DNA of 64,000 nt from a virus: IMG/VR virus record IMGVR_UViG_3300028800_000061, positions 1 to 64,000 of that record. One strand, 5' to 3'. How positions within the stretch are numbered: position 1 is the stretch's first letter; each line of letters opens with the position of its first letter. This document shows, piece by piece, positions 1-64,000 of the stretch. The position numbers and the translations under genes were made by a program. The notes beneath the pieces were generated by a model. That model had not been told where the DNA came from. It did no database searches and worked only from the letters and a program-made list of their open reading frames with translations.

Positions 1-1226
1 TGCTCTGAGCGTTCCGCCGCCGCGGTGACCGCGAGCTGCAGCAGCTCAACGACACCTTCCGGACCCCAGCCGAGCAGATCTGCACGGTCACGCCACACAC
101 TGAACGGCTGACGTTGCGGATCACCCATCCACACGGCGATCATCCGCTGCATGTCGCACTGATCGCAGGTGTGATCGCCACCGCAGGCGGTGCACATTTT
201 CGCCAGGCCCGCCTCGCAGGCGATCAGGTGCTGGACGCCGGTTTTGCCTGAGCCGATTGCACCAGCAACTGCCCCCAGGCCAGCGCCAGAGCGCGGCCTG
301 TGGAGCTGGTAGTGGGTGACCGCACCATCCTGGAAGTACCCGAGATCGACGTTGCCCGTTTTCGGGTTGTACGTGGATTTGCCATCCCACTTGCGGATCT
401 CAGCGGTCTCCGCTTCGGCGGCCTCGTCCTCAGTGACCACGGTTACTTGTGCGCGCGCTTCGGACCGGCGGCCGGGCACATACTCAACGTCGACGTTGTC
501 CGTGGATGTGTCGAACACCCTGGCGATGTTGGTAACCTGCCCGCGCACCGCAACCAGGTCACCTTTGGCGTCATCGCCGAAGAACAAGTGCAGCGAGAAC
601 CCGCGGCCGCCGGGGAGCGCTGTGAAGTTACTGATCTCAGCGCCACGCAATGGGGCGTTCGTGCCCTCGCAGAACTTCCGGTTGAACAGTTCCTGCCGCG
701 GGTCCGGTGGTGGCGGCAGCGCAAGCATCGGCTCCGGCGGGATCTCAAACTGTTCCTCGTCGTCGCCTGGCTGGTTTCTGGCATCCCGGCGTTTGCCGAG
801 CACGTGCGAACTGGCCCTCCAGCCTCCCGCGCCGAGCAACGCGATTTGCATAATCCCGTGCGCACCCCAGGGAGTGACCGCACTGGCGAGCGCCGACCAC
901 GCGGTTCCCCCGAGGATCGCTTTGCGAGCATCCGCTTTGGTGGACTGCCCGCGGCCACGGTTCCGCAGTTCGACCCACGCCTCGACGCACACCCCGGCGA
1001 GCGCGCTGGCAATCAGGTGCTGCAGGGTGCCGTGGCCGAGGAAATGCGTGGCCGAACCGTAAGCGTCGATCGCAGGGATGTACGCGTACGGGACGATGGT
1101 CCCCTTGTGGGTGCGCAGCATTGTCCGGATAGCGCCCGGGCGGGCCGGCGTGGCCGGGGTTGCCGGCTCGTCAGGGTGATCATGCGGTTCGGTGTCCGCA
1201 TCGTGGTGGGCTTCACCGCAAGTCAT
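1..1226 (-). CDS. FtsK/SpoIIIE-family (TraB-like) conjugative DNA translocase, 3' end outside window
   Basis: Not in the ORF track (no stop in window). Manual translation from ATG 1226 (ATGA overlap with upstream stop) gives N-terminal hydrophobic segments then Walker A GAIGSGKT at ~240-263. Confidence 0.8.
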   Translation of the reverse strand, partial: MTCGEAHHDADTEPHDHPDEPATPATPARPGAIRTMLRTHKGTIVPYAYIPAIDAYGSATHFLGHGTLQHLIASALAGVCVEAWVELRNRGRGQSTKADARKAILGGTAWSALASAVTPWGAHGIMQIALLGAGGWRASSHVLGKRRDARNQPGDDEEQFEIPPEPMLALPPPPDPRQELFNRKFCEGTNAPLRGAEISNFTALPGGRGFSLHLFFGDDAKGDLVAVRGQVTNIARVFDTSTDNVDVEYVPGRRSEARAQVTVVTEDEAAEAETAEIRKWDGKSTYNPKTGNVDLGYFQDGAVTHYQLHRPRSGAGLGAVAGAIGSGKTGVQHLIACEAGLAKMCTACGGDHTCDQCDMQRMIAVWMGDPQRQPFSVWRDRADLLGWGPEGVVELLQLAVTAAAERSE

Positions 1227-1915
1227 CGTGCACCCCCCGATTCCGTCACTAGGTACCGTTTCTGGGCCGGGACTTCCCGGCTGCCGCCAGCGCCGATGAC
1301 CGCCGCGGCGACTGGCGCGTAAGCCCGGGTTGTGGCAGCTACCAGCGCGTGCCCGGTGTCAGCGGCGTCCTTGGCGGCTTTCAGCCATTTGAGCGCGAGC
1401 GCAGCGGCGGCGCGGGCAGCGGCGGCGCGGGCGGCAGCGGCGCTGCCCGCTGCTTCCCACGAGGCTGCGTTCGCCATCGCGCTCGCGGCGTACGCCGCGG
1501 CGGCGGCAGCATCCGCGTCTTTCCCATCTGCCGCGGCGACCGCAGAGGCAGTGGCGGCGGCCTGCGCGGCGTTGGCCCATGCGATGGCCTCGGCTTCCGC
1601 CGTTGCTGCCTCACTGTCAGCGGCCCTCGCCCGGACAATTTCCTCGTTGTAGATCTGGTCGGCGCGGTTCATTTGCACCCGCAGCGCGGCGATGATCCGG
1701 CCGCACGCATCCTTCCACCCGAGATGTGTTTCCGATCCCGGCCCGGAGTCCACTTCCAGGCCGGGTGCTTTCTGGTCACATTTGACAGCTCGCGTGCAGG
1801 CAACGGACACCATGCCGCGCCAATCCAGGATGCCGTTCACCTGAGGTCGGCCAACATCAACATCATCAGCGGTGACACTGTCGAGCATCACCGTGAATGC
1901 GATCATCAGTTTCAC
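1223..1915 (-). CDS. Ala-rich helical protein of transfer operon
   Basis: SD GGAG; coupled to translocase start; C-terminus AGGSREVPAQKRYLVTE. Confidence 0.65.
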   Translation of the reverse strand: MKLMIAFTVMLDSVTADDVDVGRPQVNGILDWRGMVSVACTRAVKCDQKAPGLEVDSGPGSETHLGWKDACGRIIAALRVQMNRADQIYNEEIVRARAADSEAATAEAEAIAWANAAQAAATASAVAAADGKDADAAAAAAYAASAMANAASWEAAGSAAAARAAAARAAAALALKWLKAAKDAADTGHALVAATTRAYAPVAAAVIGAGGSREVPAQKRYLVTESGGAR

Positions 1916-2013
1916 TGCTGATCCCTCTCCGCGTGCGTGCGATCTGGCGTTCTGGATCGGGCCCCGGTCCAGCGGGTGAACGGCGGCGCCGGGGCCCGAT
2001 CCGGGATGTCAGA

Positions 2014-2328
2014 TCAAGAGTCCCGGGTGTTGTACCGCTTCTGCTTGGCGACTTCGAGCAGGCCGCCGGCGTCCTGCTGCGCGGTGGCCAGGTCCTTGTA
2101 CTGGTCGTTCACGTAGGCGTGGATCGCGGCGCCCTGCCCGGCCAGGTCCTTCACGATGGCGGCTGCCTCTTTGGTGAGCTTCGTTTGCTCCCTGCCGGCA
2201 CCGACCGAGCCCAGGCTTGCGATGAGCAGGTCCAGGTTGTCGCCGAGATCCACACCGAGAACGCCGACTGCGGCGTCCATGTGCTCTCTCCAGTCCCGGT
2301 GGGTGTAATCGGATGTCATGACTGTCAT
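2014..2328 (-). CDS. ~100 aa helical protein of transfer operon
   Basis: SD AAGGGA; C-terminus AGGLLEVAKQKRYNTRD resembles neighbours. Confidence 0.7.
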   Translation of the reverse strand: MTVMTSDYTHRDWREHMDAAVGVLGVDLGDNLDLLIASLGSVGAGREQTKLTKEAAAIVKDLAGQGAAIHAYVNDQYKDLATAQQDAGGLLEVAKQKRYNTRDS

Positions 2329-2394
2329 TGCGTTTCCCTTTTGGTTGATCTGGTGTTGTGATGTCTAGGCTCTTGGGTTAAGAAGCCTGGATGG

Positions 2395-3570
2395 TTAGAA
2401 GACTTCGAGGTAGGCGGCAGCGGCGGTTTTCTCCGGGCCGCCGGCTGCTTCGGTGGCTTCGACGACTCCATCGAGCCGCGTGTTGACTTTCCCGAGGATT
2501 TCCTCAATCCGGCCGCGGGCGGCTTCCACAGCTGCCATCCAGTCGGTGACCAGGTTGAACTGGTCCCGGCTCACATCTGCGCCGCTCAACCTGTCCCGCA
2601 TGCCGCTTATGCACATGGTGAGGACTTCCAGGCCGCGGGCAACGCTAAGCAGAGCCTGGTTGTACCGGCCGTGGGTGAGCGTGCCTCCCGAGTGTGCGTG
2701 GGTGAGCGCGGCTGCGCCCAGGGCGGCGACAGGCTGTGCCGTGCGCCGTACAATCTCTCCTGCCATGGGATCTCCCATTTCTTCGATGACGGCCGACGGC
2801 GCGGGGCCGGTGACCTGTGGTGGATCGGTGACCTCGATGTCGTAGATACCGGCGTCCTCGGCATCACCGGCCTGCCCGGCAGCGGGTGATGCCGGTATGG
2901 CCGCTAGCACTGGGGATCCGGTGGCATCGGGGGCGTCGATGACCCGGCATCCGGCGCATAGCAGCCACTCGGCAGCACCGCGGAATACTGGGGCAAGTGC
3001 CGTGATTGCGGTGACGGCACCGCAGTTGTCACACACACCGGACGGGACGGTCTCCCCGGCTCGTGTGTGGCGGCGGTGCCGCTGCCAGGCGGTGAAACCC
3101 CGGCCCGCGTCCCGTGCCCTTGCCTTTGCACCCGGGTGAGTTGCCCGGCGGGCTCGCGCGGCCGTGTGAGCTTGCCGGGCCCGTGATCCGGCACCGGCGA
3201 CAGCGGCGTCGAAGATGCGGTGCAGCGGGCCTGCCGAGGGCAGGACCCGCGTGTTGGCGCCGGTGGCACCGTCACGCAGGCCCCGCATCCCCCGGCGTAG
3301 CGCCCGCCCGGATCGCACTGCGGCGTTAGCCCACCACCACCCGGACTTGAGCGGGGACGAGTTCGCGCCTTCCTCAAGGTGACGTCGCACGCTCTCGCGC
3401 GTGTTGTCGGCGATCACCTGGCGGCCGCGGCGTAGCTCCGCGGCCGCCTGCGCCCGGGCGTGATCGAATCCGCCGGTCAAGCCTGCGACGATCTCTTCAC
3501 CCCAGGCCAGCATGATCATCGTCCCGAAGACGAGCGCGGCGATCAGCCCTTCGGCGTCGTTCATTCCCAC
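2395..3570 (-). CDS. Transfer-region protein (N-terminal TM, CxxC-CxxC, C-terminal helical domain)
   Basis: 391 aa ORF with CDNC...CAGC, co-oriented in operon. Confidence 0.7.
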   Translation of the reverse strand: MGMNDAEGLIAALVFGTMIMLAWGEEIVAGLTGGFDHARAQAAAELRRGRQVIADNTRESVRRHLEEGANSSPLKSGWWWANAAVRSGRALRRGMRGLRDGATGANTRVLPSAGPLHRIFDAAVAGAGSRARQAHTAARARRATHPGAKARARDAGRGFTAWQRHRRHTRAGETVPSGVCDNCGAVTAITALAPVFRGAAEWLLCAGCRVIDAPDATGSPVLAAIPASPAAGQAGDAEDAGIYDIEVTDPPQVTGPAPSAVIEEMGDPMAGEIVRRTAQPVAALGAAALTHAHSGGTLTHGRYNQALLSVARGLEVLTMCISGMRDRLSGADVSRDQFNLVTDWMAAVEAARGRIEEILGKVNTRLDGVVEATEAAGGPEKTAAAAYLEVF

Positions 3571-3572
3571 GG

Positions 3573-3992
3573 TCAGCGACCTGCCGAGTTCGACGTGGTC
3601 TGAGTGAGCTGCGTGTTCGACGTGGTGCCGAGTGAGTGCAGGAACTGGAGCGCCAGCGACAGCCCGGCAATCGCGAAAGCGCCGAGGATGAAGCCGAGGA
3701 TCGGCGTCCGGGCGTGGTGGTGACCGTAATCACGCATTTCCAGCACGAACCAGATGAACACGATGATGAGGCCACCGCCGATCATGTACTTCGTGCTGGT
3801 GTTGAAGCGGCTGAACCCTCCGATCGCCAGGAGGATGGTGCCGCTGGCACAGAACCCGGAGAGGCCAGCCAGGATCGAGGTTGGCTTCTTCGCTACCTTC
3901 TTCCACCAAAAGAGCCACGAGAGGCCCCCGAAGAACAGTGCGGCGATGATTGGGACTGAGATATTCACGACGTTCCTTTCGTTTTCCCTCAC
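3573..3992 (-). CDS. Multi-pass membrane protein (Spd-like)
   Basis: About four hydrophobic helices; overlaps upstream stop. Confidence 0.7.
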   Translation of the reverse strand: MRENERNVVNISVPIIAALFFGGLSWLFWWKKVAKKPTSILAGLSGFCASGTILLAIGGFSRFNTSTKYMIGGGLIIVFIWFVLEMRDYGHHHARTPILGFILGAFAIAGLSLALQFLHSLGTTSNTQLTQTTSNSAGR

Positions 3993-4519
3993 AGGAGGAT
4001 GATTACGATGATCAGGATGATGAACGGCAGTGCGATCAGCATTTGGATTGGGCGCTCAGGCAATCCGCTTATCAGGTTGCCTACTGCTTTGAGCGGGCGG
4101 GCGATCAGGATGTGGTAGAGGACGCCGCCCCACTCGATGAAACCTCCTTTGTGTCCTTCGGGTACCCACGCCCTGGATTTGAGGTACTGCCGGTGCTTGC
4201 CGAGTGATTCAGGTTGCGCCCACCATGCCCAGAGGGCGGGGTTTCCTTTCTTGGCTGGTTTGCCGGATCGTTTTGCCCAGTGCCGGATTACGAATCGGAG
4301 TTCCTCGTACCGGCTCCGGTTCCGGCCGGTGAGTTCGATGGCCGGAACCAGCGCGGTCCCGGTTCCGGTGTCCGCCGGTTCTGGTTCTGGAACCAGCTCT
4401 GGTTCTGGTTCCAGAACCAGAGCGCGGTCTGCCAGGTCCGGTTCCGGGGTGCCGGTTCTGGTTCCGGCTGTCTCGCCGGGGAGGACGATGTGCAGTCCGC
4501 TGTGGTCTCCGCAAGTCAC
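3989..4519 (-). CDS. Membrane-anchored hypothetical protein
   Basis: C-terminal hydrophobic tail; 4-bp overlaps on both sides. Confidence 0.65.
   Translation of the reverse strand: MTCGDHSGLHIVLPGETAGTRTGTPEPDLADRALVLEPEPELVPEPEPADTGTGTALVPAIELTGRNRSRYEELRFVIRHWAKRSGKPAKKGNPALWAWWAQPESLGKHRQYLKSRAWVPEGHKGGFIEWGGVLYHILIARPLKAVGNLISGLPERPIQMLIALPFIILIIVIILL
4318..4465. repeat. Cluster of ~12 GGTTCY/RGAACC hexamers
   Basis: Counted by eye on both strands inside CDS 3989-4519. Confidence 0.75.
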
Positions 4520-4839
4520 CGGGAACCACTCCCCCCGGAGTGCCCGGTGGGCCCTGGAGCCGGCACGTAGCCCGGCAGCCGCCGGCCAAGATTGAGGAAC
4601 TGCTCGATCAGCTCCGTGTAAACGCGGTCGTTGTTGATCTTCTTTGCTTCGCTCTGGGAGCCGCCGACCGCCACATTGAGCGCGCCCTGGAAGTTGCCGG
4701 CACGTAGCAGGCTGGCGGCCCGGCGGCGGCGATCTGCATCGCGATCACCAGCCCTGCCCCGAGGCGCAGGCAGGGCCTTGCCAGCCGGGTCTAGGCCGCC
4801 CAGGATGCGGGCGATGGCAGCGTCCAGTTCGGTTGCCAT
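4516..4839 (-). CDS. Hypothetical protein
   Basis: SD GAGGAG; GTGA overlap with next gene. Confidence 0.65.
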   Translation of the reverse strand: MATELDAAIARILGGLDPAGKALPAPRGRAGDRDADRRRRAASLLRAGNFQGALNVAVGGSQSEAKKINNDRVYTELIEQFLNLGRRLPGYVPAPGPTGHSGGSGSR

Positions 4840-4861
4840 TTCCGCTCCTCTCCCTTATACT

Positions 4862-4978
4862 CGCGCGCGCGCATGCGCGCTGCGCATGCGCGCTGCGCAT
4901 GCGCGCCGCGTGGAGACCTCGGACGGGGGGGTGCAGATCCTGCGGGCCCGCAACATCTGCGGGCCCGCAACATCTGCG
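4862..4978. repeat. Three 13-bp GCGCATGCGCGCT units followed by three iteron-like CGCA-N5-TGCG sites at 17-bp period
   Basis: Units at 4869, 4882, 4895; iteron-like sites at 4932, 4949, 4966. Confidence 0.85.
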
Positions 4979-5042
4979 AGTGCTGCCTCCGGCCTGCGCC
5001 AGGTGCCCGGCGCGGGACAGAAAGCAACTTTCCGGATGACCG

Positions 5043-5969
5043 TCATGCCACGTTCTCCTTGGCGGCAATCGCCGCATCCTCTGCTGCCTTGATCTGATGC
5101 CGGATCTCGCCGGCGATCTTCTTGCTCCGGCTGAGCGCGAAGGCCAGCTCTTGGTTGGTCATCCGCTTGCCGGTGGTCCGCCAGTGAGCGATGACGGTCT
5201 CCAGTGCCCGGCGCTGCAACCCCTCGTCGCTTTCCAGCGGCGGCCGTGACCGCGGCTCGCGCACCGCTGGTAGCTGTGCCGCCCGGCGGGCAGCGGGACC
5301 GCTCGCGGTCCGCGGGGAGCCAGAACCCGTGTCCGCTCCATCCCTGGTTCCCGGACCGGTCGGCTCCTGGTTCTGGTTCCCGGACGTGATCTGGTTCTGG
5401 TTCCCGGGCGGAAGCTGGACCTGCTGGTTCTGAGCGAGCGCCTGGTTCTGATCAGGCACGACGCGTCGCTGCGCGGCCTGGTTCTGGGCAGTCCCAGAAC
5501 CAGCGTCACCCTCGCGACCCGGGGCCAGCGGCCTGAAGCTTTCACGCCTTTCCAGAAGACCGAGTGTGAGCAGAACGACCACACCCGGAAGCACGCCGAT
5601 AGTGACACCCCAGAAACCTGGCGCGGCTGTCGCATAGTTCATCGCCAACGTCATGAGCACACCGAAGACAATGAACATCATCGGTGCTGATACCCAGCCC
5701 TTACGCGGCCGACCGATCCTCTTATCCCGCTGCCGCTCTTTCGCAGCTACGAAACAAAGCAAGTCGATACATGCAGCGGTGGCGACTGCTTCTGTGCCGT
5801 GCTTGCCATGCCGGATGGCAACCTGAACTTCATTCGTGAATGATCCAGCGAACCCGATGATGATGATGATGTACAGGGGGGCGTCCTGCTGTGCCCAGGC
5901 GAACACCCGGCCGAGCACCCGGCCGACCTTTTCCGGCTTGGTGGCCGGGGGGGCAGTGTTACGGCTCAT
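5043..5969 (-). CDS. DUF2637/SpdB2-like membrane protein with C-terminal HTH
   Basis: SD AAGGAG before ATG 5969; four TM segments, low-complexity linker, C-terminal MTNQELAFALSRSKKIAGEI HTH-like. Confidence 0.7.
   Translation of the reverse strand: MSRNTAPPATKPEKVGRVLGRVFAWAQQDAPLYIIIIIGFAGSFTNEVQVAIRHGKHGTEAVATAACIDLLCFVAAKERQRDKRIGRPRKGWVSAPMMFIVFGVLMTLAMNYATAAPGFWGVTIGVLPGVVVLLTLGLLERRESFRPLAPGREGDAGSGTAQNQAAQRRVVPDQNQALAQNQQVQLPPGNQNQITSGNQNQEPTGPGTRDGADTGSGSPRTASGPAARRAAQLPAVREPRSRPPLESDEGLQRRALETVIAHWRTTGKRMTNQELAFALSRSKKIAGEIRHQIKAAEDAAIAAKENVA
5322..5501. repeat. Second cluster of ~10 GGTTCY/RGAACC hexamers
   Basis: Includes CTGGTTCTGGTTCC at 5367 and 5391, also found at 4399. Confidence 0.75.
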
Positions 5970-5991
5970 TGTTCCGGTCTCCTTCCGGTTC

Positions 5992-6453
5992 CTAGTACCA
6001 GTTATTTGCGACTTCGTGGTCCCATGCGGCGCACGGGCTCTTATACCGGCCATCGATGTACTTGAGGCCCCATTTGATTTGCGCAGTGAAATCACCAGGT
6101 GCATAAGCGCTCCACCCGTTGATGTTCTGGGGGATACCCCGGGCATCCGATGTCGGATTTGCCGCGTAGGGATTCCATCCGGATTCCTTGGTCCACAGCT
6201 TGTTCAGGCATGTGAGCTGGTCGCCGGTCCACCCGTACTCCGCTGTGGCCAGCCGGTAGCCGGCGTGAACGATGTGACTGTGGGTGGTCGCGCCGCCGCT
6301 GCTGCCGGAACTGCTGCTGATGATCGAGTTGAGCGCGCCAGAGTGCGCGGCTGAGGCGAGGAAGAGACCCAGGACGATGGCGAGAATCCAGCTGCCCGGA
6401 CGGTTCCGGCTGGAAGACCGGTAGCGGGGGGGCAGCCGGTAGTGGCCGCTCAT
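5992..6453 (-). CDS. Lytic transglycosylase (SLT-like)
   Basis: N-terminal TM; CLNKLWTKESGWNPYAANPTSDARGIPQ...QIKWGLKYIDGRYKSPCAAW. Confidence 0.9.
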   Translation of the reverse strand: MSGHYRLPPRYRSSSRNRPGSWILAIVLGLFLASAAHSGALNSIISSSSGSSGGATTHSHIVHAGYRLATAEYGWTGDQLTCLNKLWTKESGWNPYAANPTSDARGIPQNINGWSAYAPGDFTAQIKWGLKYIDGRYKSPCAAWDHEVANNWY

Positions 6454-7001
6454 GATGCGACTCGCATCAGGCGGCGGCGCTCCCGCTCGGCCAGCCCACC
6501 CCAGATCCCGAACCGCTCATTGTGCTCGAGCGCGTACTGCAGGCACTCGAGCCGGACCTCGCAGCTGCGGCAGACCTTCTTGGCCTCCCGGGTGGAGCCG
6601 CCCTTCTCAGGGAAGAAGGCTTCCGGATCCGTCTGCGCGCACAGCGCGCGATCCTGCCAGCCGAAGTCCTCGGCGTCGTCGCTGAACTCGGTGTCCTCGG
6701 GGGTGCCCATCTGATCGGTGGCCTCGTCGTACCGCAGGCCGCCGCCAGTTCCGACAAGCTTGACAGCGCCGATCGTGGACCCGGTGGAGTTCGCTGTCTG
6801 GCGGACGGTGACACCGCTGCCCAGGAGGTTGAGGATCCGTTTGGCGCGGGTCGGGTTGTCCTCATCGTCGGTTGTGACGACGCGCAGCTGGGGGCCCGGG
6901 CGGGTGATCATTTTGGGATCGGGGCCGACGACAGGGCCTGCGGCGCCGACAACCTCAGAGCGGATCCTCTGCTGCTTGCGCTTCGCGCTCACGCTCGGCA
7001 T
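6450..7001 (-). CDS. whiB: WhiB-family regulator with N-terminal HTH-like extension
   Basis: WQDRALCAQTDPEAFFPEKGGSTREAKKVCRSCEVRLEC...GIWGGLAERERR; SD GGGAG before ATG 7001. Confidence 0.93.
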   Translation of the reverse strand: MPSVSAKRKQQRIRSEVVGAAGPVVGPDPKMITRPGPQLRVVTTDDEDNPTRAKRILNLLGSGVTVRQTANSTGSTIGAVKLVGTGGGLRYDEATDQMGTPEDTEFSDDAEDFGWQDRALCAQTDPEAFFPEKGGSTREAKKVCRSCEVRLECLQYALEHNERFGIWGGLAERERRRLMRVAS

Positions 7002-7045
7002 TGATGACTCTCCCGGTGTGTCGCAGATCCCTATCTGCGAGCATC

Positions 7046-7113
7046 TTGTATGTATGATGTCTCTTGTACGTACCATACACGGGACAGTATGAGGGCGCAA
7101 GGGAACTTGTACG
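7046..7113. promoter_or_regulatory. Divergent promoter region with TTGTACGTAC-type operator repeats
   Basis: TTGTATGTATGA 7046, TTGTACGTACCA 7064, TTGTACG 7107 between whiB and gntR. Confidence 0.6.
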
Positions 7114-7149
7114 ATCGTCCTGTACAGGGTCGGTTCGGAGAGGACGGCA

Positions 7150-7953
7150 GTGGTGGTCACCAAGTACAAAGAGGTCGCTGACCTGGTACGGGGCATGATC
7201 AAGTCAGGTGAGCTTGGGCCTGGCGATGTGGTCCCCACGGAAGTAGCGCTAGCGACCAGGACCGGACATCACAGGCAAACCGTCCGGGCAGGCCTGGAAA
7301 TCCTCCAGAATGAAGGACTCATACGTACCGACCGCGCCAAGCGCCGCCGGTACGTCATGGGGCGGCAGCTACTGCAGATCCACGCATCCAACGATGAGTC
7401 GCGGGGGCGGACGAAGGAACGGCGCGTTCACGGCATCGACGTGTGGACCGCCGATGTGCGCGCCGCCGAGCATGAGCCGGGGCAGATCATCACCGTCGAG
7501 GTCGTTCTTGCCGGCGGGGAGCTCGTGCACCTGGCCCGGCTGCTCGAATTGCCGCCTGGCACTCAGCTGTGCGCCCGGCACCGAGTGCGGACCATCGACG
7601 GTGAGCCCCACGACCTGTGCACCACCTACTACCCGATGGACATCGCCGCAGGCAGCCCCATCATGTCCCCAGTCGATGTCACTGAAGGTGTCATCGCGTA
7701 CATGGAGGGGATTGGCTGGGTGCAGACCTGGTTTGAGGACACGATCGAAGCCCGTATGCCTGATGAGCAGGAACGGTATGTGCTCCGGATGAAAGCGGGC
7801 ATTCCGCTCATGATCCAGACGCGTACCGGTTACTGCGCCGAGCACGGCACCGAGTCTCTTGTCGGCCAGACCGGGTACGGGCGGCCGGTGAAAGTCACAA
7901 TCACCTCATGGCCGGGGGACCGGACCCAGCTGGTGTACGGGCTGCCGGGGTGA
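7150..7953 (+). CDS. GntR/HutC-family (UTRA) repressor, KorSA/TraR-like
   Basis: KYKEVADLVRGMIKSGELGPGDVVPTEVALA wHTH plus UTRA-like C-terminus; divergent from transfer genes. Confidence 0.9.
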   Translation: MVVTKYKEVADLVRGMIKSGELGPGDVVPTEVALATRTGHHRQTVRAGLEILQNEGLIRTDRAKRRRYVMGRQLLQIHASNDESRGRTKERRVHGIDVWTADVRAAEHEPGQIITVEVVLAGGELVHLARLLELPPGTQLCARHRVRTIDGEPHDLCTTYYPMDIAAGSPIMSPVDVTEGVIAYMEGIGWVQTWFEDTIEARMPDEQERYVLRMKAGIPLMIQTRTGYCAEHGTESLVGQTGYGRPVKVTITSWPGDRTQLVYGLPG

Positions 7954-8720
7954 GCGGGCTCGCCATCCGGCACGCCACCATGGACGATCTGCCGGAAGTG
8001 CTGGGCTTGGTGAACTTGGCCGCGGCCCGGTTGCACCATCGGGGGCAACGGCAATGGTGGTACGGGTTCGGGCCGGGGGAGAAATTTGAGAAACCTCTCC
8101 GGCTGGGCCGCACCCTGCTTGTCGTTCCTGTTGATGAGGTGATGGCTGTGGCGACGATCACTGTCAGCCCGGAGGGTGACCCGCTGTACTGGTGCGAGCC
8201 GGGGGAGCTGGCCCGGGCGGCGTGGTATGTCGCGAAGACCGCTGTCGCCCCATGGGTGACCGGGCGCGGGCTGGGGATGCTTCTGCTGCGGTGGGTGCTC
8301 GACCAGGCGTATCAAGCTGGCGTCGAGGTGGTCCGCCTTGATGCGTGGCGGGACAACTCAGGGTTGCAGCAGTTGTACCTGGATGCTGGCTGGCGGTTCG
8401 TGCGCATGCAGGTTGTGCCGGGGAAGTACTCGGGTGCTCTCTTTGAGCATCCCGCGGTGGAGGATCTGACGGCCCGGGCCGCGTTCACTGGCCGGGCCGG
8501 CTGGCAGCAGCGGGCCATGCGTGATCCGTTGCCGGAAGGCCGGCATGTCCGTTTCGTCACTGGCATGCTGGCCGGGCTGAGTGGCAGCATCCACGCTGTG
8601 CTGCTCCCGGATGGCGGGCAGCCGGTGCACGGGGCCGCCGCTGATTACCCGGTCCGGCAGTATCAGGTGTTGCTGGATGACGGGCAAATGGTGACGTGTA
8701 CCGATATGGATGTCGAATAA
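7950..8720 (+). CDS. GNAT acetyltransferase with C-terminal KOW-like segment
   Basis: GRGLGMLLLRW...VRLDAWRDNSGLQQLYLDAGW; GTGA overlap. Confidence 0.85.
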   Translation: MSGLAIRHATMDDLPEVLGLVNLAAARLHHRGQRQWWYGFGPGEKFEKPLRLGRTLLVVPVDEVMAVATITVSPEGDPLYWCEPGELARAAWYVAKTAVAPWVTGRGLGMLLLRWVLDQAYQAGVEVVRLDAWRDNSGLQQLYLDAGWRFVRMQVVPGKYSGALFEHPAVEDLTARAAFTGRAGWQQRAMRDPLPEGRHVRFVTGMLAGLSGSIHAVLLPDGGQPVHGAAADYPVRQYQVLLDDGQMVTCTDMDVE

Positions 8721-8831
8721 GCACGTTCCGGCATGAACCCCTGTCTTACGACATCGCGCTAGCGTCAGATCGCAGAGTGTCACATACTTGCATGCGGGGG
8801 GCCCTCACGGGAGTGAGAGGGAGCAAGAGCG

Positions 8832-9305
8832 ATGGCCGGGCTGGAGACGCCCTTGAAGAGACTGGCTGCCAGGTGGGACATCTGGCGGACCGGTGCACGG
8901 ATCTACGCGGTGCGGAAAGCGCCGCTTACCGCAGTAGAGCTTGATGCCGGATGCGTGCCGCTGGTCGGCGCGATCGACGAAGCGACACTCGCCGGGCGGA
9001 TCGGGATCCTTGAAGATCTTGCGGTCGAAGCTCGCGCCGCAGGTATATCCGGGTTGCCGGAAGGTGCGCGCGGCCTGGCCGCCGCGCTCGTGAGCACCGG
9101 GCTGAACGCGCTCGCTCTCGGGCAGACCGTTGAGCTGCGTTTCCCCGGACGGGAGCTGGTCACGATCCGGCCCGCCTGGGTGGATACCGCGCTGGCGTGG
9201 ATGCTGCCGCAACGCCGTGGCTGCAACGGTCACATTGTGCCCCGCACCCGGACCCAGGAGTTCATCCGGGTCGCAGTCGAGTGCGCCAACGGGCACCGGA
9301 TTTGA
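8832..9305 (+). CDS. Hypothetical protein
   Basis: SD GGGAG, protein-like composition. Confidence 0.55.
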   Translation: MAGLETPLKRLAARWDIWRTGARIYAVRKAPLTAVELDAGCVPLVGAIDEATLAGRIGILEDLAVEARAAGISGLPEGARGLAAALVSTGLNALALGQTVELRFPGRELVTIRPAWVDTALAWMLPQRRGCNGHIVPRTRTQEFIRVAVECANGHRI

Positions 9306-9325
9306 CCTGATTCAGGGATTTTGGG

Positions 9326-9616
9326 GTGTATATCGCCTGGGTTGGCCCAGCAGGAGTGCGGTACCTGACTGATACCCGGTACAGTCCGCTGCGTGGCCGG
9401 GCAGGAACTGCTGCCGACCGGGGCGGCGGGTGGGTTCTACTCGACGCCGCCGCGGTGGCAGCCTTGCGGGCGCTCCGGCCCGATGAAGACTGGCGGATCG
9501 TAGACGCCGGCGATGGCCCGCACATTCACTTCGACACTGAGCGGTACCAGGTACTCCCAGCAGGTGAGATGCGGGAAGGCGATGGCCGTCAGGAAGGGCT
9601 GGCGGATTCCAGATGA
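9326..9616 (+). CDS. Hypothetical protein
   Basis: ATGA-coupled to next ORF. Confidence 0.5.
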   Translation: MYIAWVGPAGVRYLTDTRYSPLRGRAGTAADRGGGWVLLDAAAVAALRALRPDEDWRIVDAGDGPHIHFDTERYQVLPAGEMREGDGRQEGLADSR

Positions 9617-9891
9617 CAGCAACCGGGCTTACAGTCCCGCTGCGTGACACGCTGACCAGGCTTGGGGCGAAGTGGATCCTCCTGCAACGCGGCACCGACA
9701 ACGGCGATCCGGCAGATCCAGATGTTGCCGCCCGTGTCGAGGCAGTAGCCCTTATCGCGACGATCTCACTCAGCCCGGGGGAGCTCGGCGAGTTGGTCGA
9801 CGCGGCACGGGATCTGGCGGACCAGCAGCAGGACAACAACCAGAACTGGCTCCAGTGGGCACGCGACCAGGATGAAAGTGTCGCTCCTTAG
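9613..9891 (+). CDS. Hypothetical protein
   Basis: ATGA overlap. Confidence 0.55.
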   Translation: MTATGLTVPLRDTLTRLGAKWILLQRGTDNGDPADPDVAARVEAVALIATISLSPGELGELVDAARDLADQQQDNNQNWLQWARDQDESVAP

Positions 9892-10476
9892 GCGGCCCGC
9901 GCCCAGGTCAGGTATGTGCGGTGACCGTTCCTGACCAGGTGGTCTCGGAGTTTGGTCATCCACATTGGTGCTATCCGGTGGTTATCGCCGCCGGTGACCG
10001 CGAATCCAAGCCGGCCGGACCGCGAGGGAACTGGCAGGGGCCCGGCCGGGCTGCTGATCCCGCTGGCCGCGATCGCGGCGAGCGCGCTCTCGTCCGTGGG
10101 CGAGTCGAACTCTAGCTGCCACATGGTGATCTCCCCGGTGTGGCCGCCCGGGAGGACAACAGGGGTCCAGCCCGGACGGCCGCGCTCAGCCCAAGGGAAG
10201 AGGCCGTCTACCCCCTTTGAACGCGGTTTCAAAGTAACAACATGGGCAGCAGGATCACAGGACACCAGCCAAGGTTTATCCGTTGTGACGGCAACGGGTG
10301 ATTGATGGCATCCAGGCCGATTCGATCCGGTATGGGCGCATCCTGGGAGCTTCGTTGACCCGGACGATGGCGGCGGGTACTCTGCGCGTCACATCAGGTT
10401 AAGATCAACATCTCGGGACGCCAGGGGGTTATCCCGGGATGTTCTCCTATCCGGCATCGCGTGACGGGGACCACTT

Positions 10477-10740
10477 ATGGTGTTGAACGGCCAGCGGGCG
10501 ATCGCTGGCGGGCTAGGGCTTGCGGCTGCGGCCGCCGCGGTACTTGGCGCACGGTTGCCACGGCAGGTTTACCCTGCCGCACTGGCCGCTGCCGCTGTTG
10601 CCTCGGCGGCAGTGATCGGCAGTGAGATGGTCCGCCGGCAGGGGGACCGGACTGTAGACATGGTCATGGCGTGGCTGGAAATCAAGGAACGGCTTGGCCA
10701 GCCAGAACGAGCGGAGCAGTTGCTGCGGGTAGTGCGCTAG
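10477..10740 (+). CDS. Small membrane protein
   Basis: Two hydrophobic helices, SD GGGGA. Confidence 0.55.
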   Translation: MVLNGQRAIAGGLGLAAAAAAVLGARLPRQVYPAALAAAAVASAAVIGSEMVRRQGDRTVDMVMAWLEIKERLGQPERAEQLLRVVR

Positions 10741-11414
10741 CCGGCGGCCGCTGACCGGCTGAGCGGCGGCCGGGGTGTCATTGTTGTCATCTGGGCGGCT
10801 GCGGACTGGCGGATGGCCATCCGGTCGCGCGCGGGCAGGCCTGGGTGCCGCGCGAGCACTTCCTCAACTTCCAGCAGGGCATCTGCCCGCTCGGGGCTGA
10901 TGTCATCCTGGAGCATCCGCCCGATCGCCACGAGTACCGCGCCGACGCCACCGGGCTCGTCCCCGAAACCTCCGGTGTCGCTGAGCGTCATCAGGGCCTG
11001 GCCGGTGGCTATCAGGTCGGACGCCTGGACGTCACCGGCGCCGTGGAGTGCGAGCTGCTGCCGGAGCAGCGCGATGAAACCTGGTGTGGCAACCGGCATG
11101 CACTGGATCTCATCCACGGTGATGGTGCCATCGAGTGCGCCCTCGAGTGTGCCGATCGGCAGCTTGTAGACGAGGTCCATCTTCCGCAGGTTTGATGCGC
11201 GGAAGATGGTCCGGGAGCCTGAGATCAGATCCAGGACTGTGCGGCCTGTTAGGCCTGCTGCTGCGGCGACCTGCTCGTTCGTCATCCCGAGCTCGGTGCT
11301 GCGGGCTTCGAGCGCCCGGCCGAGATCGGTTCGGTCACGGAGTGAGGTGCGAGGCATCAAAGCTTCCCAGTAGACGAGTGTGGTGCCTCTGATGGTACGG
11401 GTATCCGCCGTCAT
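10737..11414 (-). CDS. XRE-family repressor (cI-like)
   Basis: LGMTNEQVAAAAGLTGRTVLDLISG HTH; SD GGGAG before ATG 11414; divergent from Cro-like gene. Confidence 0.8.
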   Translation of the reverse strand: MTADTRTIRGTTLVYWEALMPRTSLRDRTDLGRALEARSTELGMTNEQVAAAAGLTGRTVLDLISGSRTIFRASNLRKMDLVYKLPIGTLEGALDGTITVDEIQCMPVATPGFIALLRQQLALHGAGDVQASDLIATGQALMTLSDTGGFGDEPGGVGAVLVAIGRMLQDDISPERADALLEVEEVLARHPGLPARDRMAIRQSAAAQMTTMTPRPPLSRSAAAG

Positions 11415-11492
11415 TCGCACTCCCCCCGGGCCCTGTACGGGAGTAGTCTCTGCACCAAGCTGAGATCCGGGTAAGCAATCTCGATTACTTGC

Positions 11493-11531
11493 CGCAACTA
11501 GTTGCGTTACTGTTTGTAAATGTACTACAGT
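11493..11531 (+). promoter_or_regulatory. Rightward promoter with palindromic operator
   Basis: TTGCGT(11502)-N18-TACAGT(11526), 6 nt before ATG 11538 (leaderless); perfect palindrome CGCAACTAGTTGCG 11493-11506. Confidence 0.6.
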
Positions 11532-11537
11532 CTCACC

Positions 11538-11810
11538 ATGCAACAAGTGGTGCGACAGAACGGGCCCGCCCTGCGCGCGGCCCGCGGTGACCGATCGCTC
11601 AGGCACGTCGCTGCAGCGGTCGGCTACCACTACTCGCTCATCGGGAAGGTTGAGCAGGAAGCAACCGCGCTGTCCTGGCGGCTGCTGATCGCTCTTGCGG
11701 GCTTCTATGGAGAAGACCCGCAAGCCTTCATCCGGGAGGACACGCAAGACACCGCCAGCCAGGGAGCCGGGCAGGAGGTGAGGGAGACCGTCAGCGTGGC
11801 GGCCTTATAA
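11538..11810 (+). CDS. Cro-like XRE HTH protein
   Basis: ALRAARGDRSLRHVAAAVGYHYSLIGKVEQ. Confidence 0.8.
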   Translation: MQQVVRQNGPALRAARGDRSLRHVAAAVGYHYSLIGKVEQEATALSWRLLIALAGFYGEDPQAFIREDTQDTASQGAGQEVRETVSVAAL

Positions 11811-11936
11811 CGCAAACAGCCCGCCACCGGTATGAGCGGGGCGGGCCGTGAGCGGGAAGTCTGTGTGCGCAGCTTCCAGACATCAGGTGGAGACACCTAA
11901 CACCTACGACCCCGATCTTAACTCGGGAGGAGACAA

Positions 11937-12602
11937 ATGGAAACAGGAATCGCCGGAAACGGCGAGATCCTTAACAAGAGGCCTGTGCGGGCCCTCGCGG
12001 TACGGGTCGGCACCCTTATCTGGGCGTCATGGCATATCGACGCGGACCGCGATGAAGCACTGCACCAGGCGCTGACCGTCGCCGACTCAACACACCCGCT
12101 GCTCGATGTGCTGACCCTGCTGGGTGAACTCGAGGAAGCTCTCCGGGTCCGCGCCGAGCTTGAGGTCGACGGGGACGCCTGGACCAGTCACTTCGATCTG
12201 CACGACGCGCAGCCAGGTGACCGTGTCGAACTTGCCCGGGAACTGGCCCACCAGCGCATCGATCACGTGCTCGGCTGCCTGCTGCGCAACCCGGCACGCC
12301 ATCCGGCCGCAGACGGCCGGCCCGAAAGGATTGCCCCCCCAATGGATGCCACGATCACCTGCGGAAACCTGTGCGGTGCCACATGGGCCGCCGGATCGTC
12401 AGCCACCTTTGCTACTGCGCGCACGCAAGCAGTCACCGCCGGGTGGAAGCCCGGCCGCGATGGCGTGATCCTCTGCGCCGACTGCCCGGACGTGTACGAC
12501 TTCGAGCTGCCAACCCAGGACCAGCTCAACGCGGCGACGCTTGATGACATGCGCCGCGCCCACGAGTTCGTGCACGGGCTCACGGTGGGGGTGGCTGCCT
12601 GA
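11937..12602 (+). CDS. Hypothetical protein with Zn-ribbon
   Basis: SD GGAGG; CGNLC...LCADC. Confidence 0.7.
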   Translation: METGIAGNGEILNKRPVRALAVRVGTLIWASWHIDADRDEALHQALTVADSTHPLLDVLTLLGELEEALRVRAELEVDGDAWTSHFDLHDAQPGDRVELARELAHQRIDHVLGCLLRNPARHPAADGRPERIAPPMDATITCGNLCGATWAAGSSATFATARTQAVTAGWKPGRDGVILCADCPDVYDFELPTQDQLNAATLDDMRRAHEFVHGLTVGVAA

Positions 12603-13588
12603 TGGGCGAGTTCACCTACACTGACGCATCCCGCCAAGGCTCTTTCCTCCGGATGGGCATCGATGGCCCGGCTGGATCGGGGAAGACGTACACGGCACTG
12701 GCGGTCGCGTGCGCGATGGCTGCGGCGACCGGCGGCCGGGTCGGCATGATCGACACGGAGCGCGGATCCGGGCGCAAGTACGCCCCCCCGTTCACGTTCA
12801 AGCACCTGAACTTCACCCCGCCCTACCACCCGGACCGGCTGACCCGGTGCCTTGCCGAGTCCGCTGAGTACGGCATCACCCACCTGGTTATCGACACGTG
12901 GTCCCGGTACTGGGGCGGCGCCGGCGGCATGCTGCAACTGGTCGATGAGGCCACAGCGCGCGACGGCGGCCGCAGCAACTTCAACTCCGGCTGGAAGTCG
13001 ATGCGGCCTACGGAAGCCGCAATGATCGAAGCCATGCTCGGGTACCCCGGGCACCTGTTCGTCACGCTGAGGGTCAAGACCGATTACCAGGTCACCAACG
13101 TCGGCGGGCAGACCAAGGTCGCGAAACTCGGACTCAAGCCTGAGCAGCGCGAAGGCATGGAGTATGAGTTCGATGTCGTCGGCGACATGGATCAGGACAA
13201 CAACCTGGTGATCTCCAAAACCCGCTGCCCTGAGCTCAACGGCGGCGTGTACCACCAGCCCGGCAATGACTTCGCTGCGATCCTCGTCGACTGGCTTGGC
13301 ACGATGACCAGCACCATGACCGCACTCGACTACCGTGCGGCCGCGCTCGATCCGGCTGCCACCTTTGACAGCATGCGGGCGCTGCTTACCAAGGCCACCG
13401 ATGAGCAGATGCTCGGCGCGGTGGTCCTTGACCGAGCAGATGTCCCGATCCGGGTCGAGGACCTCATCAAGCAGGTCGGCTTTGAGAAGCGCGCCGCATT
13501 GAAGGCCGCGTCAGCGCCCCCGGCAGCGTCAGCCGGCCAGCCGGCTAAGAGCACGGCTGGCACGGTCAACGGGCAGGCGGCGGCATGA
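12602..13588 (+). CDS. AAA_24 / Sak4-like recombination ATPase
   Basis: GPAGSGKTYTAL, IDTE, VIDTWSRYW, EYEFD, KTRC. Confidence 0.85.
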   Translation: MGEFTYTDASRQGSFLRMGIDGPAGSGKTYTALAVACAMAAATGGRVGMIDTERGSGRKYAPPFTFKHLNFTPPYHPDRLTRCLAESAEYGITHLVIDTWSRYWGGAGGMLQLVDEATARDGGRSNFNSGWKSMRPTEAAMIEAMLGYPGHLFVTLRVKTDYQVTNVGGQTKVAKLGLKPEQREGMEYEFDVVGDMDQDNNLVISKTRCPELNGGVYHQPGNDFAAILVDWLGTMTSTMTALDYRAAALDPAATFDSMRALLTKATDEQMLGAVVLDRADVPIRVEDLIKQVGFEKRAALKAASAPPAASAGQPAKSTAGTVNGQAAA

Positions 13589-14112
13589 CCCCCGCAGAGG
13601 ACCGGTTGCTCGCCGCCGTCCTGATGGTACTCGAGGGCGATGTCAAAGATGAGTACGGGGCCGTCAAGGAGAGTGTTCTCCGGGCCATGCAAGACCTGGA
13701 CGTTAAAACAGCGTTCATGCGGCTGCCTGATGGCACGATCGCCGGCACATGGACTGTCGTCCGCAGCGAAGCCAAAGCGCAGGTCACCAATGCCCGCCTT
13801 TTCAAGGCTTGGGTGGAGAAAATGCACCCGGAAGGCTTGGAGACCATCGTCCGGAAGAACTTCACCGACGCCGTCCTCAAAGAGTGCGACACCGCACAGG
13901 AGCCTGTTGACCGGGTCACCGGTGAGGTGATCCCTGGTGTCGAGTTTGTCCGGGGTGAGCCGTATGTCACGCCTGCGTTCGTGAAGGGTGACCGGGACGG
14001 GAAAGAGCTGATCCGCCGAGCATGGCGCAGCCGACAGGTTGATCTCAACGAGTTGCTCGCGCTCGCCCTCGGCGCTGGCTCTGACAGCAGCGGTGAGGGG
14101 GCCGCTGCGTGA
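13585..14112 (+). CDS. Phage-type hypothetical protein
   Basis: Coupled to Sak4-like gene; VDRVTGEVIPGVEF. Confidence 0.7.
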   Translation: MTPAEDRLLAAVLMVLEGDVKDEYGAVKESVLRAMQDLDVKTAFMRLPDGTIAGTWTVVRSEAKAQVTNARLFKAWVEKMHPEGLETIVRKNFTDAVLKECDTAQEPVDRVTGEVIPGVEFVRGEPYVTPAFVKGDRDGKELIRRAWRSRQVDLNELLALALGAGSDSSGEGAAA

Positions 14113-14402
14113 TAATCCCCGCCGTCGCGCGGTGGCTGCGTGCGCTGGCCAGCCGGCTGGACCCGCCCGGTCCGGTGCGGCTGGCCAGCGTGCCGCGGGT
14201 GCCGTGCGGGAACTGTGGCGGCCCGACCGTCAAGATGATGCCGTGGACGCAGGTGCGAACCTGCCCAGGGGCTGTCGGGCTGATTGTCGGCGGCGAGACT
14301 GTCACCCACCTTGGCCCTGGGGAAGCGGCCCGTATCGCCCAGGAGCTTGATGACGGTGCACGCCATGTACTTGCGCACGCGGACAGGGCTGAGGCCGCGT
14401 GA
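14109..14402 (+). CDS. Hypothetical protein
   Basis: 4-bp overlaps on both sides. Confidence 0.6.
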   Translation: MIIPAVARWLRALASRLDPPGPVRLASVPRVPCGNCGGPTVKMMPWTQVRTCPGAVGLIVGGETVTHLGPGEAARIAQELDDGARHVLAHADRAEAA

Positions 14403-14944
14403 GCGAGATGCGGCGCCGCCAGGCGCCACTACAGCGCCACACCCGGCTCAAACGCGGGCCCGGCCCGGCCAGGACCGAACTGCGCAGGACACCGTTTGAG
14501 CCGAAACTTCCGGCGCCACGCTGGCGGCCGCCTGATGTGCCGGCGCTACTGCCTGGTGACGTGCCAGCCGTCTGGGCGGATAGCCCGCCGCGGCCCGCCC
14601 GGGCGAAACCTAAGCGGCGGGTGCCGCTGGCGAAAGCCAGTTACAAGCAGGCCGCGCTCAACCGGCAACGGCAGATCCTGCTGGATCAGCTGCGGGTGAA
14701 TCCGGTCAAATGTGAGGTGCCCTGGTGCACGCTCCTGGCCGATGACCCGCATGAGCCACTAACCCGTGCCCGCGGCGGATCAATCGTCGACCTGGGCAAC
14801 ATCCGGCTGATCTGCCGGATGCACCACCGTGAGATCCACGACACCGAGCCCCCGTGGGCGTACGAGCTCGGGTTCCTCAAACACTCCGGACGGCCGAGTA
14901 AAGCTGTCCGGCGGGCGAACACTGCGGATGGTGAGGCGGCATGA
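14399..14944 (+). CDS. HNH endonuclease-like protein
   Basis: CEVPWC...PHEPLTRARGGSIVDLGNIRLICRMHHREIH. Confidence 0.8.
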   Translation: MSEMRRRQAPLQRHTRLKRGPGPARTELRRTPFEPKLPAPRWRPPDVPALLPGDVPAVWADSPPRPARAKPKRRVPLAKASYKQAALNRQRQILLDQLRVNPVKCEVPWCTLLADDPHEPLTRARGGSIVDLGNIRLICRMHHREIHDTEPPWAYELGFLKHSGRPSKAVRRANTADGEAA

Positions 14945-15336
14945 CTGTTCCGCCGGCCAGCGGCACACAGGCGACCCCCGAGGGTGGTGCGCGAACGAGC
15001 CAACCACCTTCGGGGGAACCAGCCGCGTGGCTCCGGCGGGTAATCAGCAAGTTCCCCAGCGAGTTGGCACTGACCCGGGCCCCAGGCGGGGAGTGGCAGA
15101 TGACTGTCACAGCGGCACCTGACCTGACCGGGCAGATCACCACAACCGATTTGCGGTTCCTAGAGCAGTTCGCCGATGCGTACGACGCGTACCGGCGGGC
15201 GCAAGCGCACATGTGCGAGTGCGGTCATTCATTCAACATGCACCAGATCACGAGTGTGAACAAGCATTGCAATCACATTCCGTGCGGGTGCCTGCGGTAC
15301 CGGAGGAGACACCGGAATGGCGTGGATAACGACTGA
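14941..15336 (+). CDS. Hypothetical protein with C-terminal Cys/His finger
   Basis: CECGHSFNMH...CNHIPCGC. Confidence 0.6.
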   Translation: MTVPPASGTQATPEGGARTSQPPSGEPAAWLRRVISKFPSELALTRAPGGEWQMTVTAAPDLTGQITTTDLRFLEQFADAYDAYRRAQAHMCECGHSFNMHQITSVNKHCNHIPCGCLRYRRRHRNGVDND

Positions 15337-15355
15337 ACGGGCGGGAGGGTAGGCC

Positions 15356-16387
15356 GTGGCGATCAATGTCATGGGTGATGTGTGGGCCTTCTCCCGCTCA
15401 GCGCATGGTGCCCGGCTCGTTCTGCTCGCGATAGCTGATGATGCGAGCAGCGACGGGACGGATGCCACCTCGAAGATCCCTGATTTGATGCGGAAAGCGA
15501 ACCTGTCGGAGCGCGCGGTACAGAACGCGATCACTGCGCTGCTCGGGCTGGGGGAGCTGAAAGTGGATGTGGGGCTGGGAAAGGACGGGGCTAACCGGTA
15601 CCGGGTGACGGTGCGACCCCCCGCAATATCTGCGCCCCCCGCAATATCTGCGCCCCCCGCAGGATCTGCGCCTGATAGTGCGTTTGGCCAGGTCAACGGG
15701 GTGCTCCCCGCAGATTCTGCGGGGGTGCAAGACGTGCACCCCCCCGCAGATTCTGCGCCCCCCGCAGAAATTGCGGGGCAAACACTGTTTCCGCAGGTCA
15801 ACGGGCATGCCCCCGCAGATTCTGCGCCCCCGCAGGATCTGCACCCCCCCGCAGATTCTGCGCCCCCCGCAAAAATTGCGGGGCTACTGTTTCCGCAGGT
15901 CAGAGACTGTGCCCCCGCAGATTCTGCGCCTGTTGCAACCACTTGCAACGTTAGAGTTATTAGTAGTGTTACTAGTGGTACAACAAACAAAGATCAAAAA
16001 GAACTAACGTTGCAAGCCAGCGCGATCGAAGCCTGCAACCACCTCGCCACCTGGATCGCCCTCAACAACCCAGGCCACCCCGCACCGCGGATCACGAAAG
16101 CGTGGCTTGAGTCGGCAAGGCGCCTGTTCACCCGCGATCAACGGACCCTGTCCCAGGTGCTCACCGTCATCGACTGGTGCCAGCAGCACGACTTCTGGTG
16201 CACCAACATCCTGTCGATGCGGAAGTTCCGCGACCAGTACATGCAACTCGAAGCTCAGGTCAGGCGCGAGCTGCGCCACACGACCGGGCACACTCCGGCG
16301 AACGGGAACGGGAACGGTCGGCAGTACGCGCCCGGCTCCGGCCCGCTAGCAATCCCGGACACCGACTACGCGAATGCCCGACTGTGA
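15356..16387 (+). CDS. Phage-type replication initiator (N-terminal wHTH, internal iterons)
   Basis: ARLVLLAIADDA...LMRKANLSERAVQNAI; C-terminal IDWCQQHDFWCTNILSMRKFRDQY; precedes loader and dnaB. Confidence 0.85.
   Translation: MAINVMGDVWAFSRSAHGARLVLLAIADDASSDGTDATSKIPDLMRKANLSERAVQNAITALLGLGELKVDVGLGKDGANRYRVTVRPPAISAPPAISAPPAGSAPDSAFGQVNGVLPADSAGVQDVHPPADSAPPAEIAGQTLFPQVNGHAPADSAPPQDLHPPADSAPPAKIAGLLFPQVRDCAPADSAPVATTCNVRVISSVTSGTTNKDQKELTLQASAIEACNHLATWIALNNPGHPAPRITKAWLESARRLFTRDQRTLSQVLTVIDWCQQHDFWCTNILSMRKFRDQYMQLEAQVRRELRHTTGHTPANGNGNGRQYAPGSGPLAIPDTDYANARL
15620..16015. repeat. Putative replication origin: ~11 CGCA-N5-TGCG iterons plus AT-rich unwinding element
   Basis: CCCGCAGATTCTGCG-type repeats 15620-15930 followed by AT-rich tract 15930-16015, lambda ori-like layout. 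Confidence 0.8.
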
Positions 16388-16971
16388 CCGGCCTGGGGGA
16401 GTACGACGACCGCGCCGAGCAGGCCGCGGCGTACCGGGCCCGGCAAACCCGTGACGCCCTAGCCCGCTGGGAAGCCCTGATCCCGTTTGATCTCCGCGAC
16501 CAGGGCACGCTGCACCCAGATGTTGCCGAGTGGGCCGCGCAGCTCGCCGCCGGCGAGTATCCGGGGAACCTGACGCTGTACGGGGTGATCGGCGCCGGGA
16601 AAACCTGGCAGGCCATGCACGCCATCACCGCGGCGATCGGCACCGGGTTCACCGGAACCATCCAGTTCATCAAACCGGAAGCGTGGAAAGACGCAATCGG
16701 CCCGCCATCTGACCGGGCTGCGTTGCAGCGCATGGGACGCTGCGGCGTCCTCATCCTCGACGACCTCGGCGAGAAACGCCTTGGTGAGTACGACCTCGAA
16801 AAGCTGTACGACATCGCCGATCCGCGTTGCGGGTGGCACAGGCCGATCGTGATCACCACCAACGCCGAGGATGTGCGCGGCCTGCTCGGTGAGCGGGTCG
16901 CATCCCGGATGAAGAAACACGGGCGGCTGGTCCACATCCCGGGCGGCGACCGGCGAAGGGGAGAGCAATGA
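16384..16971 (+). CDS. DnaC/IstB-like ATPase (helicase loader)
   Basis: GVIGAGKT, LILDDLG, IVITTN, GERVASRM; GTGA overlap with initiator. Confidence 0.88.
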   Translation: MTGLGEYDDRAEQAAAYRARQTRDALARWEALIPFDLRDQGTLHPDVAEWAAQLAAGEYPGNLTLYGVIGAGKTWQAMHAITAAIGTGFTGTIQFIKPEAWKDAIGPPSDRAALQRMGRCGVLILDDLGEKRLGEYDLEKLYDIADPRCGWHRPIVITTNAEDVRGLLGERVASRMKKHGRLVHIPGGDRRRGEQ

Positions 16972-18455
16972 GGGCAGGCATGGGCGACTTCAGTAAATCG
17001 CTGCTTCCTGGTGGCCCGCCGGTCGCGCTAGCAGATCCGGAAATCGCACGGGAACTCATCCAGATGGAGCAAGCGGTGCTCTGCGGAATGATGCAATCCC
17101 GGGAAGCCACCATGTCGATCGCGCCAGCGTTGAAGCCACGCGATTTCGTCCAGGGCTCCCACATCCTGATCTACGAGGCCTGCGTCGCCCTGGCCGATGC
17201 CGGTAAGCCTGTCAGTGTCGAAACGGTCCTCGACAAACTGATCGACCTGGGGACGCTCGATCAGATGGGCGGCGGCGTATACCTGCACACCTGCTGGCAG
17301 TTGCACACCATCCCCGCTGAAGCTCTGCACCTGGCGGGAAAGCTGCGCGGGCGTGCGCAACTCCGTGAACTGGAAGTTTTCGGCGCGCAACTAACCCAGC
17401 GCGCAAGAGGGCCTGCTGTCGATTTCGACGAGGTGGCGTTGTGGTCAGGCGACCGGCTCGCTGAAATCCAGCTCGGCGGAACAATCGAGGAAGTGCTGTC
17501 CGCTGCGGACATCCTGCCGCACGTGATCGACGCCCTCGAGAACCAGGCACCGCCCAGGGGTGTCCGCCTGCCGTACACGGATCTCGCGGCGATTGTGCCC
17601 AGGCTCAAACCAGGACGGCTGGTAATCATCGCGGCCCGGCCAGCGGTCGGCAAATCCACGATGGCCATTGACATCGGCCGGGAAGTCGCAGTCCGGCAGC
17701 ACGGCACCGTTGTGATCTTCTCCTTGGAGATGGATAGCTCCGAGTTGATGCACCGGGTCCTCGCCGCTGAGGCACTGGTGGATCTGCAATGCATCGAAGA
17801 CAAAACCCTCAACGATGACCTCTGGGCGCGGCTGAACCAGGCATTCGCCCGGGTGAGCCCCGCACCCCTGTACATCGACGACGAGCCGAACACCTCAGTC
17901 GCACGAATCCGCTTGCAGGTAGCCGGCATGATCCGGGCAGGCAACACACCAGACCTGGTGATAGTTGACTTCATCCAGCTGATCGAGCCGGTGAAAGCGG
18001 AAAGCCGGGAGCAGCAAGTGTCGCAAATGTCGAGGCAACTGAAGCTGCTCGCCCGCGAGCTCGATATCCCCGTCGTGGTGTGCGCCCAGCTGAACCGGGG
18101 CCCGGAGCAACGCGCCGATAAACGCCCGCTGCTATCGGATCTGCGTGAGTCCGGTGCGCTGGAGCAAAACGCGGACCTGGTAATCCTGATCCACCGGCCC
18201 GAACTGTACGACGAGCACACAGAGCAGCGCGGTATCGCCGAGGCGATCGTGGCGAAGCAACGCCAGGGCCGTACCGGAGTGGTGGAGCTCGGCTTCCAGG
18301 GCGAGTACGCCCGGCTTGTCGACCTCGCCCGGCAAACCGGCTTCGACGAAGTGAAACCGCCCGAGAGGTACGAGCGGCCGGATGACCGCGACGACCCTCT
18401 TGATGACAGCCCGCCAGTCCCGGTGCCAGCGGCACGGCCGGTGCGGGTCGCATGA
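16968..18455 (+). CDS. dnaB: Replicative DNA helicase
   Basis: AARPAVGKST, FSLEM, VDFIQL, QLNRGPEQRADKRPLLSDLRESGALEQNAD. Confidence 0.96.
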   Translation: MRAGMGDFSKSLLPGGPPVALADPEIARELIQMEQAVLCGMMQSREATMSIAPALKPRDFVQGSHILIYEACVALADAGKPVSVETVLDKLIDLGTLDQMGGGVYLHTCWQLHTIPAEALHLAGKLRGRAQLRELEVFGAQLTQRARGPAVDFDEVALWSGDRLAEIQLGGTIEEVLSAADILPHVIDALENQAPPRGVRLPYTDLAAIVPRLKPGRLVIIAARPAVGKSTMAIDIGREVAVRQHGTVVIFSLEMDSSELMHRVLAAEALVDLQCIEDKTLNDDLWARLNQAFARVSPAPLYIDDEPNTSVARIRLQVAGMIRAGNTPDLVIVDFIQLIEPVKAESREQQVSQMSRQLKLLARELDIPVVVCAQLNRGPEQRADKRPLLSDLRESGALEQNADLVILIHRPELYDEHTEQRGIAEAIVAKQRQGRTGVVELGFQGEYARLVDLARQTGFDEVKPPERYERPDDRDDPLDDSPPVPVPAARPVRVA

Positions 18456-18514
18456 ACGTGAGGGCGGCGTAAACCCGCGGCGCCCTTTCACCCCCCAACT
18501 GGAGGAGACACCAG

Positions 18515-19051
18515 ATGGCAGCAGGAGACACCCAGATCACCATCGCCGGCAACGTGGTCGACGATCCGGAACTGCGGTACACCCCGACCGGGCAGGCCGT
18601 CACCAACTTCCGGGTGGCGTCAACGCCGAGGTTCCTGGACAAGGCCACGAACGAGTGGAAGGACGGCGACTCGCTGTTCCTCACCTGCAACGTGTGGCGG
18701 CAGGCTGCGGAGAACGTCGCCGAGTCGCTGCAGCGCGGCATGCGGGTGATCGTCACCGGCCGGCTCAAGCAGCGCACCTACGAAACCAAGGAAGGCGAGA
18801 AGCGCACCGTCTTCGAGGTCGAGGTGGACGACGTCGGCCCGTCGCTGCGCAACGCCTCCGCTGTGGTCAAGAAGACCAGCCGCCAGCCCGGGTTTGGTGG
18901 TGGCGACGCGGGCCCGGCCGCCCCGCCGCAGGCGACCGCCCGCCCGGCCGCCCGGCCGGCGCAGCCCGGTCCTGCCGACGACCCGTGGGCAGACCCCGCC
19001 CCCGCCACCGCGGGCGGCGGCCAGTACCGCGGCGCCGAGCCGCCGTTCTAA
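18515..19051 (+). CDS. ssb: Single-stranded DNA-binding protein
   Basis: [19 protein letters not shown]...DDPW...EPPF actinobacterial SSB. Confidence 0.97.
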
Positions 19052-19066
19052 CCGGAAAGGAACACC

Positions 19067-20188
19067 GTGAAGGCCACTATCGGCCGGGCGGACCTCGCTG
19101 GGATCACCGGATGGGCAGCCAGAGTGCTGGCTGCCCGCCCAGCGATCCCGGTCCTCGCCGGCATCGAGATCACAGCAGACGACGATCATCTGACAGCCCG
19201 CGGCACCGACTACGACGAGTGGGCATCCGCGACTGCACCTGCCCGGATCGGTGAGCCAGGAACGATCGTTGTCCCCGGCAGGCTGTTCACCGAGATCAGC
19301 AAGCTCCTGCCCGACAAGCCTGTCGAGCTGACCGCCGATGACGCCATGGCCACCGTGACGTGCGGCCCGTGCACGTACAAGCTGCACCTGATACCCCACG
19401 ATGACTATCCGGCAATCCCCGATACCCCGGTCACCGCGGGCACAATCCCGGCTGCGGCACTTTCGGAAGCTCTCGGCGCGGTACTGCCAGCGGTCTCCCG
19501 AACAGGAGGCGGCACCCCGCTCGACGGGGTCCACATTGAGAGCGATGGAACCACGTTGCAGTTGTGCGCGACGGACAAGTACCGGGCTGCCGCATTCAAG
19601 ACCCCGTGGACCCCGGTGCACAAGGACGACGTGAAGGTGACCGTCAACGCGGACAAACTGTCAGCGCTTACCAGGGCCGCCGTGGAGATCGGTGACATGG
19701 CAATCTGCTTCTCCGCGATGGAAGGAGGGGGCGCTGGCCTGATCGGGTTCACCGTCGCGGGCCGGTCACTCGCGGTACGGCTGATCGGCGGCGATTACCC
19801 GTCGGTCAGCCGGCTGTTCCCTGCCGAGTTCACCAGGCAGGCCACAGTCGACACTGAGGTGCTGGCCGATGCGGTGAAGCGGGCCACCACGGTCCTGGGG
19901 CAGCATGAGCCGGTCATCCTGACTGTCACCCAGGGCGAAATGCTGCTCGCCGCAGGCTGGGAGAGCGGTGCAGGGTTCCGTGAATCGTTCCCCTGCGAAC
20001 TGGAGGGCGGTGACTGGTCAACTGGGTACAAGCCGCAGTACCTGCTCGACGGCCTGATCGCCACCCGCGCCGCCCGGGTGAAAATCGGCTGGACGGCGGA
20101 AAGGCGCCCGTGCCTGATCACCCCAGCGGAAGAGACACAGCCCGGTTTCCAGTACCTGCTCATGCCTCTCATCCCCGGGCGTAACTGA
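19067..20188 (+). CDS. dnaN: DNA polymerase III beta clamp
   Basis: PAIPVLAGI, GTDY, ATDKYR, RLIGGDYP, YLLDGL, YLLMP. Confidence 0.92.
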   Translation: MKATIGRADLAGITGWAARVLAARPAIPVLAGIEITADDDHLTARGTDYDEWASATAPARIGEPGTIVVPGRLFTEISKLLPDKPVELTADDAMATVTCGPCTYKLHLIPHDDYPAIPDTPVTAGTIPAAALSEALGAVLPAVSRTGGGTPLDGVHIESDGTTLQLCATDKYRAAAFKTPWTPVHKDDVKVTVNADKLSALTRAAVEIGDMAICFSAMEGGGAGLIGFTVAGRSLAVRLIGGDYPSVSRLFPAEFTRQATVDTEVLADAVKRATTVLGQHEPVILTVTQGEMLLAAGWESGAGFRESFPCELEGGDWSTGYKPQYLLDGLIATRAARVKIGWTAERRPCLITPAEETQPGFQYLLMPLIPGRN

Positions 20189-20218
20189 GCGAGAAAGGGC
20201 CACCCGCCAAGGACTGCC

Positions 20219-20497
20219 ATGCTGCACATCAACACGATCACGGCACACACCGCGGGATGCGTACTGGCGTTCCTGGCCGGGGGAGTGTGCGGTTGGGCCG
20301 GACGGGCGGCAGATCTTCACGGGCGGGCGGCGGCGTGGGCCGCCGCCCGCGCCCGGGCCACCTGGTTCGTTGACCGCCGGCCGTGCCGGGGGTGCGCGAA
20401 ACACGTGCATCTCATGCGTCACATCAGCGACTTGGAACACGCCGAATCACATGATGACGGATACCGCTGCCTGATTTGCGCCGGGCCAGCCCGGTAA
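20219..20497 (+). CDS. Hypothetical protein
   Basis: SD AAGGA; TM plus Cys/His motifs. Confidence 0.5.
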   Translation: MLHINTITAHTAGCVLAFLAGGVCGWAGRAADLHGRAAAWAAARARATWFVDRRPCRGCAKHVHLMRHISDLEHAESHDDGYRCLICAGPAR

Positions 20498-20556
20498 AGG
20501 CGTAATCGCAGTTAGTTCCCTGGAAAGCATTTACCACAAGCCAATTCTCATGTAGG

Positions 20557-20588
20557 TTGTACGTACAAAGTAGACGGTACGGACAACC
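20557..20588. promoter_or_regulatory. Palindromic operator TTGTACGTACAA plus variant
   Basis: Perfect 12-bp palindrome 20557-20568; GGTACGGACAACC 20576-20588. Confidence 0.65.
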
Positions 20589-20695
20589 GGGCGACGATGA
20601 CCCGCTGAGCACCAAAAGGACCGCCTGTGCGGGCGGTATCAGCGACCCAGAGGAGACACCGCCATGGATGTCCCACGTCTCGAAGCGGCCACCAG

Positions 20696-23600
20696 GTGAC
20701 CGCCGCGACCGTGGCCGACCAGGCCCACATCCAGCACTCACTGTTCGACGAGCCCAAGCCGGAGCAGCCGCAGGCACCAGTGCCGCCGCGGCCGCCGCGA
20801 GAGCAGGCCGACTACGCGCCCTCCGGTGTCGCCGCCCGGATCAACGCCAACATGGAAGCGCTCGTCACCATCCTGTTGCTCCAGGCAGAGCAGCGGGAAG
20901 CCACCGAGCAGGAGCGGCAGGTACTGCAACGGTGGTCAGGGTGGGGTGCCACCCCGGAACTGTTCGACCCGGCCAAACCCAAGTGGCAGCCGGTCCGCGA
21001 CAAGCTCCGGCAGATCCTCGGCGCCCGAGGGTACGACGCGGCGAGAACAAGCACCCTGAACGCCCACTACACCGACGTTGCGCTGGCCGACACAATCTGG
21101 GCTGGTGTCGCGCAGTTCGGTTTCACCGGCGGCACCGTGCTGGAGCCCGGCTGCGGATCAGGTAACTTCCTCGGCGGCGCACCAGCCACCGCGCAAATGA
21201 CCGGGGTTGAACTCGACCCGACCACGGCCGTGATCGCCCAGTGGCTGAACCTGGACGCCGAAGTGCAGACCGGCACCTTCGCCGGGTTCCGTGCACCACC
21301 GCGCCCGTTCGACCTGGCCATCGGGAATGTGCCGTTCGGGAAGATCTACCTGACCGACCGGGAGTACAACCCGGATGGCTTCGCCATCCACAACCACTTC
21401 ATCATCCGGGCGTTGCACCTGACCCGCCCGGGCGGCCTGGTGGCAATGATCACCAGCAAGTACACGATGGACGCGGAAACCGCTGCACACCGCGAAGTGA
21501 TCGCCGACCTCGCTGACCTGGTGACAGCGATACGGCTGCCATCCACAGCGCACCAGCGCGCCGCCGGCACCAAAGTCGTCTCCGATCTGCTCATTTTGCG
21601 GCGCAGGGAGCCCGGGCGGATGCCCGCGCCGGTCCGCTGGCTGAAAACCCGCACCGTCCACCTCGACGGATACGACATCCCAGTCAACGAGTACTTCCTG
21701 GATAATCCCGGCCAGGTTCTCGGGACGCTCGGCGGCCGCAGCGGGCAGTTCCGGGGCGAACTGGAAGTCACGCTGAAAGGCCGGAGCCTGCCCGGCCAGC
21801 TCGCCCGCGCGCTCGCCGAAGCCGCCGCCCGCGCCGCCGCAGACGGCCTGACGTGGACCGCGCCCGGTGAGATGGCCGCCGCCCCGTCAGCGGGGGAGCG
21901 GACCTCAGACCAGGACGGCCACATCAGCGCCGACCCGCTCGGCACTTTCCACATCGCCCGCCACGGGTACTTGCAGCAGTACGTGGTGGCCGCATCCCAG
22001 GCCCGCGAACTTCGGGCGCTCCTGCAACTCCGCGACATCGCCCTGCAGCTGCTCGACGCGCAAGCGGACACCACCGAAGACTCCCCGGCGATCACCGTGC
22101 TCCGCTCCCAGTTGAACCGGGCCTACGACACGTACGCCGCCAAGTACGGCACAATCAACCGGTTCACCATCCAGACCACCAGCCGGATCAACCCGGACAC
22201 GAAACTGCCAGCGATCCGGCGGATCCGGCCGAAGCAAGGCGGGCTGCGGAACGACCCGCACTCCGCTTTGGTGTACGCGCTGGAAGTGTTCGACCCCATC
22301 TCCCAGACCGCTGCGAAAGCGCGGATTTTCACTGAGCGGGTCATCACGAAGCGGGTACCGCCGAGCAGCGCGGAGAACGCGGCGGACGCGCTAGCGATCT
22401 GCATGGACATGCACGGTGAGCCGCGGCTGCCGGTCATCGCTCGCCTGCTCGATGTCACCCAGGAGGACGCCGGCCGGGAACTGACCGGCCTGGTGTACAG
22501 CGACCCGGTCACCCGGGAGCTGATCCACAAAGCGGAGTACCTGTCCGGTGAGGTCCGCACCAAGCTGGCCATAGCGGAGCGGGCCGCGCTCGACGAGCCT
22601 GCGTTCCGGCCAAACGTCGAAGCTTTGCGTGCCGCACTGCCAGTAGATCTGCTGCCCACCGATATCACGGCCCGCCTGGGGGCGTCGTGGATTGACGCCG
22701 TGTACGTGCAGCAGTTCGCCGCGCAGATCCTCGAAGATCGCACGGTCAACATCGAGCACCCTGGCGGCCAGATCTGGAAGGTGACCGGCCGCCGCGACTC
22801 GGTGCACGCCTGCTCAACATGGGGCACTTCCCGCGCCTCCGCGATCGACATGATCGAGTCCTTGCTGTGCCAGCGGCCCATTCAGGTCCGTGACCGGCAG
22901 TTCGACGGCTCGTACCTGGTGAACGTCGCCGAAACACTCGCGGCGGTCGACAAAGCCAGCGAGATCGCCGAACGGTTCGGTGAGTGGGTGTGGGAGCAGC
23001 CGGACCGGGCTGAGAAGCTCGCCCGCACCTACAACGACATGTTCAACTCCACCGTCCTGCGCTCATACGACTTCGGTGATGACGAAACACCGATGTCGCT
23101 GCCAGGGCTGACAACTGCTGGCGGGTGGAAACCACGCCGGCACCAGTACGCGGCAGTAGCCCGGATCATCAATGAGCCCGCGGTCGGGTTGTTCCACGAG
23201 GTCGGCGCAGGCAAAACCGCCGAAATGATCATCGGCATGATGGAGTTGCGCAGGCTCGGGCTGGTCCGCAAGCCCGTGGTCGTGGTGCCAAACCACATGC
23301 TTGAGCAGTTCTCACGCGACTGGCTCCAGCTGTACCCGCAAGCCAAAGTGCTGGTCGCTTTCGGTGAGGACCTGGTCGGCCAGGGCCGCCGCCGGTTCGT
23401 AGCCCGCTGCGCAACCGGCGACTGGGACGGCATCATCATCTCCCGCTCCGCATTCGAGCTGATCCCCATGTCAGCGGACTCCCAGCGTGACTACATGGAA
23501 CGCGAGATGGAGATCTTCAAGCGCTGGAAGAAGATCGCGGAGACACACGCCAAGGACACGGTCAAGCAGATCGAGCGGATCCTGTTGAACAAGCAGGAGC

Positions 23601-25819
23601 GCATGGAAAGGAAACTCGACAAGCTAAAAGACCCCGGGCTGTGCTTCGAGGAAACCGGCATCGACTACCTGTGCTGCGATGAAGCGCACTACTACAAAAA
23701 CCTGCATGTCGATTCCGCGATCCCCGGTGCAGGCAAACCGGGCGCCGCACGTGCCGCCGATATCGAAATGAAGATCATGTACCTGCGGCAGCGTAACGGT
23801 AAGCGCGTGGTCACATTCGCCACCGCCACCCCCGTAGCCAACTCGATCGCCGAAATGTATGTCATTCAGCGGTACCTGCGACCCGACCTGCTCGAAGCCC
23901 GCGGCATCGACGTGTTCGACACGTGGGCGGCGACCTTCGGGATTTCCGTCACGGAAATCGAGATGGCCCCCGAAGGTGGCGCTAACTTCCGGTCGAAGAC
24001 CAGGTTCTCCAAGTTCTGCAACGTGCCCGAACTGCTCCGCATGTTCGCGGTGTTCGGTGATGTCAAAACCGCCGAGGACCTGAACCTCCCAGCGCCCGCC
24101 CTCGCCCAGCGTGAGTCCGACGAGCAGCGGCTGCCCGAGACTGTGGTCGTCCCGCCGTACAACGCGCTCCGCGAGTACATCCGGTGGCTTGGCCAGCGTG
24201 CCGAGGAAATCCGCCAGCACAACGTCGAGCCTGAGATCGACAACATGCTGAAGATCTGCACCGGCGGCCGGAAAGCCACTCTCAACATGCGCCTGGTCGA
24301 AACCGAGGCTTACCAGGACGGGTTGCCGCCGAACGACTGGGACTGGCGCCTGGCCCAGCACCTCGAAAACTTCGAGCCGTCCTCCGAGGAAGAAGCGCTC
24401 GCCGCAGCCGGGAAGGTCGGCGCGGCCGCCGACCGGATCCACAAGATCTGGCTGGCCAACAGGGACCACCAGTACCCGGTAGACCCGGGCAACCCGGACG
24501 GGCCCATGTCACCTGTCTCCGGCTCCCTGCAACTGATGTTCTGCGACATGGCCACCCCCGGCAAGGACCGGATCTGGGACGCCTACACCGCGCTCCGCGC
24601 CGAGCTCGCTGCCCGCGGCATGGACCCGGCGACGATCCGGTTCATGCACAACGCGAAAACTGACCGGGACAAAGCTGAACTGTTCGCAGCGTGCCGCGCC
24701 GGCTCGGTCACCGTGCTCATGGGTTCCACGGAGAAAATGGGTGTCGGTGTCAACGTGCAGGACCGGCTGATCGCCCTGCACCACCTCGACGCCCCATGGC
24801 GCCCGGCCGATGTGCACCAGCGCGACGGCCGTGGCATCCGCCAGGGCAACCTCAACCCCGAAGTGATGATCTTCCGGTATGTGGTCGAAGCCTCGTTTGA
24901 CGCGTATATGTGGCAGACCCTTGAGCGCAAAGCACGGTTCATAGCGCAGGTGATGCGCGGCAGACTAGACACACGGGAGATTGAGGACGTCGGGGACAAT
25001 ACTTTGTCGTTCGCTGAAGTGAAAGCGCTGGCCACCGGTAACCCGCTCCTGATGGAGCACGCGCAAGCCACCACCGAGCTGGCCCGCTTGCAGCGTGCCG
25101 CCCGGGCGCACGACCGGAACCTGTCCGGCCTGCAATCGGCGGTCACCGCGATGAACGGCAAGGTCAACTGGTTCCACAGCCGGATCGAGGACATCGAGCG
25201 GGCCATCGCGATCCGGTTGCCGACCCGCGGTGACCTGTTCTCCATGACCCTCGAAGGTGTCGATTACACCAAGCGCGCGGACGCCGGCGCCCACTTGAAG
25301 CGGCTGATCATCGACGAGCTGATGACGATGAACAGCCACGACATCCGCACATTCCGCCCGGGCACGTTCGCTGGTTTCCAGATCTTCGGGAAGATCGCCC
25401 GGTTCATGGGCACGGTCACCATCACCATCGAACTGGATGGCGCCCCCAGTGCCACGTTGGAACTGCGGCCGAAAGAAGTTCACGACGCTGACCCGGCGGG
25501 CCTGATCGCCCGCATGGAGCACCGCGCGGAGCGCATGGAAACCGCCGTCGAGGACGCCCGCGCCGAAATCGAACGGCTCACCAGGGAAACCGAGCGCGCC
25601 CGCGCCGGCCTGGCCGGGACGTTCGCCAAAGCCGCCGAGCTGGAGGCGGCACGCGCCCGCGTCGGAGAAATCAACACGCAGATCGCTGACCTGGCCAAAA
25701 CCCAGGCAGCCGAGCAGGCAGCAGGGGACAAGGCCCGCGATGACGCTGCCCGGGCGACACGGGCCGCAGCGCGGGCAGTTGACATGGCCGCCGCGCAACC
25801 CGTCCCTGCTGCCGCCTGA
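20696..25819 (+). CDS. DarB-like N6-adenine methyltransferase-SNF2 helicase fusion
   Basis: LEPGCGSGNF, GNVPF, HEVGAGKT, DEAHYYKN, ATATPVANS, QRDGRGIRQGN; ~1700 aa. Confidence 0.92.
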   Translation: MTAATVADQAHIQHSLFDEPKPEQPQAPVPPRPPREQADYAPSGVAARINANMEALVTILLLQAEQREATEQERQVLQRWSGWGATPELFDPAKPKWQPVRDKLRQILGARGYDAARTSTLNAHYTDVALADTIWAGVAQFGFTGGTVLEPGCGSGNFLGGAPATAQMTGVELDPTTAVIAQWLNLDAEVQTGTFAGFRAPPRPFDLAIGNVPFGKIYLTDREYNPDGFAIHNHFIIRALHLTRPGGLVAMITSKYTMDAETAAHREVIADLADLVTAIRLPSTAHQRAAGTKVVSDLLILRRREPGRMPAPVRWLKTRTVHLDGYDIPVNEYFLDNPGQVLGTLGGRSGQFRGELEVTLKGRSLPGQLARALAEAAARAAADGLTWTAPGEMAAAPSAGERTSDQDGHISADPLGTFHIARHGYLQQYVVAASQARELRALLQLRDIALQLLDAQADTTEDSPAITVLRSQLNRAYDTYAAKYGTINRFTIQTTSRINPDTKLPAIRRIRPKQGGLRNDPHSALVYALEVFDPISQTAAKARIFTERVITKRVPPSSAENAADALAICMDMHGEPRLPVIARLLDVTQEDAGRELTGLVYSDPVTRELIHKAEYLSGEVRTKLAIAERAALDEPAFRPNVEALRAALPVDLLPTDITARLGASWIDAVYVQQFAAQILEDRTVNIEHPGGQIWKVTGRRDSVHACSTWGTSRASAIDMIESLLCQRPIQVRDRQFDGSYLVNVAETLAAVDKASEIAERFGEWVWEQPDRAEKLARTYNDMFNSTVLRSYDFGDDETPMSLPGLTTAGGWKPRRHQYAAVARIINEPAVGLFHEVGAGKTAEMIIGMMELRRLGLVRKPVVVVPNHMLEQFSRDWLQLYPQAKVLVAFGEDLVGQGRRRFVARCATGDWDGIIISRSAFELIPMSADSQRDYMEREMEIFKRWKKIAETHAKDTVKQIERILLNKQERMERKLDKLKDPGLCFEETGIDYLCCDEAHYYKNLHVDSAIPGAGKPGAARAADIEMKIMYLRQRNGKRVVTFATATPVANSIAEMYVIQRYLRPDLLEARGIDVFDTWAATFGISVTEIEMAPEGGANFRSKTRFSKFCNVPELLRMFAVFGDVKTAEDLNLPAPALAQRESDEQRLPETVVVPPYNALREYIRWLGQRAEEIRQHNVEPEIDNMLKICTGGRKATLNMRLVETEAYQDGLPPNDWDWRLAQHLENFEPSSEEEALAAAGKVGAAADRIHKIWLANRDHQYPVDPGNPDGPMSPVSGSLQLMFCDMATPGKDRIWDAYTALRAELAARGMDPATIRFMHNAKTDRDKAELFAACRAGSVTVLMGSTEKMGVGVNVQDRLIALHHLDAPWRPADVHQRDGRGIRQGNLNPEVMIFRYVVEASFDAYMWQTLERKARFIAQVMRGRLDTREIEDVGDNTLSFAEVKALATGNPLLMEHAQATTELARLQRAARAHDRNLSGLQSAVTAMNGKVNWFHSRIEDIERAIAIRLPTRGDLFSMTLEGVDYTKRADAGAHLKRLIIDELMTMNSHDIRTFRPGTFAGFQIFGKIARFMGTVTITIELDGAPSATLELRPKEVHDADPAGLIARMEHRAERMETAVEDARAEIERLTRETERARAGLAGTFAKAAELEAARARVGEINTQIADLAKTQAAEQAAGDKARDDAARATRAAARAVDMAAAQPVPAAA

Positions 25820-25854
25820 CCAGCGCACCACCAACCAAGGGGAGAACTGAGCCT

Positions 25855-27864
25855 TTGACTGCCACCACCAGTGAACTGACCTGGGTGTCACCGCAGCCGC
25901 CACCGCGGTGGTCGCGCGCAGGAGCTACGGCGCAGGCCGCAGCGCACGCGCCAGATCTTGAAGCGGGCATCTTCTTCGCCGGCGCCGGCGGGGACGCCCA
26001 GGGGACCGCGATGGTCCCCGGCGTCCGCGTGAAGTGGGCGGCGAACCACTGGGATCGCGCCCTCGAAACCCACGCACTGAACTTCCCAAAGGCTGATCAC
26101 TTCCACTGTGACCTGCACGCCGAGGACACACCGAAACCGATCGCACCAGCCCGGAAGATCACAGACTTCCCGTTGTGCGATATCAAATGGGACAGCCCGG
26201 AGTGCACCTTCTGGACCCAGTCCCGGGGGGACCGCCGGGACTGGGATAAGCAACCGGATCTGTTCGGCGAGACCCTCCCCGATGCGGCAGCCGAGCGCTC
26301 CCGCTCCCTGATGTGGGATGTGATCGCCTACCTGGAGATGGCCGCAGGCAAAGGCCACCCGGTCCTCGGCGGCATCGTCGAGAACGTCGTCGAAGCCCGC
26401 AAGGGCCCGCAATGGGACCAGTGGATCAAAGCGTTCCACAACCTTGGCTACAAAACATGGGTGATCGCACTCAACTCGATGCACGCCCGCCCGGAACGCT
26501 CCCCGCTCGCCCCCCAATCCCGCGACCGCCTGTACGTCGGGTACGTCCTGGCCAGCCTCGGCCGGGAGCCGGACTGGAACCGGTGGCTCCGGCCGAAAGC
26601 CTGGTGCCCGGTCTGCGAGGAGCTCATCAACGCGTTCCAATCGTGGAAGAAGCCCGGGCAGGACATGGGCCGGTACCGGTCCCAGTACGTGTACCGGTGC
26701 CCGAACCGGTCATGCCGCAACCAGATCGTTGACCCCGGCGCTCTGCCCGCCGCGGCGATCATCGACTGGTCGTTGCAAGGGCAGCGGATCGGTGACCGGG
26801 CCCGCCCGCTGGCACCGAAAACCAGGGCAAGAATCCTTGCGGGCCTGCGGAAGTACGCCCCGCAGCCGATCACCCTCGAAGCTGCAGGTCACACATTTGA
26901 GCGACGGCCAGGTGTCCGGACATGGCCCGTGTCCTGGCCGATGACCACACAGGGTGCGACGGAAACGAAAGCGCTCGCGTGGGATCCGATGCTCGTCCCA
27001 ACCGGCGGCACCTGGCGGGAGGACGCAACCTCGGTCACGCAACCATCACCAACCAGGACCACCCGCGAGAACGACGGGATAGCCATCCCGCCGCCGTTCC
27101 TCGTGCCGCTGCGATCCGGGCGGAACAGGTCGATGCTGGCCACTGATCCGCTGGCCACAGTGGTAGCGGACGGCTCAAACCACGGGCTCGCGGTGCCACC
27201 GTTTATCACTGTGCTTCGCGGCGGCCAGGACGCCAACTCGGTGGAGCAGCCGCTCACCACCGTGGCGACATCAGGGGCGCACCACGGGCTGACCATCCCG
27301 CCGTTCGTCACGGTGCACCGCGGCGGCGACGGTGACCTGCGCACCCGCCCGGCCAGCGAGCCGTTGCCTGGCATTACAGCAGGCGGGATCAATCACGGGC
27401 TGGCCATCCCACCGGGGATGATGATGCGGAACAACGGCTCCCGTGGCGACGGGGGAGAGCACTGCACCCCGCTATCGGAGCCGGCACGGACACTCACCAC
27501 CGCAGGCCATCAATCGCTGGTGACCTGGCAGGAGATCCTGCCGCTCCTGGTGCCGTACTACACCACGGGCACAGCCCGCCCGCTCACCGAGCCGGCCGGG
27601 ACCTTGTCAACGGTGGAGCGGTACGGACTGGCCGACGCTGACGTGATCGAAGGCGTGGTTGCCGACCTGATTGACGATGTGCGGTTCCGCATGCTGGAGC
27701 CAGCGGAGATCGGCGGCGCGATGGCGTTCCACACCCTGTATGAGGTGCTCGGTAACCGCCGCGAGGTCATCCGCCAGTACGGCAACGCGGTCACACCGTG
27801 CACTGCGGAGGTCCTGATGGCCGCGATCGTCGAGGCGGTACGCGGGTACGCGCTCGCAGCATAA
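25855..27864 (+). CDS. C5 DNA cytosine methyltransferase with internal repeats
   Basis: FFAGAGG, SPECT, VENV, QSRDR, GNAVTP; repeated PLxT...HGLxxPP units. Confidence 0.92.
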   Translation: MTATTSELTWVSPQPPPRWSRAGATAQAAAHAPDLEAGIFFAGAGGDAQGTAMVPGVRVKWAANHWDRALETHALNFPKADHFHCDLHAEDTPKPIAPARKITDFPLCDIKWDSPECTFWTQSRGDRRDWDKQPDLFGETLPDAAAERSRSLMWDVIAYLEMAAGKGHPVLGGIVENVVEARKGPQWDQWIKAFHNLGYKTWVIALNSMHARPERSPLAPQSRDRLYVGYVLASLGREPDWNRWLRPKAWCPVCEELINAFQSWKKPGQDMGRYRSQYVYRCPNRSCRNQIVDPGALPAAAIIDWSLQGQRIGDRARPLAPKTRARILAGLRKYAPQPITLEAAGHTFERRPGVRTWPVSWPMTTQGATETKALAWDPMLVPTGGTWREDATSVTQPSPTRTTRENDGIAIPPPFLVPLRSGRNRSMLATDPLATVVADGSNHGLAVPPFITVLRGGQDANSVEQPLTTVATSGAHHGLTIPPFVTVHRGGDGDLRTRPASEPLPGITAGGINHGLAIPPGMMMRNNGSRGDGGEHCTPLSEPARTLTTAGHQSLVTWQEILPLLVPYYTTGTARPLTEPAGTLSTVERYGLADADVIEGVVADLIDDVRFRMLEPAEIGGAMAFHTLYEVLGNRREVIRQYGNAVTPCTAEVLMAAIVEAVRGYALAA

Positions 27865-27889
27865 ACCGTAAACGTCTGTACGCTACCGC

Positions 27890-27934
27890 TTGTACGTACA
27901 TTCGTAACCCGGTATGGTTGCCCTATACAAAGTT
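27890..27934 (+). promoter_or_regulatory. Promoter with overlapping TTGTACGTACA operator
   Basis: TTGTAC(27890)-N17-TATGGT(27913). Confidence 0.65.
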
Positions 27935-27965
27935 AAACGCTACGTAGGAGGCCTTGCAAGGCGCT

Positions 27966-28274
27966 ATGGCTACCACCAGCACAACTGGCAAAGTGCCAAC
28001 CCCCAGGCGCGTGTCCGCCAGCCTGTCCTACGCCGGGCACACGGTCTCCAAACGGGACCGCCACGAGCCGGCACCCCGGATGACCGAGGGGTACAAGGTC
28101 ACCGGCCTGCCCACCGGCATGGTGCGCGTCGAGCACGTCGTCTGGGACCACACCGGTTACCGCGCAAAGATCGACACCGCCCTTAAGAAGTACACGACCA
28201 CACTCACCGGCGCCGGATACCAGGTGGCTGCCGAAGACGGCGTGCTGTACGTCACCGCCAAGACGGAGACCTGA
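27966..28274 (+). CDS. Hypothetical protein
   Basis: SD AGGAGG upstream. Confidence 0.65.
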   Translation: MATTSTTGKVPTPRRVSASLSYAGHTVSKRDRHEPAPRMTEGYKVTGLPTGMVRVEHVVWDHTGYRAKIDTALKKYTTTLTGAGYQVAAEDGVLYVTAKTET

Positions 28275-28275
28275 C

Positions 28276-28479
28276 ATGTTCGACATCCTGTGCGCACTGC
28301 TCGGGCCCCGCACCTGCCCGTGGTGCAGGACTCGGAGCACGGACACACCTCTCGACTGGCTCGTTGACCGGATACCGCGCTGGATGCTGCGGATCTGGAT
28401 ACTGCCTGACCCTCTGATCGCCCGTGCTGGCATCCACTGGTGCAACAAACACCACACCGTCAAGAAGGGGGCAACCTGA
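28276..28479 (+). CDS. Small Cys-containing protein
   Basis: SD GGAG, coupled. Confidence 0.5.
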   Translation: MFDILCALLGPRTCPWCRTRSTDTPLDWLVDRIPRWMLRIWILPDPLIARAGIHWCNKHHTVKKGAT

Positions 28480-28949
28480 TGGGCATCCTTGCCAGTGTCC
28501 CGACTGGGCTGTCCGGCACCCGCCACCAGCTGACCGACAAGCAGCTCGCGATCCTGACATTCGCGCTCACAGCCGCCCGCCCGGAGCGGGTGGACCACGG
28601 CATGTGCACCGGCCTCGATGAGACCGGAAACGACATCGCCCGCAGCTTGGGTGTCCCCACGCACGGTTACCCGGCCGACGATGTCAGCCTGCGGTGGCGC
28701 TCCATCTGCCAGGTCGATGTCATGCACCCGCCGCAGCGGGCACCGGTCCGGACCCGGCACATCGCCACCATCACCAGTCAGCTGATCGTCGTACCGACTA
28801 CCCGGACACAGCAGTGGCGCGGCTCCGGGACGTGGATTGCTATCCGGACAGCATGGGCGTTGCACCGGCCCGTGCACGCAATCTTCCCAGGCGAAGACGA
28901 GATCTGGGAAAACTTCCAGCCGGCCGACCTGGAAAGGACACGAGCATGA
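28479..28949 (+). CDS. SLOG-superfamily protein
   Basis: GLSGTR...DHGMCTGLD...RTRHI...SGTWIAIRTA pattern. Confidence 0.65.
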   Translation: MGILASVPTGLSGTRHQLTDKQLAILTFALTAARPERVDHGMCTGLDETGNDIARSLGVPTHGYPADDVSLRWRSICQVDVMHPPQRAPVRTRHIATITSQLIVVPTTRTQQWRGSGTWIAIRTAWALHRPVHAIFPGEDEIWENFQPADLERTRA

Positions 28950-29614
28950 CCGCTCCCCGCACCTACACCCATCCTGACGTGTTCACGATCGGCGTGGCCG
29001 AAGGCTGGGCTGAGCGTGAGCGCGACCCGGTCCGTATCGACTGGCCGCCCCGGCAGGCTGCTGCTGCTATCCCGTTCGAGGTCATCAACGGCCGCCCGGT
29101 CAACCCGTGCGAGAAGACTGCCATCCGGTTCGGCCGCAACGAGATGGGCTTCTGGGGTGAGCAGCAGATGGCCGATGCGCTGGTCACTGTTACTGTGGCC
29201 GGCTGCCGGTACCTGCTCATGGTCGAGCGCGTCGACGGCTACGGCTGGGCCGTTCCCGGCGGCCACAGCGAGCCCGGGGAGACCGGCATCCAGGCGGCCG
29301 TGCGCGAGCTGGCCGAGGAAACCGGGCTGGCCGTCCACCCGCAGGCGTGCCAGGCGATGCCTGCCCGCTACGTGCCTGACCCTCGCTCCAGCGACGAAGC
29401 GTGGGCGGTCACCATCCCGGTTCACATCAATCTCGGCGGCGGCCCCACTGACGGCCTGCCGTTCGTGTCCGGAGGCGATGACGCCCGGCGAGCCGGCTGG
29501 ATCCGGGCCAGCACCTACGAGCACTTGGTGGCCTCACTCGACCAGGGCTACCGCGGCCAAGTGTTCGCCGCCCACGTCAGCATGCTGCGCGAGTTCCTCG
29601 GCGGCACATCATGA
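28946..29614 (+). CDS. NUDIX hydrolase, NUDT9/ADP-ribose pyrophosphatase-like
   Basis: GRPVNP...GRNEMGFWG...ADALVT; Nudix box PGGHSEPGETGIQAAVRELAEETGL; YVPDPRSSDEAW. Confidence 0.88.
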   Translation: MTAPRTYTHPDVFTIGVAEGWAERERDPVRIDWPPRQAAAAIPFEVINGRPVNPCEKTAIRFGRNEMGFWGEQQMADALVTVTVAGCRYLLMVERVDGYGWAVPGGHSEPGETGIQAAVRELAEETGLAVHPQACQAMPARYVPDPRSSDEAWAVTIPVHINLGGGPTDGLPFVSGGDDARRAGWIRASTYEHLVASLDQGYRGQVFAAHVSMLREFLGGTS

Positions 29615-30072
29615 CCGGCCGCGCCGCGGCGTTCGCGGCCGTGTTCATCGCGTTCTACGTCGCGCACCAGGTGGGCGACCACTGGGTGCAGACCGGCGCC
29701 CAGGCAGCGGGCAAAGGCCGGCCCGGCTGGCCTGGCCGCCTCTCCTGCGCCGCGCACGCCGCCACGCTGACCGTCACGAAGCTCGCGGTCCTCGCCGCGG
29801 CCACCCTGATGCTCGGCATCCACCTGACGTCGTGGTCACTCGTGGCGGCCTTGGTGATCGACGCCGCCTCGCATTACTGGGCCGACCGGCGGACCACCCT
29901 CGCCGCGCTGGCCCGAACGCTCGGCAAGAGCGGGTTCTACGCGCTCGGTGCGCCCCGGGCCGGATGCGACGACAACCCGTCACTCGGAACCGGCGCGTAC
30001 GCCCTCGACCAGTCCTGGCACGTCGGCTGGCTGTTCGCCGCCGCGCTTATCGCGTCGATCGGAGCGTCATAA
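29611..30072 (+). CDS. DUF3307-like membrane protein
   Basis: HQVGDHWVQT, SHYWADRR, LDQSWH. Confidence 0.8.
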   Translation: MTGRAAAFAAVFIAFYVAHQVGDHWVQTGAQAAGKGRPGWPGRLSCAAHAATLTVTKLAVLAAATLMLGIHLTSWSLVAALVIDAASHYWADRRTTLAALARTLGKSGFYALGAPRAGCDDNPSLGTGAYALDQSWHVGWLFAAALIASIGAS

Positions 30073-30073
30073 C

Positions 30074-30640
30074 ATGACCGGCACACAGCACATGGTGGTG
30101 ATCACCAAACCGGGCCACCCGACTGTCCGGTTCGGGCCTGCGGGTCCGGCAACAGCAGCCGATTGGCATCGCCGCCTCGGTGCCGCAGCAGGGCGCTCCG
30201 AGCACCCGCGCGACATGACCATCAAGGTGGTCCCTTACGATCCGGCCGCCGGTTGCGAGGACCCGGCCGACACCATCCCTGCGACTGCGTTCGACCTGGT
30301 CGCGCCGCTGATGGCAGAGGTGCCCGGCGATGGGAAGGGCGGCAACTTCCCCGATCTGTTCGACCGTATCTCCATGGTCCACGGCGCTGACAGAGCAGAC
30401 CGGCTGTGGGAGACAGCCTGCCGGATCGCAGACGCCATCGAGGAATCGGACCCTCAGCCGTGCCCGCCACCGGACATGCTCGCCGGCCAGGACATGTGCC
30501 CGGGCCACCCGCAAGAAAGGTGGCCGTGCCAGGACACCAGGATCGCGTGGCGGGCCCGCGGCCTGGACCCGGACACTGAGGCCCGCCGTATCGCAACCGG
30601 CATCGCCCGCGACACCGGAACCGATCCGGCGAAAGCATGA
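30074..30640 (+). CDS. Hypothetical protein
   Basis: SD GGAG, coupled. Confidence 0.6.
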   Translation: MTGTQHMVVITKPGHPTVRFGPAGPATAADWHRRLGAAAGRSEHPRDMTIKVVPYDPAAGCEDPADTIPATAFDLVAPLMAEVPGDGKGGNFPDLFDRISMVHGADRADRLWETACRIADAIEESDPQPCPPPDMLAGQDMCPGHPQERWPCQDTRIAWRARGLDPDTEARRIATGIARDTGTDPAKA

Positions 30641-31005
30641 CCGCCGCCGACTGGCACGACAACCCGCGAGGGTTCGCCCACTGGGCTGGTGTCCCACGCA
30701 CCGGCTGGCTGGGATGGCGCCGCCCGGCCGCCTGCCTCGAGTATGAGCACGCGGTCGCGGCGGCCAGCGCCGCGTTCCGGGCGATCATGACACCGGCTGA
30801 TGCCGCTTTCGCGGCCGCGGCCGAAGCCGCCAAAGCTGCAGGCCCGAAGGCCCTCATCGCGCAACCGGCGATGAACGCCCACCAGGCCGCGTGGACCAGA
30901 GCCAAAGCGGCGTCCGACGCGATCCTCATCCCAGCCCGGGCCCGGTGGGATGCCGCCCGGGCCCGCCCGATCGCACCCCCGGCGGAACGGAGAGCTGCAG
31001 CGTGA
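30637..31005 (+). CDS. Hypothetical protein
   Basis: ATGA overlap. Confidence 0.55.
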   Translation: MTAADWHDNPRGFAHWAGVPRTGWLGWRRPAACLEYEHAVAAASAAFRAIMTPADAAFAAAAEAAKAAGPKALIAQPAMNAHQAAWTRAKAASDAILIPARARWDAARARPIAPPAERRAAA

Positions 31006-31208
31006 GTATCCGGCCAGGCTCCCTCGCCGGCGAGGACATCAGGCGACTGCATGCTAATGAAAACGCCGCAGCAATAGCAGTGATAGCAGGGGAGTTCCTG
31101 TTCGAGGTCATCCCCACTGACCGGGCGCTGGCCGGCTGGCGGGCACCGCTTGGCCCGGATGGCAAACCGCTGGCCGCCAGCGAGCTACACACCGGGCAGG
31201 CAGCATGA
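31002..31208 (+). CDS. Hypothetical protein
   Basis: GTGA overlap. Confidence 0.45.
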   Translation: MSIRPGSLAGEDIRRLHANENAAAIAVIAGEFLFEVIPTDRALAGWRAPLGPDGKPLAASELHTGQAA

Positions 31209-31462
31209 CCACCGGTGTCCTGTTCGCGATCACCACGGTGCTCTGCTTCGCCTGCCCGCACACCGAGCAGGCCCTGGACCCGGTCGCTGCCCACGACCTG
31301 ATGGAGCAGCACTACACCAGTGCGCACCAGGCGCTGATTGACCGTTTGACAGGAGGCAGTACGCCGTTGCCCGGCCAAACGGCGAGACGCAGTGTAATAC
31401 CAGGCACCCGACACACGCGAGGGGAAAATGCTCCACTTGACACCCGAAGACCACGCGACTGA
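31205..31462 (+). CDS. Small C2H2-like protein
   Basis: CFACPH...HYTSAH; ATGA overlap. Confidence 0.5.
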   Translation: MTTGVLFAITTVLCFACPHTEQALDPVAAHDLMEQHYTSAHQALIDRLTGGSTPLPGQTARRSVIPGTRHTRGENAPLDTRRPRD

Positions 31463-31664
31463 TCCACCCGAAAAGTGGGCCATCATCAAAGACTGCGACC
31501 GGTGGCTTCTCATGTCGTCATTGGGCGGAACGCTCGACTCGTATAAGCGGAAACTGGACGCTGAGGCGGCTCGCACGAGCGGACCTTATGTGAGCTTGTA
31601 CGAAAAGGAAGGCCGCTGGTTCGCCGGTGAGTCCGTTGCGAACTGGAAGCCGTACGTACCATGA
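31428..31664 (+). CDS. Hypothetical protein
   Basis: SD GAGGGG, coupled to next ORF. Confidence 0.5.
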   Translation: MLHLTPEDHATDPPEKWAIIKDCDRWLLMSSLGGTLDSYKRKLDAEAARTSGPYVSLYEKEGRWFAGESVANWKPYVP

Positions 31665-32221
31665 CCGATCAGGAAGCACGCGGGTTCCCCGCAATGCGCG
31701 AGGACGCCATCGCCCAGGTCCGCGCGATCAAAGGTGTCGGCACTAAGGCCGAGCAGGTCGTGGACATCGTGTTGGCGTTGTTCGACGAGGAAGCGGTGGC
31801 CCGGCATGCCGACCGGCTGCTCGCGGACACCCGGATCCGGGCGATGGATTTCCGCAAGGGCATGAGCATGGACCTGGCTCCCGCCCAGGAACTGACCGCC
31901 CTGTGGGTTGGGGCCGCCCGCGGCATGCTCGGCGACGCACCCAACTACGTCGAGGGTGTAGCCGAGTTCCCGCCGCCCGGCGCTGATCTAACTGTCGGGC
32001 TCGCAGGGCAGGGAGAGCGGTTCGTGTACCGGATCGAGCGCGCTGGCAAAATCACCCCGCATCAAGCACGGCGCAACGCCGAAGCTGCGCTTGACCGAGC
32101 CAGGGTTGCCGGGCTGATCGCAGTGGACCTCCTGCTGCATGTGGCCGGTGAACGCAGCTATGACAGGGCCAAACTGAACCAGGTAGCCGAGGACCTCGCG
32201 GCAGCACTTAGAAAGGAATGA
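31661..32221 (+). CDS. Hypothetical protein
   Basis: ATGA overlap. Confidence 0.65.
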   Translation: MTDQEARGFPAMREDAIAQVRAIKGVGTKAEQVVDIVLALFDEEAVARHADRLLADTRIRAMDFRKGMSMDLAPAQELTALWVGAARGMLGDAPNYVEGVAEFPPPGADLTVGLAGQGERFVYRIERAGKITPHQARRNAEAALDRARVAGLIAVDLLLHVAGERSYDRAKLNQVAEDLAAALRKE

Positions 32222-32227
32222 GCAGAA

Positions 32228-32836
32228 ATGCCACACCCTCCCATATTCAAGAATGCGTCACCAGTGCCGACCTGGGATCTCGGATCTGCACCATCCGTGC
32301 TGATGGCCCGGTGGGGCAAAGATCACTGGACCACCTTCGCTTACATCGAAACGCGATGGGTGGACCACCGCGGGATGCTCGACCATGACCGCATGCGCTG
32401 CGACAGGCGGCGGCACCCGGTCTTGTACTCAGCTAAGCGTCGCGTGATCGCGTTCAGTACTGACGCCGACGCCGCCCGGTACCCGACACGGCTGAAAACC
32501 GAGAAACCTGACGGGGACGGCCGCTGGGGGGTTGCGGAGCTCGCAGGCCACGACGACTACGACTGCCTGAACGACGCAATCACCGCCGGCCTGATCGCAG
32601 CGATCATGCCCCGCCCAATGCCTGGTGACTTCTTCCTGGATGCACGGGACCAAGGTGTCCGTGTGGCAGGCGGTGAGCTGGTCCGGCCGCCGGTCACAGG
32701 CATGACCGAGATGTGGTTGATGACCGCCGCATCGTTCAACCTCACCGAGCACGGCCAGGCTGTCGCGGGGGAGTTGCGCGCACATTTGGCGGCCCGCCGG
32801 CCCGCACACCAGTTCATGCCGTCCGGGGAGTTCTGA
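32228..32836 (+). CDS. Hypothetical protein
   Basis: WGKDHWTTFAYIETR...YPTRLK...HDDYDCL. Confidence 0.7.
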   Translation: MPHPPIFKNASPVPTWDLGSAPSVLMARWGKDHWTTFAYIETRWVDHRGMLDHDRMRCDRRRHPVLYSAKRRVIAFSTDADAARYPTRLKTEKPDGDGRWGVAELAGHDDYDCLNDAITAGLIAAIMPRPMPGDFFLDARDQGVRVAGGELVRPPVTGMTEMWLMTAASFNLTEHGQAVAGELRAHLAARRPAHQFMPSGEF

Positions 32837-33282
32837 TGGCTGATCCGATCCGGTCGGTGGACTTGTTCGCTGCGGCGATCGCCGCGATGGGACGCGGCGA
32901 GAACCCGCTCAGCGACACGTTCTTCGCCACCCACCAAGTGAGCGGCCTTGAGGGTGCGGCGCTCGCTGGTCACATAGCTCAGGGGGCAGTGCTCAGCACC
33001 TGGGTGATCAACCATCCTGAGCAAGCGAGCGCCATGTTCATCCGAGTGGCGCTCGCCGTGGATGACGCCAAGCATGTGTGCCACGCAGCCGGTTGCCGCA
33101 CCCCGGTGCATCCGAAGATGTTCATGTGCCGGCCGCATTGGTTCCGGTTGCCGAAACCAATGCGGGACGCGATCTGGGCGGCGTACCGGCCCGGGCAGGA
33201 GATCCGCAAAGACCCATCCCCGGAGTACATCAAAGCAGCCAGGGCGGCCATCGATCACATCGCCCAGTTGGAGGCGGCGTGA
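32836..33282 (+). CDS. Protein with C-terminal phage-type Zn finger
   Basis: HVCHAAGC...FMCRPHW...IWAAYRPGQE. Confidence 0.65.
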   Translation: MADPIRSVDLFAAAIAAMGRGENPLSDTFFATHQVSGLEGAALAGHIAQGAVLSTWVINHPEQASAMFIRVALAVDDAKHVCHAAGCRTPVHPKMFMCRPHWFRLPKPMRDAIWAAYRPGQEIRKDPSPEYIKAARAAIDHIAQLEAA

Positions 33283-33512
33283 CCGGGCCCAGGCAGCCGA
33301 CACCGCCCCGGCGGCCGCGACGGAGCGAGAGCAGCACGCTCGCGCCTGGTGTGGTGGATATCCGGCTGACCGGCGCACCGGAAGATCTAGCCGCGGTCGC
33401 CTCGCGCATAGGCGGCCTGTTCGATGTGGTGAAGCAATCCGGCCAGTACGCGAACGATGGCGGCCGGGCCATGCGGGTGTATATCACCATCCGAAGGGAC
33501 AGCAGCGAATGA
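33279..33512 (+). CDS. Hypothetical protein
   Basis: GTGA overlap. Confidence 0.5.
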   Translation: MTGPRQPTPPRRPRRSESSTLAPGVVDIRLTGAPEDLAAVASRIGGLFDVVKQSGQYANDGGRAMRVYITIRRDSSE

Positions 33513-34090
33513 TCGAAAACCTGCCCATAGACGCCACTGATTTGATCGCCGACGCGTACGGCATCCAGAGACGACCGCGTTACCGAGTAATCCCGCAAAC
33601 CGTTGGCTTGGCCACCGCACTGCTGGTCGCACAGAACGTCACCCGCCGGCAGGCTATTGGTATCGGCCGACCGCGCCGCCATCCTGCTGTTGACGCCGCC
33701 CTGTGCGAGGCTGCGGAAGCGTTCGCACTGGTGCTCGGCTTCGAGTCGCCTGCCGGGTGGCGCGGCGGCGCTCTCGCATCCCTGAGCAGCTTGCTCGGCT
33801 CGGGCTTGCTCGTCGAAAGTCACATGTTCTGGGTGACCGAGGATCGGGCCCGGAGGGATGTGAGGGACTGGGCGGCCGGCGTTGCGCCTGCCGGATTGTT
33901 TCCCTCCGCGTTCGATGTCTTGACCGCCAATCTGCTATCGCACCGGCCGCTGATGGCCAGCTGGGATTGCATCCACGAACGGACCGGGGTAACCCGCGAA
34001 CTGCGCTGCGATTTGCAAGGCCACGATTTCCGCGCCCACCGGGATGTCCGCCACCCCGGATGCTTCCCGGATGTGCCGGTGCCGCAGTGA
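33509..34090 (+). CDS. Hypothetical protein
   Basis: ATGA overlap, SD AAGGGA. Confidence 0.55.
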   Translation: MIENLPIDATDLIADAYGIQRRPRYRVIPQTVGLATALLVAQNVTRRQAIGIGRPRRHPAVDAALCEAAEAFALVLGFESPAGWRGGALASLSSLLGSGLLVESHMFWVTEDRARRDVRDWAAGVAPAGLFPSAFDVLTANLLSHRPLMASWDCIHERTGVTRELRCDLQGHDFRAHRDVRHPGCFPDVPVPQ

Positions 34091-34272
34091 TCGGCCGGAC
34101 ATACCTTGAGCGCGGCCAGCCGGTCACCGTGCTGGTCCGCTGGCGAAAGGGCGCACGATGCCCGCGCAACGTGCTTATCAAACGCCCCGATGGAAGCCAG
34201 GTTGTGCGACCTTTTCGCGGGCTGCGCCGAGGAAGGAGAACTCTGATTGATGGCGCTAACCCAGGTAGCTGA
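34087..34272 (+). CDS. Small basic protein
   Basis: GTGA overlap; PRNVLIKRPDGSQVVRPFRGLR. Confidence 0.5.
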   Translation: MIGRTYLERGQPVTVLVRWRKGARCPRNVLIKRPDGSQVVRPFRGLRRGRRTLIDGANPGS

Positions 34273-34552
34273 CCTCTTGGCGGCGGCACGGGAACGCAGC
34301 GAACGCCCGCTGCTTCATGCCGGTGCGCTGCCCATCTCCAACGATGCCGTCCGGTGCCTGATGGAGTCGGCCGCCGATGTTCCCTGCCTCCTCGCTGCCG
34401 TAGAGGCCGCTCACCGGCCAGTGAGCGGGCGTTGCGCATGGTGCCGGGAAGCGGGCGGGCAGCGGATGAAGTGGCCATGCGGCGAATACCAGGCCATCTC
34501 TCGTGCCCTTCTAGGTGAATTTGAAGCGGAGGAGGCCGGCCGTGCCCATTAG
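34250..34552 (+). CDS. Hypothetical protein
   Basis: SD AAGGAG; H...CAWC...WPC motif. Confidence 0.55.
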   Translation: MALTQVADLLAAARERSERPLLHAGALPISNDAVRCLMESAADVPCLLAAVEAAHRPVSGRCAWCREAGGQRMKWPCGEYQAISRALLGEFEAEEAGRAH

Positions 34553-34958
34553 CCAGATCGCCGGCGGTTGCTGGGTGCTCGGCGCTGTCAACGACGCCGA
34601 GTGGGTGCCGCATTTCATATCCGATGCAAGTGTCAGGGAGTGGGCACGAGCCAACGAGCCCGAGTCGCTGGCCACGATCAGGCAGCTTGCTGAGCCGTGC
34701 TGGACCGCTGTGTGTGACGGCCCTGGCGTTGGTCCTTCTGATGTCTGCGGGGTCGAGTTCGAGGACGGCGAAGGCGGTAACCACGGGCCCAGCCGGACAG
34801 TAACTGAGGACTGGATCGCCGCCCACGGCTGGCTGGTGCTCCGCGATGGAACCGTGTTCGGGTTGTGCTGTGAGGATGACTGGCCGCCAGCCAACCCGCC
34901 CGCAACCGTGTCACCTGGCCAACTCACCCTCGACGACCAGGATGTAGCCGATGCCTGA
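34542..34958 (+). CDS. Hypothetical protein
   Basis: SD GGAGG before GTG. Confidence 0.55.
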   Translation: MPISQIAGGCWVLGAVNDAEWVPHFISDASVREWARANEPESLATIRQLAEPCWTAVCDGPGVGPSDVCGVEFEDGEGGNHGPSRTVTEDWIAAHGWLVLRDGTVFGLCCEDDWPPANPPATVSPGQLTLDDQDVADA

Positions 34959-35142
34959 CCACGAGAGCAAACCGCAGTGGTGGGAGAAGCCGGAGGGAAA
35001 GCGGTGGACCCGCGGCCGGTGGGAGTTCTACCGCGATCGCCGTGACTGGTTCATCGGGATGTTCCGGCCAGGCCCGCCCCGTGGGACGTATTTCGTGTTC
35101 TTCACCTTGGTCGCGAAGAAGAACCACCGGGCGGCAGCATGA
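34951..35142 (+). CDS. Hypothetical protein
   Basis: Overlaps both neighbours. Confidence 0.45.
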   Translation: MPDHESKPQWWEKPEGKRWTRGRWEFYRDRRDWFIGMFRPGPPRGTYFVFFTLVAKKNHRAAA

Positions 35143-35786
35143 GCCAGCCAGCCGGGGCGGAACCTCTGAATCTGCTTGTGGTCCTTGAGGAAATCAAACG
35201 GGAGCAGCCAGCGCCGTGCATCCACCACTCACCAGCTCGCGGGCTGTTCGCCCGGGCGGCCGAGTTTGAGGCGTGGCAGGAGCAGCACGGCGGGTTCGGG
35301 TCGTACAGCCGGTCACACGCGTGGCATCCGGCGATCATCGCCCCGACCGACCCCGCAGGTCGTTGCCAGCCAACTCTGCTATCAGCGGACATCCGCATCG
35401 CGCACGGACTCGATGTCAACCGGGAGCGCGCTTGCGCATGCGAGGAAACCAACCGGCTGATGTACAAGGGTGCCTGCTGCGGGTGCGAGTGGGAGGGCAC
35501 GGCCCGCGATCACGAGAACAGTGCGGTAGAGGACGCGTGCGATCACTCGTGGCCGGGTTGGCGTGATCTGCCGACAGTGCCCAGAATGCCATCGGAGAAC
35601 GGGCCGAGGGACAAGTTCGCCCGGGACCGGTGGACTGAGCATGTGAACGGGCTGTATCCGCCCGGGTGGCTGGAAGCGGGCGGCCCGATCCGCACTGTCC
35701 GCCGGCCGGCCGAATCTCGGCATGTTGAGGGCGGCACCCAGTTCGGCGGGTACGACATGAACGCCGGCCAGCGGACAGTGACCTGA
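35139..35786 (+). CDS. DUF6349-like actinobacterial protein
   Basis: CCGCEWEG...ENSAVEDACDHSWPGWRDLP...YPPGWLEAGGPIRT. Confidence 0.65.
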   Translation: MSQPAGAEPLNLLVVLEEIKREQPAPCIHHSPARGLFARAAEFEAWQEQHGGFGSYSRSHAWHPAIIAPTDPAGRCQPTLLSADIRIAHGLDVNRERACACEETNRLMYKGACCGCEWEGTARDHENSAVEDACDHSWPGWRDLPTVPRMPSENGPRDKFARDRWTEHVNGLYPPGWLEAGGPIRTVRRPAESRHVEGGTQFGGYDMNAGQRTVT

Positions 35787-36838
35787 TGGCACCTGGTGGA
35801 ACTCTCACCATCACGCCCTCGGCCGCGCCTGCGGAGCCGATCCAGGGGGAGCTGTTTCCCCGCGAGGACCCCGAGCCGGACCTGGCCAGTTACGACATCA
35901 TCCTGGCGAACATCTCCGGCGGGAAAGACTCCCAGACGATGCTGCGGCAACTGGTCGCGGCGTGCACCGCCGCCGGGGTGCCGTTGGACCGGATCGTGTG
36001 CGTGTTCGCCGATCTCGGCAAGGATGACGAGTGGCCAGGCACGGAGGAAATCGCCCGGTTGCACGCGGAGCACTACGGGCTGCGGTTCATCACGGTCTGC
36101 AGGACGATCGCAGACCGGGTGACCGGCGAGCGGCGGCAGCAAGGACTGCTCGAGTACATCCTTCACCGTGGCATGTGGCCGGATGCGAAAAACCGGTTCT
36201 GCACCAGCGACCTGAAACGCGGCCCGATCTTGACTGTCATGACCCGCTTGGTCGGTGAAGTGCGGGCGTCGTGGCGGGTGATGCTGCCAGGTGCCCGGCG
36301 TTGCCGGCCGCGGCGGGTGCGGGTGCTCAACGTGATGGGCCTCCGCGCGCAGGAGAGTGTCACCCGGCGCCTCATGGCGCCGTTCGAGCACGACGAGAAG
36401 TCCAGCAACCAGACCTGCCGGCATGTGGATGAGTGGCTGCCGATCCACCGGTGGACTGCCGGCCAGGTGTGGGCTGATATTCACGCCAGCGGTGTCCCTT
36501 ACCACTTCGCCTATGACCTCGGCATGCCCCGCTTGTCGTGCGTTTTCTGTGTGCTGGCATCCGGGTCGGCGCTGGTTCTCGCCGCCCGGCACCACCCGGA
36601 CGGTGCACGGAAACGCCTGCTCGTTGAGCGCATATTCGCTTGGCGACGGCTCCGGTCGGTCACCGCGGTCATCCTCGCGGCCAGCAACGGCACGGTGTCA
36701 ACAACAACCGCGGTGTTCATGATCAAACGGGTCATGCGGTCCGGTCCGACGTTCCAGAACGGCCGGTCGATGGCGGATGTCATAGCGCGGGCGGCGGCTG
36801 AGCCCGCTGGCAGGCCGGTCCAGGACTGGGCGGCTTGA
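35786..36838 (+). CDS. PAPS reductase family (PP-loop, DndC/CysH-like) protein
   Basis: SGGKDS, FCTSDLKR, GLRAQES..R, RLSCVFC. Confidence 0.88.
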   Translation: MAPGGTLTITPSAAPAEPIQGELFPREDPEPDLASYDIILANISGGKDSQTMLRQLVAACTAAGVPLDRIVCVFADLGKDDEWPGTEEIARLHAEHYGLRFITVCRTIADRVTGERRQQGLLEYILHRGMWPDAKNRFCTSDLKRGPILTVMTRLVGEVRASWRVMLPGARRCRPRRVRVLNVMGLRAQESVTRRLMAPFEHDEKSSNQTCRHVDEWLPIHRWTAGQVWADIHASGVPYHFAYDLGMPRLSCVFCVLASGSALVLAARHHPDGARKRLLVERIFAWRRLRSVTAVILAASNGTVSTTTAVFMIKRVMRSGPTFQNGRSMADVIARAAAEPAGRPVQDWAA

Positions 36839-36972
36839 CCGGCAGGCGCACGGGAAGGTCGCAGCGGGTGGGGGACTTATGGCATCATCTGGGACATCCG
36901 GGGGGATAAAGGACAGGTGGCAGTTCGCGTGCACAGGCAGATCTCAGTTGGCCCACGACATGGGGGCGCGTT

Positions 36973-37428
36973 ATGGGCGACAGCCCCGCCCCCATCATTG
37001 ATGCGGAGCGGGCGGCGAGCATCGCCCGGCTGCGGGAGAACCGGGACCGGCTCACCGCCCAGATCGCAGCGATAGATGCCGAGCTGGCCGCGAGCAGCGT
37101 GAACTTGCTACTCGAGCAGCGGGCCGCACTCAACACTGAGATCACCCGGGTGAACAGGGCGTTGAAAGCGCTGGGTGCGCCGATCTCCGATAGGCGGCTG
37201 CGCGGATCCAAAGGCGGCCCGACCGATCTGATCCGCCAGTTCGCCCCGCCCGGTCACCGCGGCGATTTCACAGCGCAGGATGTTGCGGCATCCCCGTTTG
37301 CTGCCGGGTGGCGGACCCGCGCCCAGGATCCGGTTCTGGCGATCAACCATGCGCTGAACCGGCTGGCGGAAACAGGTGAGTATGAGCGGACCGGGGTCAA
37401 AGGCTGGTACCGCCGGTCAGCATCATGA
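36973..37428 (+). CDS. Coiled-coil / wHTH-like protein
   Basis: Heptad N-terminus, C-terminal ALNRL...G.Y.R. Confidence 0.6.
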   Translation: MGDSPAPIIDAERAASIARLRENRDRLTAQIAAIDAELAASSVNLLLEQRAALNTEITRVNRALKALGAPISDRRLRGSKGGPTDLIRQFAPPGHRGDFTAQDVAASPFAAGWRTRAQDPVLAINHALNRLAETGEYERTGVKGWYRRSAS

Positions 37429-37853
37429 CCGGAACGCATGCAGATCCTGATCCGGCGCTGACCGCAGCCCGGCGTGCCGACCTCATCCACAGCCTGCACT
37501 CGTACAGGGCTCACCTGCTGCAAGAGCTGGCTATCACGACGGCAGCTATCGAACAGTACGGCGCGGTCAAAGTACCGCGCGCCCAACCGCATCCGGCCCG
37601 CCGGGGAACTATCACACTGCTGCGCGCTTACATCGCAACCAATCCCGGGCGTATAACTGAGGCGGCCGCGTACGAGTGGCTGCAGCGGCACGGCTGGGAA
37701 AGCGCCGCTAATGACAGGCACGCCGCGGTGAGCACAGGCTTGGCTAACTTCGCCACGTGGGGGCATCTCGTGAGGACACGCCAGGGTGTATATGAAACTC
37801 CAGCAGCGATTGTGGCCGCGCACCAGGCTGCTGATGCCAATCGGCCTGTGTGA
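37425..37853 (+). CDS. Coiled-coil / wHTH-like protein
   Basis: Same architecture as upstream ORF; ATGA overlap. Confidence 0.6.
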   Translation: MTGTHADPDPALTAARRADLIHSLHSYRAHLLQELAITTAAIEQYGAVKVPRAQPHPARRGTITLLRAYIATNPGRITEAAAYEWLQRHGWESAANDRHAAVSTGLANFATWGHLVRTRQGVYETPAAIVAAHQAADANRPV

Positions 37854-38012
37854 GAGCTGCGGCTGATAGCACGCGAACACCCCCAGGAAGGCCGGAACGC
37901 CCTTCACCCCGTCCTGGCCAGGGCAAGCCAATTCGTGTCATCGTGCGTTACGATAGGCAGATCGCACGACATCGAATGGTCTGGCACTAACCGCCTCAGG
38001 GGGACGGCACTC

Positions 38013-38354
38013 ATGGCCCAGAAAGTTCTGGTAACTAGCCTCTGCGACCTGCCGCACGATGGCGCAGAGATCGACGCGGCAAACAGGATCGAGTTCGGAT
38101 GGGGGGGCTTGTCCTACGAGCTTGACAGCTGCGACTCGCATGCGAAGGAAATCACGGGGGAGTTTGAAGGGCTGATCGCGTCCGCCCGTCAAGTATCCGC
38201 GAAACGCCCGCCGTTGAAGCGGACCACGAAAACCCGCAAGCACGATGCGGCTGTCCGTGAGTGGGCGGCGGCGATGGGGTACAAGATCAGTGACCGGGGC
38301 CGGATCCCCGCGCATATCCTTTCCGATTACGCCCGCGAGCACCCAGGGGAGTAA
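38013..38354 (+). CDS. lsr2: Lsr2-family nucleoid-associated protein
   Basis: MAQKV...YELD...AVREWA..MGYKISDRGRIPA. Confidence 0.92.
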   Translation: MAQKVLVTSLCDLPHDGAEIDAANRIEFGWGGLSYELDSCDSHAKEITGEFEGLIASARQVSAKRPPLKRTTKTRKHDAAVREWAAAMGYKISDRGRIPAHILSDYAREHPGE

Positions 38355-38717
38355 CTGTCATGGCCGTCCAGGGCAGCGAGCCGGATCTTGATCCGCGTAT
38401 CATCAGCGCTTTGCACCGTATCGAGATACGTACGCCGGGGACTGCGGCGGAAGCCCGGCGCGCTGCCCTGGCCGAGTTGCCGCGGCTTCTCCGCGAGTTG
38501 AGCGAGCTTGATGCGGCCACCAGCCCGCCCAGCGGATAAGGGCACGCTGTGCGCTGCCAATACGCAGCGCACAGTGGCCCGTGCGGCACCTTGAGGTCCA
38601 CACAGCACGACGACCATGGTGCACGCACGCAACTATGCGCTACTGCACCCGACGCCCGGAGGCGTGGCTTACAACACTGCACGGGTGAACTGCTCGCGGG
38701 AAGTAACACTAAACCAA

Positions 38718-38746
38718 TTGCATGCCAGTCCAAGATCATGTAGTCT
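38718..38746 (+). promoter_or_regulatory. Principal-sigma-type promoter of tRNA array
   Basis: TTGCAT(38718)-N17-TAGTCT(38741) in an AT-richer tract. Confidence 0.65.
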
Positions 38747-38779
38747 TAGTATCAGTCAATGATACAAGGTGGTCAAAGG

Positions 38780-38893
38780 GTGAAACCCGCAGCCAGGATC
38801 GCAGGATCCCTGCACCGGCACCAGCCGGCAGCGGGCGACCCTGCCCTGCGCTGGAATGGGATGGAGAAGGCCACCGGAGAGCCTTCCGGGTAG
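38780..38893 (+). CDS. Putative 37-aa leader peptide MKPAARIAGSLHRHQPAAGDPALRWNGMEKATGEPSG
   Basis: SD-like AAGGTGGT before GTG; stop 15 nt before terminator hairpin; below ORF-track cutoff. Confidence 0.55.
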   Translation: MKPAARIAGSLHRHQPAAGDPALRWNGMEKATGEPSG

Positions 38894-38908
38894 CACCAAG
38901 CTAACCGC

Positions 38909-38952
38909 GAAGGCCGCCCCCGGGACCAGGACCCGGCGGGCGGTTTTCTGTT
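38909..38952 (+). terminator. Intrinsic terminator / attenuator upstream of first tRNA
   Basis: GAAGGCCGCCC-CCGGG / CCCGG-GGGCGG followed by TTTTCTGTT. Confidence 0.7.
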
Positions 38953-38969
38953 AGCCGGAACAGTTTCAT

Positions 38970-39043
38970 AGGGATGTAGCTCAACTTGGTAGAGTAGCGG
39001 TCTCCAAAACCGCTGGTTGTGGGTTCGAATCCTGCCATCCCTG
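38970..39043 (+). tRNA. tRNA-Trp(CCA)
   Basis: Manual cloverleaf; GCGGT CT-CCA-AA ACCGC. Confidence 0.93.
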
Positions 39044-39169
39044 CGGAGCACCACCCTTCGGGGGGAATGTGCCTGGCACACCTTGATAACTCCACAGCGG
39101 AAACACCATGATTAACCGTTCCCGTCGCGCGGCGTGGCCAGCCGGCCGGTCGCGCGACGGGAACACCAT

Positions 39170-39243
39170 GGGGCTTTAGCGCAGCCCGGTAGCGCGCCTC
39201 GTTCGCATCGAGGAGGCCGCCGGTTCGAATCCGGCAAGCTCCA
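39170..39243 (+). tRNA. tRNA-Ala(CGC)
   Basis: CCTCG TT-CGC-AT CGAGG; G3:U70. Confidence 0.92.
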
Positions 39244-39321
39244 CGGCGGGAAGTTGAGGGTTCGAATCCCTCCTGGTCCACGCATTGGGCTGGTACCTCA
39301 ATTGGCAGAGGCCCGCATCTT
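39244..39321 (+). ncRNA. Circularly permuted tRNA-like element (3' half before 5' half)
   Basis: T arm 39256-39272, acceptor strands 39273-39279 / 39287-39293, D arm 39296-39311, closing stem GCGGG/CCCGC. Confidence 0.65.
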
Positions 39322-39394
39322 GGGACTGTAGCTCAGCTGGTAGAGCACCTGCTCGGCAGGCAGGGGGTCCGCGGTTCAAATCCGCGCAGTTCCA
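39322..39394 (+). tRNA. tRNA-Ala(GGC)
   Basis: CCTGC TC-GGC-AG GCAGG; G3:U70; C33. Confidence 0.9.
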
Positions 39395-39536
39395 CCGTCC
39401 CGGTTGCGGCATGCCGCACGATGGGGCAAGCGGTGTGCTGCCGCCAGCAACGTGTACGCAGTAAGGGCGAGCGGCCCGGAACTGGCTCCGTGACGACGGG
39501 GCAAAGCCGGGCGGCGGCAGTACGGGCCGTCTTTCA

Positions 39537-39613
39537 GGGGATGTAGCTCAGCTGGGTAGAGCAGCCGCCCTGCAAGCGGCAGGTCATCGGTTCGACTCCG
39601 TTCATCTCCACCA
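39537..39613 (+). tRNA. tRNA-Ala(TGC)
   Basis: GCCGC CC-TGC-AA GCGGC; encoded CCA; C33. Confidence 0.92.
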
Positions 39614-39709
39614 GGTGCCCGGTCTCGTGGCCTAAGCCGCCACGGGGCAGGCGGGCACCCCGTGGCCGGCGTGCCTCCCGGGTGGCTCCCGGGCCGCCGG
39701 CCACGTGAA

Positions 39710-39783
39710 CGGGATGTAGCGCAAGCTGGTAGCGCACCTGGTTTGGGACCAGGGGGTCGTCGGTTCGATTCCGGCCATCCCGA
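39710..39783 (+). tRNA. tRNA-Pro(TGG)
   Basis: CCTGG TT-TGG-GA CCAGG. Confidence 0.94.
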
Positions 39784-39787
39784 CTAC

Positions 39788-39861
39788 GGCTACTTAGCTC
39801 AGTCGGTACGAGCGCGCCCCTGAAAAGGGCGAGGGCCCCCGTTCGATCCGGGGAGTAGCCA
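39788..39861 (+). tRNA. tRNA-Phe(GAA)
   Basis: CGCCC CT-GAA-AA GGGCG. Confidence 0.93.
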
Positions 39862-39865
39862 CTGT

Positions 39866-39937
39866 GCGGGCGTGGCCGAATGGTTTAGGCACCTGGCTTC
39901 CAACCAGGACACGCAGGTTCGATTCCTGTCGCCCGCT
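39866..39937 (+). tRNA. tRNA-Gly(TCC)
   Basis: CCTGG CT-TCC-AA CCAGG. Confidence 0.93.
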
Positions 39938-39941
39938 CTCC

Positions 39942-40014
39942 GCGCCGCTAGCTCATCTGGCAGAGCAGCAGACTCTTAATCTGCGGGTGCGGGGTTCGAG
40001 TCCCTGGCGGCGCA
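39942..40014 (+). tRNA. tRNA-Lys(CTT)
   Basis: GCAGA CT-CTT-AA TCTGC. Confidence 0.94.
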
Positions 40015-40036
40015 CACAGAAACGGGGGTGAAGGCG

Positions 40037-40567
40037 ATGAGGCCGGCGATCCTGATCGACGTGGATGAGGTCCTCAACCCCTCGTTCCGCTGCAACCCCC
40101 CGTACTGCCGGTGCCACCCCCACTGGATCCGGGCGTTCGCTTACGCCCGGGACGGGCAGAAACTCAAGCTGATCCTCAACCCGGCGCACGGCCCGGCCCT
40201 GCTGCAGCTGGCCGCCGACACGGGTGCGGAGCTCGCCTGGTGCACATCCTGGGAGGACCAGGCCAACGACGACATCGGACCCCGGATCGGCCTGCCCCGG
40301 CTGCCGGTGGTCCCGTACCCGCCCCGCCCGAAAACAGGCCCTGGCTCAGTACTGGCCGTGGGCGCGTGGAAAGCACGCCACGCCGTGGCATGGGCCGCAC
40401 GCCGCCCGTTCGCATGGTTCGAGGATGAGCCCGACGCGGGCCCGGAATGCTTCCGGCTCCTCGGTGCCGCACCGCACCTGGTGATACCGGTGGACCGCCG
40501 GACCGGGCTGACCGTGGGCCACATGAACGAGGCTTGGGACTGGCTGAGCGAGCTTACGCGGGCGTAA
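40037..40567 (+). CDS. HAD-domain phosphatase (Swiss-Army-Knife RNA-repair type)
   Basis: LIDVDEVLNP, WCTSW, FAWFEDE, GLT. Confidence 0.82.
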   Translation: MRPAILIDVDEVLNPSFRCNPPYCRCHPHWIRAFAYARDGQKLKLILNPAHGPALLQLAADTGAELAWCTSWEDQANDDIGPRIGLPRLPVVPYPPRPKTGPGSVLAVGAWKARHAVAWAARRPFAWFEDEPDAGPECFRLLGAAPHLVIPVDRRTGLTVGHMNEAWDWLSELTRA

Positions 40568-40632
40568 CCCAATCTGGCAGAGGTGGCAGTCTCAAAAGCT
40601 GCACGGTGCGGGTTCGAGTCCCGCCGCCCGCA
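40558..40632 (+). tRNA. tRNA-Leu(CAA), short variable arm
   Basis: GCAGT CT-CAA-AA GCTGC. Confidence 0.88.
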
Positions 40633-40633
40633 C

Positions 40634-40933
40634 TCACCTGACGAAGGTGAACATCTCGGTCAGGTGCAGGATATCGAGTAGCCGGCGGACAGCCTGTGAT
40701 GGTGCCCGCAACGCCAGCGTGCTGCCTGTCTCTGCCGCCAGTTGTCGGGCGGCGAGTAGCACGCGGATCCCTGATGCGTCCATGAATGACACTGCGGACA
40801 TGTCCGCGATCAGGTCAACCGGGCCGCCGTAGAGGACAGTGCTCATGGCGTTCCCCATGGCAGCGCAGGTGGCGATATCAATCTCGCCGGAGATGCGAAC
40901 TGTGGTGATGGTGGACAGCAGAAGGTCTGTCAT
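40634..40933 (-). CDS. STAS-domain anti-sigma-factor antagonist
   Basis: SGEIDIAT, DMSAVSFMDASG, VRRLLDI. Confidence 0.88.
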   Translation of the reverse strand: MTDLLLSTITTVRISGEIDIATCAAMGNAMSTVLYGGPVDLIADMSAVSFMDASGIRVLLAARQLAAETGSTLALRAPSQAVRRLLDILHLTEMFTFVR

Positions 40934-41091
40934 TGCGGGGGCCCTCCGCACTTGTGCAGCGCGATAGGGCTGGGTCCGGACCCTTTGGCGGCGACTATAT
41001 CCCGATCATGAGCGGGGTTGTCCAGGCACATTGGCAGAGTCTAGGCGATTAGGCAATTGCAAGATGTTCCGGCCCGTAGGGCTGGGAGTAA

Positions 41092-41163
41092 TGCCGGGTG
41101 GGGTAATTGGCAGCCCGCGAGGCTCTGATCCTCGTCGTGTAGGTTCGAGTCCTGCCCCGGCAG
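41092..41163 (+). tRNA. tRNA-Gln(CTG)
   Basis: CGAGG CT-CTG-AT CCTCG; U1:A72. Confidence 0.92.
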
Positions 41164-41175
41164 CTAAGATGTTGC

Positions 41176-41247
41176 GCCCCCGTAGCTCAGTGGTAGAGCG
41201 ACCACCTCGTAAGTGGTAGGCCAGCGGTCCGATTCCGGTCGGGGGCT
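41176..41247 (+). tRNA. tRNA-Thr(CGT)
   Basis: ACCAC CT-CGT-AA GTGGT; atypical T-loop TCCGATT. Confidence 0.88.
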
Positions 41248-41264
41248 CAGGGAGACCGGCAGAG

Positions 41265-41292
41265 ACGCCCTGTCCTGGCCAGGACAGGGCGT
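41265..41292. repeat. 28-bp perfect palindrome
   Basis: ACGCCCTGTCCTGG|CCAGGACAGGGCGT. Confidence 0.9.
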
Positions 41293-41395
41293 GCGATACC
41301 GGAACTGTCTCCCAGGTCCCGGCCAGGAGATGGCCACCTGGTCAAGGAAGCCAAGTCCTGTATCATGGCGCTACGGTCATCAAACCTGTTGACTG

Positions 41396-41466
41396 CGGCG
41401 CCGGCGGGATTCGAACCCACACCCAAACCATACGACTGGCATGCTCATCCATTGAGCTACGGCGCC
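41396..41466 (-). pseudogene. Antisense tRNA-like gene, undetermined anticodon
   Basis: Intact acceptor, D and T arms; anticodon arm TGCCA GTCGTA TGGTT has a 6-nt loop. Confidence 0.7.
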
Positions 41467-41601
41467 TGAAGCTGGCCCGTACGACCGTGTCCGCCAAGGC
41501 CTGGTCGTCGGGCCTTCTTCCATCTTGGGTGGCTGATGGACAGGGACCGGATTCTCCCACCCGGCTTGGCGCACGGAACCGGTGTACGTGTTGCGGGCCG
41601 C

Positions 41602-41675
41602 GTCCTCGTAGACCAATGGCAGGAGTCACGGCCCCGAGGAGGCCGGCAGTGTGCGTTCGAATCGCACCGAGGACA
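41602..41675 (+). tRNA. tRNA-Leu(GAG), short variable arm
   Basis: CGGCC CC-GAG-GA GGCCG; C33. Confidence 0.85.
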
Positions 41676-41676
41676 C

Positions 41677-42024
41677 ATGAGCGATGACTACGACCTGACC
41701 TCCGTGCATTACGCCGAGCCGGTTTTCGGCATGCAGATGGGCACCGGGGTCCTCCGCACCCACGGCGCCTCGGCTTGCGCCGGCCGGGCCTGCTGCATCC
41801 ACAACCCGTCCGCCCATCACATGCGCGGCTGGGAGATGAACTGGCGCGGTGACCTGCGCGTAATGGAGCGGATCTGCCCGTGCCATGGCGTCGGCCATCC
41901 GGACCCGGATGATGTGGCGTACCGGCGCTTGATCGGCCGCGGCGGTGGCACCCACGGCTGCCATGGGTGCTGCCATGCCGGCCATGCGCCGGATGATGGG
42001 ACCGGGCACTCTATGCCCCTGTAG
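41677..42024 (+). CDS. Cys/His-rich phage-type protein
   Basis: CCIHNPSAHHM...MERICPCHGVGHPDPDD...HGCHGCC. Confidence 0.72.
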   Translation: MSDDYDLTSVHYAEPVFGMQMGTGVLRTHGASACAGRACCIHNPSAHHMRGWEMNWRGDLRVMERICPCHGVGHPDPDDVAYRRLIGRGGGTHGCHGCCHAGHAPDDGTGHSMPL

Positions 42025-42091
42025 CTCAGTTGGCAGAGCAGCCCCCTTGTAAGGGGCAGGTCGCAGGTTCAAATCCTTGTCAGGGGCTCCA
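42015..42091 (+). tRNA. tRNA-Thr(TGT)
   Basis: GCCCC CT-TGT-AA GGGGC; encoded CCA. Confidence 0.9.
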
Positions 42092-42149
42092 TAACCGGCC
42101 AGACTGTTACAATGCGTGACATCCTGGGTTTTCCTGGCCGGAGGCCGCA

Positions 42150-42485
42150 GTGACCAAGCAACGATCCCCCTGGCTTCTCATCCTGATCTTGGTTGCCAGT
42201 TACGCGATCGGCCACCTGGCCGGCCTGATCCTCACCGCCGTGATCGCGTTCCTCGCCTACCTGGTGTCCGTTCGGATGAACCCGCGGATCGCGTGCCGCA
42301 AATGCGACGGCAAAGGCCGGTTCAACGGGTGGCTGTTCACCTGGGTGTGGCACTTCTGCCACCACTGCGCAGGCAAGGGCGCCGGAATCCGGTGGGGTGC
42401 GGCACGGTGGGGGACTGAGGCCGCCCGCGCTGAAGCGCTCCGGAACCAAACCACGCTGAAGAACGCGACCACTCGACGCCGCTGA
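42150..42485 (+). CDS. Membrane protein with CxxCxGxG Zn finger
   Basis: SD GGAGG; two TM; CRKCDGKG, CHHCAGKG. Confidence 0.72.
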   Translation: MTKQRSPWLLILILVASYAIGHLAGLILTAVIAFLAYLVSVRMNPRIACRKCDGKGRFNGWLFTWVWHFCHHCAGKGAGIRWGAARWGTEAARAEALRNQTTLKNATTRRR

Positions 42486-42503
42486 TTAGAAGGAACCGCC
42501 GCT

Positions 42504-42992
42504 TTGGGTAGCAAGCATGAACGGCACGCACGATCCAAGGAGTGGGACACCCCACCAGCCCGATCCGCTGAGGTGCGTGCCGCTGCGGTAGCAGACCAGG
42601 GCGAGCCGGTGAAACGGACCCCGGCCCGGAAGGACACAGCCCGCTGGTGCGGCGGTCACACCGGTCGTGAACACGCCCCGCATCTGATGACACCGGCAGA
42701 AACGACTGGGTGGCGGCAGCGCGCATGCGGGTGGGTGACCACCTGGGACCGCAGGGAACGCGACTACAAGATCGCATGGCGTTGCGGGCACTGGGTGCGG
42801 TGCGGGCAGTGCGGCCGGACCCTCCGTGACATCGGATCCCTGGAGCTCACCGAGTGCAAGACTTACCCCGGGACCAAGGTGCAGCGCGCCGCAGCCGAGG
42901 CAGACCTGGCCGACTACCGGGTGCGCAGGGCGAAATGGGCCAGGCGCAGGCTGGTGATCAACGGGCCACAGGGATACCGCAGATCCCGTTAG
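42504..42992 (+). CDS. Cys/His Zn-binding protein
   Basis: SD AAGGA; RWC...H.PHL...WRCGH...CGQCG; paralogous to 51267-51716. Confidence 0.7.
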   Translation: MGSKHERHARSKEWDTPPARSAEVRAAAVADQGEPVKRTPARKDTARWCGGHTGREHAPHLMTPAETTGWRQRACGWVTTWDRRERDYKIAWRCGHWVRCGQCGRTLRDIGSLELTECKTYPGTKVQRAAAEADLADYRVRRAKWARRRLVINGPQGYRRSR

Positions 42993-43177
42993 CCCGGTTC
43001 GACGTAGTAGCCGACACCAGGAAAGCCGCACACAGGGCAGTCGTTCTGCGTGTGATCCGATCCGGGGATGCCGGCGCACGCTGCCACCAGCAGGGCACGG
43101 TACGCCGCGGTGTACTTCTCGCCTGTGCGCTCCATGCGCTCCCGGACGAGATCCTTGAGTTCGCCGCTACCTGTCAT
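42989..43177 (-). CDS. Small hypothetical protein
   Basis: KDLVRERMERTGEKYTAAYRAL. Confidence 0.55.
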   Translation of the reverse strand: MTGSGELKDLVRERMERTGEKYTAAYRALLVAACAGIPGSDHTQNDCPVCGFPGVGYYVEPG

Positions 43178-43370
43178 CGTTCATCCGCTGCCCGGCGGCC
43201 GCTGCCCGCGCTCCGGTCGCCGTGATTGCTGGGCGATGACAGTAGGTGGTGAACGCGATCCCGAACTTTGCGGTTCGTGGGGTCCTTGTCCTCGGCGCTG
43301 ACGTGGACGCGGGCCGCGGCAGCTCGGAGAGTGGCAGGCGCTCTCAGCCAACCGGAAGTGTAACAGCCGA

Positions 43371-43446
43371 TGGGGAATAGGGTAATCAGGCAGCCCGCCA
43401 GGTTTTGGCCCTGGGTCTTGTGGAGGTTCGAGTCCTCCTTCCCCAG
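43371..43446 (+). tRNA. tRNA-Gln(TTG)
   Basis: CCAGG TT-TTG-GC CCTGG. Confidence 0.88.
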
Positions 43447-43469
43447 CTAGCAACGGGGAGGGACCGTCA

Positions 43470-44027
43470 ATGTCGAACCGGTTCGTGACGGCAGACCTGC
43501 ATCTGATGCACATCGCTCAGTCCGGCCGCCGTGGTTACGCCACTGCCGCCGAGCACGATGAAGCGATCATCACCACATGGAATGAGATCGTGCGACCGCG
43601 CGACATGGTGATCGTGCTCGGCGATGTCGGCGTGGCCCCATCCCGGCTGTTCCTGCCGCTGATCGGGCAGCTGCACGGCACCCTGGACTTGATCTCCGGC
43701 AACCACGACGAGGTACACCCGATGCACCGTGGCGCGGCGGCGAAGATGGCGGCGTGGATAGGGCCCGGACGGTTCCGGTCGATCGGATCCCAGGGCATGC
43801 TGCGGGCTGGCACGCACCGGGTAATGCTGTCCCACTTCCCGTACAAGGGTGATCACACAGCGAAAGACCGGTGCGCGGAGTGGCGTCCCCGGGATGAAGG
43901 GTTGCCGTTGTTCCACGGGCACACGCATTTCAAGGATCGCGGCGGCGGCCAGGTGGTCCATGCCGGCTGGGATGCGTGGGGAGCACCTGTCCCAGTCGAT
44001 ACGCTGTGTGCGTTGATTGCCGCGTAA
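43470..44027 (+). CDS. Calcineurin-like metallophosphoesterase
   Basis: ADLH, LGD, GNHD, SHFP, HGHTH. Confidence 0.92.
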   Translation: MSNRFVTADLHLMHIAQSGRRGYATAAEHDEAIITTWNEIVRPRDMVIVLGDVGVAPSRLFLPLIGQLHGTLDLISGNHDEVHPMHRGAAAKMAAWIGPGRFRSIGSQGMLRAGTHRVMLSHFPYKGDHTAKDRCAEWRPRDEGLPLFHGHTHFKDRGGGQVVHAGWDAWGAPVPVDTLCALIAA

Positions 44028-44033
44028 ATTTAG

Positions 44034-44106
44034 GCCGCTGTAGCTCAGCCGGCAGAGCACCTGCATGGTAAGCAGGAGGTCCCGGGTTCGATTCCCGTCA
44101 GCGGCT
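44034..44106 (+). tRNA. tRNA-Thr(GGT)
   Basis: CCTGC AT-GGT-AA GCAGG. Confidence 0.92.
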
Positions 44107-44157
44107 CGGCGGGGGAGAGTTAACCAATCTAGCGCCTGGACGCTCTCCCCCGCGCGT

Positions 44158-44230
44158 GTGGATGTGGCTCAGCTGGTAGAGCATCACCTTGCCAAGGTGA
44201 GGGTCGCGAGTTCGAATCTCGTCATCCACT
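44158..44230 (+). tRNA. tRNA-Gly(GCC)
   Basis: TCACC TT-GCC-AA GGTGA. Confidence 0.95.
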
Positions 44231-44300
44231 CCGGTTGCCCAGTTCCCCGTAACTTGGTATAGTTGAGCAAAACTAGGTTACGGGAAGCTGGGATCTTGAT

Positions 44301-44528
44301 ATGGCAGAGCTGCAGGCCATCCTCGCCATCCAAATCGCCGGGGACCGTCCCGGCGGCGGGCGCACCTACTCCCACGAAGAAATCCTCGACGGGGCCGACT
44401 GGGCAACACGTGCGCAAGTACTGGATCACATGCTCAGCCAGATTGACTTGCGATACCGCACAGCCACAGAGACCTCACGAGCCGATATGACCATCCTCAA
44501 TTTCACCGTCGAGCCGAACAACCTGTGA
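44301..44528 (+). CDS. Hypothetical protein
   Basis: Protein-like ORF after hairpin 44238-44293. Confidence 0.5.
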   Translation: MAELQAILAIQIAGDRPGGGRTYSHEEILDGADWATRAQVLDHMLSQIDLRYRTATETSRADMTILNFTVEPNNL

Positions 44529-44566
44529 TGGAACGGCAACTCCGCGGTGGCGAGGTGGGCGGCTAG

Positions 44567-45244
44567 TTGCTGTACCTCGCAAACCCGTCAACGACGCCTA
44601 TACGGCAAGCCATGACCAGCTATGAACTCGGCTGCATCATCACCCCCAGGCAAGGCAACCGCCTCCCCAGGGAAGCGCTCTGGGGTGCCGACAACGGGTG
44701 CGGCCCTGGAAAAAACGGCATGATCGGCCAAGGGTTCCCCGGCTACGAGCCCTTCCTGGGAATGCTCCAAGACCACGCCGACTACGCCGACGATTGCTTG
44801 TTCGCGGTAGCACCCGATGTGGTAGGCGATGCGGACGGGACGCTTAAACGGTCCAAGTGGATGCTCGAATGGATCCGTTACGCCGGCTACCCGGCCGCGC
44901 TCGCCGCTCAAGACGGACTGGAGAACCTGACGGTGCCCTGGGATGATTTCGACGCCTTGTTCATCGGCGGCAGCACAGCGTGGAAACTTGGCGCCGCGGC
45001 CCGCCGGCTGATCGCCGAAGCGAACCGGCGGAACAAGTGGGTTCACATGGGCAGGGTCAATACACTGAAACGTCTCCGGTACGCGGCCACGGTCGGATGT
45101 CACAGCGTAGATGGCACGTTCCTCACATTCGGCCCGGATATCAACCTGCCGCGGCTGCTCCGGTACCTCCGGATCGTCAACACGCAACCAACTTTGTGGG
45201 CGTCGAGCTGGCCGCCGCCGCTCCCGTTGACGGTCGCAGCATGA
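44567..45244 (+). CDS. Queuine tRNA-ribosyltransferase (TGT/DpdA)-like protein
   Basis: ADNG, APDVVGD, AQDG, FIGGST, VHMGRVN, SVDGT, matching the TGT-fold pattern. Confidence 0.7.
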   Translation: MLYLANPSTTPIRQAMTSYELGCIITPRQGNRLPREALWGADNGCGPGKNGMIGQGFPGYEPFLGMLQDHADYADDCLFAVAPDVVGDADGTLKRSKWMLEWIRYAGYPAALAAQDGLENLTVPWDDFDALFIGGSTAWKLGAAARRLIAEANRRNKWVHMGRVNTLKRLRYAATVGCHSVDGTFLTFGPDINLPRLLRYLRIVNTQPTLWASSWPPPLPLTVAA

Positions 45245-45831
45245 CCGGCCAGATCCATGTAGCAGGCGAGGGTCAGCAGCTTGCCTTGCCGGGAACGCTA
45301 TGGCCAGCAGGCTGCGACCGCGGGCAAGGAGACCCGCTGTTCTTCGGGAAGCTTAAAAAGGACCAGGCGAACGACCTGATCGCAGCGTTCGGTCACCCAC
45401 TCGGCCCGTTCACCCGCCCGTTCGGGTACCAGGCATGGGGCCTGGCGATCGATGGGCAAGCCGTCGCTGTCGCGATATCCGGATCAACTGTCGGCGCGAC
45501 CTCTGCCGGATACAAGCGCAGGCAAGTTGTCGACCTCGCCCGGATCGCACGCCACCCAGACCACCCAGGAGTCATGAGGGTCATGCTGCGCTTGTGGCGG
45601 GACTACCTCGCGCCGCGGTGGGATTACGGAGACGGGCAGGTGCAAGCCGCTGTCTCCTACGCACTGCCCGGCAAAGCAGGGAACCTGTACCGGTTCGACG
45701 GGTGGAAGCTTCACGGGTACTGCAAACCGTGGGCTGGCGGCGGCACCTGGAGCAAACCGTCGAAAGCGAACGGGATGGCTGATGGGGTAAAGAAGCTGTT
45801 CTACTACGAGTACCCGCAGCGGGTGGCGTGA
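45241..45831 (+). CDS. Mom-like GNAT-fold protein
   Basis: AVAISG...DLARIA...AVSYA...GNLYRFDGWK. Confidence 0.6.
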   Translation: MTGQIHVAGEGQQLALPGTLWPAGCDRGQGDPLFFGKLKKDQANDLIAAFGHPLGPFTRPFGYQAWGLAIDGQAVAVAISGSTVGATSAGYKRRQVVDLARIARHPDHPGVMRVMLRLWRDYLAPRWDYGDGQVQAAVSYALPGKAGNLYRFDGWKLHGYCKPWAGGGTWSKPSKANGMADGVKKLFYYEYPQRVA

Positions 45832-46919
45832 TGCTCGCCACTGAGGCAGATGTACTGCGGACCCTGAGAACCGGCACTTACACCGTCAGCGAACTGTACG
45901 ACCTGTGTGAACAGCGAACAGTGGTCGGCCGGGATGGTGGCCAGGACCCCATCCCGGCCCACTCAGGTGATCTCCGGTGGAAGCGCCGCGTTCGCGGCGC
46001 TCTGGAGACTCTGCGCCGGGCCGGCCGGGCCGAGCGGATCGACCGGACCTGCTGGGCAATCCAGGGCACACCCCGCCAGCCGGCCCGCCTGCTGCTGATC
46101 GTGACCGGCGCAACCCCGCGTGACTTCGAACTGCGATTGCAGGCCGCGGCCGAACTGCTCGCCGAACTGGACGAGCCTGCCGACCTGGTGCTGTGCGACC
46201 CGCCGTACGGACTGCGCCGCGGCCGCGGCCACTACACCGACGGCAACGGGTACCGCCGCGACCACACCAGCGTGATCGGCGGCTACGTCGACGTCGACCC
46301 GGGCGAGTACTCCGACTTCACCCACGATTGGATCCGGGCCGCAGCCGCTGCGCTCCGGCCGGCCGGGCAGCTCGCCACGATCACCGGACCGCAGCGTGCC
46401 GCGATCGTGCAGTGCGCCGCCGAGCAGGCCGGGCTCACCTGGGTCAGTACCATCGCCGCCCGGCGCACTTTCCCGCTGGCCACACTGCGCCGGCCAGCCG
46501 CAGCGCATTGGGCCATCACGGTCATGTGCCGCAACGCGCTGAGCAACCCTCGCCGGGTGTTCAACCCGCCACCCGATCTGCCCAGGGCCCGCAGCGGCCA
46601 CCCTTACCCGCTGGACTGGTGGGCTGACGGCAACGGCCGGGCCGACCGCCCCGGGCTGCTCCGCTACGACAACAGCCTCCCGCTTCCCCTTGTCCTGCGG
46701 GCGGTCACCGCGTTCAGTAACCGCGGCGAGCACGTCGTAGACCCGTTCCTCGGCGCGGGCACAACCGCTGTCGCCTGCTGGAAAACCGGCCGGCGCTTCA
46801 CCGGCAGCGACCTGAATCCAGCCGCCGTCCGCTTCGCAGCCGCACGGCTGCTCGATGAGCACGCCTGGCCGGATGAGCGCGAGCCAGGATTGTTTCCCGC
46901 AATGGATGTCGCGCCGTGA
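45828..46919 (+). CDS. N4/N6 DNA methyltransferase (beta-type order) with N-terminal wHTH
   Basis: DLVLCDPPY precedes VVDPFLGAGTT. Confidence 0.85.
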   Translation: MMLATEADVLRTLRTGTYTVSELYDLCEQRTVVGRDGGQDPIPAHSGDLRWKRRVRGALETLRRAGRAERIDRTCWAIQGTPRQPARLLLIVTGATPRDFELRLQAAAELLAELDEPADLVLCDPPYGLRRGRGHYTDGNGYRRDHTSVIGGYVDVDPGEYSDFTHDWIRAAAAALRPAGQLATITGPQRAAIVQCAAEQAGLTWVSTIAARRTFPLATLRRPAAAHWAITVMCRNALSNPRRVFNPPPDLPRARSGHPYPLDWWADGNGRADRPGLLRYDNSLPLPLVLRAVTAFSNRGEHVVDPFLGAGTTAVACWKTGRRFTGSDLNPAAVRFAAARLLDEHAWPDEREPGLFPAMDVAP

Positions 46920-47461
46920 GCACCGGCCTGGCCGCGATCAACCTGGACCTGATCGAGGACGCGGCGAACATCCTGGCGTGGCGCGGCTGGTGGGAACCCG
47001 GCGATGAGGACAGCTTCGTACCCGACGAGCTCGTCACCGAACTGATCGAGGCTGCCCGGGCTCCTTGCGAGGTCTGCAGCACACCGGAGGGGGTGTGCAG
47101 CACACCGGACGAGGTGGCCGATCACTTCCTCGCCCGCAAACAGGAAGAGTGGGAACGGTCCTGGCCGGCGTGGGCATGCAACTGCGGTCACGTTTACAAA
47201 CTGCTCAATGAAGAGTTCTTCGAGGTCGCAGACAACGGGTTCCACGGCCCGTTCTGCGCCGGCATGGCCGGGGAGCAAGATTGCCCGCACCCATCCTGCG
47301 CGAGCATTCTGCTCGGCGGCCACCTGCCGGGGGATCGCGCCGGGTGCATCCGCCGCGGCAGCAAGAACCGGGTCAAGCACAGCGACGCATGCCGGGGATG
47401 CGGCTGCAAGTTCGCGGATACGATAGCCGACCAGCTCAACCCGCAGCAGGCCCTGTTCTAG
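46916..47461 (+). CDS. Cys-rich hypothetical protein
   Basis: GTGA overlap; several CxxC. Confidence 0.65.
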   Translation: MSTGLAAINLDLIEDAANILAWRGWWEPGDEDSFVPDELVTELIEAARAPCEVCSTPEGVCSTPDEVADHFLARKQEEWERSWPAWACNCGHVYKLLNEEFFEVADNGFHGPFCAGMAGEQDCPHPSCASILLGGHLPGDRAGCIRRGSKNRVKHSDACRGCGCKFADTIADQLNPQQALF

Positions 47462-47565
47462 AAGATCCTGGCAGTAAAGTCGTGCACCTGCGCTCAGCGG
47501 GTTGCGGCACAATCGTGCGGGCGGTGATCTGAATTAGTCCATCGGGATCACCGCCCGCGCGCCTT

Positions 47566-47640
47566 GCCCCTCTAGCCCAATCCGGCAGAGGCGCCACGTT
47601 CAGGGCGTGGAGGTTCGGGGTTCGACTCCCCGGAGGGGCA
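47566..47640 (+). tRNA. tRNA-Leu(CAG), short variable arm
   Basis: CCACG TT-CAG-GG CGTGG. Confidence 0.88.
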
Positions 47641-47644
47641 CTTG

Positions 47645-47732
47645 GGAGGGGTCGCCTAGTCGGCCTATGGCGCGTCACTGCTAATGACGTTGGGCATTGC
47701 GTCCCTCGCGGGTTCGAATCCCGCCCCCTCCG
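47645..47732 (+). tRNA. tRNA-Ser(GCT)
   Basis: CGTCA CT-GCT-AA TGACG; long variable arm. Confidence 0.93.
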
Positions 47733-47735
47733 CAC

Positions 47736-47828
47736 GGAGACGTCGCGCAGTGGCCTAGCGCTCTAGTCTTGAAAACTAGCAGAGCACGGGAGTGTCTCTC
47801 GTGGGTTCGAATCCCACCGTCTCCTCCA
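47736..47828 (+). tRNA. tRNA-Ser(TGA)
   Basis: CTAGT CT-TGA-AA ACTAG; long variable arm; encoded CCA. Confidence 0.93.
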
Positions 47829-47829
47829 A

Positions 47830-47903
47830 GGGCATGTAGCTCAGCCGGTTAGAGCACTCCCCTGATAAGGGAGAGGCCGGAGGTTCAACTCCTCCTGTGC
47901 CCA
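47830..47903 (+). tRNA. tRNA-Ile(GAT)
   Basis: CTCCC CT-GAT-AA GGGAG. Confidence 0.93.
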
Positions 47904-47994
47904 CTGCCAGCAGGCCACTGCGGCCGGGGTTGTCGCAGCGACAACAGGGCCGGGAAGCCCCCGGGCCGCGGGCCTGCTGGCCACGACGGGAGCG

Positions 47995-48264
47995 GTGGTG
48001 TCAGGGCGGCAGCGGCAGCGGAACCGGCTCGGGCGGCGGCAGGGGTGGATCTGCCCGTGGTGCCGCCTCCCGATCACCCGCGCCCAGTTCGCGGATGCCA
48101 CCCGCGACCATGTGATCCCGAAGTCCCACGGAGGCACTGCGGTACTGCGGAACCTCCAGTTGCTGCACGGCGAGTGCAACGCGGAGAAAGCGAGCCGGTG
48201 CCTGGGTTGCCCCCGGTGCGTCCCTGGCGAGATAGCTCAGCCGGTCAGAGCGTCCCGCTCATAA
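47995..48264 (+). CDS. HNH endonuclease
   Basis: CPWC...TRDHVIPKSHGG....NLQLLHGECNAEK. Confidence 0.88.
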   Translation: MVSGRQRQRNRLGRRQGWICPWCRLPITRAQFADATRDHVIPKSHGGTAVLRNLQLLHGECNAEKASRCLGCPRCVPGEIAQPVRASRS

Positions 48265-48302
48265 CGGGATGGTCGCAGGTTCAAGTCCTGCTCTCGCTAC
48301 CA
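48226..48302 (+). tRNA. tRNA-Met(CAT), elongator-type
   Basis: TCCCG CT-CAT-AA CGGGA; GGC... acceptor; encoded CCA (Ile2 identity not excluded). Confidence 0.88.
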
Positions 48303-48376
48303 GTACGCCAACATGCAGTCCTAGATAGGGGAGGTGAACGGGTTGAAACCCTGCGGTAAACAGATACGCATCGCAG

Positions 48377-48450
48377 GCCCTGTTAGCTCAATTGGATAGA
48401 GCAGCGGACTTTTAATCCGCGAGTTCTGGGTTCGAGTCCCAGGCGGGGCA
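48377..48450 (+). tRNA. tRNA-Lys(TTT)
   Basis: GCGGA CT-TTT-AA TCCGC. Confidence 0.93.
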
Positions 48451-48454
48451 CAAT

Positions 48455-48526
48455 GCGCTGTTAGCTCAGTGGATAGAGTGACTGCCTTCTAAGCAGGGGA
48501 GCGGGGTTCGAATCCCTGACGGCGCG
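48455..48526 (+). tRNA. tRNA-Arg(TCT)
   Basis: ACTGC CT-TCT-AA GCAGG; A20. Confidence 0.88.
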
Positions 48527-48541
48527 CAAAGCACAAGGCAA

Positions 48542-48615
48542 GCCCTGGTGGGGTAATTGGCCAGCCCGCCACCCTCTCACGGTGGAGACTGCCGGTTCGA
48601 ATCCGGTCCGGGGTA
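48542..48615 (+). tRNA. tRNA-Glu(CTC)
   Basis: CCACC CT-CTC-AC GGTGG. Confidence 0.9.
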
Positions 48616-48616
48616 C

Positions 48617-48692
48617 GGCGCGGTAGGCAAAATGGAGAAGGCCGCCAGACTTTCAACCTGGTGACTTGCGGGTTCGAGCCCCGTCCGCGCTA
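48617..48692 (+). tRNA. tRNA-Glu(TTC)
   Basis: CCAGA CT-TTC-AA CCTGG. Confidence 0.85.
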
Positions 48693-48706
48693 CTATGGGA
48701 TCACGA

Positions 48707-48780
48707 CGCGGGGTGGAGCAGCTCGGTAGCTCGGTGGGCTCATAACCCACAGGTCGCAGGTTCAAATCCTGTCCCCGCTA
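48707..48780 (+). tRNA. Initiator tRNA-fMet(CAT)
   Basis: C1 mismatch, three G:C pairs GGG CT-CAT-AA CCC. Confidence 0.95.
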
Positions 48781-48895
48781 CCGCCGTGCCGGGTCGGCTC
48801 CGGTCGCGGCTAATTACGGCTGGCAGACGTGCTAGGGCCCGTGGCGGATTGGGGATCTAGCCGACCCCGCGTGAAGCGCGACGGGCACCAACCTT

Positions 48896-48967
48896 TCCCC
48901 CGTAGCTCAATAGGCAGAGCGTCCGGCTGTTAACCGGTTGGTGTTGGTTCAAGTCCAGCCGGGGGAG
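48896..48967 (+). tRNA. tRNA-Asn(GTT)
   Basis: TCCGG CT-GTT-AA CCGGT. Confidence 0.9.
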
Positions 48968-48971
48968 CGAT

Positions 48972-49046
48972 GGTCCTGTAGAGCAGGTTGGAGTGCTCGC
49001 CACCCTGTCAAGGTGGAGGTCGCGGGTTCAAATCCCGTCGGGACCG
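48972..49046 (+). tRNA. tRNA-Asp(GTC)
   Basis: CCACC CT-GTC-AA GGTGG. Confidence 0.95.
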
Positions 49047-49050
49047 CTAA

Positions 49051-49122
49051 ACCCGGTTAGCTCAGTGGCAGAGCACCACGATGACAGCGTGGGGGTCGGA
49101 GGTTCGGTTCCTCCACCGGGTA
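49051..49122 (+). tRNA. tRNA-Val(GAC)
   Basis: CCACG AT-GAC-AG CGTGG. Confidence 0.88.
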
Positions 49123-49314
49123 CAGGCACCTGGGAGCCTGGCTTCAAATGGCAGGAGCAAAGTGATAACGCGCCGAAAGGCTATGCCCACTCCGGTGGGC
49201 GGGTAGCGGTCGCCCAGGTGCCGTTGCACACCGAGAGGATCGCCTTGCTGACCGGGTATGTCTTGCTGCCGGGTGATTGTGACAGCCCGGCCGCGGCAGC
49301 GTTAGGCTCCCGGC

Positions 49315-49869
49315 ATGCTTCTCTCTGACCGGGACATCGCCGACGCGATCGCGGCCCGCGACCTGGTGGTAGACGGCGAGCTGGCCAGCGACTCATTCCA
49401 GCCTGCCAGCCTCGATCTGCACCTTGGCGCCGAGTTCCGGGTGTTCCTCAGTCACCGGGTCGCTTGCATCGACACTGCCGGCGGCCAGGGGGATCTCACT
49501 GAACCGGTAGTGATCTCCGACGGTGAGCCGTTTGTCCTGCACCCCGGCGAGTTCGCCCTCGGCTGCACTGTGGAGGCCATCACTCTCTCCGATGATCTGG
49601 CCGCCCGGCTCGAAGGCAAATCCAGTCTCGGCCGCCTCGGCCTGCAAGCGCACTCCACCGCCGGGTGGATTGACCCAGGGTTCAGCGGGCAGATCACCCT
49701 GGAGTTGTCCAATGTCGCCCCGGTACCGATCAAACTGTGGCCTGGCATGAAAATCGGCCAGCTGTGCTTGTTCCGCCTGGGCGCCCCGGCGTTGCGCCCG
49801 TACGGGCACCCGGGCCTCGGCTCCCGTTACCAGGGGCAGCGAGGCCCGGTGCCGTCCCGGGCTGGTTAG
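49315..49869 (+). CDS. dcd: dCTP deaminase
   Basis: [51 protein letters not shown]. Confidence 0.95.
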
Positions 49870-50216
49870 TGGCTGGAGTAGGAGCTGGTGGTCCGTCGCC
49901 ACCGTTCCGTCCACGCCCACTGGTCTAGCACCAGTTGGGTGAACGACTGGTCATCCATCTGCATGGTGTCCGTCACGGACCACCTGAGCATCTCGATCGC
50001 CGCGTCGTAGTCGGCGGTGTGGTTCTCCGGCTCGGGCAGGTCGGCGTGCCGGTCCGCCTTCTGGCCGGCCCGCAGTTCGGCGATCCGGTCCTGGTGCCAG
50101 CCGATCATCTGCTCCCGGTAGGCGACGATAGCCTCCTGGTAGGTGGCGAGGTGCGCGGCCCGGTTGGCTTCCAGCGCCTCGAGCAGCCTGGCGCGGTCAA
50201 CGGTTACTGGTCTCAT
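49866..50216 (-). CDS. Phage-type hypothetical protein
   Basis: NRAAH...[15 protein letters not shown]...LVLDQWAW; SD lies antisense in tRNA-Arg acceptor stem. Confidence 0.75.
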
Positions 50217-50221
50217 TTCTT

Positions 50222-50295
50222 GCTCCCATAGCTCAGTGGATTAGAGCGCCGCCCTCCGGAGGCGGGTGCCGCAGGTTCGAGTCCTGCTGGGGGCG
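50222..50295 (+). tRNA. tRNA-Arg(CCG)
   Basis: CCGCC CT-CCG-GA GGCGG. Confidence 0.92.
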
Positions 50296-50298
50296 CGC

Positions 50299-50727
50299 TT
50301 AACTGCTCAGCGGATCTGTGCGCGGTGCCGGCCACTCGGGGGCCGCTGTGAAATCGGCCGGGTCGACGCTGCCGAGCTCGCAGACGCGGGTGACCAGGTC
50401 GATGTACGCGGCGCTGGGATCGTCGCCGCGGCCGATCGGCCACCGTTCCTGGTTGGCCCGGTGCCAGAAATCCTGGCACTCGATGTCCGATGCGGCCCAG
50501 TCCGTCCAGGGCGTCTCGGTCAGCATGTGCGGGTCCACGGGGAACGCCAGCCAACTGCGACCCTCGTAGGTGCCGTTGTACCTGGCCTGCACAACAACCG
50601 CAGGCTCGGCTTCTGGCCGGTTACCGAAACCACCTGCGGTGATGTAAAGCTTCGCGGTCAGCATTATTTTTCCGCCGGGTGCACCGGGCCACTCAACGAA
50701 GATGCTTCGCTCATTCACACCGGGCAT
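50299..50727 (-). CDS. Hypothetical protein
   Basis: ARYNGTYEG..WLAF...IGRG; fits exactly between two tRNAs. Confidence 0.65.
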   Translation of the reverse strand: MPGVNERSIFVEWPGAPGGKIMLTAKLYITAGGFGNRPEAEPAVVVQARYNGTYEGRSWLAFPVDPHMLTETPWTDWAASDIECQDFWHRANQERWPIGRGDDPSAAYIDLVTRVCELGSVDPADFTAAPEWPAPRTDPLSS

Positions 50728-50743
50728 TGTTTCACGTATCGTT

Positions 50744-50816
50744 ACCCCCGTGGCCCAACGGATAAGGCGCCAGACTACGGATCTGGAGTGTGCCGGTTCA
50801 ACTCCGGCCGGGGGTA
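50744..50816 (+). tRNA. tRNA-Arg(ACG)
   Basis: CCAGA CT-ACG-GA TCTGG. Confidence 0.92.
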
Positions 50817-50863
50817 CAAAGGCTTTCCGGTCTGAACGTCCCATTCCGCCGGCTGCACGGCTG

Positions 50864-51034
50864 GTGCAGATCAGCATGCCTTACGCCACGTTCGCTGTGG
50901 CATTCGCCGATGGTGTGATTGTCGCTGCCGCGCCCATCGCCCAGTGGGCAGTAGGTAAAGATGTGAGCACTGTCAAGGACTACTACCAGCGGAAAGGTGC
51001 TGTGTTCGCGCACGTCCCAGGCACACCCGGTTAG
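50864..51034 (+). CDS. Small phage-type protein
   Basis: PYATFAV...AAAPIAQWAVGK...YYQRKG; start uncertain. Confidence 0.55.
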   Translation: MQISMPYATFAVAFADGVIVAAAPIAQWAVGKDVSTVKDYYQRKGAVFAHVPGTPG

Positions 51035-51096
51035 CTCACCGGCAGAGCGCCTCGTTCACACCGAGGAGGCAGAGGGGTCGGCACCTTCACCGGGTA
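51025..51096 (+). tRNA. tRNA-Val(CAC)
   Basis: CCTCG TT-CAC-AC CGAGG; degenerate T-loop GTCGGCA. Confidence 0.8.
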
Positions 51097-51130
51097 CAGG
51101 TCACCGTAAACTAGCCGGGTAACCGGCCTT

Positions 51131-51209
51131 GGTGGGTGTAGCTCAGTCAGGCCAGAGCGCCCGGTTGTGATCCGGGTACGCATCGGTTCGAATCCGGTCA
51201 CCCACCCCA
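51131..51209 (+). tRNA. tRNA-His(GTG)
   Basis: CCCGG TT-GTG-AT CCGGG; G-1:C73; encoded CCA. Confidence 0.93.
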
Positions 51210-51266
51210 AAAGAGCCCTGCTGTGCGGGGCGGAGTGACAATGCGGGAAGGCTGGACCGGGCAAGC

Positions 51267-51716
51267 ATGGGCAAGGGCCAGGGTGCGGGCAACCCAACCG
51301 GCAAAGGACGCGCACCTAGGAAGCCCGTAGCGCGCACGGACAGGAAACGCTGGTGCAAAGACCAGCATGGTGTCAAGCATGTCCCCCATCTCGTTTTCAG
51401 GCCCCGGGGCGTGGCATACACGGAGTGCCGGCTAGCACGCGATTTTGAGGTATGGTGCCGGGATGGCTGGGTGTGCATGCACAGAGACGAGTGCGCCCGA
51501 TGCGGCCAGGTGCTCCGGCCCCGGCTCGGCGGCATTCCCCGCGAGGAATGCCCGACCTTTCAGCAAGCGATGAAAGACGAAACCCGTGAGATCCTCGCCG
51601 ACCCGCTCGTGCTGATCCGCATCCGCCAGGCGCAAGCTGTGGTGGCGGCCGGGAACATTACCCGCAGCGTGCAAGCAGTCCGGTCACTTCTGCGTGTCCC
51701 CGGGAACCGCACATGA
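51267..51716 (+). CDS. Zn-binding protein with antitoxin-like C-terminal tail
   Basis: RWC...H.PHL...WVCMH..CARCG; tail ETREILADP...IRQA...GNITRSVQAVR. Confidence 0.65.
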   Translation: MGKGQGAGNPTGKGRAPRKPVARTDRKRWCKDQHGVKHVPHLVFRPRGVAYTECRLARDFEVWCRDGWVCMHRDECARCGQVLRPRLGGIPREECPTFQQAMKDETREILADPLVLIRIRQAQAVVAAGNITRSVQAVRSLLRVPGNRT

Positions 51717-52114
51717 CCACCTGGCAACCCGGTGACATCTACGAGGATTGCGCGTTCCACCCGGTGCTCTGCTACCTGGTTATCCGCCGCCGCCGCGAGG
51801 GCAGCCCGTGGTGGCGGCTCCTGCTCGCCGACGACTGGGATCTGTGCGGGATATCGCTGCTCGACGGCTCCCGGCCGCGCACATGCTCAGTGAAACACTG
51901 CGCACCGCAGCGGATCACCCTCGACCAGGCGCTGAGCATGCGCGGCACATGGGAGCAAGGCCACCGGCGCCCAGAAGATCACGCGTCAGCGGAGGCTGAG
52001 CTGGATGCGATGCTCACCAGCATGCGCACAATCGATGCGCTGCCGGATGCCACCGGTAAACGGGTCGTGGCGTGGCTCATGTCCCGGTTCAGGGTCAGCT
52101 GCGGCTGTGATTGA
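51713..52114 (+). CDS. Hypothetical protein
   Basis: PGDIYEDCAFHPVLC...GISLLDGS.PR.CS..HC. Confidence 0.7.
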   Translation: MTTWQPGDIYEDCAFHPVLCYLVIRRRREGSPWWRLLLADDWDLCGISLLDGSRPRTCSVKHCAPQRITLDQALSMRGTWEQGHRRPEDHASAEAELDAMLTSMRTIDALPDATGKRVVAWLMSRFRVSCGCD

Positions 52115-52123
52115 TTTGAGCTT

Positions 52124-52205
52124 GGCAGGTTGCCCGAGCGGCCAAAGGGAACGGTCTGTAAAACCGTCGTGTAATGCTGCGCTGGTTCGAATCCAGCACC
52201 TGCCA
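52124..52205 (+). tRNA. tRNA-Tyr(GTA)
   Basis: ACGGT CT-GTA-AA ACCGT; long variable arm. Confidence 0.93.
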
Positions 52206-52207
52206 CG

Positions 52208-53092
52208 ATGAAACCCACCCGCATCCCCTCCGGGCATGTCCCTCAGGTGTGCTGGCGCCTGCGAGGCCGCTGGCTCGTGGCCTACCTCGACATCAACACC
52301 CGGGCCCGGTGGAAAGTGCTCCGCGGGTTCAGCGCGTGCCTCCGGTTTGGCCCGCTTGACCCGCCAGACCCTGATGACCCGTACTGCTACCGGTCACCGT
52401 GCTGGGGGTTCACCCTCGATGTCCAGTCAGCCGATGACGCACCGAACAGGCTGCACCTGATGGGCCGCCGGTACATGGCCATCATCGGCCTGCCGGGCCG
52501 GGAGCGGGTGTTCACGGAGACCGGCCGGCTGGGCCTGGCGGTCATCGGCGAGTGGAAGCGCGGCCGGCTGCGGATCATGCGGTCACAGGCGTGGGACTGG
52601 CGGGCCGATGAGTGGGCGGGCCGGTGGAAGGTGCTCGCCGTCCACCCGGCCGACCACCGGGAACGGTGGGAGCGCGCCCACCCAGCGCAGGCGGCGCAGA
52701 ATGCGGCCCGGCTCCGCCGCAGGCACATGTGGGCGGTCTTCAGCGCGGACGCCCTCCCGGACCGCTGGTACGTGTGCCCGGGGCACATAGACCACGCGCG
52801 GGCCCGGCGGGTCACATGCACGGCCTGCGGCCCGCTGAAGGCAGCGGAGGTGTTCGATCCGGGCCGGTGGTGGCTCACCCCCTGGACTCACGCGCAGATC
52901 GCAGTACTTGGCGCCGGGCAGAACAACCCAGCCGGCCGGCCGTACTTCCCGTACTTGTGCCGCGGCGGACTGCACGACGAGCGGGAGGAACCTGGCCCCC
53001 TGCTGATCCCGCACCTGAGCGGCTGGCGATGCCCGGACAGTGCGTGCCCGTACACGCAAAACTGGGCGCACGCTACCGCAGTCCCGGGCTAG
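52208..53092 (+). CDS. Hypothetical protein
   Basis: 294 aa filling the inter-tRNA space; C-terminal PYLC...GWRCP...C.Y.QNWAH. Confidence 0.6.
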   Translation: MKPTRIPSGHVPQVCWRLRGRWLVAYLDINTRARWKVLRGFSACLRFGPLDPPDPDDPYCYRSPCWGFTLDVQSADDAPNRLHLMGRRYMAIIGLPGRERVFTETGRLGLAVIGEWKRGRLRIMRSQAWDWRADEWAGRWKVLAVHPADHRERWERAHPAQAAQNAARLRRRHMWAVFSADALPDRWYVCPGHIDHARARRVTCTACGPLKAAEVFDPGRWWLTPWTHAQIAVLGAGQNNPAGRPYFPYLCRGGLHDEREEPGPLLIPHLSGWRCPDSACPYTQNWAHATAVPG

Positions 53093-53158
53093 TAGCTCAG
53101 CGGATAGAGCGCCTGCCTCCTAAGCAGGATGCCGCCAGTTCGATTCTGGCCTAGCCCA
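53086..53158 (+). tRNA. tRNA-Arg(CCT)
   Basis: CCTGC CT-CCT-AA GCAGG. Confidence 0.93.
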
Positions 53159-53162
53159 CGAT

Positions 53163-53237
53163 GGCCGTGTGACCGAGTGGCACAGGTAGCAGCCTGCAAA
53201 GCTGCGCACCCCGGTTCGAATCCGGGCACGGCTTCCA
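53163..53237 (+). tRNA. tRNA-Cys(GCA)
   Basis: GCAGC CT-GCA-AA GCTGC; U73; encoded CCA. Confidence 0.93.
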
Positions 53238-53259
53238 CGTTTCCGCTGTGCTGAGTTCC

Positions 53260-53598
53260 CTACCCGGCGATGGGGGCGGGCTGCCGCCGCGGCGGCCGCG
53301 GCCGCCCGGGAGCGCCGCGGCCAGGCGCTGCAGCTCTGTGCACGACGATCGTCCGGTACCGCCACACCTTAGAGTTGCCAAACCTGTCGTCCTGCTCTGG
53401 CCACTCCGGGCTGCCGTCGCTGAGTGTCCGCTGGGACATCCGGTAGATCGACCCCGGCTTGAGACCGGTCCACTCGGCGAGCCTGGTGGCATCGGCCAGC
53501 TCGTCAATGATCGGCTCACACTGATCGAGCACCCCCGGCCCGTGTTCCCGGACCAGGGACACAAGGGTGTGGAAATCCGGCAGTCCGGTTACTGTCAC
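53260..53598 (-). CDS. AlpA/excisionase-like HTH protein
   Basis: LAEWTGLKPGSIY...WPEQDDRFGNSKVW; GTGA overlap. Confidence 0.7.
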   Translation of the reverse strand: MTVTGLPDFHTLVSLVREHGPGVLDQCEPIIDELADATRLAEWTGLKPGSIYRMSQRTLSDGSPEWPEQDDRFGNSKVWRYRTIVVHRAAAPGRGAPGRPRPPRRQPAPIAG

Positions 53599-53936
53599 TG
53601 GGTTACCTCCTGCCGTCGTCCACGTTTCGGTTTCGGGCCGCCGCCAGCACCCGGGCCGGGCCGCACGTACCGGTGCCAGTACAGGACGCGGGCCCGCGCC
53701 CACCGGGGGACAGTCCCGACCCGCTGCTCTGGATCATCCGGCGGGAAGGCCAGCGGGGTGCCGTGAGTGCTCCGGTACCGGTAGACGTTGATCGTGTTCC
53801 TCGACAAACCGAGAAACACGGCGATGTCTATCAGTTGCATCCATTGTGGCAGGCCGAGCTCAGCGGCCTCGTCGTCCAGCTGTGCGGCGATATCCTCCCA
53901 TGCGGGGATCACGCCGTTTGCTGTGTGACCGGCCAA
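53595..53936 (-). CDS. AlpA/excisionase-like HTH protein
   Basis: IAVFLGLSRNTINVY...FPP...VGTVPRW; SD AGGAGG before TTG. Confidence 0.7.
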   Translation of the reverse strand: MAGHTANGVIPAWEDIAAQLDDEAAELGLPQWMQLIDIAVFLGLSRNTINVYRYRSTHGTPLAFPPDDPEQRVGTVPRWARARVLYWHRYVRPGPGAGGGPKPKRGRRQEVTQ

Positions 53937-54234
53937 CCCGGTGACCTCCTGTTGCTGCCGCCGATTTGATCGCACACCCCAACAGTACCACAACCATGTA
54001 TGGTTGCATGATACAAGGTTGCGCGGTATCTTCGTATTACCAAACGTAACAGGGGTACAAGGGCAGGTGGAAGGGTATTGATGGCAGTGAGAATGTCAGG
54101 GCTGCGCGTTACCATCAGCGGAAGGTCAGCATGGTGGAGCATCCCTGTGGTCGGCCGGGGCATGATCGGCTGCCGGTTTGGCTGGCTGCGCATCGGCGCG
54201 TTGACCGGCCAGAACCGGGGGAGACGTGCCGGAG

Positions 54235-54552
54235 CTAAGCGGTCAACTGCAGGTCGCGGTCGCGCTGCATCTCGCGCTGGCACTCGGCGGCGGTGAGCAA
54301 CCGGTCAACGTACACGTACCAGGCGAACCCGCCGCCGGCGATCTTGCGGTTCTCCATCCGTACCCTGTGGGTGCGCTTGTACCCTTTGGCGTTGATGGCC
54401 GCCTGCGCCCCGTCATACAAGTCGAGCGCTTTTGCGTGCTCGACCTCACTGCCAACGAACCTGACACGAGGCCCGTTCAGGGCCTTTTCTGACTTACCGC
54501 CGAGAGCGACAACGGCCTGCTCACGGCTGATAGCGGCATGATCTTGGCTCAT
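54235..54552 (-). CDS. Hypothetical protein
   Basis: Protein-like ORF. Confidence 0.5.
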   Translation of the reverse strand: MSQDHAAISREQAVVALGGKSEKALNGPRVRFVGSEVEHAKALDLYDGAQAAINAKGYKRTHRVRMENRKIAGGGFAWYVYVDRLLTAAECQREMQRDRDLQLTA

Positions 54553-54838
54553 GATCATAGAGTGCCACGAACTGCGCTTATCACCTAACGGAACTGCGTG
54601 ATTGCAAGATCCCGCAGCCGTATCACTCGCTGGCACCAGGGCCGCACCACGGCCGGTGAGCAGCAGAGATTTCCCCGCGAACTTTCACCAGGACACGTGC
54701 GAACCGCGCACCAGGCATGCCATGATTGCGTCCGGGCCGGCCGGGAGAACGATCAAACCGGCCCTGTCACACACCGCCGGGGGGAACCCTCGGGCCTCCG
54801 CGCCCAAGGGCAGATGAGGCGGAAGGACACCAGGCCCA

Positions 54839-55126
54839 ATGACCATCATGCTCGACCGGCCAGCCGGCACCACACCAGCGGCAACCATCACCGGCACGAT
54901 CACCGTCCTGCACCAGGCCGGCATCGCACCATTCACATGGGACAAGAGCGACCCGACATCTGTCGCCGCGGCCGCCGCGCGGGTGAAAGAACTGATCCAC
55001 AGCGGCCACCTTGTGTACCAGGCTGACGGCGCGGCCGCCGATAGCGGCGGCACCCAAATCCGGGACCTCGCCGAGTGCCCGGACGCGGAGAACCTCATCG
55101 CAGTCAGGGCGAACGTGGCCGGCTGA
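54839..55126 (+). CDS. Small protein ending in ...NVAG
   Basis: SD AAGGA; TWDKSD..SVAAA...GHLVY...GTQI. Confidence 0.7.
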   Translation: MTIMLDRPAGTTPAATITGTITVLHQAGIAPFTWDKSDPTSVAAAAARVKELIHSGHLVYQADGAAADSGGTQIRDLAECPDAENLIAVRANVAG

Positions 55127-55128
55127 TC

Positions 55129-55794
55129 ATGCCGACTGCTGAAGACCCAGGTGCGCCCGCTGACCAGCACACAGCGGGCGCACCTGGTCCACTGCCGCCC
55201 TTGCGCCTCACCCTGTTCACCAACGCTGTCCGTCACAGCACATGGCCGGCGCGCACGATGCCGAACCTCGATCTCATCACCCGCACCCTGCTCGAAGGCC
55301 GCGACCCTCGCACCGGCCACCCGATCGCCGCCGAAACTGTCCAAGCCGAACTGGACCAGCGCATCCGTGCCCGCGAAGAGATCGCCGTGGCCCGGGCGCG
55401 AGCTGCCCGGACCCGCGAGCAGTCGCTGCGCATCTCACTCACGGACGCATGGGATGCGCAAGAGAAGGTCTTCCTGAGCATCCTCACCCCAGAGCAGACC
55501 GCAACGTACCGCGAGCACCACTACGTTGATGTGATCAGCAACCGCAGCAACCGGTGGCGGATCTTCACCCGCGGCCAAACCGGCAACGTGGCCATGCTCG
55601 ATCCGGACGGCCGCCACCTGCTGGCCAGCGCCTGCGCGCACCCACCAGGCGGCCACCCGGATCCGGCCGCCTGGGTGGCACAGGCACTGATGCTCAAAAC
55701 GGACGAGGAACTGTTCGTTGACTCAGCGAATGTCAGCTGGTGGCAACCAGGCACAGGCCCGCGAATAGCACCAGACGGTCACCACGGCTGGTGA
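55129..55794 (+). CDS. Hypothetical protein with CAHP motif
   Basis: LTPEQ...WRI..G.TGNV...CAHP...AQALMLKTDEELFVDSAN. Confidence 0.7.
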   Translation: MPTAEDPGAPADQHTAGAPGPLPPLRLTLFTNAVRHSTWPARTMPNLDLITRTLLEGRDPRTGHPIAAETVQAELDQRIRAREEIAVARARAARTREQSLRISLTDAWDAQEKVFLSILTPEQTATYREHHYVDVISNRSNRWRIFTRGQTGNVAMLDPDGRHLLASACAHPPGGHPDPAAWVAQALMLKTDEELFVDSANVSWWQPGTGPRIAPDGHHGW

Positions 55795-55923
55795 CCGCCC
55801 GAGAAGTACTTGTGCTGGTGATCTACCGTGTACCCGACCGGTTGATTTCCTCCATCGCAGCGATGGACAGCCCTGTATGCACCAGCATCGGAGTGACCTC
55901 CACCAACTCGACTTTCGAATCAG

Positions 55924-56376
55924 TCATTCAGAGCCACTCTCACACGCGACCACGTTGTGATCACGGTACGCCTGCGCGTCAACTTCCCAGCCCTCATACG
56001 GTTCCCCGAACCTGGCAGCCGATGCGCAGATCCAGATGTCCTGCAACGAACGCAGCACATCACTGGGCAGAGTGTGCCGGGCGGCGAAAAGCACGGCGAC
56101 CGCCTCGTATACGGTTGGTCTAGCCTGCCCAGACACCTGCTTACTGCCAGGCGGCACGACCTGAGTTCCATCGGTACGGCTCTCAGTCCCTAGCAGACGG
56201 TAGAACGGGACAGTCATGTACTCGTCGTGCACAGAGCAGTAAGGTGGCGCCGCCTCATCCCACTCCCCGGCAGGCATCGGATCGCGAGAACACTCAGGCA
56301 GGCAACTCTCATATCGCGGGCAGACAAAGGAAACCAGATAACCGGGAGGGGGAGTAACCTCGGGCCGCGGTATCAA
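55924..56376 (-). CDS. Hypothetical protein
   Basis: Overlaps upstream stop; end of minus-strand operon. Confidence 0.45.
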   Translation of the reverse strand: MIPRPEVTPPPGYLVSFVCPRYESCLPECSRDPMPAGEWDEAAPPYCSVHDEYMTVPFYRLLGTESRTDGTQVVPPGSKQVSGQARPTVYEAVAVLFAARHTLPSDVLRSLQDIWICASAARFGEPYEGWEVDAQAYRDHNVVACESGSE

Positions 56377-56606
56377 CTGTCCTCACTGTCAGCGATCACG
56401 TCGAGCAGGTGGGCGACCCGGCTGACCATATCCCGGTCGGCCCCATCAAAACGTTCAGGCCAGCGGGTCAGCGCGTCACGCAACTGGTCGGCGAGCTCGC
56501 CGGGGTCGAGTGCCGGGTAGTTGCCGCCGCCGATGCCTGCCGCGGCGAACACGGCAGCGACTGCATCTCTCGGATATGGGCCTTTTCTCCGTGGGGTGCC
56601 TGCCAT
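56373..56606 (-). CDS. Hypothetical protein
   Basis: SD AAGGA before ATG 56606. Confidence 0.55.
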   Translation of the reverse strand: MAGTPRRKGPYPRDAVAAVFAAAGIGGGNYPALDPGELADQLRDALTRWPERFDGADRDMVSRVAHLLDVIADSEDS

Positions 56607-57043
56607 GAGGATTCCTTCCTGGGGGAGCGGCTCACCTGCGTACCGGCCGGTGGCCCGGGGCATGCTCGCGTGGCCGGTGCGGGTGCCGCCCATGACCGCA
56701 CGACGCGGAGTGGTCACCCGGTTCGGCTTACGCATCACCATGAAACCCAGTATAGCCCAACTGTACGAAGAAACACCCGTGCAGTTCGCAGATCATGGCC
56801 ACATTTTTCGGCACCCGTTCCGGTGGCACCGCAGCACCACATCCACCCGGTCGGCCGGGCGGGCCAGCTCCAGGATCAGCATTGGAACACCGCACTGGCC
56901 GCCACCATCATCATGGATGATGTGGTACCGGCCGCCCCGGCCCGGATGATCGAACCAAGATGCGTCCCGCGGTGCCGCCTGCCCGGCGCGAGGCTCCGTG
57001 CCGGACCCGAGATCCCAGCCGCGTATCCGGCGCCCAGCAGCGG

Positions 57044-57634
57044 TCATTCCGCACGCCGGCCCGCTGATCCATGCCACACAGAAAGAAAGGCTTCAACAAG
57101 TCCTGACGCCCGCGCGCACGCTTCACCAGCGGGGACTCTGCGTCTGGCGATCGACGCTAGAGAATCAGCTGCCTCGTTCAACGGGTGACCGGCATGCCCG
57201 GGAACATGCTCTACCGCGAGAATGCGATGCCATCCATTCATTAGCAAGGCCAGCCGGACCAGCGTTGGCGCCTGGCCACCGCTACGCTGCCGCAGGCTGT
57301 ATCCCTCAGGCATCCTGTCGGTATCTCCCCGCTGCCAGGACCGCAGGTACTCAACCGCAGCTTTGCTGTCCACCAGCAGGATCGCCGGGTCTGGCCCGCT
57401 GGAATCCTCGAACAGGAGCGCGACCGCGCGGAGTTCCGCGACTAGTACAACAGACGAGCCGGTCGGGTCGATGTACCCGCCAGGGCTGACCCAGCTGCGG
57501 AGCCCCCACCGGCCATCGGATACGACATAGGCGATCCCAGCGGTTCCACGCTTGAACGATGCATCGGTGGCTGCCGCTACCGGATCTTTGCCGATGAAGC
57601 CGGGAACTGCGCCACGTCTCGCTGAGGCAGTCAT
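57044..57634 (-). CDS. Ribonuclease HI-like protein
   Basis: TDAS, AELRAV, VDSKAA, HVPGHAGHPLNEAADSLA. Confidence 0.88.
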   Translation of the reverse strand: MTASARRGAVPGFIGKDPVAAATDASFKRGTAGIAYVVSDGRWGLRSWVSPGGYIDPTGSSVVLVAELRAVALLFEDSSGPDPAILLVDSKAAVEYLRSWQRGDTDRMPEGYSLRQRSGGQAPTLVRLALLMNGWHRILAVEHVPGHAGHPLNEAADSLASIARRRVPAGEACARASGLVEAFLSVWHGSAGRRAE

Positions 57635-57828
57635 AGTCCACTGCCATGCGGAGCGCACCACCGGCCGGTGTCACGGAAACCACGGAGCCACGCCTGGGCG
57701 GTGCGCACGTCGAGCACAGCCGGTTCTTCTCCGCTGCCCAGGACTGTGGTCATGTCCGTGATCAGGTCGTCGATCTCGACGAGCAGCTTCTCTATGACCG
57801 TCCGCTCCTGATCACTGAAGGGAGTCAC
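57631..57828 (-). CDS. Hypothetical protein
   Basis: 4-bp overlaps on both sides. Confidence 0.55.
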   Translation of the reverse strand: MTPFSDQERTVIEKLLVEIDDLITDMTTVLGSGEEPAVLDVRTAQAWLRGFRDTGRWCAPHGSGL

Positions 57829-58379
57829 CGGCCCGCCTTGTCGGCCGCGAGCTGCTCGGTGACCCATTTGACTGCCGCACGCCGTGATGGCCAGTCCTGG
57901 TCGGCGTGGACACGGACGATGCCGTGCTCGGTAAGCCAAAGCCCCGCGAACCATTTGATCCCACCGCGCGGGCCAAGATTCCACCCGATCACACCGGCAA
58001 CCGCATCGTACGATTGGGGGCGCTCCTTCGTTTCGGTCACGTAGAAGGTGGTCGGGCCGCGGGTGTCGTTGTGCCAGATTCGCGGGCCGGGATGCAACCA
58101 CAAGCTGCCTACGCGCTCCGGTTTGGCCCCGTAGCCGACCTGATCGGCGTGAGTGCGCTCCACGCTGGCAGGCTCGCGATCGAAGGTTTCGAACGAAACG
58201 GCACCGCAGTCATGGCACGCGAACCGGAAGACGATCTCGCGGATGTCCGCCCCGGAGAAATCGGTCCGGGTGTACCTGGTGACCTCCCACGAGTTCGCTT
58301 GGCGTCGCGGGCACACCGGCTCGTGCGCGGCCGCGGGCACGAACTCGAAGTACAAACGCTTGATGTCGAGGGTGATCAT
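57825..58379 (-). CDS. Hypothetical protein
   Basis: Coupled to recombinase stop. Confidence 0.65.
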   Translation of the reverse strand: MITLDIKRLYFEFVPAAAHEPVCPRRQANSWEVTRYTRTDFSGADIREIVFRFACHDCGAVSFETFDREPASVERTHADQVGYGAKPERVGSLWLHPGPRIWHNDTRGPTTFYVTETKERPQSYDAVAGVIGWNLGPRGGIKWFAGLWLTEHGIVRVHADQDWPSRRAAVKWVTEQLAADKAGR

Positions 58380-59383
58380 GGTGACTGGGTGCCTCCGATC
58401 TCAGCGGGGGAGGGGAGATGCAGCGTGTCCACGACATCGCGGATCGCCCGGCCCCCACGGTGGTCGTACAGCGCTGTCGTGGCCGGTGAATCATGGCCGA
58501 CAGCGCGCTGCGCGTGGACAAGATCAAGGCCGGCATCGAGGACATCACCGACGAACGTCCGCCGGAAGTCGTGTGTCGACAAGGGCGGCAGCCCGGCCTG
58601 CTGCCGGCGCTCATTAACAATCCGGCCGATAGACCGCGCGTTCAGCCGGTCAGTGCCAATGTGACCCCACCGGTCGATCGGCCGGAAGATAGCGCCGCGG
58701 CGATCGCCAAGCACAACCAGCCACCGGTCAAAGTGGGGGGCGGCGGCGGTGCTGATGTACACCGTCCGCTGCTTGTTACCTTTGCCGATCACCTGCAGAG
58801 CGCGCTCACCCGGGTTGTAGCACTCAATCACCGCGCTGGCCGTTTCCTCCCGCCGGCATCCGGTGGAGTAGAGGAACGCCAGCACGGCCGCATCCCGGAT
58901 CCCGATCAGAGTCGGCCCGCCGGTCTGGTCATCGGGTTTCAGGCAGATCCGCAGGAGGGCTTCCCGCTCGTCTGCGTGGATGGTGCGGCCGGCCGGCTCC
59001 CGGTGGCCTTTCAGCCCGTCGATGTCGATGGCACGCTGGTAGTCGTCGGCGGTCATGAGCTGCAGCCGCCAGCACTCTTTCAGGATCTGCCGGAGAGCGG
59101 ACAGGTGCTGGTTGAAGCTGCTGGGGGACCAGTGCAGATCCAGCATGGCGGCCCGTACAGCGGCGGTGTGCTCGTACCTCAGGTCCCACCAGGCCCGGCT
59201 CGCGCCGGTAATGTGGTCTCCGTGGATCGGCTCGCTGGCTTCCTGGCCGAGGACAATCATGGTGATGCTGTCTAGGCAGCGGCGCATCGCCCGCCGGGAC
59301 TCGTCGCTTTGAAGGTTGTCCAGGTACACCCAGTACGGATCCCGGGACCGGGTGGGTGGCGGATCGACCAGCGTAAGAGGCAT
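58376..59383 (-). CDS. Tyrosine recombinase (XerC/D-like integrase/resolvase)
   Basis: RDAAVLAFLYSTGCRREE, GKGNKQR, HDFRRTF, VGH...TTALY. Confidence 0.95.
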   Translation of the reverse strand: MPLTLVDPPPTRSRDPYWVYLDNLQSDESRRAMRRCLDSITMIVLGQEASEPIHGDHITGASRAWWDLRYEHTAAVRAAMLDLHWSPSSFNQHLSALRQILKECWRLQLMTADDYQRAIDIDGLKGHREPAGRTIHADEREALLRICLKPDDQTGGPTLIGIRDAAVLAFLYSTGCRREETASAVIECYNPGERALQVIGKGNKQRTVYISTAAAPHFDRWLVVLGDRRGAIFRPIDRWGHIGTDRLNARSIGRIVNERRQQAGLPPLSTHDFRRTFVGDVLDAGLDLVHAQRAVGHDSPATTALYDHRGGRAIRDVVDTLHLPSPAEIGGTQSP

Positions 59384-59594
59384 TCAGTGGTTCCCCTCTT
59401 TCTCCGTGGGGACAGGGATCATTCTCCCCGATGCGGTCAAGCTCAGCGTTCACCCGGGCCAGGTCATCTGGGGTGTAGACGTCTTCCCAGGATCCCGGGC
59501 CGGTCTCAGTCCGGCGGAAAATGTCAATCCACTCGGCGGCGAGGGACCGGGCCTCACGGGCGGCTTGCCTCCTGTCCACGATCAGGCCTTCATC

Positions 59595-60008
59595 TCATTC
59601 GGGGGTTGGAGCATCATCAGCATCCTGTCTGTGGCAGTAGCCGTAGTCGCCCGTGATCGGGCCCGCCAGGACCCATCCCTCGTTGTGCAGGGTCTGGAGG
59701 TAGTCGGCGAAGGTGCGCACCTTCTGCGCGGCTTCATTGAGCGTCCGGGCGCCGTCCAGAGCCCACTTGGCTCGCACGATCTTCATTTCGTCACCGAAAC
59801 CAGCAAGCGCCGAGGCGGTATCGGGGGTGAGCGCCGGGTCCGCGAGCACGGTGCGGGCCTCCCTCGGCAAGGTTGTGCCAGCGAGCATCTCATCGACCCT
59901 GAGACCGAGGGCGCGAGCTTCGTACTCTGGCATGCCAGAGTGGATCCAGCGGGCGAGCCGTTCAGCGCGCTGACGTGAGACCCGCGGATCGTTGACGGAA
60001 TCAGGCAT
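59595..60008 (-). CDS. Hypothetical protein
   Basis: SD AAGGAG; RAKWALDGA.TL.EAA...GW.L..PI. Confidence 0.7.
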   Translation of the reverse strand: MPDSVNDPRVSRQRAERLARWIHSGMPEYEARALGLRVDEMLAGTTLPREARTVLADPALTPDTASALAGFGDEMKIVRAKWALDGARTLNEAAQKVRTFADYLQTLHNEGWVLAGPITGDYGYCHRQDADDAPTPE

Positions 60009-60024
60009 TGGTCGTTCTCCTTAC

Positions 60025-60321
60025 CTAGTTAGGCGGTTTGTCTTCCTCGCCGCCAAGGATCCGTTCCGGCGTGCCGAACGTCTCGGCGAGGTCAGCCCAC
60101 GTGGGGTCATCGCTGCAGGCGGCCAGCTCGTTGACGCGACGGTAAATGCGCTGCCGTTCAGCAGTCATCACGGCCTTGCACTCATCGGGGCTGCCGCATA
60201 CGCGTTGGCCGAGTTCACGGGCCAGGAAGCACAGCGCGCCGATCTTGGCGGGCTCGGGGCCGTATGCCTGGCAGTACCACTCGGCGTCCTGCGCCTCACG
60301 CGCGCCCGCGGTGCTGTTCAT
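60025..60321 (-). CDS. Hypothetical protein
   Basis: ATGA overlap. Confidence 0.55.
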   Translation of the reverse strand: MNSTAGAREAQDAEWYCQAYGPEPAKIGALCFLARELGQRVCGSPDECKAVMTAERQRIYRRVNELAACSDDPTWADLAETFGTPERILGGEEDKPPN

Positions 60322-60632
60322 AGGGCATCGGCCTGGTCGCGCGTGTACTTGCCGTCTACGACTCCCCAGAACACTTTCTGAATGTCAGGATCACCCGTGT
60401 GGCGCGAGTTGAGCAGCCAGTCGATCGCTTGATTCCAGCGATCCTCGGCGTTCCTTCTGGCGAAGGTCACGGGCCCGAGTTTCTGGAGGATGAGATCCGC
60501 GACCTTCTCGCCGGTCAGGTCACCGGGCAGGCTGTGGCGGTGGTTCATCATGCGGGTAACCGCCAAGACAAGGTTCGCCCGGGTGATTTCAAAACCGTTG
60601 AGAAGGTCAGCCTCGGTGAGTTGCCGGCTCAT
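60318..60632 (-). CDS. Hypothetical protein
   Basis: Co-oriented small ORF. Confidence 0.6.
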   Translation of the reverse strand: MSRQLTEADLLNGFEITRANLVLAVTRMMNHRHSLPGDLTGEKVADLILQKLGPVTFARRNAEDRWNQAIDWLLNSRHTGDPDIQKVFWGVVDGKYTRDQADAL

Positions 60633-60636
60633 CTAG

Positions 60637-60933
60637 TTACGACTTCCTCTCCCTCTTGTGGGAGCACGGGGAGCCGCACTTATCGTCGTCGCAGTGGGGG
60701 GCACCCCAGTGGATGACAGACGGATCCGCGTCTGGGCCGCGATCCCAGCGGAGTACCGTGCCTTTGGTTTCGATCGGATAGACGCCGACGCCGATGCGGC
60801 CGTCGGCTAGCTGGAACAGCGTGATCTGTGCGGGCAGTGGGGCGCCGTCCGCTGCGGTGAACATCGCATAGATGTCCCGTTGGGCGCCAAACGGGACGGG
60901 AATCTCAGTGTGTGGGGGCCGTATGGGGGGCAT
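60637..60933 (-). CDS. Hypothetical protein
   Basis: Co-oriented small ORF. Confidence 0.55.
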   Translation of the reverse strand: MPPIRPPHTEIPVPFGAQRDIYAMFTAADGAPLPAQITLFQLADGRIGVGVYPIETKGTVLRWDRGPDADPSVIHWGAPHCDDDKCGSPCSHKRERKS

Positions 60934-60936
60934 CGA

Positions 60937-61215
60937 TCATCTTCCTTGCTTACGTAGCGTGACTTTGACGGCGCAACCGTAACCGTCTGTATTGGGTCCG
61001 GCTTGCTTGGCGGTGTAGCCGCGGCCGTGAAGGTACAACTCGACGGCCAGGGCGTTGCCGCCGGAGTTCACCCGGATGATGACAGCGCCTGGTGCGCGCT
61101 CGACTGCGCGCAGGGCTTCGGGTGCGGGGTATCTGAGGCGCTCGCTGATCGCGCGGCGCGCGTGGTTCGTGAGATGACGCATGTCAAGCCGGGCGGGGGA
61201 TGGTTTGAGTGCCAC
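60937..61215 (-). CDS. Hypothetical protein
   Basis: SD AGGAGG. Confidence 0.6.
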   Translation of the reverse strand: MALKPSPARLDMRHLTNHARRAISERLRYPAPEALRAVERAPGAVIIRVNSGGNALAVELYLHGRGYTAKQAGPNTDGYGCAVKVTLRKQGR

Positions 61216-61326
61216 GTGAGCCTCCTGTCAACGTCCGGTAATTACCATTACCGGACGCCAGGATAACCCAGACCCAGAAGGGGATGCGGGACCAAAACGC
61301 CGGCGCGCCGGCCTACCATCAACCCC

Positions 61327-61638
61327 ATGGAATGCCGGATAGACGACGACGGTGGTGCGGTTGTCCTGGCCATCGAGGCGGGCGATCGCCCGCAGTCGCT
61401 GTGGGCGCGCGTCGGGCCCGTGTACGACGGTGACACCGTCCGCAGTGAGCCCGGAGTTTGGATCAACTACCAGCGACATCACCTGAACGGCCGCTTGTCC
61501 GGGCCGGTTCTGCTGACCCCTGCAGTGTGGCAGCAGCTCGTCCAGAGTGTCGAGGATAGACTGACCGGCCTGGCTGCACCGCGCCCAAAGGGCTGGTTGA
61601 GGAAGCTAGTCGACAGGCGGACTACGCAGCAGAAATAG
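61327..61638 (+). CDS. Hypothetical protein
   Basis: Protein-like ORF. Confidence 0.55.
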   Translation: MECRIDDDGGAVVLAIEAGDRPQSLWARVGPVYDGDTVRSEPGVWINYQRHHLNGRLSGPVLLTPAVWQQLVQSVEDRLTGLAAPRPKGWLRKLVDRRTTQQK

Positions 61639-61743
61639 CGGCATCTTGACATCGCGCCGGGAGTCAGGTCACTTTCCGGGACGCCACGCCGGACATTTCA
61701 TGACCGTCACGGGCGGATGGCGCCCAGTGACAGAATGGCGCGC

Positions 61744-62283
61744 ATGCCAAGCAAAGCGCCCGGAGTAATCATCGCGCTCGCGCTCGCGCTCGCTGTAAGC
61801 GCGTGCGGGACCTCGTCGGGACCAGCGGCGGCGCCGTTCTCTGCCAGGCCGCACGCGACGCCCACTTTCGTGTATCCCGGGGATCCGCAGTGTGCCATCA
61901 CCTACCGCGACGATGGTGACGGCACGATGAGCTGGACCGCTACCGTCACTGTCGCCGGGGAGCTCATCACGCACGCCGCCGACATCGAAGGCAACATTTA
62001 CCGCCATGTCGTGCAGGTTAGCCCCGGCCCGAACCGGTTCATGGCCCCGGTGCCGCTCTCACAGGTTGACGATATGGGCGGCAACCTGGACGGCGCGGGC
62101 GCTTCGTACGGCTGCTCGGTCGCACCACAGTTATCGTCGGGGCCCCCCGGAAGGGGTTCTGGAAGCAACACGCCGGGTATGCCAGCTACTTTCCGTGTCG
62201 CGCCGCTCACCGGGACACGGCATGATGATCTGCGTGAATCACCGGAATCCCGCACCACCCGACGGGCCAGGTTCCGCCTCTGA
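61744..62283 (+). CDS. Putative lipoprotein
   Basis: Signal peptide with lipobox VSAC. Confidence 0.6.
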   Translation: MPSKAPGVIIALALALAVSACGTSSGPAAAPFSARPHATPTFVYPGDPQCAITYRDDGDGTMSWTATVTVAGELITHAADIEGNIYRHVVQVSPGPNRFMAPVPLSQVDDMGGNLDGAGASYGCSVAPQLSSGPPGRGSGSNTPGMPATFRVAPLTGTRHDDLRESPESRTTRRARFRL

Positions 62284-63520
62284 CCTGATTGCCGCGCTGC
62301 GGGAGCGGGCGCCCCGCCTGGCGGTCGCGGTCGCTGCCGGGCAGGCGGCGTGGCCGGCGGTGGCCCAGCTGAGGGTGAAGGCGCGCGAGCGCTCCACTTA
62401 CACCGTCAAGATCCCCGGCACCGACGACATTTACGACGAACTGCACGAGTGGGTCCTGGGCCTGCTGCCATCCCGGGAGCAGCGTGCCCTCGTCGCCTGG
62501 TCCTCGAAGCGCTCCGCCGTGGACATGGACGACCTGGGGCAGCGGCGGGCCGCGCCGGCGCTGCGGCTGCGGTACGACGGGACCCGGGAGCAGTCGATCA
62601 CCATCGGCGGGCACAAGGTCAAGGTGATCGTGTCGGACGGCGGCCCGGTCGCGTCCGCCGGGGACCGGTGGCGGCCACCGGAGATCATATTCACCGCCGG
62701 CTCGCTGCAGGCGCGGGAGGCGCTCCTGGGGGAGATTGACGGGGTGCTGAGGCGCACCCACCAGGCGAGGCGGCAGCCGTCGTTCCGGATGCTTGACAAG
62801 TGGGGCGACTGGGAGCGGCTGGACGACCTGCCGCGCCGCGGCCTGGACAGCGTGATCCTCCCGCCGGGGCAGCTGGAGCGGCTCACCGCCGACGTGGGCC
62901 GGTTCCTGGCCGCCGAGCAGGACTACGTGCGCAGGTGCATCCCCTGGCACCGGGGCCACCTGTACGAGGGCCCGCCGGGGACCGGGAAAACGTCGGTGGC
63001 CAGGGCGCTGGCCAGCCACTACGGCATGGACGTGTGGTACCTGCCGCTCGCGGACGTGGCGAAGGACGGCGAGCTGCTGCGGATGGTGACCCGGGTCACG
63101 CCCCGGTCGATGCTGCTACTGGAGGACATTGACGTGTTCAGCGCCGCCGCGCAGCGCGACGACAGCACCGCCGCACAGGACGACGGGGGGAACGTGACCT
63201 TGTCCGGGCTGCTCAACACCCTGGACGGGATCGCCACCCCGCACGGCCTGCTGACCGTGCTGACCACCAACAGGCCTGAGGTGCTCGATGACGCGGTGAT
63301 CCGGCCGGGCCGCATTGACCTGACCGAGCATTTCTCCGTCGCCGACGACGACCAGGTGGCCCGGCTGGTGGGCCGCTACTACGACCAGCCCGCACCGGAC
63401 GCGGCGGGACTCGGCGGGGTCGCACCAGCGGACGTCGTTGAGGTGTGCAAACGGCATGACGACCTGGTGGCAGTGCTCACCGAGCTCGCCGGTGGGGCCG
63501 AAATGGTCCGGGTTCCGTGA
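62222..63520 (+). CDS. BCS1-like AAA+ ATPase
   Basis: IPWHRGHLYEGPPGTGKTS, LLEDID, TLSGLLNTLDG, TTN...RPGRID. Confidence 0.9.
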   Translation: MMICVNHRNPAPPDGPGSASDLIAALRERAPRLAVAVAAGQAAWPAVAQLRVKARERSTYTVKIPGTDDIYDELHEWVLGLLPSREQRALVAWSSKRSAVDMDDLGQRRAAPALRLRYDGTREQSITIGGHKVKVIVSDGGPVASAGDRWRPPEIIFTAGSLQAREALLGEIDGVLRRTHQARRQPSFRMLDKWGDWERLDDLPRRGLDSVILPPGQLERLTADVGRFLAAEQDYVRRCIPWHRGHLYEGPPGTGKTSVARALASHYGMDVWYLPLADVAKDGELLRMVTRVTPRSMLLLEDIDVFSAAAQRDDSTAAQDDGGNVTLSGLLNTLDGIATPHGLLTVLTTNRPEVLDDAVIRPGRIDLTEHFSVADDDQVARLVGRYYDQPAPDAAGLGGVAPADVVEVCKRHDDLVAVLTELAGGAEMVRVP

Positions 63521-64000
63521 CGGCAGCTTAGGCGCGGGTGAACCAGTGTCCCTGGTAGATTTTCTGGTCATGAGGCACTTGTCGGTTAACGGTGAAGACG
63601 GCCACTATTCTGCAGATCTCGAAGGCCTGCCCCCTTTCAGGTTTGCTGACCCCGAGCAAGCCAACCAGTGGCTCCGTAACCTGGTGAATGCAGGTGACCT
63701 AGATCTGGTGAACGTAGTACTTGCTGGTCATCAGCCTTGCGCTGCCCTGGGGTGCAGGTACCTTGCGTCGCGCCTAGTCATTTGCAATGAGGCAGAGAGG
63801 TGGATGCCGAATCTATCCTGCGGAGGTCACGAATTGGGTTTCGTGGATCACGCGAAGGCGTGGGGATACAAGAGCCAAGTGGTCACTCCGTACACGTCCG
63901 AGATGGGCGACAGGGTCGCGCAGTACGGGTTTCAGCTCTACAAGGCCGACCCAACCTCACGGAAACGACTGCAAGAGATCGCTGGAACTCACATCATCCG

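Follow-up and report, generated by a model that had tools for sequence, protein, structure and literature searches.

A candidate ribosome-dependent attenuator of transcription in front of a phage tRNA array, with counterparts in other high-GC arrays

The DNA stretch that we analysed (the window) is 64,000 nucleotides long and comprises the first 64 kb of a 159.8-kb virus record in IMG/VR (IMGVR_UViG_3300028800_000061). The record comes from rhizosphere metagenomes and has a CheckV completeness of 98% and a G+C content of ~65%; DNA identical to the window is also present in four other rhizosphere metagenome runs, with no population variants among them. ARAGORN finds 36 plus-strand tRNA genes between positions 38970 and 53237 of this ~160-kb genome, lying among plus-strand ORFs, as well as one doubtful minus-strand call. 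The first gene of the array is a tRNA-Trp. On its 5' side is a short leader region, and just upstream of the leader is a gene for an Lsr2-like protein, which points to an actinobacterial host. Between the Lsr2-like gene and the leader is a small ORF, and just after its stop codon comes a perfect hairpin at which the upstream transcription unit probably ends, which would make the leader a separate unit. The features of the region are listed in Table 1.

Table 1. Features of the leader region and its surroundings (positions are those of the window).
Feature	Position	Strand	Description and basis
Lsr2-like protein gene	37935-38354		just upstream of the leader
Upstream ORF	38360-38539		59 aa; adjoins the following hairpin
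Upstream hairpin	38547-38574	+	perfect 11-bp stem, CTGTGCGCTGC / GCAGCGCACAG, 6-nt loop; no U-tract; read directly
Promoter (predicted)	38718-38746	+	-35 TTGCAT (38718-38723), 17-nt spacer, -10 TAGTCT (38741-38746)
Shine-Dalgarno	38766-38772	+	AAGGTGG; 7 nt 5' of the GTG at 38780
Leader ORF	38780-38893	+	37 codons + TAG, GTG start: VKPAARIAGSLHRHQPAAGDPALRWNGMEKATGEPSG; C-terminal end RWNGMEKATGEPSG
Single Trp codon	38852-38854	+	UGG; the stop lies 13 codons further on, segment 2 ~20 nt further on
Segment 1 (first-pass annotation)	38866-38871	+	GAAGGC; able to pair with 38881-38886 once the terminator has formed; in fold of 38862-38952
Segment 2	38874-38889	+	antiterminator 5' strand, CCGG.A.GCCUUCCGG; the leader ORF's final five sense codons
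Leader stop codon	38891-38893	+	TAG; 15 nt 5' of the terminator stem
Segment 3	38905-38924	+	terminator 5' flank and 5' arm; common to antiterminator and terminator
Intrinsic terminator (predicted)	38909-38952	+	GAAGGCCGCCCCCGGG / loop ACCAGGA / CCCGGCGGGCGGUUUUC, then UGUU; folding
Segment 4	38932-38948	+	terminator 3' arm, then Us
tRNA-Trp (CCA)	38970-39044	+	first gene of the array; ARAGORN; Rfam 64.3 bits
Rest of the array	39170-53237	+	35 more tRNA genes among plus-strand ORFs; ARAGORN

The leader starts with a predicted promoter, preceded by an A-rich stretch (38700-38717) and with a predicted transcription start at ~38753-38754. A simple promoter scan of the window did not list this promoter, because its -10 element agrees with TATAAT at only three of six positions. 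Support for it comes instead from positional conservation, since a -35/N17-18/TAnnnT pair is found at the same place in the relatives described below–for example, TTGTGC-N17-TACCGT in L055, TTGCCG-N17-TACCTT in G002, TTGCCC-N18-TACCAT in G001, and TTGACA-N17-TACCTT in L174, L186 and L190. The leader ORF has a Shine-Dalgarno sequence and a GTG start codon; use of an alternative in-frame ATG at 38759 would lengthen its product to 44 aa. Beyond the stop codon, positions 38909-38948 form a hairpin of 16 pairs with one bulge and a 7-nt loop (dG -29.5 kcal/mol), followed by the tail UUUUCUGUU, and the window's leader as a whole folds better than its shuffles (z = -4.55). Only 21 nt separate the end of this hairpin from the tRNA-Trp gene, a gap with no room for another promoter, and therefore transcripts of tRNA-Trp must cross the hairpin. 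A first-pass annotation, made by a model from the sequence alone, had proposed the promoter, the Shine-Dalgarno sequence, the 37-codon ORF and a terminator hairpin with a U-tract about 20 nt before the tRNA, and each of these sequence elements is indeed there, at the positions given.

We found the same module (promoter, short ORF, intrinsic terminator, tRNA-Trp) in 18 other non-redundant sequences, making 19 with the window. Two of them, G002 (165 kb) and G001 (68 kb), are metagenomic phages reached through a shared PAPS-reductase-like gene, and were the only sequences on that route with arrays. Their arrays are large and begin with tRNA-Trp, upstream of which the order is promoter, short ORF, hairpin and ~20 nt of spacer. 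Relatives recognised by a DnaB-like helicase and by a 1730-aa protein had a comparable tRNA-Trp in 0 of 22 cases. A search pattern combining the terminator with the tRNA recovered L055 among 69 metagenome matches, and nothing among 42 bacterial matches. A looser pattern, GGCGG located 18-48 nt before a tRNA-Trp of the window's type, matched 47 IMG/VR loci; this pattern enriches for GC hairpins at that place and makes no selection for an ORF, its frame, its spacing or complementarity. It yielded 15 high-GC loci (14 non-redundant) in which tRNA-Trp heads an array of 5-31 tRNAs, and the module is present in all of them except L189. Because L189 has a promoter driving tRNA-Trp and no leader at all, the leader module is dispensable. 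Two further copies lie at contig ends (L184 and L209), and one is in a bacterial chromosome (G393, contig C4, ~586.6-587.0 kb; the only one of 401 sampled actinomycete genomes), where it heads an 18-tRNA array. No claim made here draws on G289 and G330, two genomes flagged as unpublished.

The 18 other sequences include 15 IMG/VR phage contigs, with G001 and G002 among them, a contig from a metagenome (L055) and one actinomycete chromosome (G393). The full set of leaders is the window, L055, G001, G002, L166, L172 (with the near-identical L175), L174, L179, L181, L184, L186 (with the identical L191), L190, L195, L197, L201, L207, L208, L209 and G393. They fall into about nine sequence families whose members are related by descent, so the p-values given below overstate the independence of the data. 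Wherever downstream sequence is present, tRNA-Trp is the first gene of the array in every carrier of the module. Several other searches were negative: BLASTN searches of phages (INPHARED) and plasmids (PLSDB) with the leaders of the window, G002 and L186 matched tRNAs and no leader; two DNA patterns anchored on GGGTAR...ACC, which misfit the window's own spacing, found only G001, G002 and chance matches; a pattern from the spacer after tRNA-Trp had no match in IMG/VR; and a protein search with an extended 77-aa frame of G002 had no match. Apart from the promoter and terminator, the families share no conserved sequence motif. The genes upstream of the leader also differ between relatives, with Lsr2 in the window and, just upstream in G001 and G002, a small MerR/excisionase-type HTH gene that we take to be BldC-like.

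Every one of the 19 leaders contains an ORF, of 27-44 codons. When each leader is shuffled with its dinucleotide content kept, 7-10% of the shuffles contain a comparable open frame (at least 30 codons, with a start near the transcription start and a stop 5-30 nt from the hairpin on its 5' side), whereas all the families carry one. Start signals accompany them: a GGAG/AGGA-type Shine-Dalgarno sequence lies 1-8 nt 5' of the start in 11 of the 13 relatives that are not leaderless (the start in L055 is weak), and in G001, G002, L172 and L175 the arrangement is leaderless, with an ATG 6-7 nt past the -10 element. Leaderless AUG and GUG transcripts are common in mycobacteria, and short ORFs are often their first cistrons (10.1101/834739). 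In 15 of 16 leaders the GC-richest codon position is the third position of the ORF's frame, and GC3 pooled over leaders is 0.83, compared to 0.795 in the long genes of this phage. We considered an enrichment for rare codons and rejected it, as the pooled GC3 is normal and only the window's leader is rich in rare codons.

The encoded peptides, on the other hand, behave unlike a conserved protein. They are almost wholly different between families, as are the ORF sequences, and no Pfam or PHROG family is matched by the leader ORF. Substitutions between relatives are spread evenly over the three codon positions (for example, [11,9,13] and [12,14,10]). We therefore rejected a functional small protein, there being neither a family nor an excess of third-position substitutions. 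A frame that is kept open and apparently translated while its product is not conserved has the signature of a leader peptide.

Hairpins equivalent to that of the window have energies of -16 to -33 kcal/mol and lie 8-35 nt 5' of tRNA-Trp; U-rich tails follow in 18 of the 19 leaders, with runs of 5-7 consecutive Us in several, and the exception is G001, whose hairpin has no U-tract. The inner stem of the terminator co-varies among leaders. In all 19 non-redundant leaders, the distance from the stop codon of the ORF to the stem is 15-24 nt.

In the window, the end of the ORF can pair with the 5' side of this terminator. The antiterminator joins 38874-38889 to 38905-38923, within a hairpin (38862-38924) whose dG of -28.0 kcal/mol compares to -29.5 kcal/mol for the terminator, and the duplex of the window's segment 2 with its own segment 3 (-22.8 kcal/mol) is the best of 16 possible partners. 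Over 16 sequences, pairing of the last 24 nt of the ORF with the 5' arm beats composition-matched shuffles (Fisher p = 1e-9); for the window alone, with no flank bases included, the complementarity of the ORF end is not above shuffles (p = 0.23). When six flank bases were included, 18 leaders gave -24.0 kcal/mol for their own pairs versus -19.2 kcal/mol for cross pairs (permutation p < 5e-5), the own partner being the best of 18 in seven leaders. The arms of the terminator, as a positive control, gave -25.5 kcal/mol (own) versus -19.0 kcal/mol (cross), and two other 24-nt windows of the ORF, as a negative control, gave -11.8 and -13.0 kcal/mol with no difference between own and cross pairs. 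We rejected the idea that the upstream region is complementary to the 5' arm throughout its length, since as a whole it did no better than shuffles in three of the first four sequences; the signal lies only in the last codons of the ORF. The antiterminator is thus about as strong as the terminator, position-specific and co-varying. Computation shows the parts of the module, their conservation, the coding signature, the spacing and a co-varying alternative pairing.

When the 3' arm was blocked, the minimum-energy fold joined the end of the ORF to the 5' arm in most sequences, and placing a model ribosome on the stop codon gave the terminator in every sequence. In the nascent RNA of the window, the antiterminator forms when the ribosome is at the UGG at 38852 and is lost when it is at the stop. 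Because the terminator state wins in every equilibrium fold, a switch between the two states must be kinetic.

The first-pass annotation had described the classic 1:2 / 2:3 / 3:4 geometry of an attenuator, built on the hexamers GAAGGC (38866-38871), GCCTTC (38881-38886) and GAAGGC (38909-38914). These hexamers are in place, and both the 1:2 and the 2:3 pairing can form in the window. Comparison with the relatives picks out 2:3 and 3:4, but 1:2 is not a feature of the family: in a test of 16 leaders, segment 2 was no more complementary than shuffles to the 42 nt that precede it (Fisher p = 0.92), and we rejected a conserved 1:2 hairpin since the 6-bp pairing possible in the window has no counterpart in the family. 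Without a conserved 1:2 element the switch should have three segments, and its untranslated state should therefore be read-through and not super-attenuation. The annotation's core idea, a translated leader ORF on which the ribosome chooses between 2:3 and 3:4, gains support from the comparative analysis: antiterminator and terminator folds both form in the window, and in the homologs the frame is kept and the 2:3 pairing co-varies.

Of 16 leaders, 14 have at least one UGG codon upstream of segment 2, compared to ~42% expected, and the count becomes 17 of 19 when L184, L209 and G393 are added. UGG never occurs in tandem and its position shifts within families; it forms part of segment 2 in L179, L195, L197 and L201, and there is none upstream of segment 2 in L172/L175 (which have no UGG at all) or in L179 (whose only UGG is inside segment 2). 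A Trp-specific signal is thus only suggestive, and stalling of ribosomes at W, N, G and M codons would at most be a possible sensing step, with a single, non-tandem UGG that some leaders lack or have inside segment 2. The choice of stop codon shows an unexpected regularity. TGA ends 1 of 16 leader ORFs, as against 62% of the 213 ORFs of this phage (p = 6e-6; p = 0.003 by family), and this avoidance points to selection on where and how the ribosome terminates.

We consider it probable that the region upstream of the array is a ribosome-dependent transcription attenuator with three RNA segments. The layout recurs in 18 other high-GC arrays, a finding that suggests control of the level of tRNA transcription by the traffic of ribosomes over the leader. 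We infer termination at the hairpin, its modulation by translation, the direction of the effect and its physiological trigger, as follows. Host RNA polymerase would start at the predicted promoter and make a leader of ~200 nt, whose ORF would be translated for the sake of the act of translation and not for its product. Should segments 3 and 4 be made while a ribosome occupies the last codons or the stop, segment 2 would be buried. The leading edge of a ribosome extends ~10-11 nt past the stop, as toeprint and footprint data indicate. It would consequently fall short of the stem, whose start is 15-24 nt beyond the stop, and so the terminator could fold, ending transcription ~20 nt short of tRNA-Trp. 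With a ribosome that is late, absent or held up further upstream (at the single UGG, for instance), segments 2 and 3 would pair first, completion of the terminator would be blocked, and polymerase would go on to transcribe tRNA-Trp and the genes that follow. The overall effect would be negative feedback, in which poor translation leads to more phage tRNA. Loss of the start codon is predicted to raise read-through, which is the opposite of super-attenuation of the trp type.

An alternative that we regard as unlikely is that the ORF is an ordinary small gene with its own terminator, that the tRNAs are made by constitutive, leaky read-through with RNase P freeing the leader, and that the likeness of the ORF end to the 3' arm has no regulatory meaning. 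The ORF is clearly under selection for openness and translation, peptide blocks such as SKQQxRGWY, LPEDNC, NPQHML and GRWR are common to members within families, and short genes often have terminators directly 3' of them. An ordinary gene does not, however, sit well with substitutions that fall equally on the codon positions and peptides that match no family and scarcely resemble each other between families. It also leaves unexplained the avoidance of TGA, the 15-24 nt spacing, and a co-varying complementarity between the ORF end and the 5' arm that is as strong as the terminator and absent from other windows of the ORF.

It is quite improbable, in our estimation, that the ORF is irrelevant and that control is by factor-dependent antitermination, in which a short terminated transcript is the default and a phage or host factor, or a put-like cis-acting RNA, confers resistance. 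Phage precedents have the same geometry. The lambda promoter pR' makes by default a 194-nt 6S RNA ending at the terminator tR', which is overcome by Q antitermination, and in phage HK022 the put element is a cis-acting RNA. As in those systems, the leader here has a constitutive-type arrangement of promoter, ~200-nt transcript and strong terminator before a long phage operon; a long untranslated tRNA transcript would gain from processive antitermination; and there are DNA-binding genes just upstream (the HTH gene in G001 and G002, Lsr2 in the window). But these upstream genes are not the same in all relatives, the leader yielded no qut- or put-like element, no Rfam antitermination family was matched, and no motif outside the promoter and terminator is common to the families. 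Lambda Q and HK022 put need no translated ORF, whereas the conserved features here are translational, and antitermination by a factor would require none of them: not the open frame, the start signals, the position of the stop or the 2:3 pairing. The sequence GCTCTTT after the G002 hairpin resembles boxA and is not conserved in other leaders.

Finally, we think it very improbable that the hairpin is not a terminator in the host but acts in RNA structure or processing–as a nuclease site or a stabilising 3' structure for the leader or the tRNA precursor, with the alternative pairing tuning RNA decay or RNase P access–a reading that would suit the G001 hairpin without a U-tract, the processing of a tRNA precursor ~20 nt downstream and a window stem that flanks 38884-38895 and 38949-38960 can lengthen, because that outer extension is not consistent in the relatives and 18 of 19 hairpins have U-rich tails (5-7 Us in several) directly after the GC stem, the signature of an intrinsic terminator that mycobacterial RNA polymerase needs.

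If the leader is an attenuator, it may be asked what it senses. One possibility, which we put forward tentatively and rate as rather doubtful, is an autoregulatory loop that senses tRNA. UGG would report the supply of charged tRNA-Trp, and UGA would be avoided as a near-cognate codon, tRNA-Trp being the main near-cognate reader of UGA. Depletion or cleavage of host tRNAs, by anticodon nucleases, tRNA-targeting toxins or host shut-off, would then stall ribosomes, allow the antiterminator to form and switch on the full replacement set of tRNAs. Such a loop, if real, would be a demand-driven counter-defence circuit that needs only RNA and the ribosome, and it would be widespread among phages of high GC content.

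The reach of the attenuator along the array may be shorter than the first-pass annotation supposed when it had the leader gating all 36 genes. Four promoter-like sites lie inside the array (39083-39112, 41339-41366, 44235-44263 and 50714-50742), so much of it may escape control by the leader. The repair enzymes that were also thought to be switched on with the tRNAs come down to weak hints: ORFs in the array have Pfam matches to HAD_SAK_2 (E = 1.5e-4) and to a metallophosphatase, below the curated cut-offs.

Phage tRNA arrays have been discussed as a means of codon compensation and of counter-defence against host systems that cleave tRNAs (PMC10264068, PMC12803027). Control of their expression has been little studied, the one accessory array examined being that of Anabaena (PMC8421152). 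Full-text literature searches retrieved no report of leader-peptide attenuation acting on tRNA genes or phage tRNA arrays, so that, within the searchable papers, this would be the first such attenuator acting on tRNA genes instead of enzymes. The element is compact (~230 nt) and could serve as a sensor of translation capacity in actinobacteria, and short unannotated ORFs beside tRNA arrays merit annotation.

Among known systems, T-box riboswitches, which respond to tRNA by forming either an antiterminator or a terminator, resemble the proposed element. The T-box motif is AGGGUGGNACCGCG, and a similar sequence, CGAGGGUGGUAC, is found in L174, L186 and L207, ~70 nt before the terminator and inside the ORF; it is absent from the window and most relatives. 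We rejected a T-box riboswitch, since the leaders of the window, L207 and L174 have no Rfam T-box match at E-values up to 10, and the window leader matches no Rfam family of any kind.

A close parallel is with the leader-peptide attenuators of amino-acid operons, known for trp, his, leu, ilv and pheA in enterobacteria and for trp, ilvB and leu in Corynebacterium and Streptomyces (PMC1262725, PMC11857589). Three features that define such attenuators–a leader ORF with start signals, an intrinsic terminator, and an antiterminator that a ribosome could cover–can all be recognised in the predicted leader. Like them, it has a short promoter-proximal ORF encoding an unconstrained peptide and mutually exclusive antiterminator and terminator hairpins, with the position of the ribosome as the presumed deciding factor. 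Unlike them, it has no conserved 1:2 hairpin and no run of regulatory codons (one UGG at most), its segment 2 is inside the last codons instead of after the stop, and its predicted targets are phage tRNAs and not biosynthetic enzymes.

The leaderless polycysteine attenuators of mycobacteria, in which a short ORF as first cistron attenuates the genes behind it (10.1101/834739), share the actinobacterial setting, and the ORFs of G001, G002, L172 and L175 are likewise placed at the predicted transcription start. They differ in that there are no cysteine runs here (the window's ORF has no Cys, and those of relatives at most one), the window's ORF is led by a Shine-Dalgarno sequence, the targets are tRNA genes, and the read-out would be an intrinsic terminator with a defined antiterminator.

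Anabaena PCC 7120 has a long tRNA array, the trn operon, for which induction under translational stress was demonstrated experimentally; its control is at the promoter, where direct repeats over the -10 element and start site are presumed to bind a repressor, with no leader ORF or terminator described (PMC8421152). We noticed by eye no tandem 9-nt direct repeats of the Anabaena type in 38700-38760. Expression of an accessory array that rises when translation is impaired is the same logic as that proposed here, although the Anabaena array belongs to a cyanobacterial host and is controlled at the promoter, whereas this one belongs to a phage and would be controlled in the leader. A conserved attenuator in front of tRNA genes would be a second, purely cis-acting way of coupling tRNA supply to translational demand.

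Leader ORFs ahead of these tRNA arrays (those of the window, the metagenome contig L055, the metagenomic phage loci L025 and L026, the IMG/VR phage loci L166-L209 and the actinomycete locus L243) rarely end in TGA. Among 16 leaders, the stop codon is TAG in 11, TAA in four and TGA in one, whereas TGA terminates 62% of the ORFs of the window phage (P = 6 x 10−6). One possible reason is that UGA is shunned because the tRNA-Trp whose gene lies immediately 3' could read through it; another is that RF1-type termination is required. In the phage loci L186/L191 there is an additional leaderless 18-codon frame (MAPPGAQRTGAGRPAPLP) between the promoter and the main short ORF, whose start is the predicted transcription start and whose TGA stop falls within the Shine-Dalgarno site of the main ORF; translational coupling of the two frames is possible.

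The leader module is also found on an actinomycete chromosome, where the array in L243 comprises 18 or more tRNAs, with tRNA-Trp first, and is preceded by a complete module: a 43-aa ORF with a GWRRE end and a TAG stop, and a terminator with UUUUU. This region is probably a prophage or integrated element. A related array in L189 (IMGVR_UViG_3300038393_003049) has a promoter, TTGACC...CATGAT, directly 5' of tRNA-Trp, with neither leader ORF nor terminator before that gene, and provides a natural "leaderless-array" control.

The genes upstream of the leader differ between phages. In G002 and G001 a small MerR/excisionase-type HTH gene lies directly 5' of it, encoding a protein (...TVTRWA..G...IRT.GGHRRYRES...) that we read as BldC-like; the window has an Lsr2-like gene and a 59-aa ORF.

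Besides CCCTTCGGGGGGAAT and AACTCCACAG, which it shares with L055, the spacer following tRNA-Trp in the window contains a promoter-like TTGATA-N18-CATGAT, as well as GTTCCCGTCGCGCG...CGCGCGACGGGAAC, a long perfect stem. The spacer may serve as a promoter within the array or as a site of processing. Two of the ARAGORN tRNA calls have anticodons of other than three bases. The one within the L055 array is possibly a quadruplet-decoding or degenerate tRNA; the other, the only exception to a strictly plus-strand array in the window, looks spurious.

Positions of features in and around the tRNA arrays
Feature	Location	Strand	Remark
Leader stop codon	window 38891-38893
Spacer 3' of tRNA-Trp	window 39045-39169		125 nt; counterpart L055 700-840
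Promoter-like motif in spacer	window 39083-39112
Perfect stem in spacer	window about 39118-39165
tRNA call	window 41395-41466	minus	two-base anticodon
tRNA call	L055 1403-1475		four-base anticodon (tcca)
Lsr2-like gene	window 37935-38354
HTH gene	L025 2451-2671 (G002)
HTH gene	L026 about 1375-1615 (G001)	minus
L243	G393:C4:581000-587100	minus	on a 2.1 Mb contig

The leader ORFs of L174, L186/L191 and L207 contain CGAGGGUGGUAC (codons R-G-W-Y), which agrees with the T-box motif AGGGUGGNACCGCG in its core. It is not present in the leaders of L190 or the window, and the leaders of the window, L174 and L207 have no match to the Rfam T-box. Its position is outside the antiterminator predicted to form between the last leader codons and the terminator 5' arm, and the resemblance to the T-box motif is probably a coincidence.

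What the first reader, a model, noticed from the sequence alone, without database searches (positions are those of the whole stretch)
39244..39321. Circularly permuted tRNA-like RNA filling the whole spacer between two tRNA-Ala genes
Seen, in order: CG | GCGGG | AAGTT | T arm GAGGG-TTCGAAT-CCCTC | CTGGTCC-A | CGCATT | GGGCTGG | TA | D arm CCTC-AATTGGCA-GAGG | CCCGC | ATCTT. The 3' half precedes the 5' half, yet the halves pair: acceptor 7/7 (three G:U, including the Ala determinant G3:U70, with A73) closed by a short loop, and anticodon stem 5/5. The leftover ends (ATCTT + CG) sum to exactly 7 nt with U33, giving anticodon CUU if ligated; nucleotide 26 is missing. Maturation of the flanking tRNAs would release it precisely. 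Established: permuted tRNA genes are known from algae and an archaeon, and bacterial YrlA Y RNAs use the same T-acceptor-D topology but have a long Ro-binding stem, absent here (no Ro/TROVE gene in the window). Inference: a bacterial permuted tRNA, an anticodon-less tRNA decoy immune to anticodon nucleases, or a minimal Y-RNA-like mimic.
Basis: partly seen in the sequence, partly recalled or inferred. Interest (0 to 1): 0.88.

Follow-up and report, generated by a model that had tools for sequence, protein, structure and literature searches.

The report
Handle-less permuted tRNA-Ala mimic gene
The 78-base spacer between two alanine tRNA genes of this large soil phage is a real, conserved small-RNA gene shaped like an alanine tRNA with its two halves swapped and no anticodon. 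It is a stripped-down, Ro-independent relative of bacterial and phage Y RNAs, and its function is unknown.

Summary
Window 39246-39316 folds as a 5-bp closing stem, variable loop, T arm, loop-closed 7-bp acceptor stem and D arm. With the halves swapped, ARAGORN calls it a tRNA.

It is not a chance remnant. An orthologue sits in the same slot (Trp, Ala, element, Ala) of a second about 149-kb phage. That copy shows 4 compensatory and 3 wobble changes and no disrupted pair. Five further homologues and more than 20 other "handle-less" modules lie 1-2 nt after a tRNA in phage tRNA arrays. Covariation is strong. A model built without this element or its orthologue scores it at 80 bits, against 45 bits for the best tRNA-junction false positive.

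Its subfamily keeps G1-G2-G3:U70, A73 and C74. C74 follows all 35 plus-strand tRNA genes of this array that Rfam delimits. This points to tRNA-like opening of the acceptor loop, CCA completion and possibly alanylation.

It is not a decoding permuted tRNA. The "7-nt loop/CUU" does not hold, because the leftovers are 5-6 nt and vary between homologues. No RtcB or Rnl2-type ligase was found.

It has YrlA topology but no Ro-binding stem, and the phage has no Ro-like gene. Its closest sequence relatives are Ro-linked YrlA domains of Streptomyces phages. This scan has noted handle-bearing relatives many times on other DNA. The handle-less Ala-type looks like a new variant. Function is inferred only.

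The parts
39170..39244 (+). Upstream tRNA-Ala(CGC). 39243 is its discriminator A73 and 39244 its encoded C74. Its 3' maturation would create the element's 5' end.
   Evidence: ARAGORN and Rfam. C74 follows all 35 Rfam-delimited plus-strand tRNA genes of the array.
39245..39245 (+). Single spacer nucleotide (G) before the closing stem.
   Evidence: Homologues have one nucleotide (G or A) here after the upstream C74.
39246..39250 (+). Closing stem, 5' strand (GCGGG). It is equivalent to tRNA positions 39-43.
   Evidence: MFE fold. 4 of its 5 pairs show changes on both sides among homologues.
39251..39255 (+). Variable loop (AAGUU). U48 can form the Levitt pair with A15 (39301).
   Evidence: The Levitt pairing is read from the sequence and is an inference.
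39256..39272 (+). T arm: GAGGG, loop UUCGAAU, CCCUC.
   Evidence: 100% of cells paired; 2 pairs with compensatory changes.
39273..39279 (+). Acceptor 3' strand (positions 66-72). U70 is at 39277.
39280..39286 (+). Loop closing the acceptor stem: A73 (39280), C74 (39281), then GCAUU. Predicted 3' trimming and CCA completion after 39281; predicted RNase P cut between 39286 and 39287.
   Evidence: A73-C74 is invariant in 7 of 7 subfamily members and matches the array-wide tRNA rule. The cleavage sites are inferred from M. smegmatis YrlA (PMC4201824).
39287..39293 (+). Acceptor 5' strand (GGGCUGG, positions 1-7). G3 is at 39289.
   Evidence: Pairs 1-3:70-72 are invariant, including G3:U70. Pairs 4:69, 5:68 and 6:67 covary.
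39294..39295 (+). U8-A9 connector.
   Evidence: Invariant in all 7 subfamily members and TA in 43 of 44 modules (TG in one).
39296..39311 (+). D arm: CCUC, loop AAUUGGCA (A14, G18, G19, A21), GAGG. It has C10:G25 in place of the usual G10:C25.
   Evidence: Pair 10:25 is C:G, G:C or G:U among homologues.
39312..39316 (+). Closing stem, 3' strand (CCCGC, positions 27-31). Nucleotide 26 is absent.
   Evidence: Nucleotide 26 is also absent in L338, L192 and L196.
39317..39321 (+). 5-nt tail (AUCUU). It also serves as the 5' leader of the next tRNA.
   Evidence: The orthologue has AUCU. Other homologues have 3-6 nt of unrelated sequence.
39322..39395 (+). Downstream tRNA-Ala(GGC) with its C74 at 39395. 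RNase P cleavage at its 5' end would create the element's 3' end.

Best explanation
Window 39245-39321 is a small non-coding RNA gene. It is a circularly permuted derivative of a tRNA-Ala and has the topology of the tRNA-like domain of YrlA-type Y RNAs. It lacks the long Ro-binding 'handle', and the phage has no Ro-like protein.

Shown:
- The structure.
- Conservation in the same array slot of a second phage.
- Membership of a family of handle-less modules packed into phage tRNA arrays like tRNA genes.
- Covariation in all four helices.
- Invariant G1-G2-G3:U70, A73 and C74 in its subfamily.

Inferred:
- It is co-transcribed with the array.
- Its 5' end is made by 3' maturation of tRNA-Ala(CGC), after C39244. 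Its 3' end is made by RNase P cutting 5' of tRNA-Ala(GGC), before 39322.
- Its own 7-bp acceptor plus T arm is then recognised as a tRNA. RNase P would cut between 39286 and 39287. The 3' side would be trimmed to A73-C74 and completed to CCA.
- The product would be a two-piece, L-shaped tRNA-Ala body with a 5-bp stub in place of the anticodon arm. It could be charged by AlaRS, which needs only the acceptor stem.
- Because it cannot decode, it would act as a tRNA-body or acceptor-end mimic. It might compete for or titrate a host or phage factor that recognises tRNA elbows or acceptor ends.
For: Structure and tRNA likeness.

Orthologue: L338:12187-12257 lies between tRNA-Ala(GGC) and tRNA-Ala(CGC) in a syntenic Trp-Ala-element-Ala-Pro-Pro-Phe array of a 148.9-kb phage. 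It has the same acceptor 5' strand, the same ACGCAU loop and an AUCU tail. Against the G000 element it shows 4 double (compensatory) and 3 wobble-compatible changes and no broken pair.

Subfamily alignment A1 (7 sequences): 97.9% of cells paired, and 10 of 21 pairs changed on both sides. 0 of 500 shuffles reached this, and slid controls gave 37-59% paired.

Wider set of 44 modules: 95.9% paired, 18 of 21 pairs changed on both sides.

Held-out model R2: 80.1 bits for this element, 44.8 bits for the best junction false positive.

Family signature scan of IMG/VR: 23 distinct handle-less modules lie 1-2 nt after a tRNA, and many lie 3-6 nt before the next one.

tRNA-like end rule: C74 follows 35 of 35 array tRNAs while position 75 is random. 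The same holds in other arrays. All Ala-type modules have A73-C74 and G3:U70, while pairs 4-7 covary.

Precedent: M. smegmatis YrlA, which has a 7-bp acceptor, is cut by RNase P in vitro and in vivo and receives CA to complete its CCA (PMC4201824).

No parental tRNA copy exists in this genome or its kin.
Against: No expression or end-mapping data exist for this or any handle-less member.

Three more distant relatives with syntenic arrays lack the element at this slot (L165, G002, G003).

One contig of a second metagenome appears to join 39243 directly to 39322. The support is weak (25-nt side, 80% likeness).

Selection bias: members L338 and L287 were found with a pattern that forced GGG/UCC/AC. 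I also kept only hits with paired stems, so the paired percentages are partly selected.

The larger subgroup of handle-less modules (type II) has arbitrary acceptor sequences and no N73-C74 rule, so opening and charging cannot be general to the class.

RNase P cleavage of a 7-nt-loop-closed acceptor stem is untested here.

No partner protein or target is identified.
Confidence: 0.5

Rival explanations
1. Closed-acceptor elbow mimic. The RNA is released as one 77-nt molecule, the acceptor loop is never opened, and it works like the tRNA-like domain of YrlA by binding a protein that recognises the tRNA elbow. It would do so without Ro, as a free competitor or cofactor.
For: It has the same T-acceptor-D topology as YrlA, and Rfam YrlA is the best non-tRNA match (33.4 bits). 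Most YrlA RNAs are thought to keep closed acceptor stems (bioRxiv 10.1101/312249). Type II handle-less modules have non-tRNA acceptor sequences that look designed to stay closed. The D and T loops keep all elbow nucleotides.
Against: Simple helix stability does not explain why the weak G3:U70 wobble, A73 and C74 stay invariant while pairs 4-7 turn over. It also does not explain why C74 follows the rule of genuine tRNA 3' ends. A 7-bp acceptor with G1 is the form of YrlA that RNase P does cut.
Confidence: 0.28
2. Neutral by-product. The element is a rearrangement scar of the tRNA-Ala block, such as a tandem duplicate that lost its outer halves. It is carried along as a harmless structured spacer that is cut out during tRNA processing.
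For: tRNA arrays are fluid. The order of the Ala genes differs between G000 (CGC, element, GGC) and its relatives (GGC, then CGC). The element is absent from the same slot in L165, G002 and G003. Decayed tRNA-like sequences exist in related arrays. There is a possible element-less variant in a metagenome.
Against: All 21 base pairs and all tertiary-contact nucleotides are intact, although there is no close parent copy. The orthologue shows compensatory changes. Homologues sit in other array slots of unrelated phages, and about 80%-identical domains occur in Ro-linked YrlAs of cultured Streptomyces phages. The held-out model gives a high score.
Confidence: 0.1
3. tmRNA-TLD-like inhibitor. As an alanine-type tRNA-like domain without an mRNA part, it titrates SmpB (or AlaRS or EF-Tu) and damps host trans-translation. 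This has been proposed for the TLD-only ssrA of mycobacteriophage DS6A.
For: It carries the G3:U70/A73 acceptor. Its 22-nt T-arm/acceptor string is identical to that of a phage permuted tmRNA (L010). Permuted two-piece tmRNAs show that bacteria can process such genes (PMC11915505). The DS6A TLD-only form is recorded, and a similar molecule inhibits tmRNA (PMC4131195).
Against: It has a full 4-bp D stem and U8-A9 like a tRNA, unlike tmRNA TLDs. Rfam tmRNA_permuted scores only 13.2 bits against a threshold of 47. ARAGORN calls no tmRNA in the window. SmpB-binding features were not tested.
Confidence: 0.07
4. Genuine circularly permuted tRNA gene. The two ends are ligated into a 7-nt anticodon loop (CUU), and the acceptor loop is removed to give a decoding tRNA.
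For: The swapped sequence is called tRNA-Lys(ctt) by ARAGORN. RNase P and RNase Z would leave the 3'-OH and 5'-P ends that an Rnl1-type ligase can join (inference).
Against: C39244 belongs to the upstream tRNA, so the loop would be 6 nt. Homologues leave 5 nt with unrelated 'anticodons'. Position 37 would be a pyrimidine. Nucleotide 26 is missing. No RtcB or Rnl2-type ligase was detected in the genome. The T4 Rnl1 search also found nothing, but its controls did not ring, so that result is not informative. Alanine identity combined with a lysine anticodon would misincorporate. A normal tRNA-Lys(CTT) already sits 600 nt downstream.
Confidence: 0.02

Closest known systems
YrlA (Y RNA-like A; Rfam RF02553) of bacteria and actinobacteriophages, bound by Ro60/Rsr (Chen et al. 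2014, PMC4201824; Wang et al. 2018, bioRxiv 10.1101/312249)
   Same: The order T arm, loop-closed acceptor stem, D arm is the same, and the tRNA elbow nucleotides are kept. The element is 79-81% identical over about 57 nt to unannotated modules 0.1-0.7 kb upstream of 'Ro-like RNA binding protein' genes in Streptomyces phages BRock, Kenrey and pSt2308. Those modules also carry G3:U70 and A73; BRock and Kenrey also have C74 (pSt2308 has U74). The 7-bp acceptor matches the M. smegmatis YrlA that RNase P cleaves.
   Different: There is no long terminal stem or Ro-binding motif, only a 5-bp stem that abuts tRNA genes. There is no TROVE or DUF2828 gene in the 159.8-kb genome. It scores 33.4 bits against a gathering score of 69. 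It sits as a unit inside a tRNA array, the very context that the original YrlA survey discarded as tandem-tRNA false positives.
Circularly permuted tRNA genes of red and green algae and Thermofilum (Soma 2007; Chan 2011, PMC3218864; review PMC3978253)
   Same: The 3' half is encoded upstream of the 5' half. The acceptor is closed by a short linker. The ends fall in the anticodon region.
   Different: Those genes are matured through a bulge-helix-bulge motif, a splicing endonuclease and a ligase into decoding tRNAs. Here there is no such motif or enzyme, the loop remnant is not conserved, and no decoding role is likely.
Two-piece (permuted) tmRNA, and the TLD-only ssrA of mycobacteriophage DS6A (PMC11915505, PMC4131195)
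   Same: It is a bacterial or phage permuted gene of an alanine-type tRNA-like domain. tRNA-processing enzymes turn such genes into base-paired pieces. It carries G3:U70 and has no anticodon.
   Different: It has a full D arm and tRNA-type connectors. It has no mRNA module and no pseudoknots. It fails the tmRNA_permuted model.
Engineered circularly permuted 'nicked tRNA' of Chen and Wolin 2023 (PMC10159003)
   Same: The design is identical: one transcript that starts and ends in the anticodon loop, with the acceptor end closed by a loop. It was used as a mimic of a tRNA cut by an anticodon nuclease.
   Different: That RNA is artificial, and it binds RtcR only when it ends in a 2',3'-cyclic phosphate. 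The natural element should end in 3'-OH and 5'-P.
Handle-bearing phage Y-like RNAs ('helix + ACAGCAA' handle) noted repeatedly by this scan
   Same: They carry the same permuted tRNA-like module and are also embedded in phage tRNA arrays.
   Different: Those sit on a conserved handle and co-occur with a DUF2828 Ro60-like gene: 9 of 16 records were positive, G002 and G003 among the negatives. This element has neither.

Membership tests
YrlA / bacterial Y RNA (RF02553) | tRNA-like domain in the order T arm, closed acceptor stem, D arm | tested here: met
YrlA / bacterial Y RNA (RF02553) | Long stem formed by the 5' and 3' ends that carries the Ro60-binding helix | tested here: not met
   Only a 5-bp stem is present. 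The flanks are complete tRNA genes 2 nt upstream of the stem (C74 plus one spacer G) and 5 nt downstream.
YrlA / bacterial Y RNA (RF02553) | Encoded near (within about 4 kb of) a Ro60/Rsr gene | tested here: not met
   There is no TROVE match in the whole genome, with positive controls. There is no DUF2828 match; the same search did ring in other phages.
YrlA / bacterial Y RNA (RF02553) | Reaches Rfam gathering score (69 bits) | tested here: not met
   It scores 33.4 bits. tRNA junctions in the same genome reach 29 bits.
Circularly permuted tRNA gene (decoding) | 3' half upstream of 5' half, and the halves restore a cloverleaf | tested here: met
   ARAGORN on the swapped halves.
Circularly permuted tRNA gene (decoding) | The termini restore a conserved 7-nt anticodon loop with a defined anticodon | tested here: not met
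   The loop is 6 nt once C74 is assigned to the upstream tRNA. It is 5 nt, with different triplets, in L338 and L192.
Circularly permuted tRNA gene (decoding) | Excision and ligation machinery (BHB motif with splicing endonuclease and ligase) | tested here: inconclusive
   No RtcB or Rnl2-type ligase is in the phage genome. The Rnl1 search lacked a working control. Host enzymes are unknown.
Permuted (two-piece) tmRNA | Alanine-type acceptor (G3:U70) in a permuted tRNA-like domain | tested here: met
Permuted (two-piece) tmRNA | mRNA-like module with resume codon and tag; match to tmRNA models | tested here: not met
   ARAGORN finds no tmRNA in the window. tmRNA_permuted scores 13.2 bits against a threshold of 47. 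There is no room before the next tRNA.
Handle-less array-embedded permuted tRNA-like modules (family defined here), Ala-type subfamily | 4-6-bp closing stem, V loop, T arm, closed 7-bp acceptor, UA, D arm, lying 1-2 nt after a tRNA; G1-G2-G3:U70, A73, C74 | tested here: met
   The held-out model gives 80.1 bits.
Canonical tRNA (RF00005) | Colinear cloverleaf with an anticodon arm | tested here: not met
   No tRNA call at 39245-39321 by Rfam or ARAGORN.

The most novel reading that the evidence does not exclude
Phages of actinobacteria encode a family of Ro-independent, two-piece, alanine-accepting tRNA bodies that lack an anticodon. These would be non-decoding aminoacyl-tRNA mimics, made by the ordinary tRNA-processing enzymes from permuted genes hidden in tRNA arrays. 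They could serve as decoys or titrators in conflicts over tRNA: against acceptor-end-targeting toxins such as tRNA nucleotidyltransferase, acetyltransferase or HEPN-type enzymes, or against SmpB, AlaRS or EF-Tu. They would also be living intermediates between tandem tRNA genes and Ro-bound Y RNAs.
Probability: 0.25. Interest if true: 0.85.

Novelty: new variant of a known kind. Interest (0 to 1): 0.66.

Why it matters
Y RNAs with tRNA-like domains are known only as partners of Ro60, and what their tRNA-like domain does is an open question. Here the same domain occurs naked, in phages without any Ro-like gene. It is conserved with covariation and packed into tRNA arrays as if it were a tRNA.

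Its alanine identity elements and the tRNA 3'-end rule (A73-C74) are kept. This makes a concrete, testable prediction: RNase P opening, CCA addition and charging. If true, it would give the tRNA-like domain a function of its own.

The element also supplies natural examples of the 'nicked tRNA mimic' that had been built only artificially. It supports the proposed origin of Y RNAs from tandem tRNA genes.

On the practical side, members of the wider handle-less class sit unannotated, or mis-annotated as a tRNA-Leu, in cultured Cluster M mycobacteriophages and Streptomyces phages. Experiments are therefore feasible.

Tried and rejected
- RNA evidence: no RNA holder was listed for the stretch. The two DNA metagenome runs gave one identical contig and no informative polymorphism.
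- Exact or near-exact orthologue patterns found nothing in metagenome contigs or viral contigs.
- Relatives sought through the HAD-like gene and DnaB in viral contigs gave nothing useful. DnaB and the PAPS-reductase-like protein did not link G000 to G049 or G033.
- Folding the 227-nt precursor gave an uninformative misfold.
- There are no terminators and only a weak promoter-like site nearby.
- attP-remnant idea (3' tRNA half as an integration core): rejected. The 25-mer of T arm plus acceptor occurs in no bacterial species representative, only in one Nanoarchaeia MAG. The idea also does not explain the matching 5' half.
- My loosened scanner (6 of 7 acceptor pairs, relaxed T loop) was too noisy to use.
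- I first inferred that the ACAGCAA-handle class was Ro-less, because TROVE was absent.
- The 243-aa ORF next to the two YrlA-like RNAs at 153 kb has no PHROG hit (Pfam was not searched) and no homologue in G001-G003. It cannot be proposed as a partner.
- Literature searches found no description of handle-less or array-embedded permuted tRNA-like genes in phages. The Cluster M paper (PMC3958112) is not held.

Full report
**What the window is.** The window is the first 64 kb of a 159,823-bp IMG/VR virus record. The record is about 98% complete and has 66% G+C. It looks like an actinobacteriophage. It carries an Lsr2 gene just upstream of the array. The nearest cellular homologues of an array-embedded HAD-like gene come from Actinomadura, Spirillospora and Thermomonospora. 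The source samples are rhizosphere metagenomes. ARAGORN finds 37 tRNA genes between 38970 and 53237. Rfam finds 36 tRNAs and nothing else at gathering thresholds.

- tRNA-Ala(CGC) ends at its discriminator, 39243, and tRNA-Ala(GGC) starts at 39322.
The fold has a 5-bp GCGGG/CCCGC stem, a 5-nt variable loop, a perfect T arm, a 7-bp acceptor stem closed by a 7-nt loop, U8-A9 and a 4-bp D arm with A14, G18, G19 and A21.
- With the halves swapped, ARAGORN returns a cloverleaf labelled tRNA-Lys(ctt).
- The acceptor has G1:C72, G2:C71, G3:U70 and A73, which is the alanine identity set.
- The restored sequence is closest, in both halves separately, to a canonical tRNA-Ala(UGC) of another phage (L011). 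It has no close parent in its own genome or among its kin. L011 was found through a shared 22-mer, so this comparison is biased.

**It is not an accident of two decayed tRNAs.**

The key evidence is comparative. I scanned IMG/VR for a signature that normal tandem tRNAs cannot give: two T loops only 24-34 nt apart, followed by a D arm. The scan returned 58 places. Parsing them gave 23 distinct "handle-less" modules. Each module has a 4-6-bp closing stem, V loop, T arm, closed 7-bp acceptor, UA and D arm. Each starts 1-2 nt after a tRNA gene, and many end 3-6 nt before the next tRNA.

A second scan found L338:12187-12257, in a 148.9-kb phage that is 98% complete.
- The array there reads Trp, Ala(GGC), element, Ala(CGC), Pro, Pro, Phe.
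- The whole Trp-to-Ala region aligns with the window.
- This orthologue keeps the acceptor 5' strand, the ACGCAU loop and an AUCU tail.
- It differs from the G000 element by four compensatory double changes: one in the closing stem, two in the T stem and one in the D stem.
- It also differs by three wobble-compatible single changes. No pair is broken.

With five further homologues (L192, L196, L191, L212, L287), the structure shows 97.9% paired cells and 10 of 21 pairs changed on both sides. None of 500 shuffles reached this, and slid controls gave 37-59% paired. A model-based alignment of 44 modules gave 95.9% paired and 18 of 21 covarying pairs.

A model built without the G000 element and its orthologue scored the element at 80.1 bits and the orthologue at 70.6 bits. 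The best tRNA-junction false positive in the window scored 44.8 bits.

Caveats: two members were found with a pattern that fixed GGG/UCC/AC, I retained only hits with paired stems, and the model alignments lean towards the model's structure.

**Relation to Y RNAs.**
- Rfam's YrlA model is the best non-tRNA match, but at 33.4 bits against a gathering score of 69. Its "Ro stem" columns fall on the neighbouring tRNAs. tRNA junctions in the same genome score up to 29 bits.
- BLAST of the element against cultured phages finds unannotated modules, 79-81% identical over about 57 nt, lying 0.1-0.7 kb upstream of "Ro-like RNA binding protein" genes in Streptomyces phages BRock, Kenrey and pSt2308. These are classical phage YrlAs. 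They carry the same alanine-type acceptor (G3:U70, A73; C74 in BRock and Kenrey, U74 in pSt2308).
- The G000 element is therefore the tRNA-like domain of an actinophage YrlA without the handle.
- The phage has no TROVE gene (controls positive) and no DUF2828 gene.
- Of 13 near-complete phage records with handle-less modules, 11 lack TROVE, and none of 24 records has DUF2828.
- By contrast, high-G+C handle-bearing modules co-occur with TROVE. "ACAGCAA-handle" modules co-occur with DUF2828.
- The same genome also carries two stem-mounted YrlA-like modules at 152.8-153.1 kb, beside a 243-aa ORF with no PHROG hit. That is another finding's subject.

**Why I think the acceptor loop is opened.**
- In this array, all 35 plus-strand tRNA genes that Rfam delimits encode C at position 74, while position 75 is random. 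The same holds in the arrays of related and unrelated actinophages, for example 37/37, 38/38 and 15/15. Mature ends must therefore be made by trimming to N73-C74 and adding CA.
- All seven members of the element's subfamily have A73-C74 at the start of the acceptor loop, a G1 start, and an invariant G3:U70 wobble. Pairs 4:69, 5:68 and 6:67 turn over with compensation. Helix stability alone would not preserve a G:U wobble or the two unpaired nucleotides.
- Four of the members, plus G000, came from a scan that placed no constraint on the acceptor.
- M. smegmatis YrlA is the one studied YrlA with a 7-bp acceptor. It is cut by RNase P in vitro and in vivo, and its 5' fragment receives CA to complete a CCA tail (PMC4201824).
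- By analogy, the element should yield two base-paired pieces that form an L-shaped tRNA-Ala body with a 5-bp stub instead of an anticodon arm. AlaRS recognises the acceptor stem independently of the anticodon; this is established knowledge, not tested here.
- These steps are inferred. A larger group of handle-less modules (type II) has arbitrary acceptor sequences and no N73-C74. One example is the conserved tRNA-Pro(UGG), module, tRNA-Gly(UCC) unit. This group probably stays closed.

**Why it is not a decoding permuted tRNA.**
- C39244 is the upstream tRNA's C74, so the remnant loop is 6 nt.
- In L338 and L192 it is 5 nt with different triplets.
- Position 37 would be a pyrimidine, and nucleotide 26 is missing.
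- The phage encodes no RtcB or Rnl2-type ligase and no CCA enzyme. The Rnl1 search lacked a working control.
- An alanine-charged reader of lysine codons would be harmful.
- A normal tRNA-Lys(CTT) lies 600 nt downstream.

**What it may do.** This is open. Three precedents frame the options.
- The YrlA tRNA-like domain is thought to recruit an unknown elbow-binding protein.
- An engineered permuted tRNA of the same design serves as a nicked-tRNA mimic and binds RtcR when it carries a cyclic phosphate (PMC10159003).
- A TLD-only tmRNA gene occurs in mycobacteriophage DS6A, and a similar molecule inhibits trans-translation (PMC4131195).

I rank the readings as follows:
- Non-decoding, opened, alanine-type mimic: 0.5.
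- Closed elbow mimic: 0.28.
- Neutral by-product: 0.1.
- tmRNA-like titrator: 0.07.
- True permuted tRNA: 0.02.

Points against function: the element is absent from the same slot in three more distant relatives, and one weakly supported metagenome contig skips exactly these 78 nt.

**Novelty.** I found no description of handle-less, array-embedded permuted tRNA-like genes in the held literature. The original YrlA survey explicitly discarded hits that overlapped tandem tRNA genes. This scan has repeatedly noted handle-bearing relatives in other phages. I file this as a new variant of a known kind. Members of the wider class sit unannotated in cultured Cluster M mycobacteriophages and 46-kb Streptomyces phages. 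In one record a module is partly annotated as tRNA-Leu(aag).

Noticed in passing
G000 152845-153079, minus strand (L002:1440-1800): Two further permuted tRNA-like modules sit on long interrupted stems (YrlA model 49.6 and 17.5 bits; my model 59 and 39 bits). They start 7 nt after a 243-aa ORF with no PHROG hit (Pfam not searched). The genome has no Ro-like gene.
   Followed up: partly
window 38970-53237 (all Rfam-delimited plus-strand tRNA genes): C is encoded at position 74 after 35 of 35 tRNA genes, while positions 75-76 are not CA. The same rule holds in many actinophage arrays (37/37, 38/38 and others). This implies trimming to N73-C74 and addition of CA.
   Followed up: yes
L041 (G002) 15369-15224 and 13225-13153, minus strand: A related phage has three handle-less modules in other array slots. 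Two are in tandem after tRNA-Pro(GGG), and one follows tRNA-Leu(GAG). A degenerate tRNA-like sequence next to them is conserved in G003 (L039:10920-11010).
   Followed up: partly
L206, L210, L227, L211 and cultured Streptomyces phages Immanuel3, HaugeAnator, Romero and others: A conserved unit tRNA-Pro(UGG), handle-less module, tRNA-Gly(UCC) has covarying acceptor stems. It occurs in phages from 27% to 60% G+C and is unannotated in GenBank records.
   Followed up: partly
L183, L184, L198, L203 = Cluster M mycobacteriophages (MrMagoo, Aziz, Estes, GardenSalsa, GenevaB15): A handle-less module lies directly after tRNA-Asn. In GenevaB15 part of it is annotated as tRNA-Leu(aag), probably a mis-call.
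   Followed up: partly
window 41395-41466, minus strand: ARAGORN reports a tRNA with a 2-nt anticodon, and Rfam scores a tRNA at 47 bits. It lies on the strand opposite to the whole array.
   Followed up: no
window 39080-39100; L338 11860-11880; L165 3609-3630; L039 7405-7435: A conserved block (TTGA-A/G-AACTC-C/A-ACAGCG) lies downstream of tRNA-Trp in four related arrays. In the window it overlaps a promoter-like site (39083-39112).
   Followed up: no
window 40028-40567: A 179-aa gene inside the array matches weakly the HAD domain of 'Swiss Army Knife' RNA-repair proteins (PF18143, 22.6 bits, below cut-off). Its best cellular homologues are in Actinomadura, Spirillospora and Thermomonospora, which hints at the host.
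   Followed up: partly
window 39243/39322 in run X2: One metagenome contig (depth 7.6, 25-nt side) joins the two tRNA-Ala genes directly and skips exactly the 78-nt element. It is either a variant or relative without the element, or a cross-match from another phage.
   Followed up: no
L010 1388-1913, minus strand: A low-G+C viral contig carries a permuted tmRNA (ARAGORN). Its T arm and acceptor 3' strand are identical over 22 nt to those of the element.
   Followed up: no

Follow-up and report, generated by a model that had tools for sequence, protein, structure and literature searches.

Phage tRNA arrays have been studied as counter-defence and codon-supply modules, and the expression of the genes embedded in them is hardly known. 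The window analysed here, 64,000 nucleotides (positions 1 to 64,000) of the IMG/VR record IMGVR_UViG_3300028800_000061, belongs to a 160-kb uncultured high-GC phage (G000) and carries an array in which several protein genes stop inside the tRNA that follows them. This raises the question of whether such stops are a regulatory device operated by tRNA processing or a result of how the array is packed. The overlaps most likely represent tolerated tight packing together with one selfish nuclease gene, and are not a proven regulatory switch.

Overlapping genes and their tRNAs

The array of phage G000 comprises 36 plus-strand tRNAs at 38970-53237 (ARAGORN), which are spaced by 0-4 nt in stop-poor DNA of 65% GC and accommodate about 20 cargo genes. 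The ARAGORN calls were rescored against RF00005 and the overlap sites were read directly in the sequence, which bore out at every coordinate the five stop-in-tRNA overlaps of the preliminary description. In all five, a plus-strand ORF reads into an intact tRNA downstream of it and stops 7-39 nt within that tRNA. A HAD-family phosphatase gene (HAD_SAK_2-like; 40037-40567, +) ends in TAA at 40565-40567, and its last 10 nt are positions 1-10 of tRNA-Leu(caa) (40558-40633, +; 55 bits), a 76-nt tRNA without a long variable arm, with the stop at positions 8-10. The same positions provide the TAG of orf41677 (41677-42024, +), which encodes a Cys/His-rich protein of a large uncatalogued phage family and runs into tRNA-Thr(tgt) (42015-42091, +; 60 bits), and the TAG of orf50864 (50864-51034, +), a 56-codon ORFan running into tRNA-Val(cac) (51025-51097, +; 45 bits). 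These three stops thus read T8-A9-G/A10. As well, the 294-codon ORFan orf52208 (52208-53092, +) uses acceptor positions 5-7 of tRNA-Arg(cct) (53086-53159, +; 72 bits) as its TAG. An HNH endonuclease gene (47995-48264, +) reads furthest, its TAA at 48262-48264 being formed by anticodon base T36 with A37 and A38 of tRNA-Met(cat) (48226-48302, +), the top-scoring tRNA of the array (72 bits). The idea that the overlapped tRNAs are decaying was rejected, since all five score 45-72 bits against RF00005.

The upstream ends of two of these genes also lie close to tRNAs: orf41677 fills the entire gap between two tRNAs, and orf52208 fills that between tRNA-Tyr and tRNA-Arg(cct). Both had been described as starting just after a tRNA, by 2 and 3 nt, and this holds in part. 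ATG 41677 does follow the discriminator of an element called 'tRNA-Leu(gag)' (41602-41676, +), whose acceptor 3' strand carries GAGGA before the ATG; however, this element is atypical and tRNA-like, was called by ARAGORN only, is missed by RF00005 and has C33 in its anticodon loop. ATG 52208 lies past the tRNA-Tyr discriminator, but both the public call and our own caller start the gene at GTG 52277.

Other cargo genes keep their stops outside. A metallophosphatase gene (43470-44027, +), for instance, stops 6 nt before tRNA-Thr(ggt), and another cargo gene (51713-52114, +) stops 9 nt before tRNA-Tyr. Genes on the opposite strand are packed closely as well: the stop of a STAS-domain gene (40634-40951, -) directly adjoins tRNA-Leu(caa) on the tRNA's 3' side (0 nt), and that of a further minus-strand gene (50299-50664, -) lies at a distance of 2 nt from the tRNA-Arg(ccg) 3' end. 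A scan found no terminators inside the array, and promoter-like sites are few.

Coding status of the five ORFs

In stop-poor, GC-rich DNA some of these ORFs might be non-genes, or might end elsewhere. Within 17 kb of the array region, 189 ORFs reach 40 aa or more, spurious ORFs also stop at tRNA positions 8-10 (e.g., 43246-43380 and 49935-50231), and orf50864 and orf52208 are without homologues. Nevertheless, each of the five ORFs has the best codon-usage score among its six frames, four of them show a GC3 of 0.84-0.87, and three (the HAD gene, the HNH gene and orf41677) have homologues. Were they not genes, the array would contain non-coding stretches of 200-880 nt, compared with tRNA spacers of 0-4 nt. 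An annotation artefact is therefore very unlikely to explain the overlaps.

The HAD gene has a weak PF18143 match, 33 homologues were found for it, and its C-terminus is of normal length in comparison with 16 homologues. The family of orf41677 yielded 2024 matches, and its C-terminal length is likewise normal. In the HNH gene, positions 1-46 of the 47 in PF01844 are matched (E 1.6e-9), and 22 of its 24 PHROG matches are named HNH endonuclease, while the search for word-sharing close homologues found none; the HNH domain ends by residue 67, and residues 78-89 are encoded by tRNA-Met. orf52208 has a coding score of 59 over its 294 codons, and a search of phage records, IMG/VR and a 5.8-billion protein set returned no close relatives, its one match (L002, 1 mismatch) being a second record of this phage from a different run. 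Support is weakest for orf50864, for which no match was found in the Atlas or IMG/VR and the public call is instead 50702-51034 (110 aa); at most, this one gene is doubtful. Among the other ORFs running into a tRNA, none has a clearly positive coding score, and of the small basic ORFs just one stops on a tRNA (39108-39179, 23 aa), with a neutral score.

Overlaps in other arrays and in gene families

A single home-made gene caller and script served to compare the gene-to-tRNA junctions of G000 with those in 21 tRNA arrays from other phages. Overlaps occur at 5 of the 8 close sense junctions in G000 and at 4 of 84 in the other arrays (Fisher p about 1e-4), a baseline that may include up to 4 spurious non-overlap junctions; in G000 and its relatives L003 and G002, spurious second junctions, from genes already overlapping a tRNA, were removed by hand. 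For this clade of three phages together, 8 of 13 close junctions overlap (p about 4e-6 versus the other arrays). The frequency thus lies above that of other phage arrays rather than at the chance level that the preliminary description had named as speaking against regulation. In most arrays 3-50 nt separate the stop from the tRNA, but in this one clade the stop routinely lies within it. GC content as the only cause was rejected, because the arrays of L120 (with a partly shared tRNA order), L343, L344 and Frankenweenie have 65-67% GC and are tight, with stops 3-15 nt upstream of the tRNA, and almost never overlap.

L003 and G002 have the same tRNA order as G000 and possess overlaps of their own, mostly of other genes at other tRNAs, suggesting that the trait belongs to the clade and not to the genes. 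G002 carries none of the five cargo genes of G000, and the tRNAs at those sites are adjacent or 96-154 nt apart. Its own two overlaps involve a 68-aa ORF ending on positions 8-10 of tRNA-Phe and an HNH gene reaching 38 nt into tRNA-Lys. In G002, three antisense genes end flush with tRNA 3' ends (0 nt each), and in L003 two reach into tRNAs, by 40 and 28 nt.

At the level of gene families, the expectation that homologues end at the same residue and overlap tRNAs was not borne out. Only 1 of 95 HAD homologues overlaps a tRNA, that of L003, and none of 79 in the family of orf41677 does. Even in L003 the HAD gene adjoins tRNA-Leu(caa) one base differently and enters it in another frame, with its stop at positions 18-20 instead of 8-10. 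The overlap between these two genes nevertheless persists over 39% protein divergence between G000 and L003. A single point mutation could have removed it. Elsewhere, the HAD contexts P0004, P0005, P0006 and P0008 and the orf41677 contexts P0035 and P0044 are ordinary operons with no tRNA downstream, and a scan of genome contigs gave only two Actinomadura chromosomal HAD genes. A search for further members of the clade via the large terminase recovered relatives up to 78% identical, each with one tRNA only, and relatives of the dCTP deaminase have no tRNA arrays.

Origin of the overlaps

The overlaps probably arose as by-products of compacting the array and inserting cargo, and were tolerated. 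The clade would pack cargo genes, in both orientations, into an old and extremely compact tRNA array, filling the gaps between tRNAs to the nucleotide, and a gene abutting a tRNA in the right frame could then use the unchangeable U8-A9-G10 of that tRNA as its stop. A stop triplet is present at positions 8-10 in 27 of the 36 tRNAs, and 4 of the 5 ORFs enter their tRNA in the frame of these positions (binomial p 0.045), which identifies capture of the conserved TAG, a caveat in the preliminary description, as the proximate cause. Of random-frame entries into a tRNA, 26% meet a stop at or before position 10, compared with 6% in ordinary sequence. Moreover, junctions are flush or overlapping regardless of orientation and gene identity, on sense and antisense strands and with different genes in G000, L003 and G002. 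Genome-wide in G000, 78 of 202 same-strand gene-gene junctions overlap. However, comparably compact arrays do not show a similar frequency of overlap (4/84 versus 5/8), and compaction alone does not account for its near-absence in equally tight, GC-rich arrays. The general avoidance of overlap elsewhere implies that it matters for the stop to lie outside the tRNA, and the relaxation of this avoidance in the clade (8/13) needs a cause beyond compaction.

An alternative is a selected coupling, in which the stop is kept inside the tRNA in this clade to cap or gate cargo expression. Protein would come only from unprocessed precursors, RNase P cleavage would yield a non-stop mRNA with a product that is tagged and degraded, and cargo levels would fall as the capacity for RNase P cleavage and trans-translation rises. 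The geometry is right in all five genes, with only 2-12 codons lost, overlaps are strongly enriched in the clade against the 21 other arrays, those arrays avoid them despite spacings of 3-15 nt, and the HAD overlap is kept in L003. In addition, read-through past tRNA position 40 occurs in 0 of 8 cases, against 42% expected for random frames. On the other hand, neither the overlap within gene families nor the stop position and frame of the L003 HAD gene is conserved, and the products (a phosphatase, a Cys/His-rich protein, a nuclease and two ORFans) share no common function. Genes on the opposite strand are equally flush with or overlapping tRNAs, where the logic of RNase P cannot apply, which counts against a selected switch. 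The phage itself is also without tmRNA or ArfA: its genome was found to encode no tmRNA and no ArfA-like protein (no PF03889 match). Taken on these points, selected coupling appears unlikely, and compaction with stop capture is the preferred reading.

Predicted consequences of RNase P processing

Whatever their origin, the overlaps place the RNase P cut site (tRNA +1) 7-39 nt upstream of the final stop-codon base, as judged from the geometry of the five genes. Since the stops lie 3' of this site, a transcript cut at tRNA +1 leaves an upstream fragment without a stop codon, shortened by 2-3 codons, or by 12 for the HNH gene. The precursor could be translated to its stop only before RNase P cuts, and the upstream fragment would afterwards be a non-stop mRNA for the rescue systems of the host; cargo yield is thus probably lowered by RNase P cleavage. 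The claim in the preliminary description that non-stop mRNAs arise is therefore sound as far as stop loss follows from geometry, while a selected regulatory role is without support. Likewise unsupported is its proposal that a switch makes repair and nuclease proteins build up only under overload of tRNA processing or trans-translation: the gene families as such do not carry the overlap (1/95 and 0/79), and antisense genes are packed alike.

Nuclease genes reading deep into tRNAs

The HNH gene most likely represents a second class, namely a putative free-standing homing-type nuclease inserted before a tRNA and reading deep into it. At the corresponding place in the G002 array, tRNA-Ile and tRNA-Met lie side by side (0 nt). 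Four overlaps in the data set span 26-40 nt, and every one of them involves a nuclease gene, i.e., the HNH genes of G000, G002 (phrog_4234) and L147 (phrog_3106) and a PD-(D/E)XK gene of L138 (PF11645), in four arrays of three different types. Free-standing homing endonuclease genes, such as T4 SegB, occur in phage tRNA clusters, and the HNH gene of G000 is similarly a small, sporadically present nuclease gene between tRNA genes. Unlike genes of the T4 SegB type, the nuclease ORFs of G000 and the three other arrays extend 26-40 nt into the tRNA.

Comparison with known systems and implications

In animal mitochondria, protein genes adjoin tRNAs in a polycistronic transcript, tRNA excision sets the mRNA ends, and mRNAs ending in U or UA have their UAA completed by polyadenylation. 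Such punctuation has been reviewed (PMC8601606, PMC4394434). As in mitochondria, the 3' side of the mRNA adjoins a tRNA in all five G000 genes, and tRNAs or tRNA-like elements lie within 0-3 nt of either end of orf41677 and, provided that it starts at ATG 52208, of orf52208. In contrast, the stops in G000 are complete, lie inside the tRNA and would be removed rather than created by processing, and the arrangement concerns only 5 of some 20 cargo genes. When the five 3' ends that RNase P would leave are extended with A residues, they read ACA, AUA, AAA, ACA and CCA, never a stop codon; completion of stops by adenylation was thus rejected, and punctuation of the mitochondrial kind is extremely improbable.

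In arfA and brfA, an endonucleolytic cut or a terminator inside the ORF produces a stop-less mRNA and the product is controlled by tmRNA; the arfA architecture is conserved across homologues, and its product is itself a rescue factor. Non-stop regulation of these genes has been reviewed (PMC3985003, PMC4131195). The G000 genes resemble arfA by geometry in having an RNA processing site inside the ORF, upstream of the stop, but their layout is unconserved within families and their products are unrelated enzymes with no ArfA match. According to a previous study, mRNAs such as E. coli secG-leuU are co-transcribed with a downstream tRNA and separated from it by RNase P at the tRNA 5' end (PMC7049720). 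In secG, unlike the G000 genes, the stop codon precedes leuU, and cleavage therefore leaves an mRNA that can still be translated.

For annotation, gene callers or curators that forbid overlap between a CDS and a tRNA would mis-call such genes. The clade and the other arrays form a natural contrast for the effects of RNase P and trans-translation on genes in tRNA operons. It is unlikely that the overlaps act as a clade-specific expression limiter in phages with a 36-38-tRNA array, with cargo completed only on precursors uncut by RNase P. If they did, cargo output would be set by a race between ribosome and RNase P together with host trans-translation, and the arrangement would be a bacterial-virus counterpart of tRNA punctuation, serving control instead of mRNA maturation.

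Genome Features and the tRNA Array

The IMG/VR record of phage G000 comprises 159,823 bp with about 65% GC, is estimated to be 98% complete, and contributes its first 64 kb as the window. According to ARAGORN, all tRNA genes of the window, 36 in number, lie in one array on the plus strand (38970-53237). DNA-level resemblance of G000 to annotated phage records was not found, while its HAD protein has its closest cellular homologues in Actinomadura and relatives, and the host is therefore likely to be an actinomycete. Outside the window, G000 also carries a TnpB/IS605 OrfB-type gene with a Cas12f-like TNB domain (82099-83598) and two neighbouring PAPS-reductase/DUF3440 paralogues of 437 and 444 aa (146508-149236).

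Several elements of the array are unusual. A tRNA-like gene on the minus strand (41395-41466) received a two-base 'anticodon' (cg) from ARAGORN and scores 47 bits against RF00005, and a similar '???(cg)' call is present in L009. The three tRNA-Leu genes (caa, 40558-40633; gag, 41602-41676; cag, 47566-47641) are 75-76 nt long and lack the long variable arm; at the orthologous positions the related phage G002 has class II tRNAs of 83-87 nt, the Leu(gag) of the related contig L003 measures 90 nt, and other phage arrays (L120 and the L143 family) likewise contain short tRNAs with Leu anticodons. In addition, the spacer between tRNA-Trp and tRNA-Ala contains a basic ORF of 23 codons with an ATG start (39108-39179), whose stop coincides with positions 8-10 of tRNA-Ala(cgc); its coding score is neutral, and a promoter-like site (39083-39112) lies just 5' of it and ends inside its first codons.

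Genes Ending inside tRNAs

Five accessory ("cargo") genes located between the tRNAs, all on the plus strand, have their stop codon inside the adjoining downstream tRNA, and direct reading of the sequence confirmed the positions given in the preliminary description at every site. The HAD gene (40037-40567) ends with ACG CGG GCG TAA, in which the last G of ACG is position 1 of tRNA-Leu(caa) and TAA occupies positions 8-10. The TAG codons of orf41677 (41677-42024) and orf50864 (50864-51034) likewise fall on positions 8-10, of tRNA-Thr(tgt) and tRNA-Val(cac), respectively, while that of orf52208 (52208-53092) falls on acceptor positions 5-7 of tRNA-Arg(cct). The HNH ORF (47995-48264) enters tRNA-Met by 39 nt, and its TAA is formed by the last anticodon base and the next two bases. 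The overlapped tRNAs are intact rather than decaying, with scores of 72, 72, 60, 55 and 45 bits against RF00005 (gathering score 29).

Two ORFs were also described as starting 2-3 nt after a tRNA, and these starts are less secure. The tRNA-Leu(gag) placed 2 nt before 41677 is called by ARAGORN only, has no RF00005 match and possesses an irregular anticodon loop. For the start at 52208, 3 nt after tRNA-Tyr, a public gene call and our in-house caller both favour GTG 52277. The stretch of 23 codons that begins with ATG 52208 has a GC3 of 0.83 and the top score among the three forward frames.

A codon log-odds model trained on long ORFs of the G000 genome gave the five ORFs scores of 48.5, 12.7, 6.8, 11.8 and, for orf52208, 59.0 in the claimed frame, which was the best frame each time, with all remaining frames at or below about zero; among all ORFs entering any array tRNA, only these five scored clearly positive. 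The HAD protein has 33 homologues and a C-terminus of the usual length. HAD_SAK_2-like phosphatase genes recur in or beside phage tRNA arrays of unrelated types (L120, 8001-8471; L138, 8001-8432; L003, 5129-5665; and the window), a recurrence that may point to a functional connection with the end repair of tRNA or other RNA. The HNH ORF matches PF01844 over the whole profile, so that no part of the domain lies beyond residue 67 and the 22-residue tail is extra. As for orf41677, it belongs to a large Cys/His-rich family with 2024 matches in the representative library, 1091 of them below 1e-10, and at least 398 viral loci, but without a Pfam or PHROG match. The family motifs are IHNPS.HHM, MER.C, GHPDPD and HGC.GCC, the last of which closes the conserved core; the tail beyond it measures 16 aa in orf41677, the median for 79 viral homologues being 8 (interquartile range 5-19.5). 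The family is probably a metal-binding domain of unassigned function. Homologue searches with orf52208 and orf50864 were empty, and orf50864 is the least certain gene of the five.

The preliminary description had cautioned that the conserved TAG/TAA of tRNAs might capture reading frames incidentally, a concern that proved well founded: a stop triplet occupies positions 8-10 in 27 of the 36 array tRNAs, mainly as T8-A9-G10, with TAA in Leu(caa) and TGA in Cys. A frame that enters a tRNA at random is stopped no later than position 10 in 26% of cases and no later than position 40 in 58%, the figures for ordinary G000 sequence at the same distances being 6% and 24%, and thus the 5' part of the tRNA offers a ready-made stop. 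The frame reading positions 2-4, 5-7 and 8-10 is used by four of the five ORFs (binomial p 0.045). This conserved part, a stop that cannot mutate away, is the proximate cause of the overlaps.

Conservation in Related Arrays

L003 (a 7.3-kb contig) and G002 (a complete 165-kb record, analysed at its array locus L342) share with G000 the tRNA order Trp, Ala, Ala..., Phe, Gly-tcc, Lys-ctt, Leu-caa, Gln-ctg, Thr-cgt, Leu-gag, Thr-tgt, Gln-ttg, Thr-ggt, Gly..., and the order of about 36 tRNAs is kept over the compared extents (window 38970-53237, L342 3301-12874, L003 3486-7208). This clade of three is old, because the proteins flanking the arrays in L003 and G002 are barely similar to those of G000 despite the kept tRNA order. 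Hardly any of the intervening genes are shared by the three phages, and the array, as far as these comparisons reach, looks like an old framework in which the cargo is replaced quickly.

As in G000, the HAD gene of L003, whose product is 61% identical to that of G000, precedes tRNA-Leu(caa) and has its end within this tRNA; its conserved C-terminal Leu codon meets the tRNA one base off, so that another frame is read and TAG falls on positions 18-20. The orf41677 and metallophosphatase genes are absent from L003. None of the five G000 cargo genes is present in G002, where the tRNAs are adjacent at three of the five sites and 96-154 nt apart at two. G002 has overlaps of its own: a 68-aa membrane-type ORF stops on positions 8-10 of tRNA-Phe, and an HNH gene (L342 8152-8586; phrog_4234, E 5e-30) extends into tRNA-Lys(ctt) by 38 nt and has T36-A37-A38 as its stop, a geometry identical to that of the G000 HNH gene.

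Overlap Frequency and Classes

One tRNA-blind in-house gene caller plus ARAGORN was run on G000 and 21 other phage tRNA arrays, drawn from HAD and dCTP-deaminase searches, large IMG/VR records and Streptomyces phage Frankenweenie, and same-strand gene-to-tRNA junctions within 120 nt were counted after a few spurious second junctions had been taken out by hand. Overlaps occur at 5 of 8 junctions in G000 and at 4 of 84 (-40, -26, -4 and -2) in the other arrays (Fisher p about 1e-4), and pooling G000, L003 and G002 gives 8 of 13 close junctions (p about 4e-6), a comparison made with a crude gene caller and a baseline in which about half of the arrays belong to one phage family and are non-independent. 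The G000 rate is thus above chance level. Among the baseline stops, 19 precede the tRNA by 0-10 nt and 13 by 11-20 nt. The expectation that homologues would likewise overlap tRNAs was not borne out, since an end inside a tRNA was seen for only 1 of 95 HAD homologues (the L003 one, with its different stop) and for 0 of 79 homologues of orf41677. Set against 8 of 13 in the clade, these counts show overlap to be a trait of the clade's array rather than of particular genes.

Two classes can be distinguished. The short overlaps, of 7-20 nt, are formed by ordinary cargo genes and are confined, within our data set, to this clade, while all four deep overlaps (26-40 nt) involve nuclease genes: the HNH genes of G000 (which also stops at T36-A37-A38) and G002, an HNH gene on the minus strand of array L147 (1422-1784; phrog_3106, E 9e-24) and a PD-(D/E)XK gene of array L138 (6455-6781; PF11645, E 2e-18). 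They span three array types, as the arrays of G000 and G002 agree in their tRNA order. The deep class fits free-standing homing-type nuclease genes settling directly 5' of a conserved tRNA gene.

Probable Consequences for Cargo Expression

Ribosomal rescue by tmRNA acts on mRNAs that lack a stop codon, a route through which arfA is regulated. RNase P cleavage at tRNA +1 has been reported to split mRNA-tRNA co-transcripts such as secG-leuU (PMC7049720). Applied to the G000 array, a precursor molecule would yield full-length cargo protein only before the RNase P cut; afterwards the upstream fragment would lack the stop and two to three codons (12 for HNH), and 3' adenylation of the cut end could not make a stop. 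Most arrays tolerate spacers of 3-15 nt yet avoid overlap, which suggests that a stop retained outside the tRNA normally matters and that the five overlapping genes therefore probably pay a cost in expression.

The preliminary description inferred that the repair and nuclease proteins would accumulate only under overload of processing or trans-translation. The geometry at all five sites agrees with loss of the stop on tRNA cleavage, but a selected switch of that kind found no support, and exploitation of the cost as an expression limiter on cargo seems rather unlikely to us, as G000 has neither an ArfA-like gene nor, anywhere in its genome, a tmRNA of its own. Genes on the opposite strand, to which RNase P and non-stop logic cannot apply, are packed alike: the distance of their stops from the 3' ends of tRNAs is 0 and 2 nt in G000 and 0, 0 and 0 nt in G002, and in L003 the stops lie 40 and 28 nt within tRNAs. 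The STAS protein of L003 exceeds that of G000 by a read-through tail of about 20 residues, the last 13 or so being encoded by the reverse complement of tRNA-Lys. The packing on the opposite strand argues for general compaction. GC content and tightness alone are insufficient as an explanation, because L120, L343, L344 and Frankenweenie are high-GC arrays of similar tightness (3-15 nt spacers) without overlaps. On balance, we lean towards the reading that the overlaps are a by-product of packing whose cost is merely tolerated.

Stop codons within the tRNAs of phage arrays were not found described in the literature. The overlaps can be related to phenomena that are already known, namely compaction overlaps, co-transcripts separated by RNase P and homing nucleases in tRNA clusters. 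The contrast between the overlap-rich clade and the other arrays makes the question of processing versus translation directly testable.
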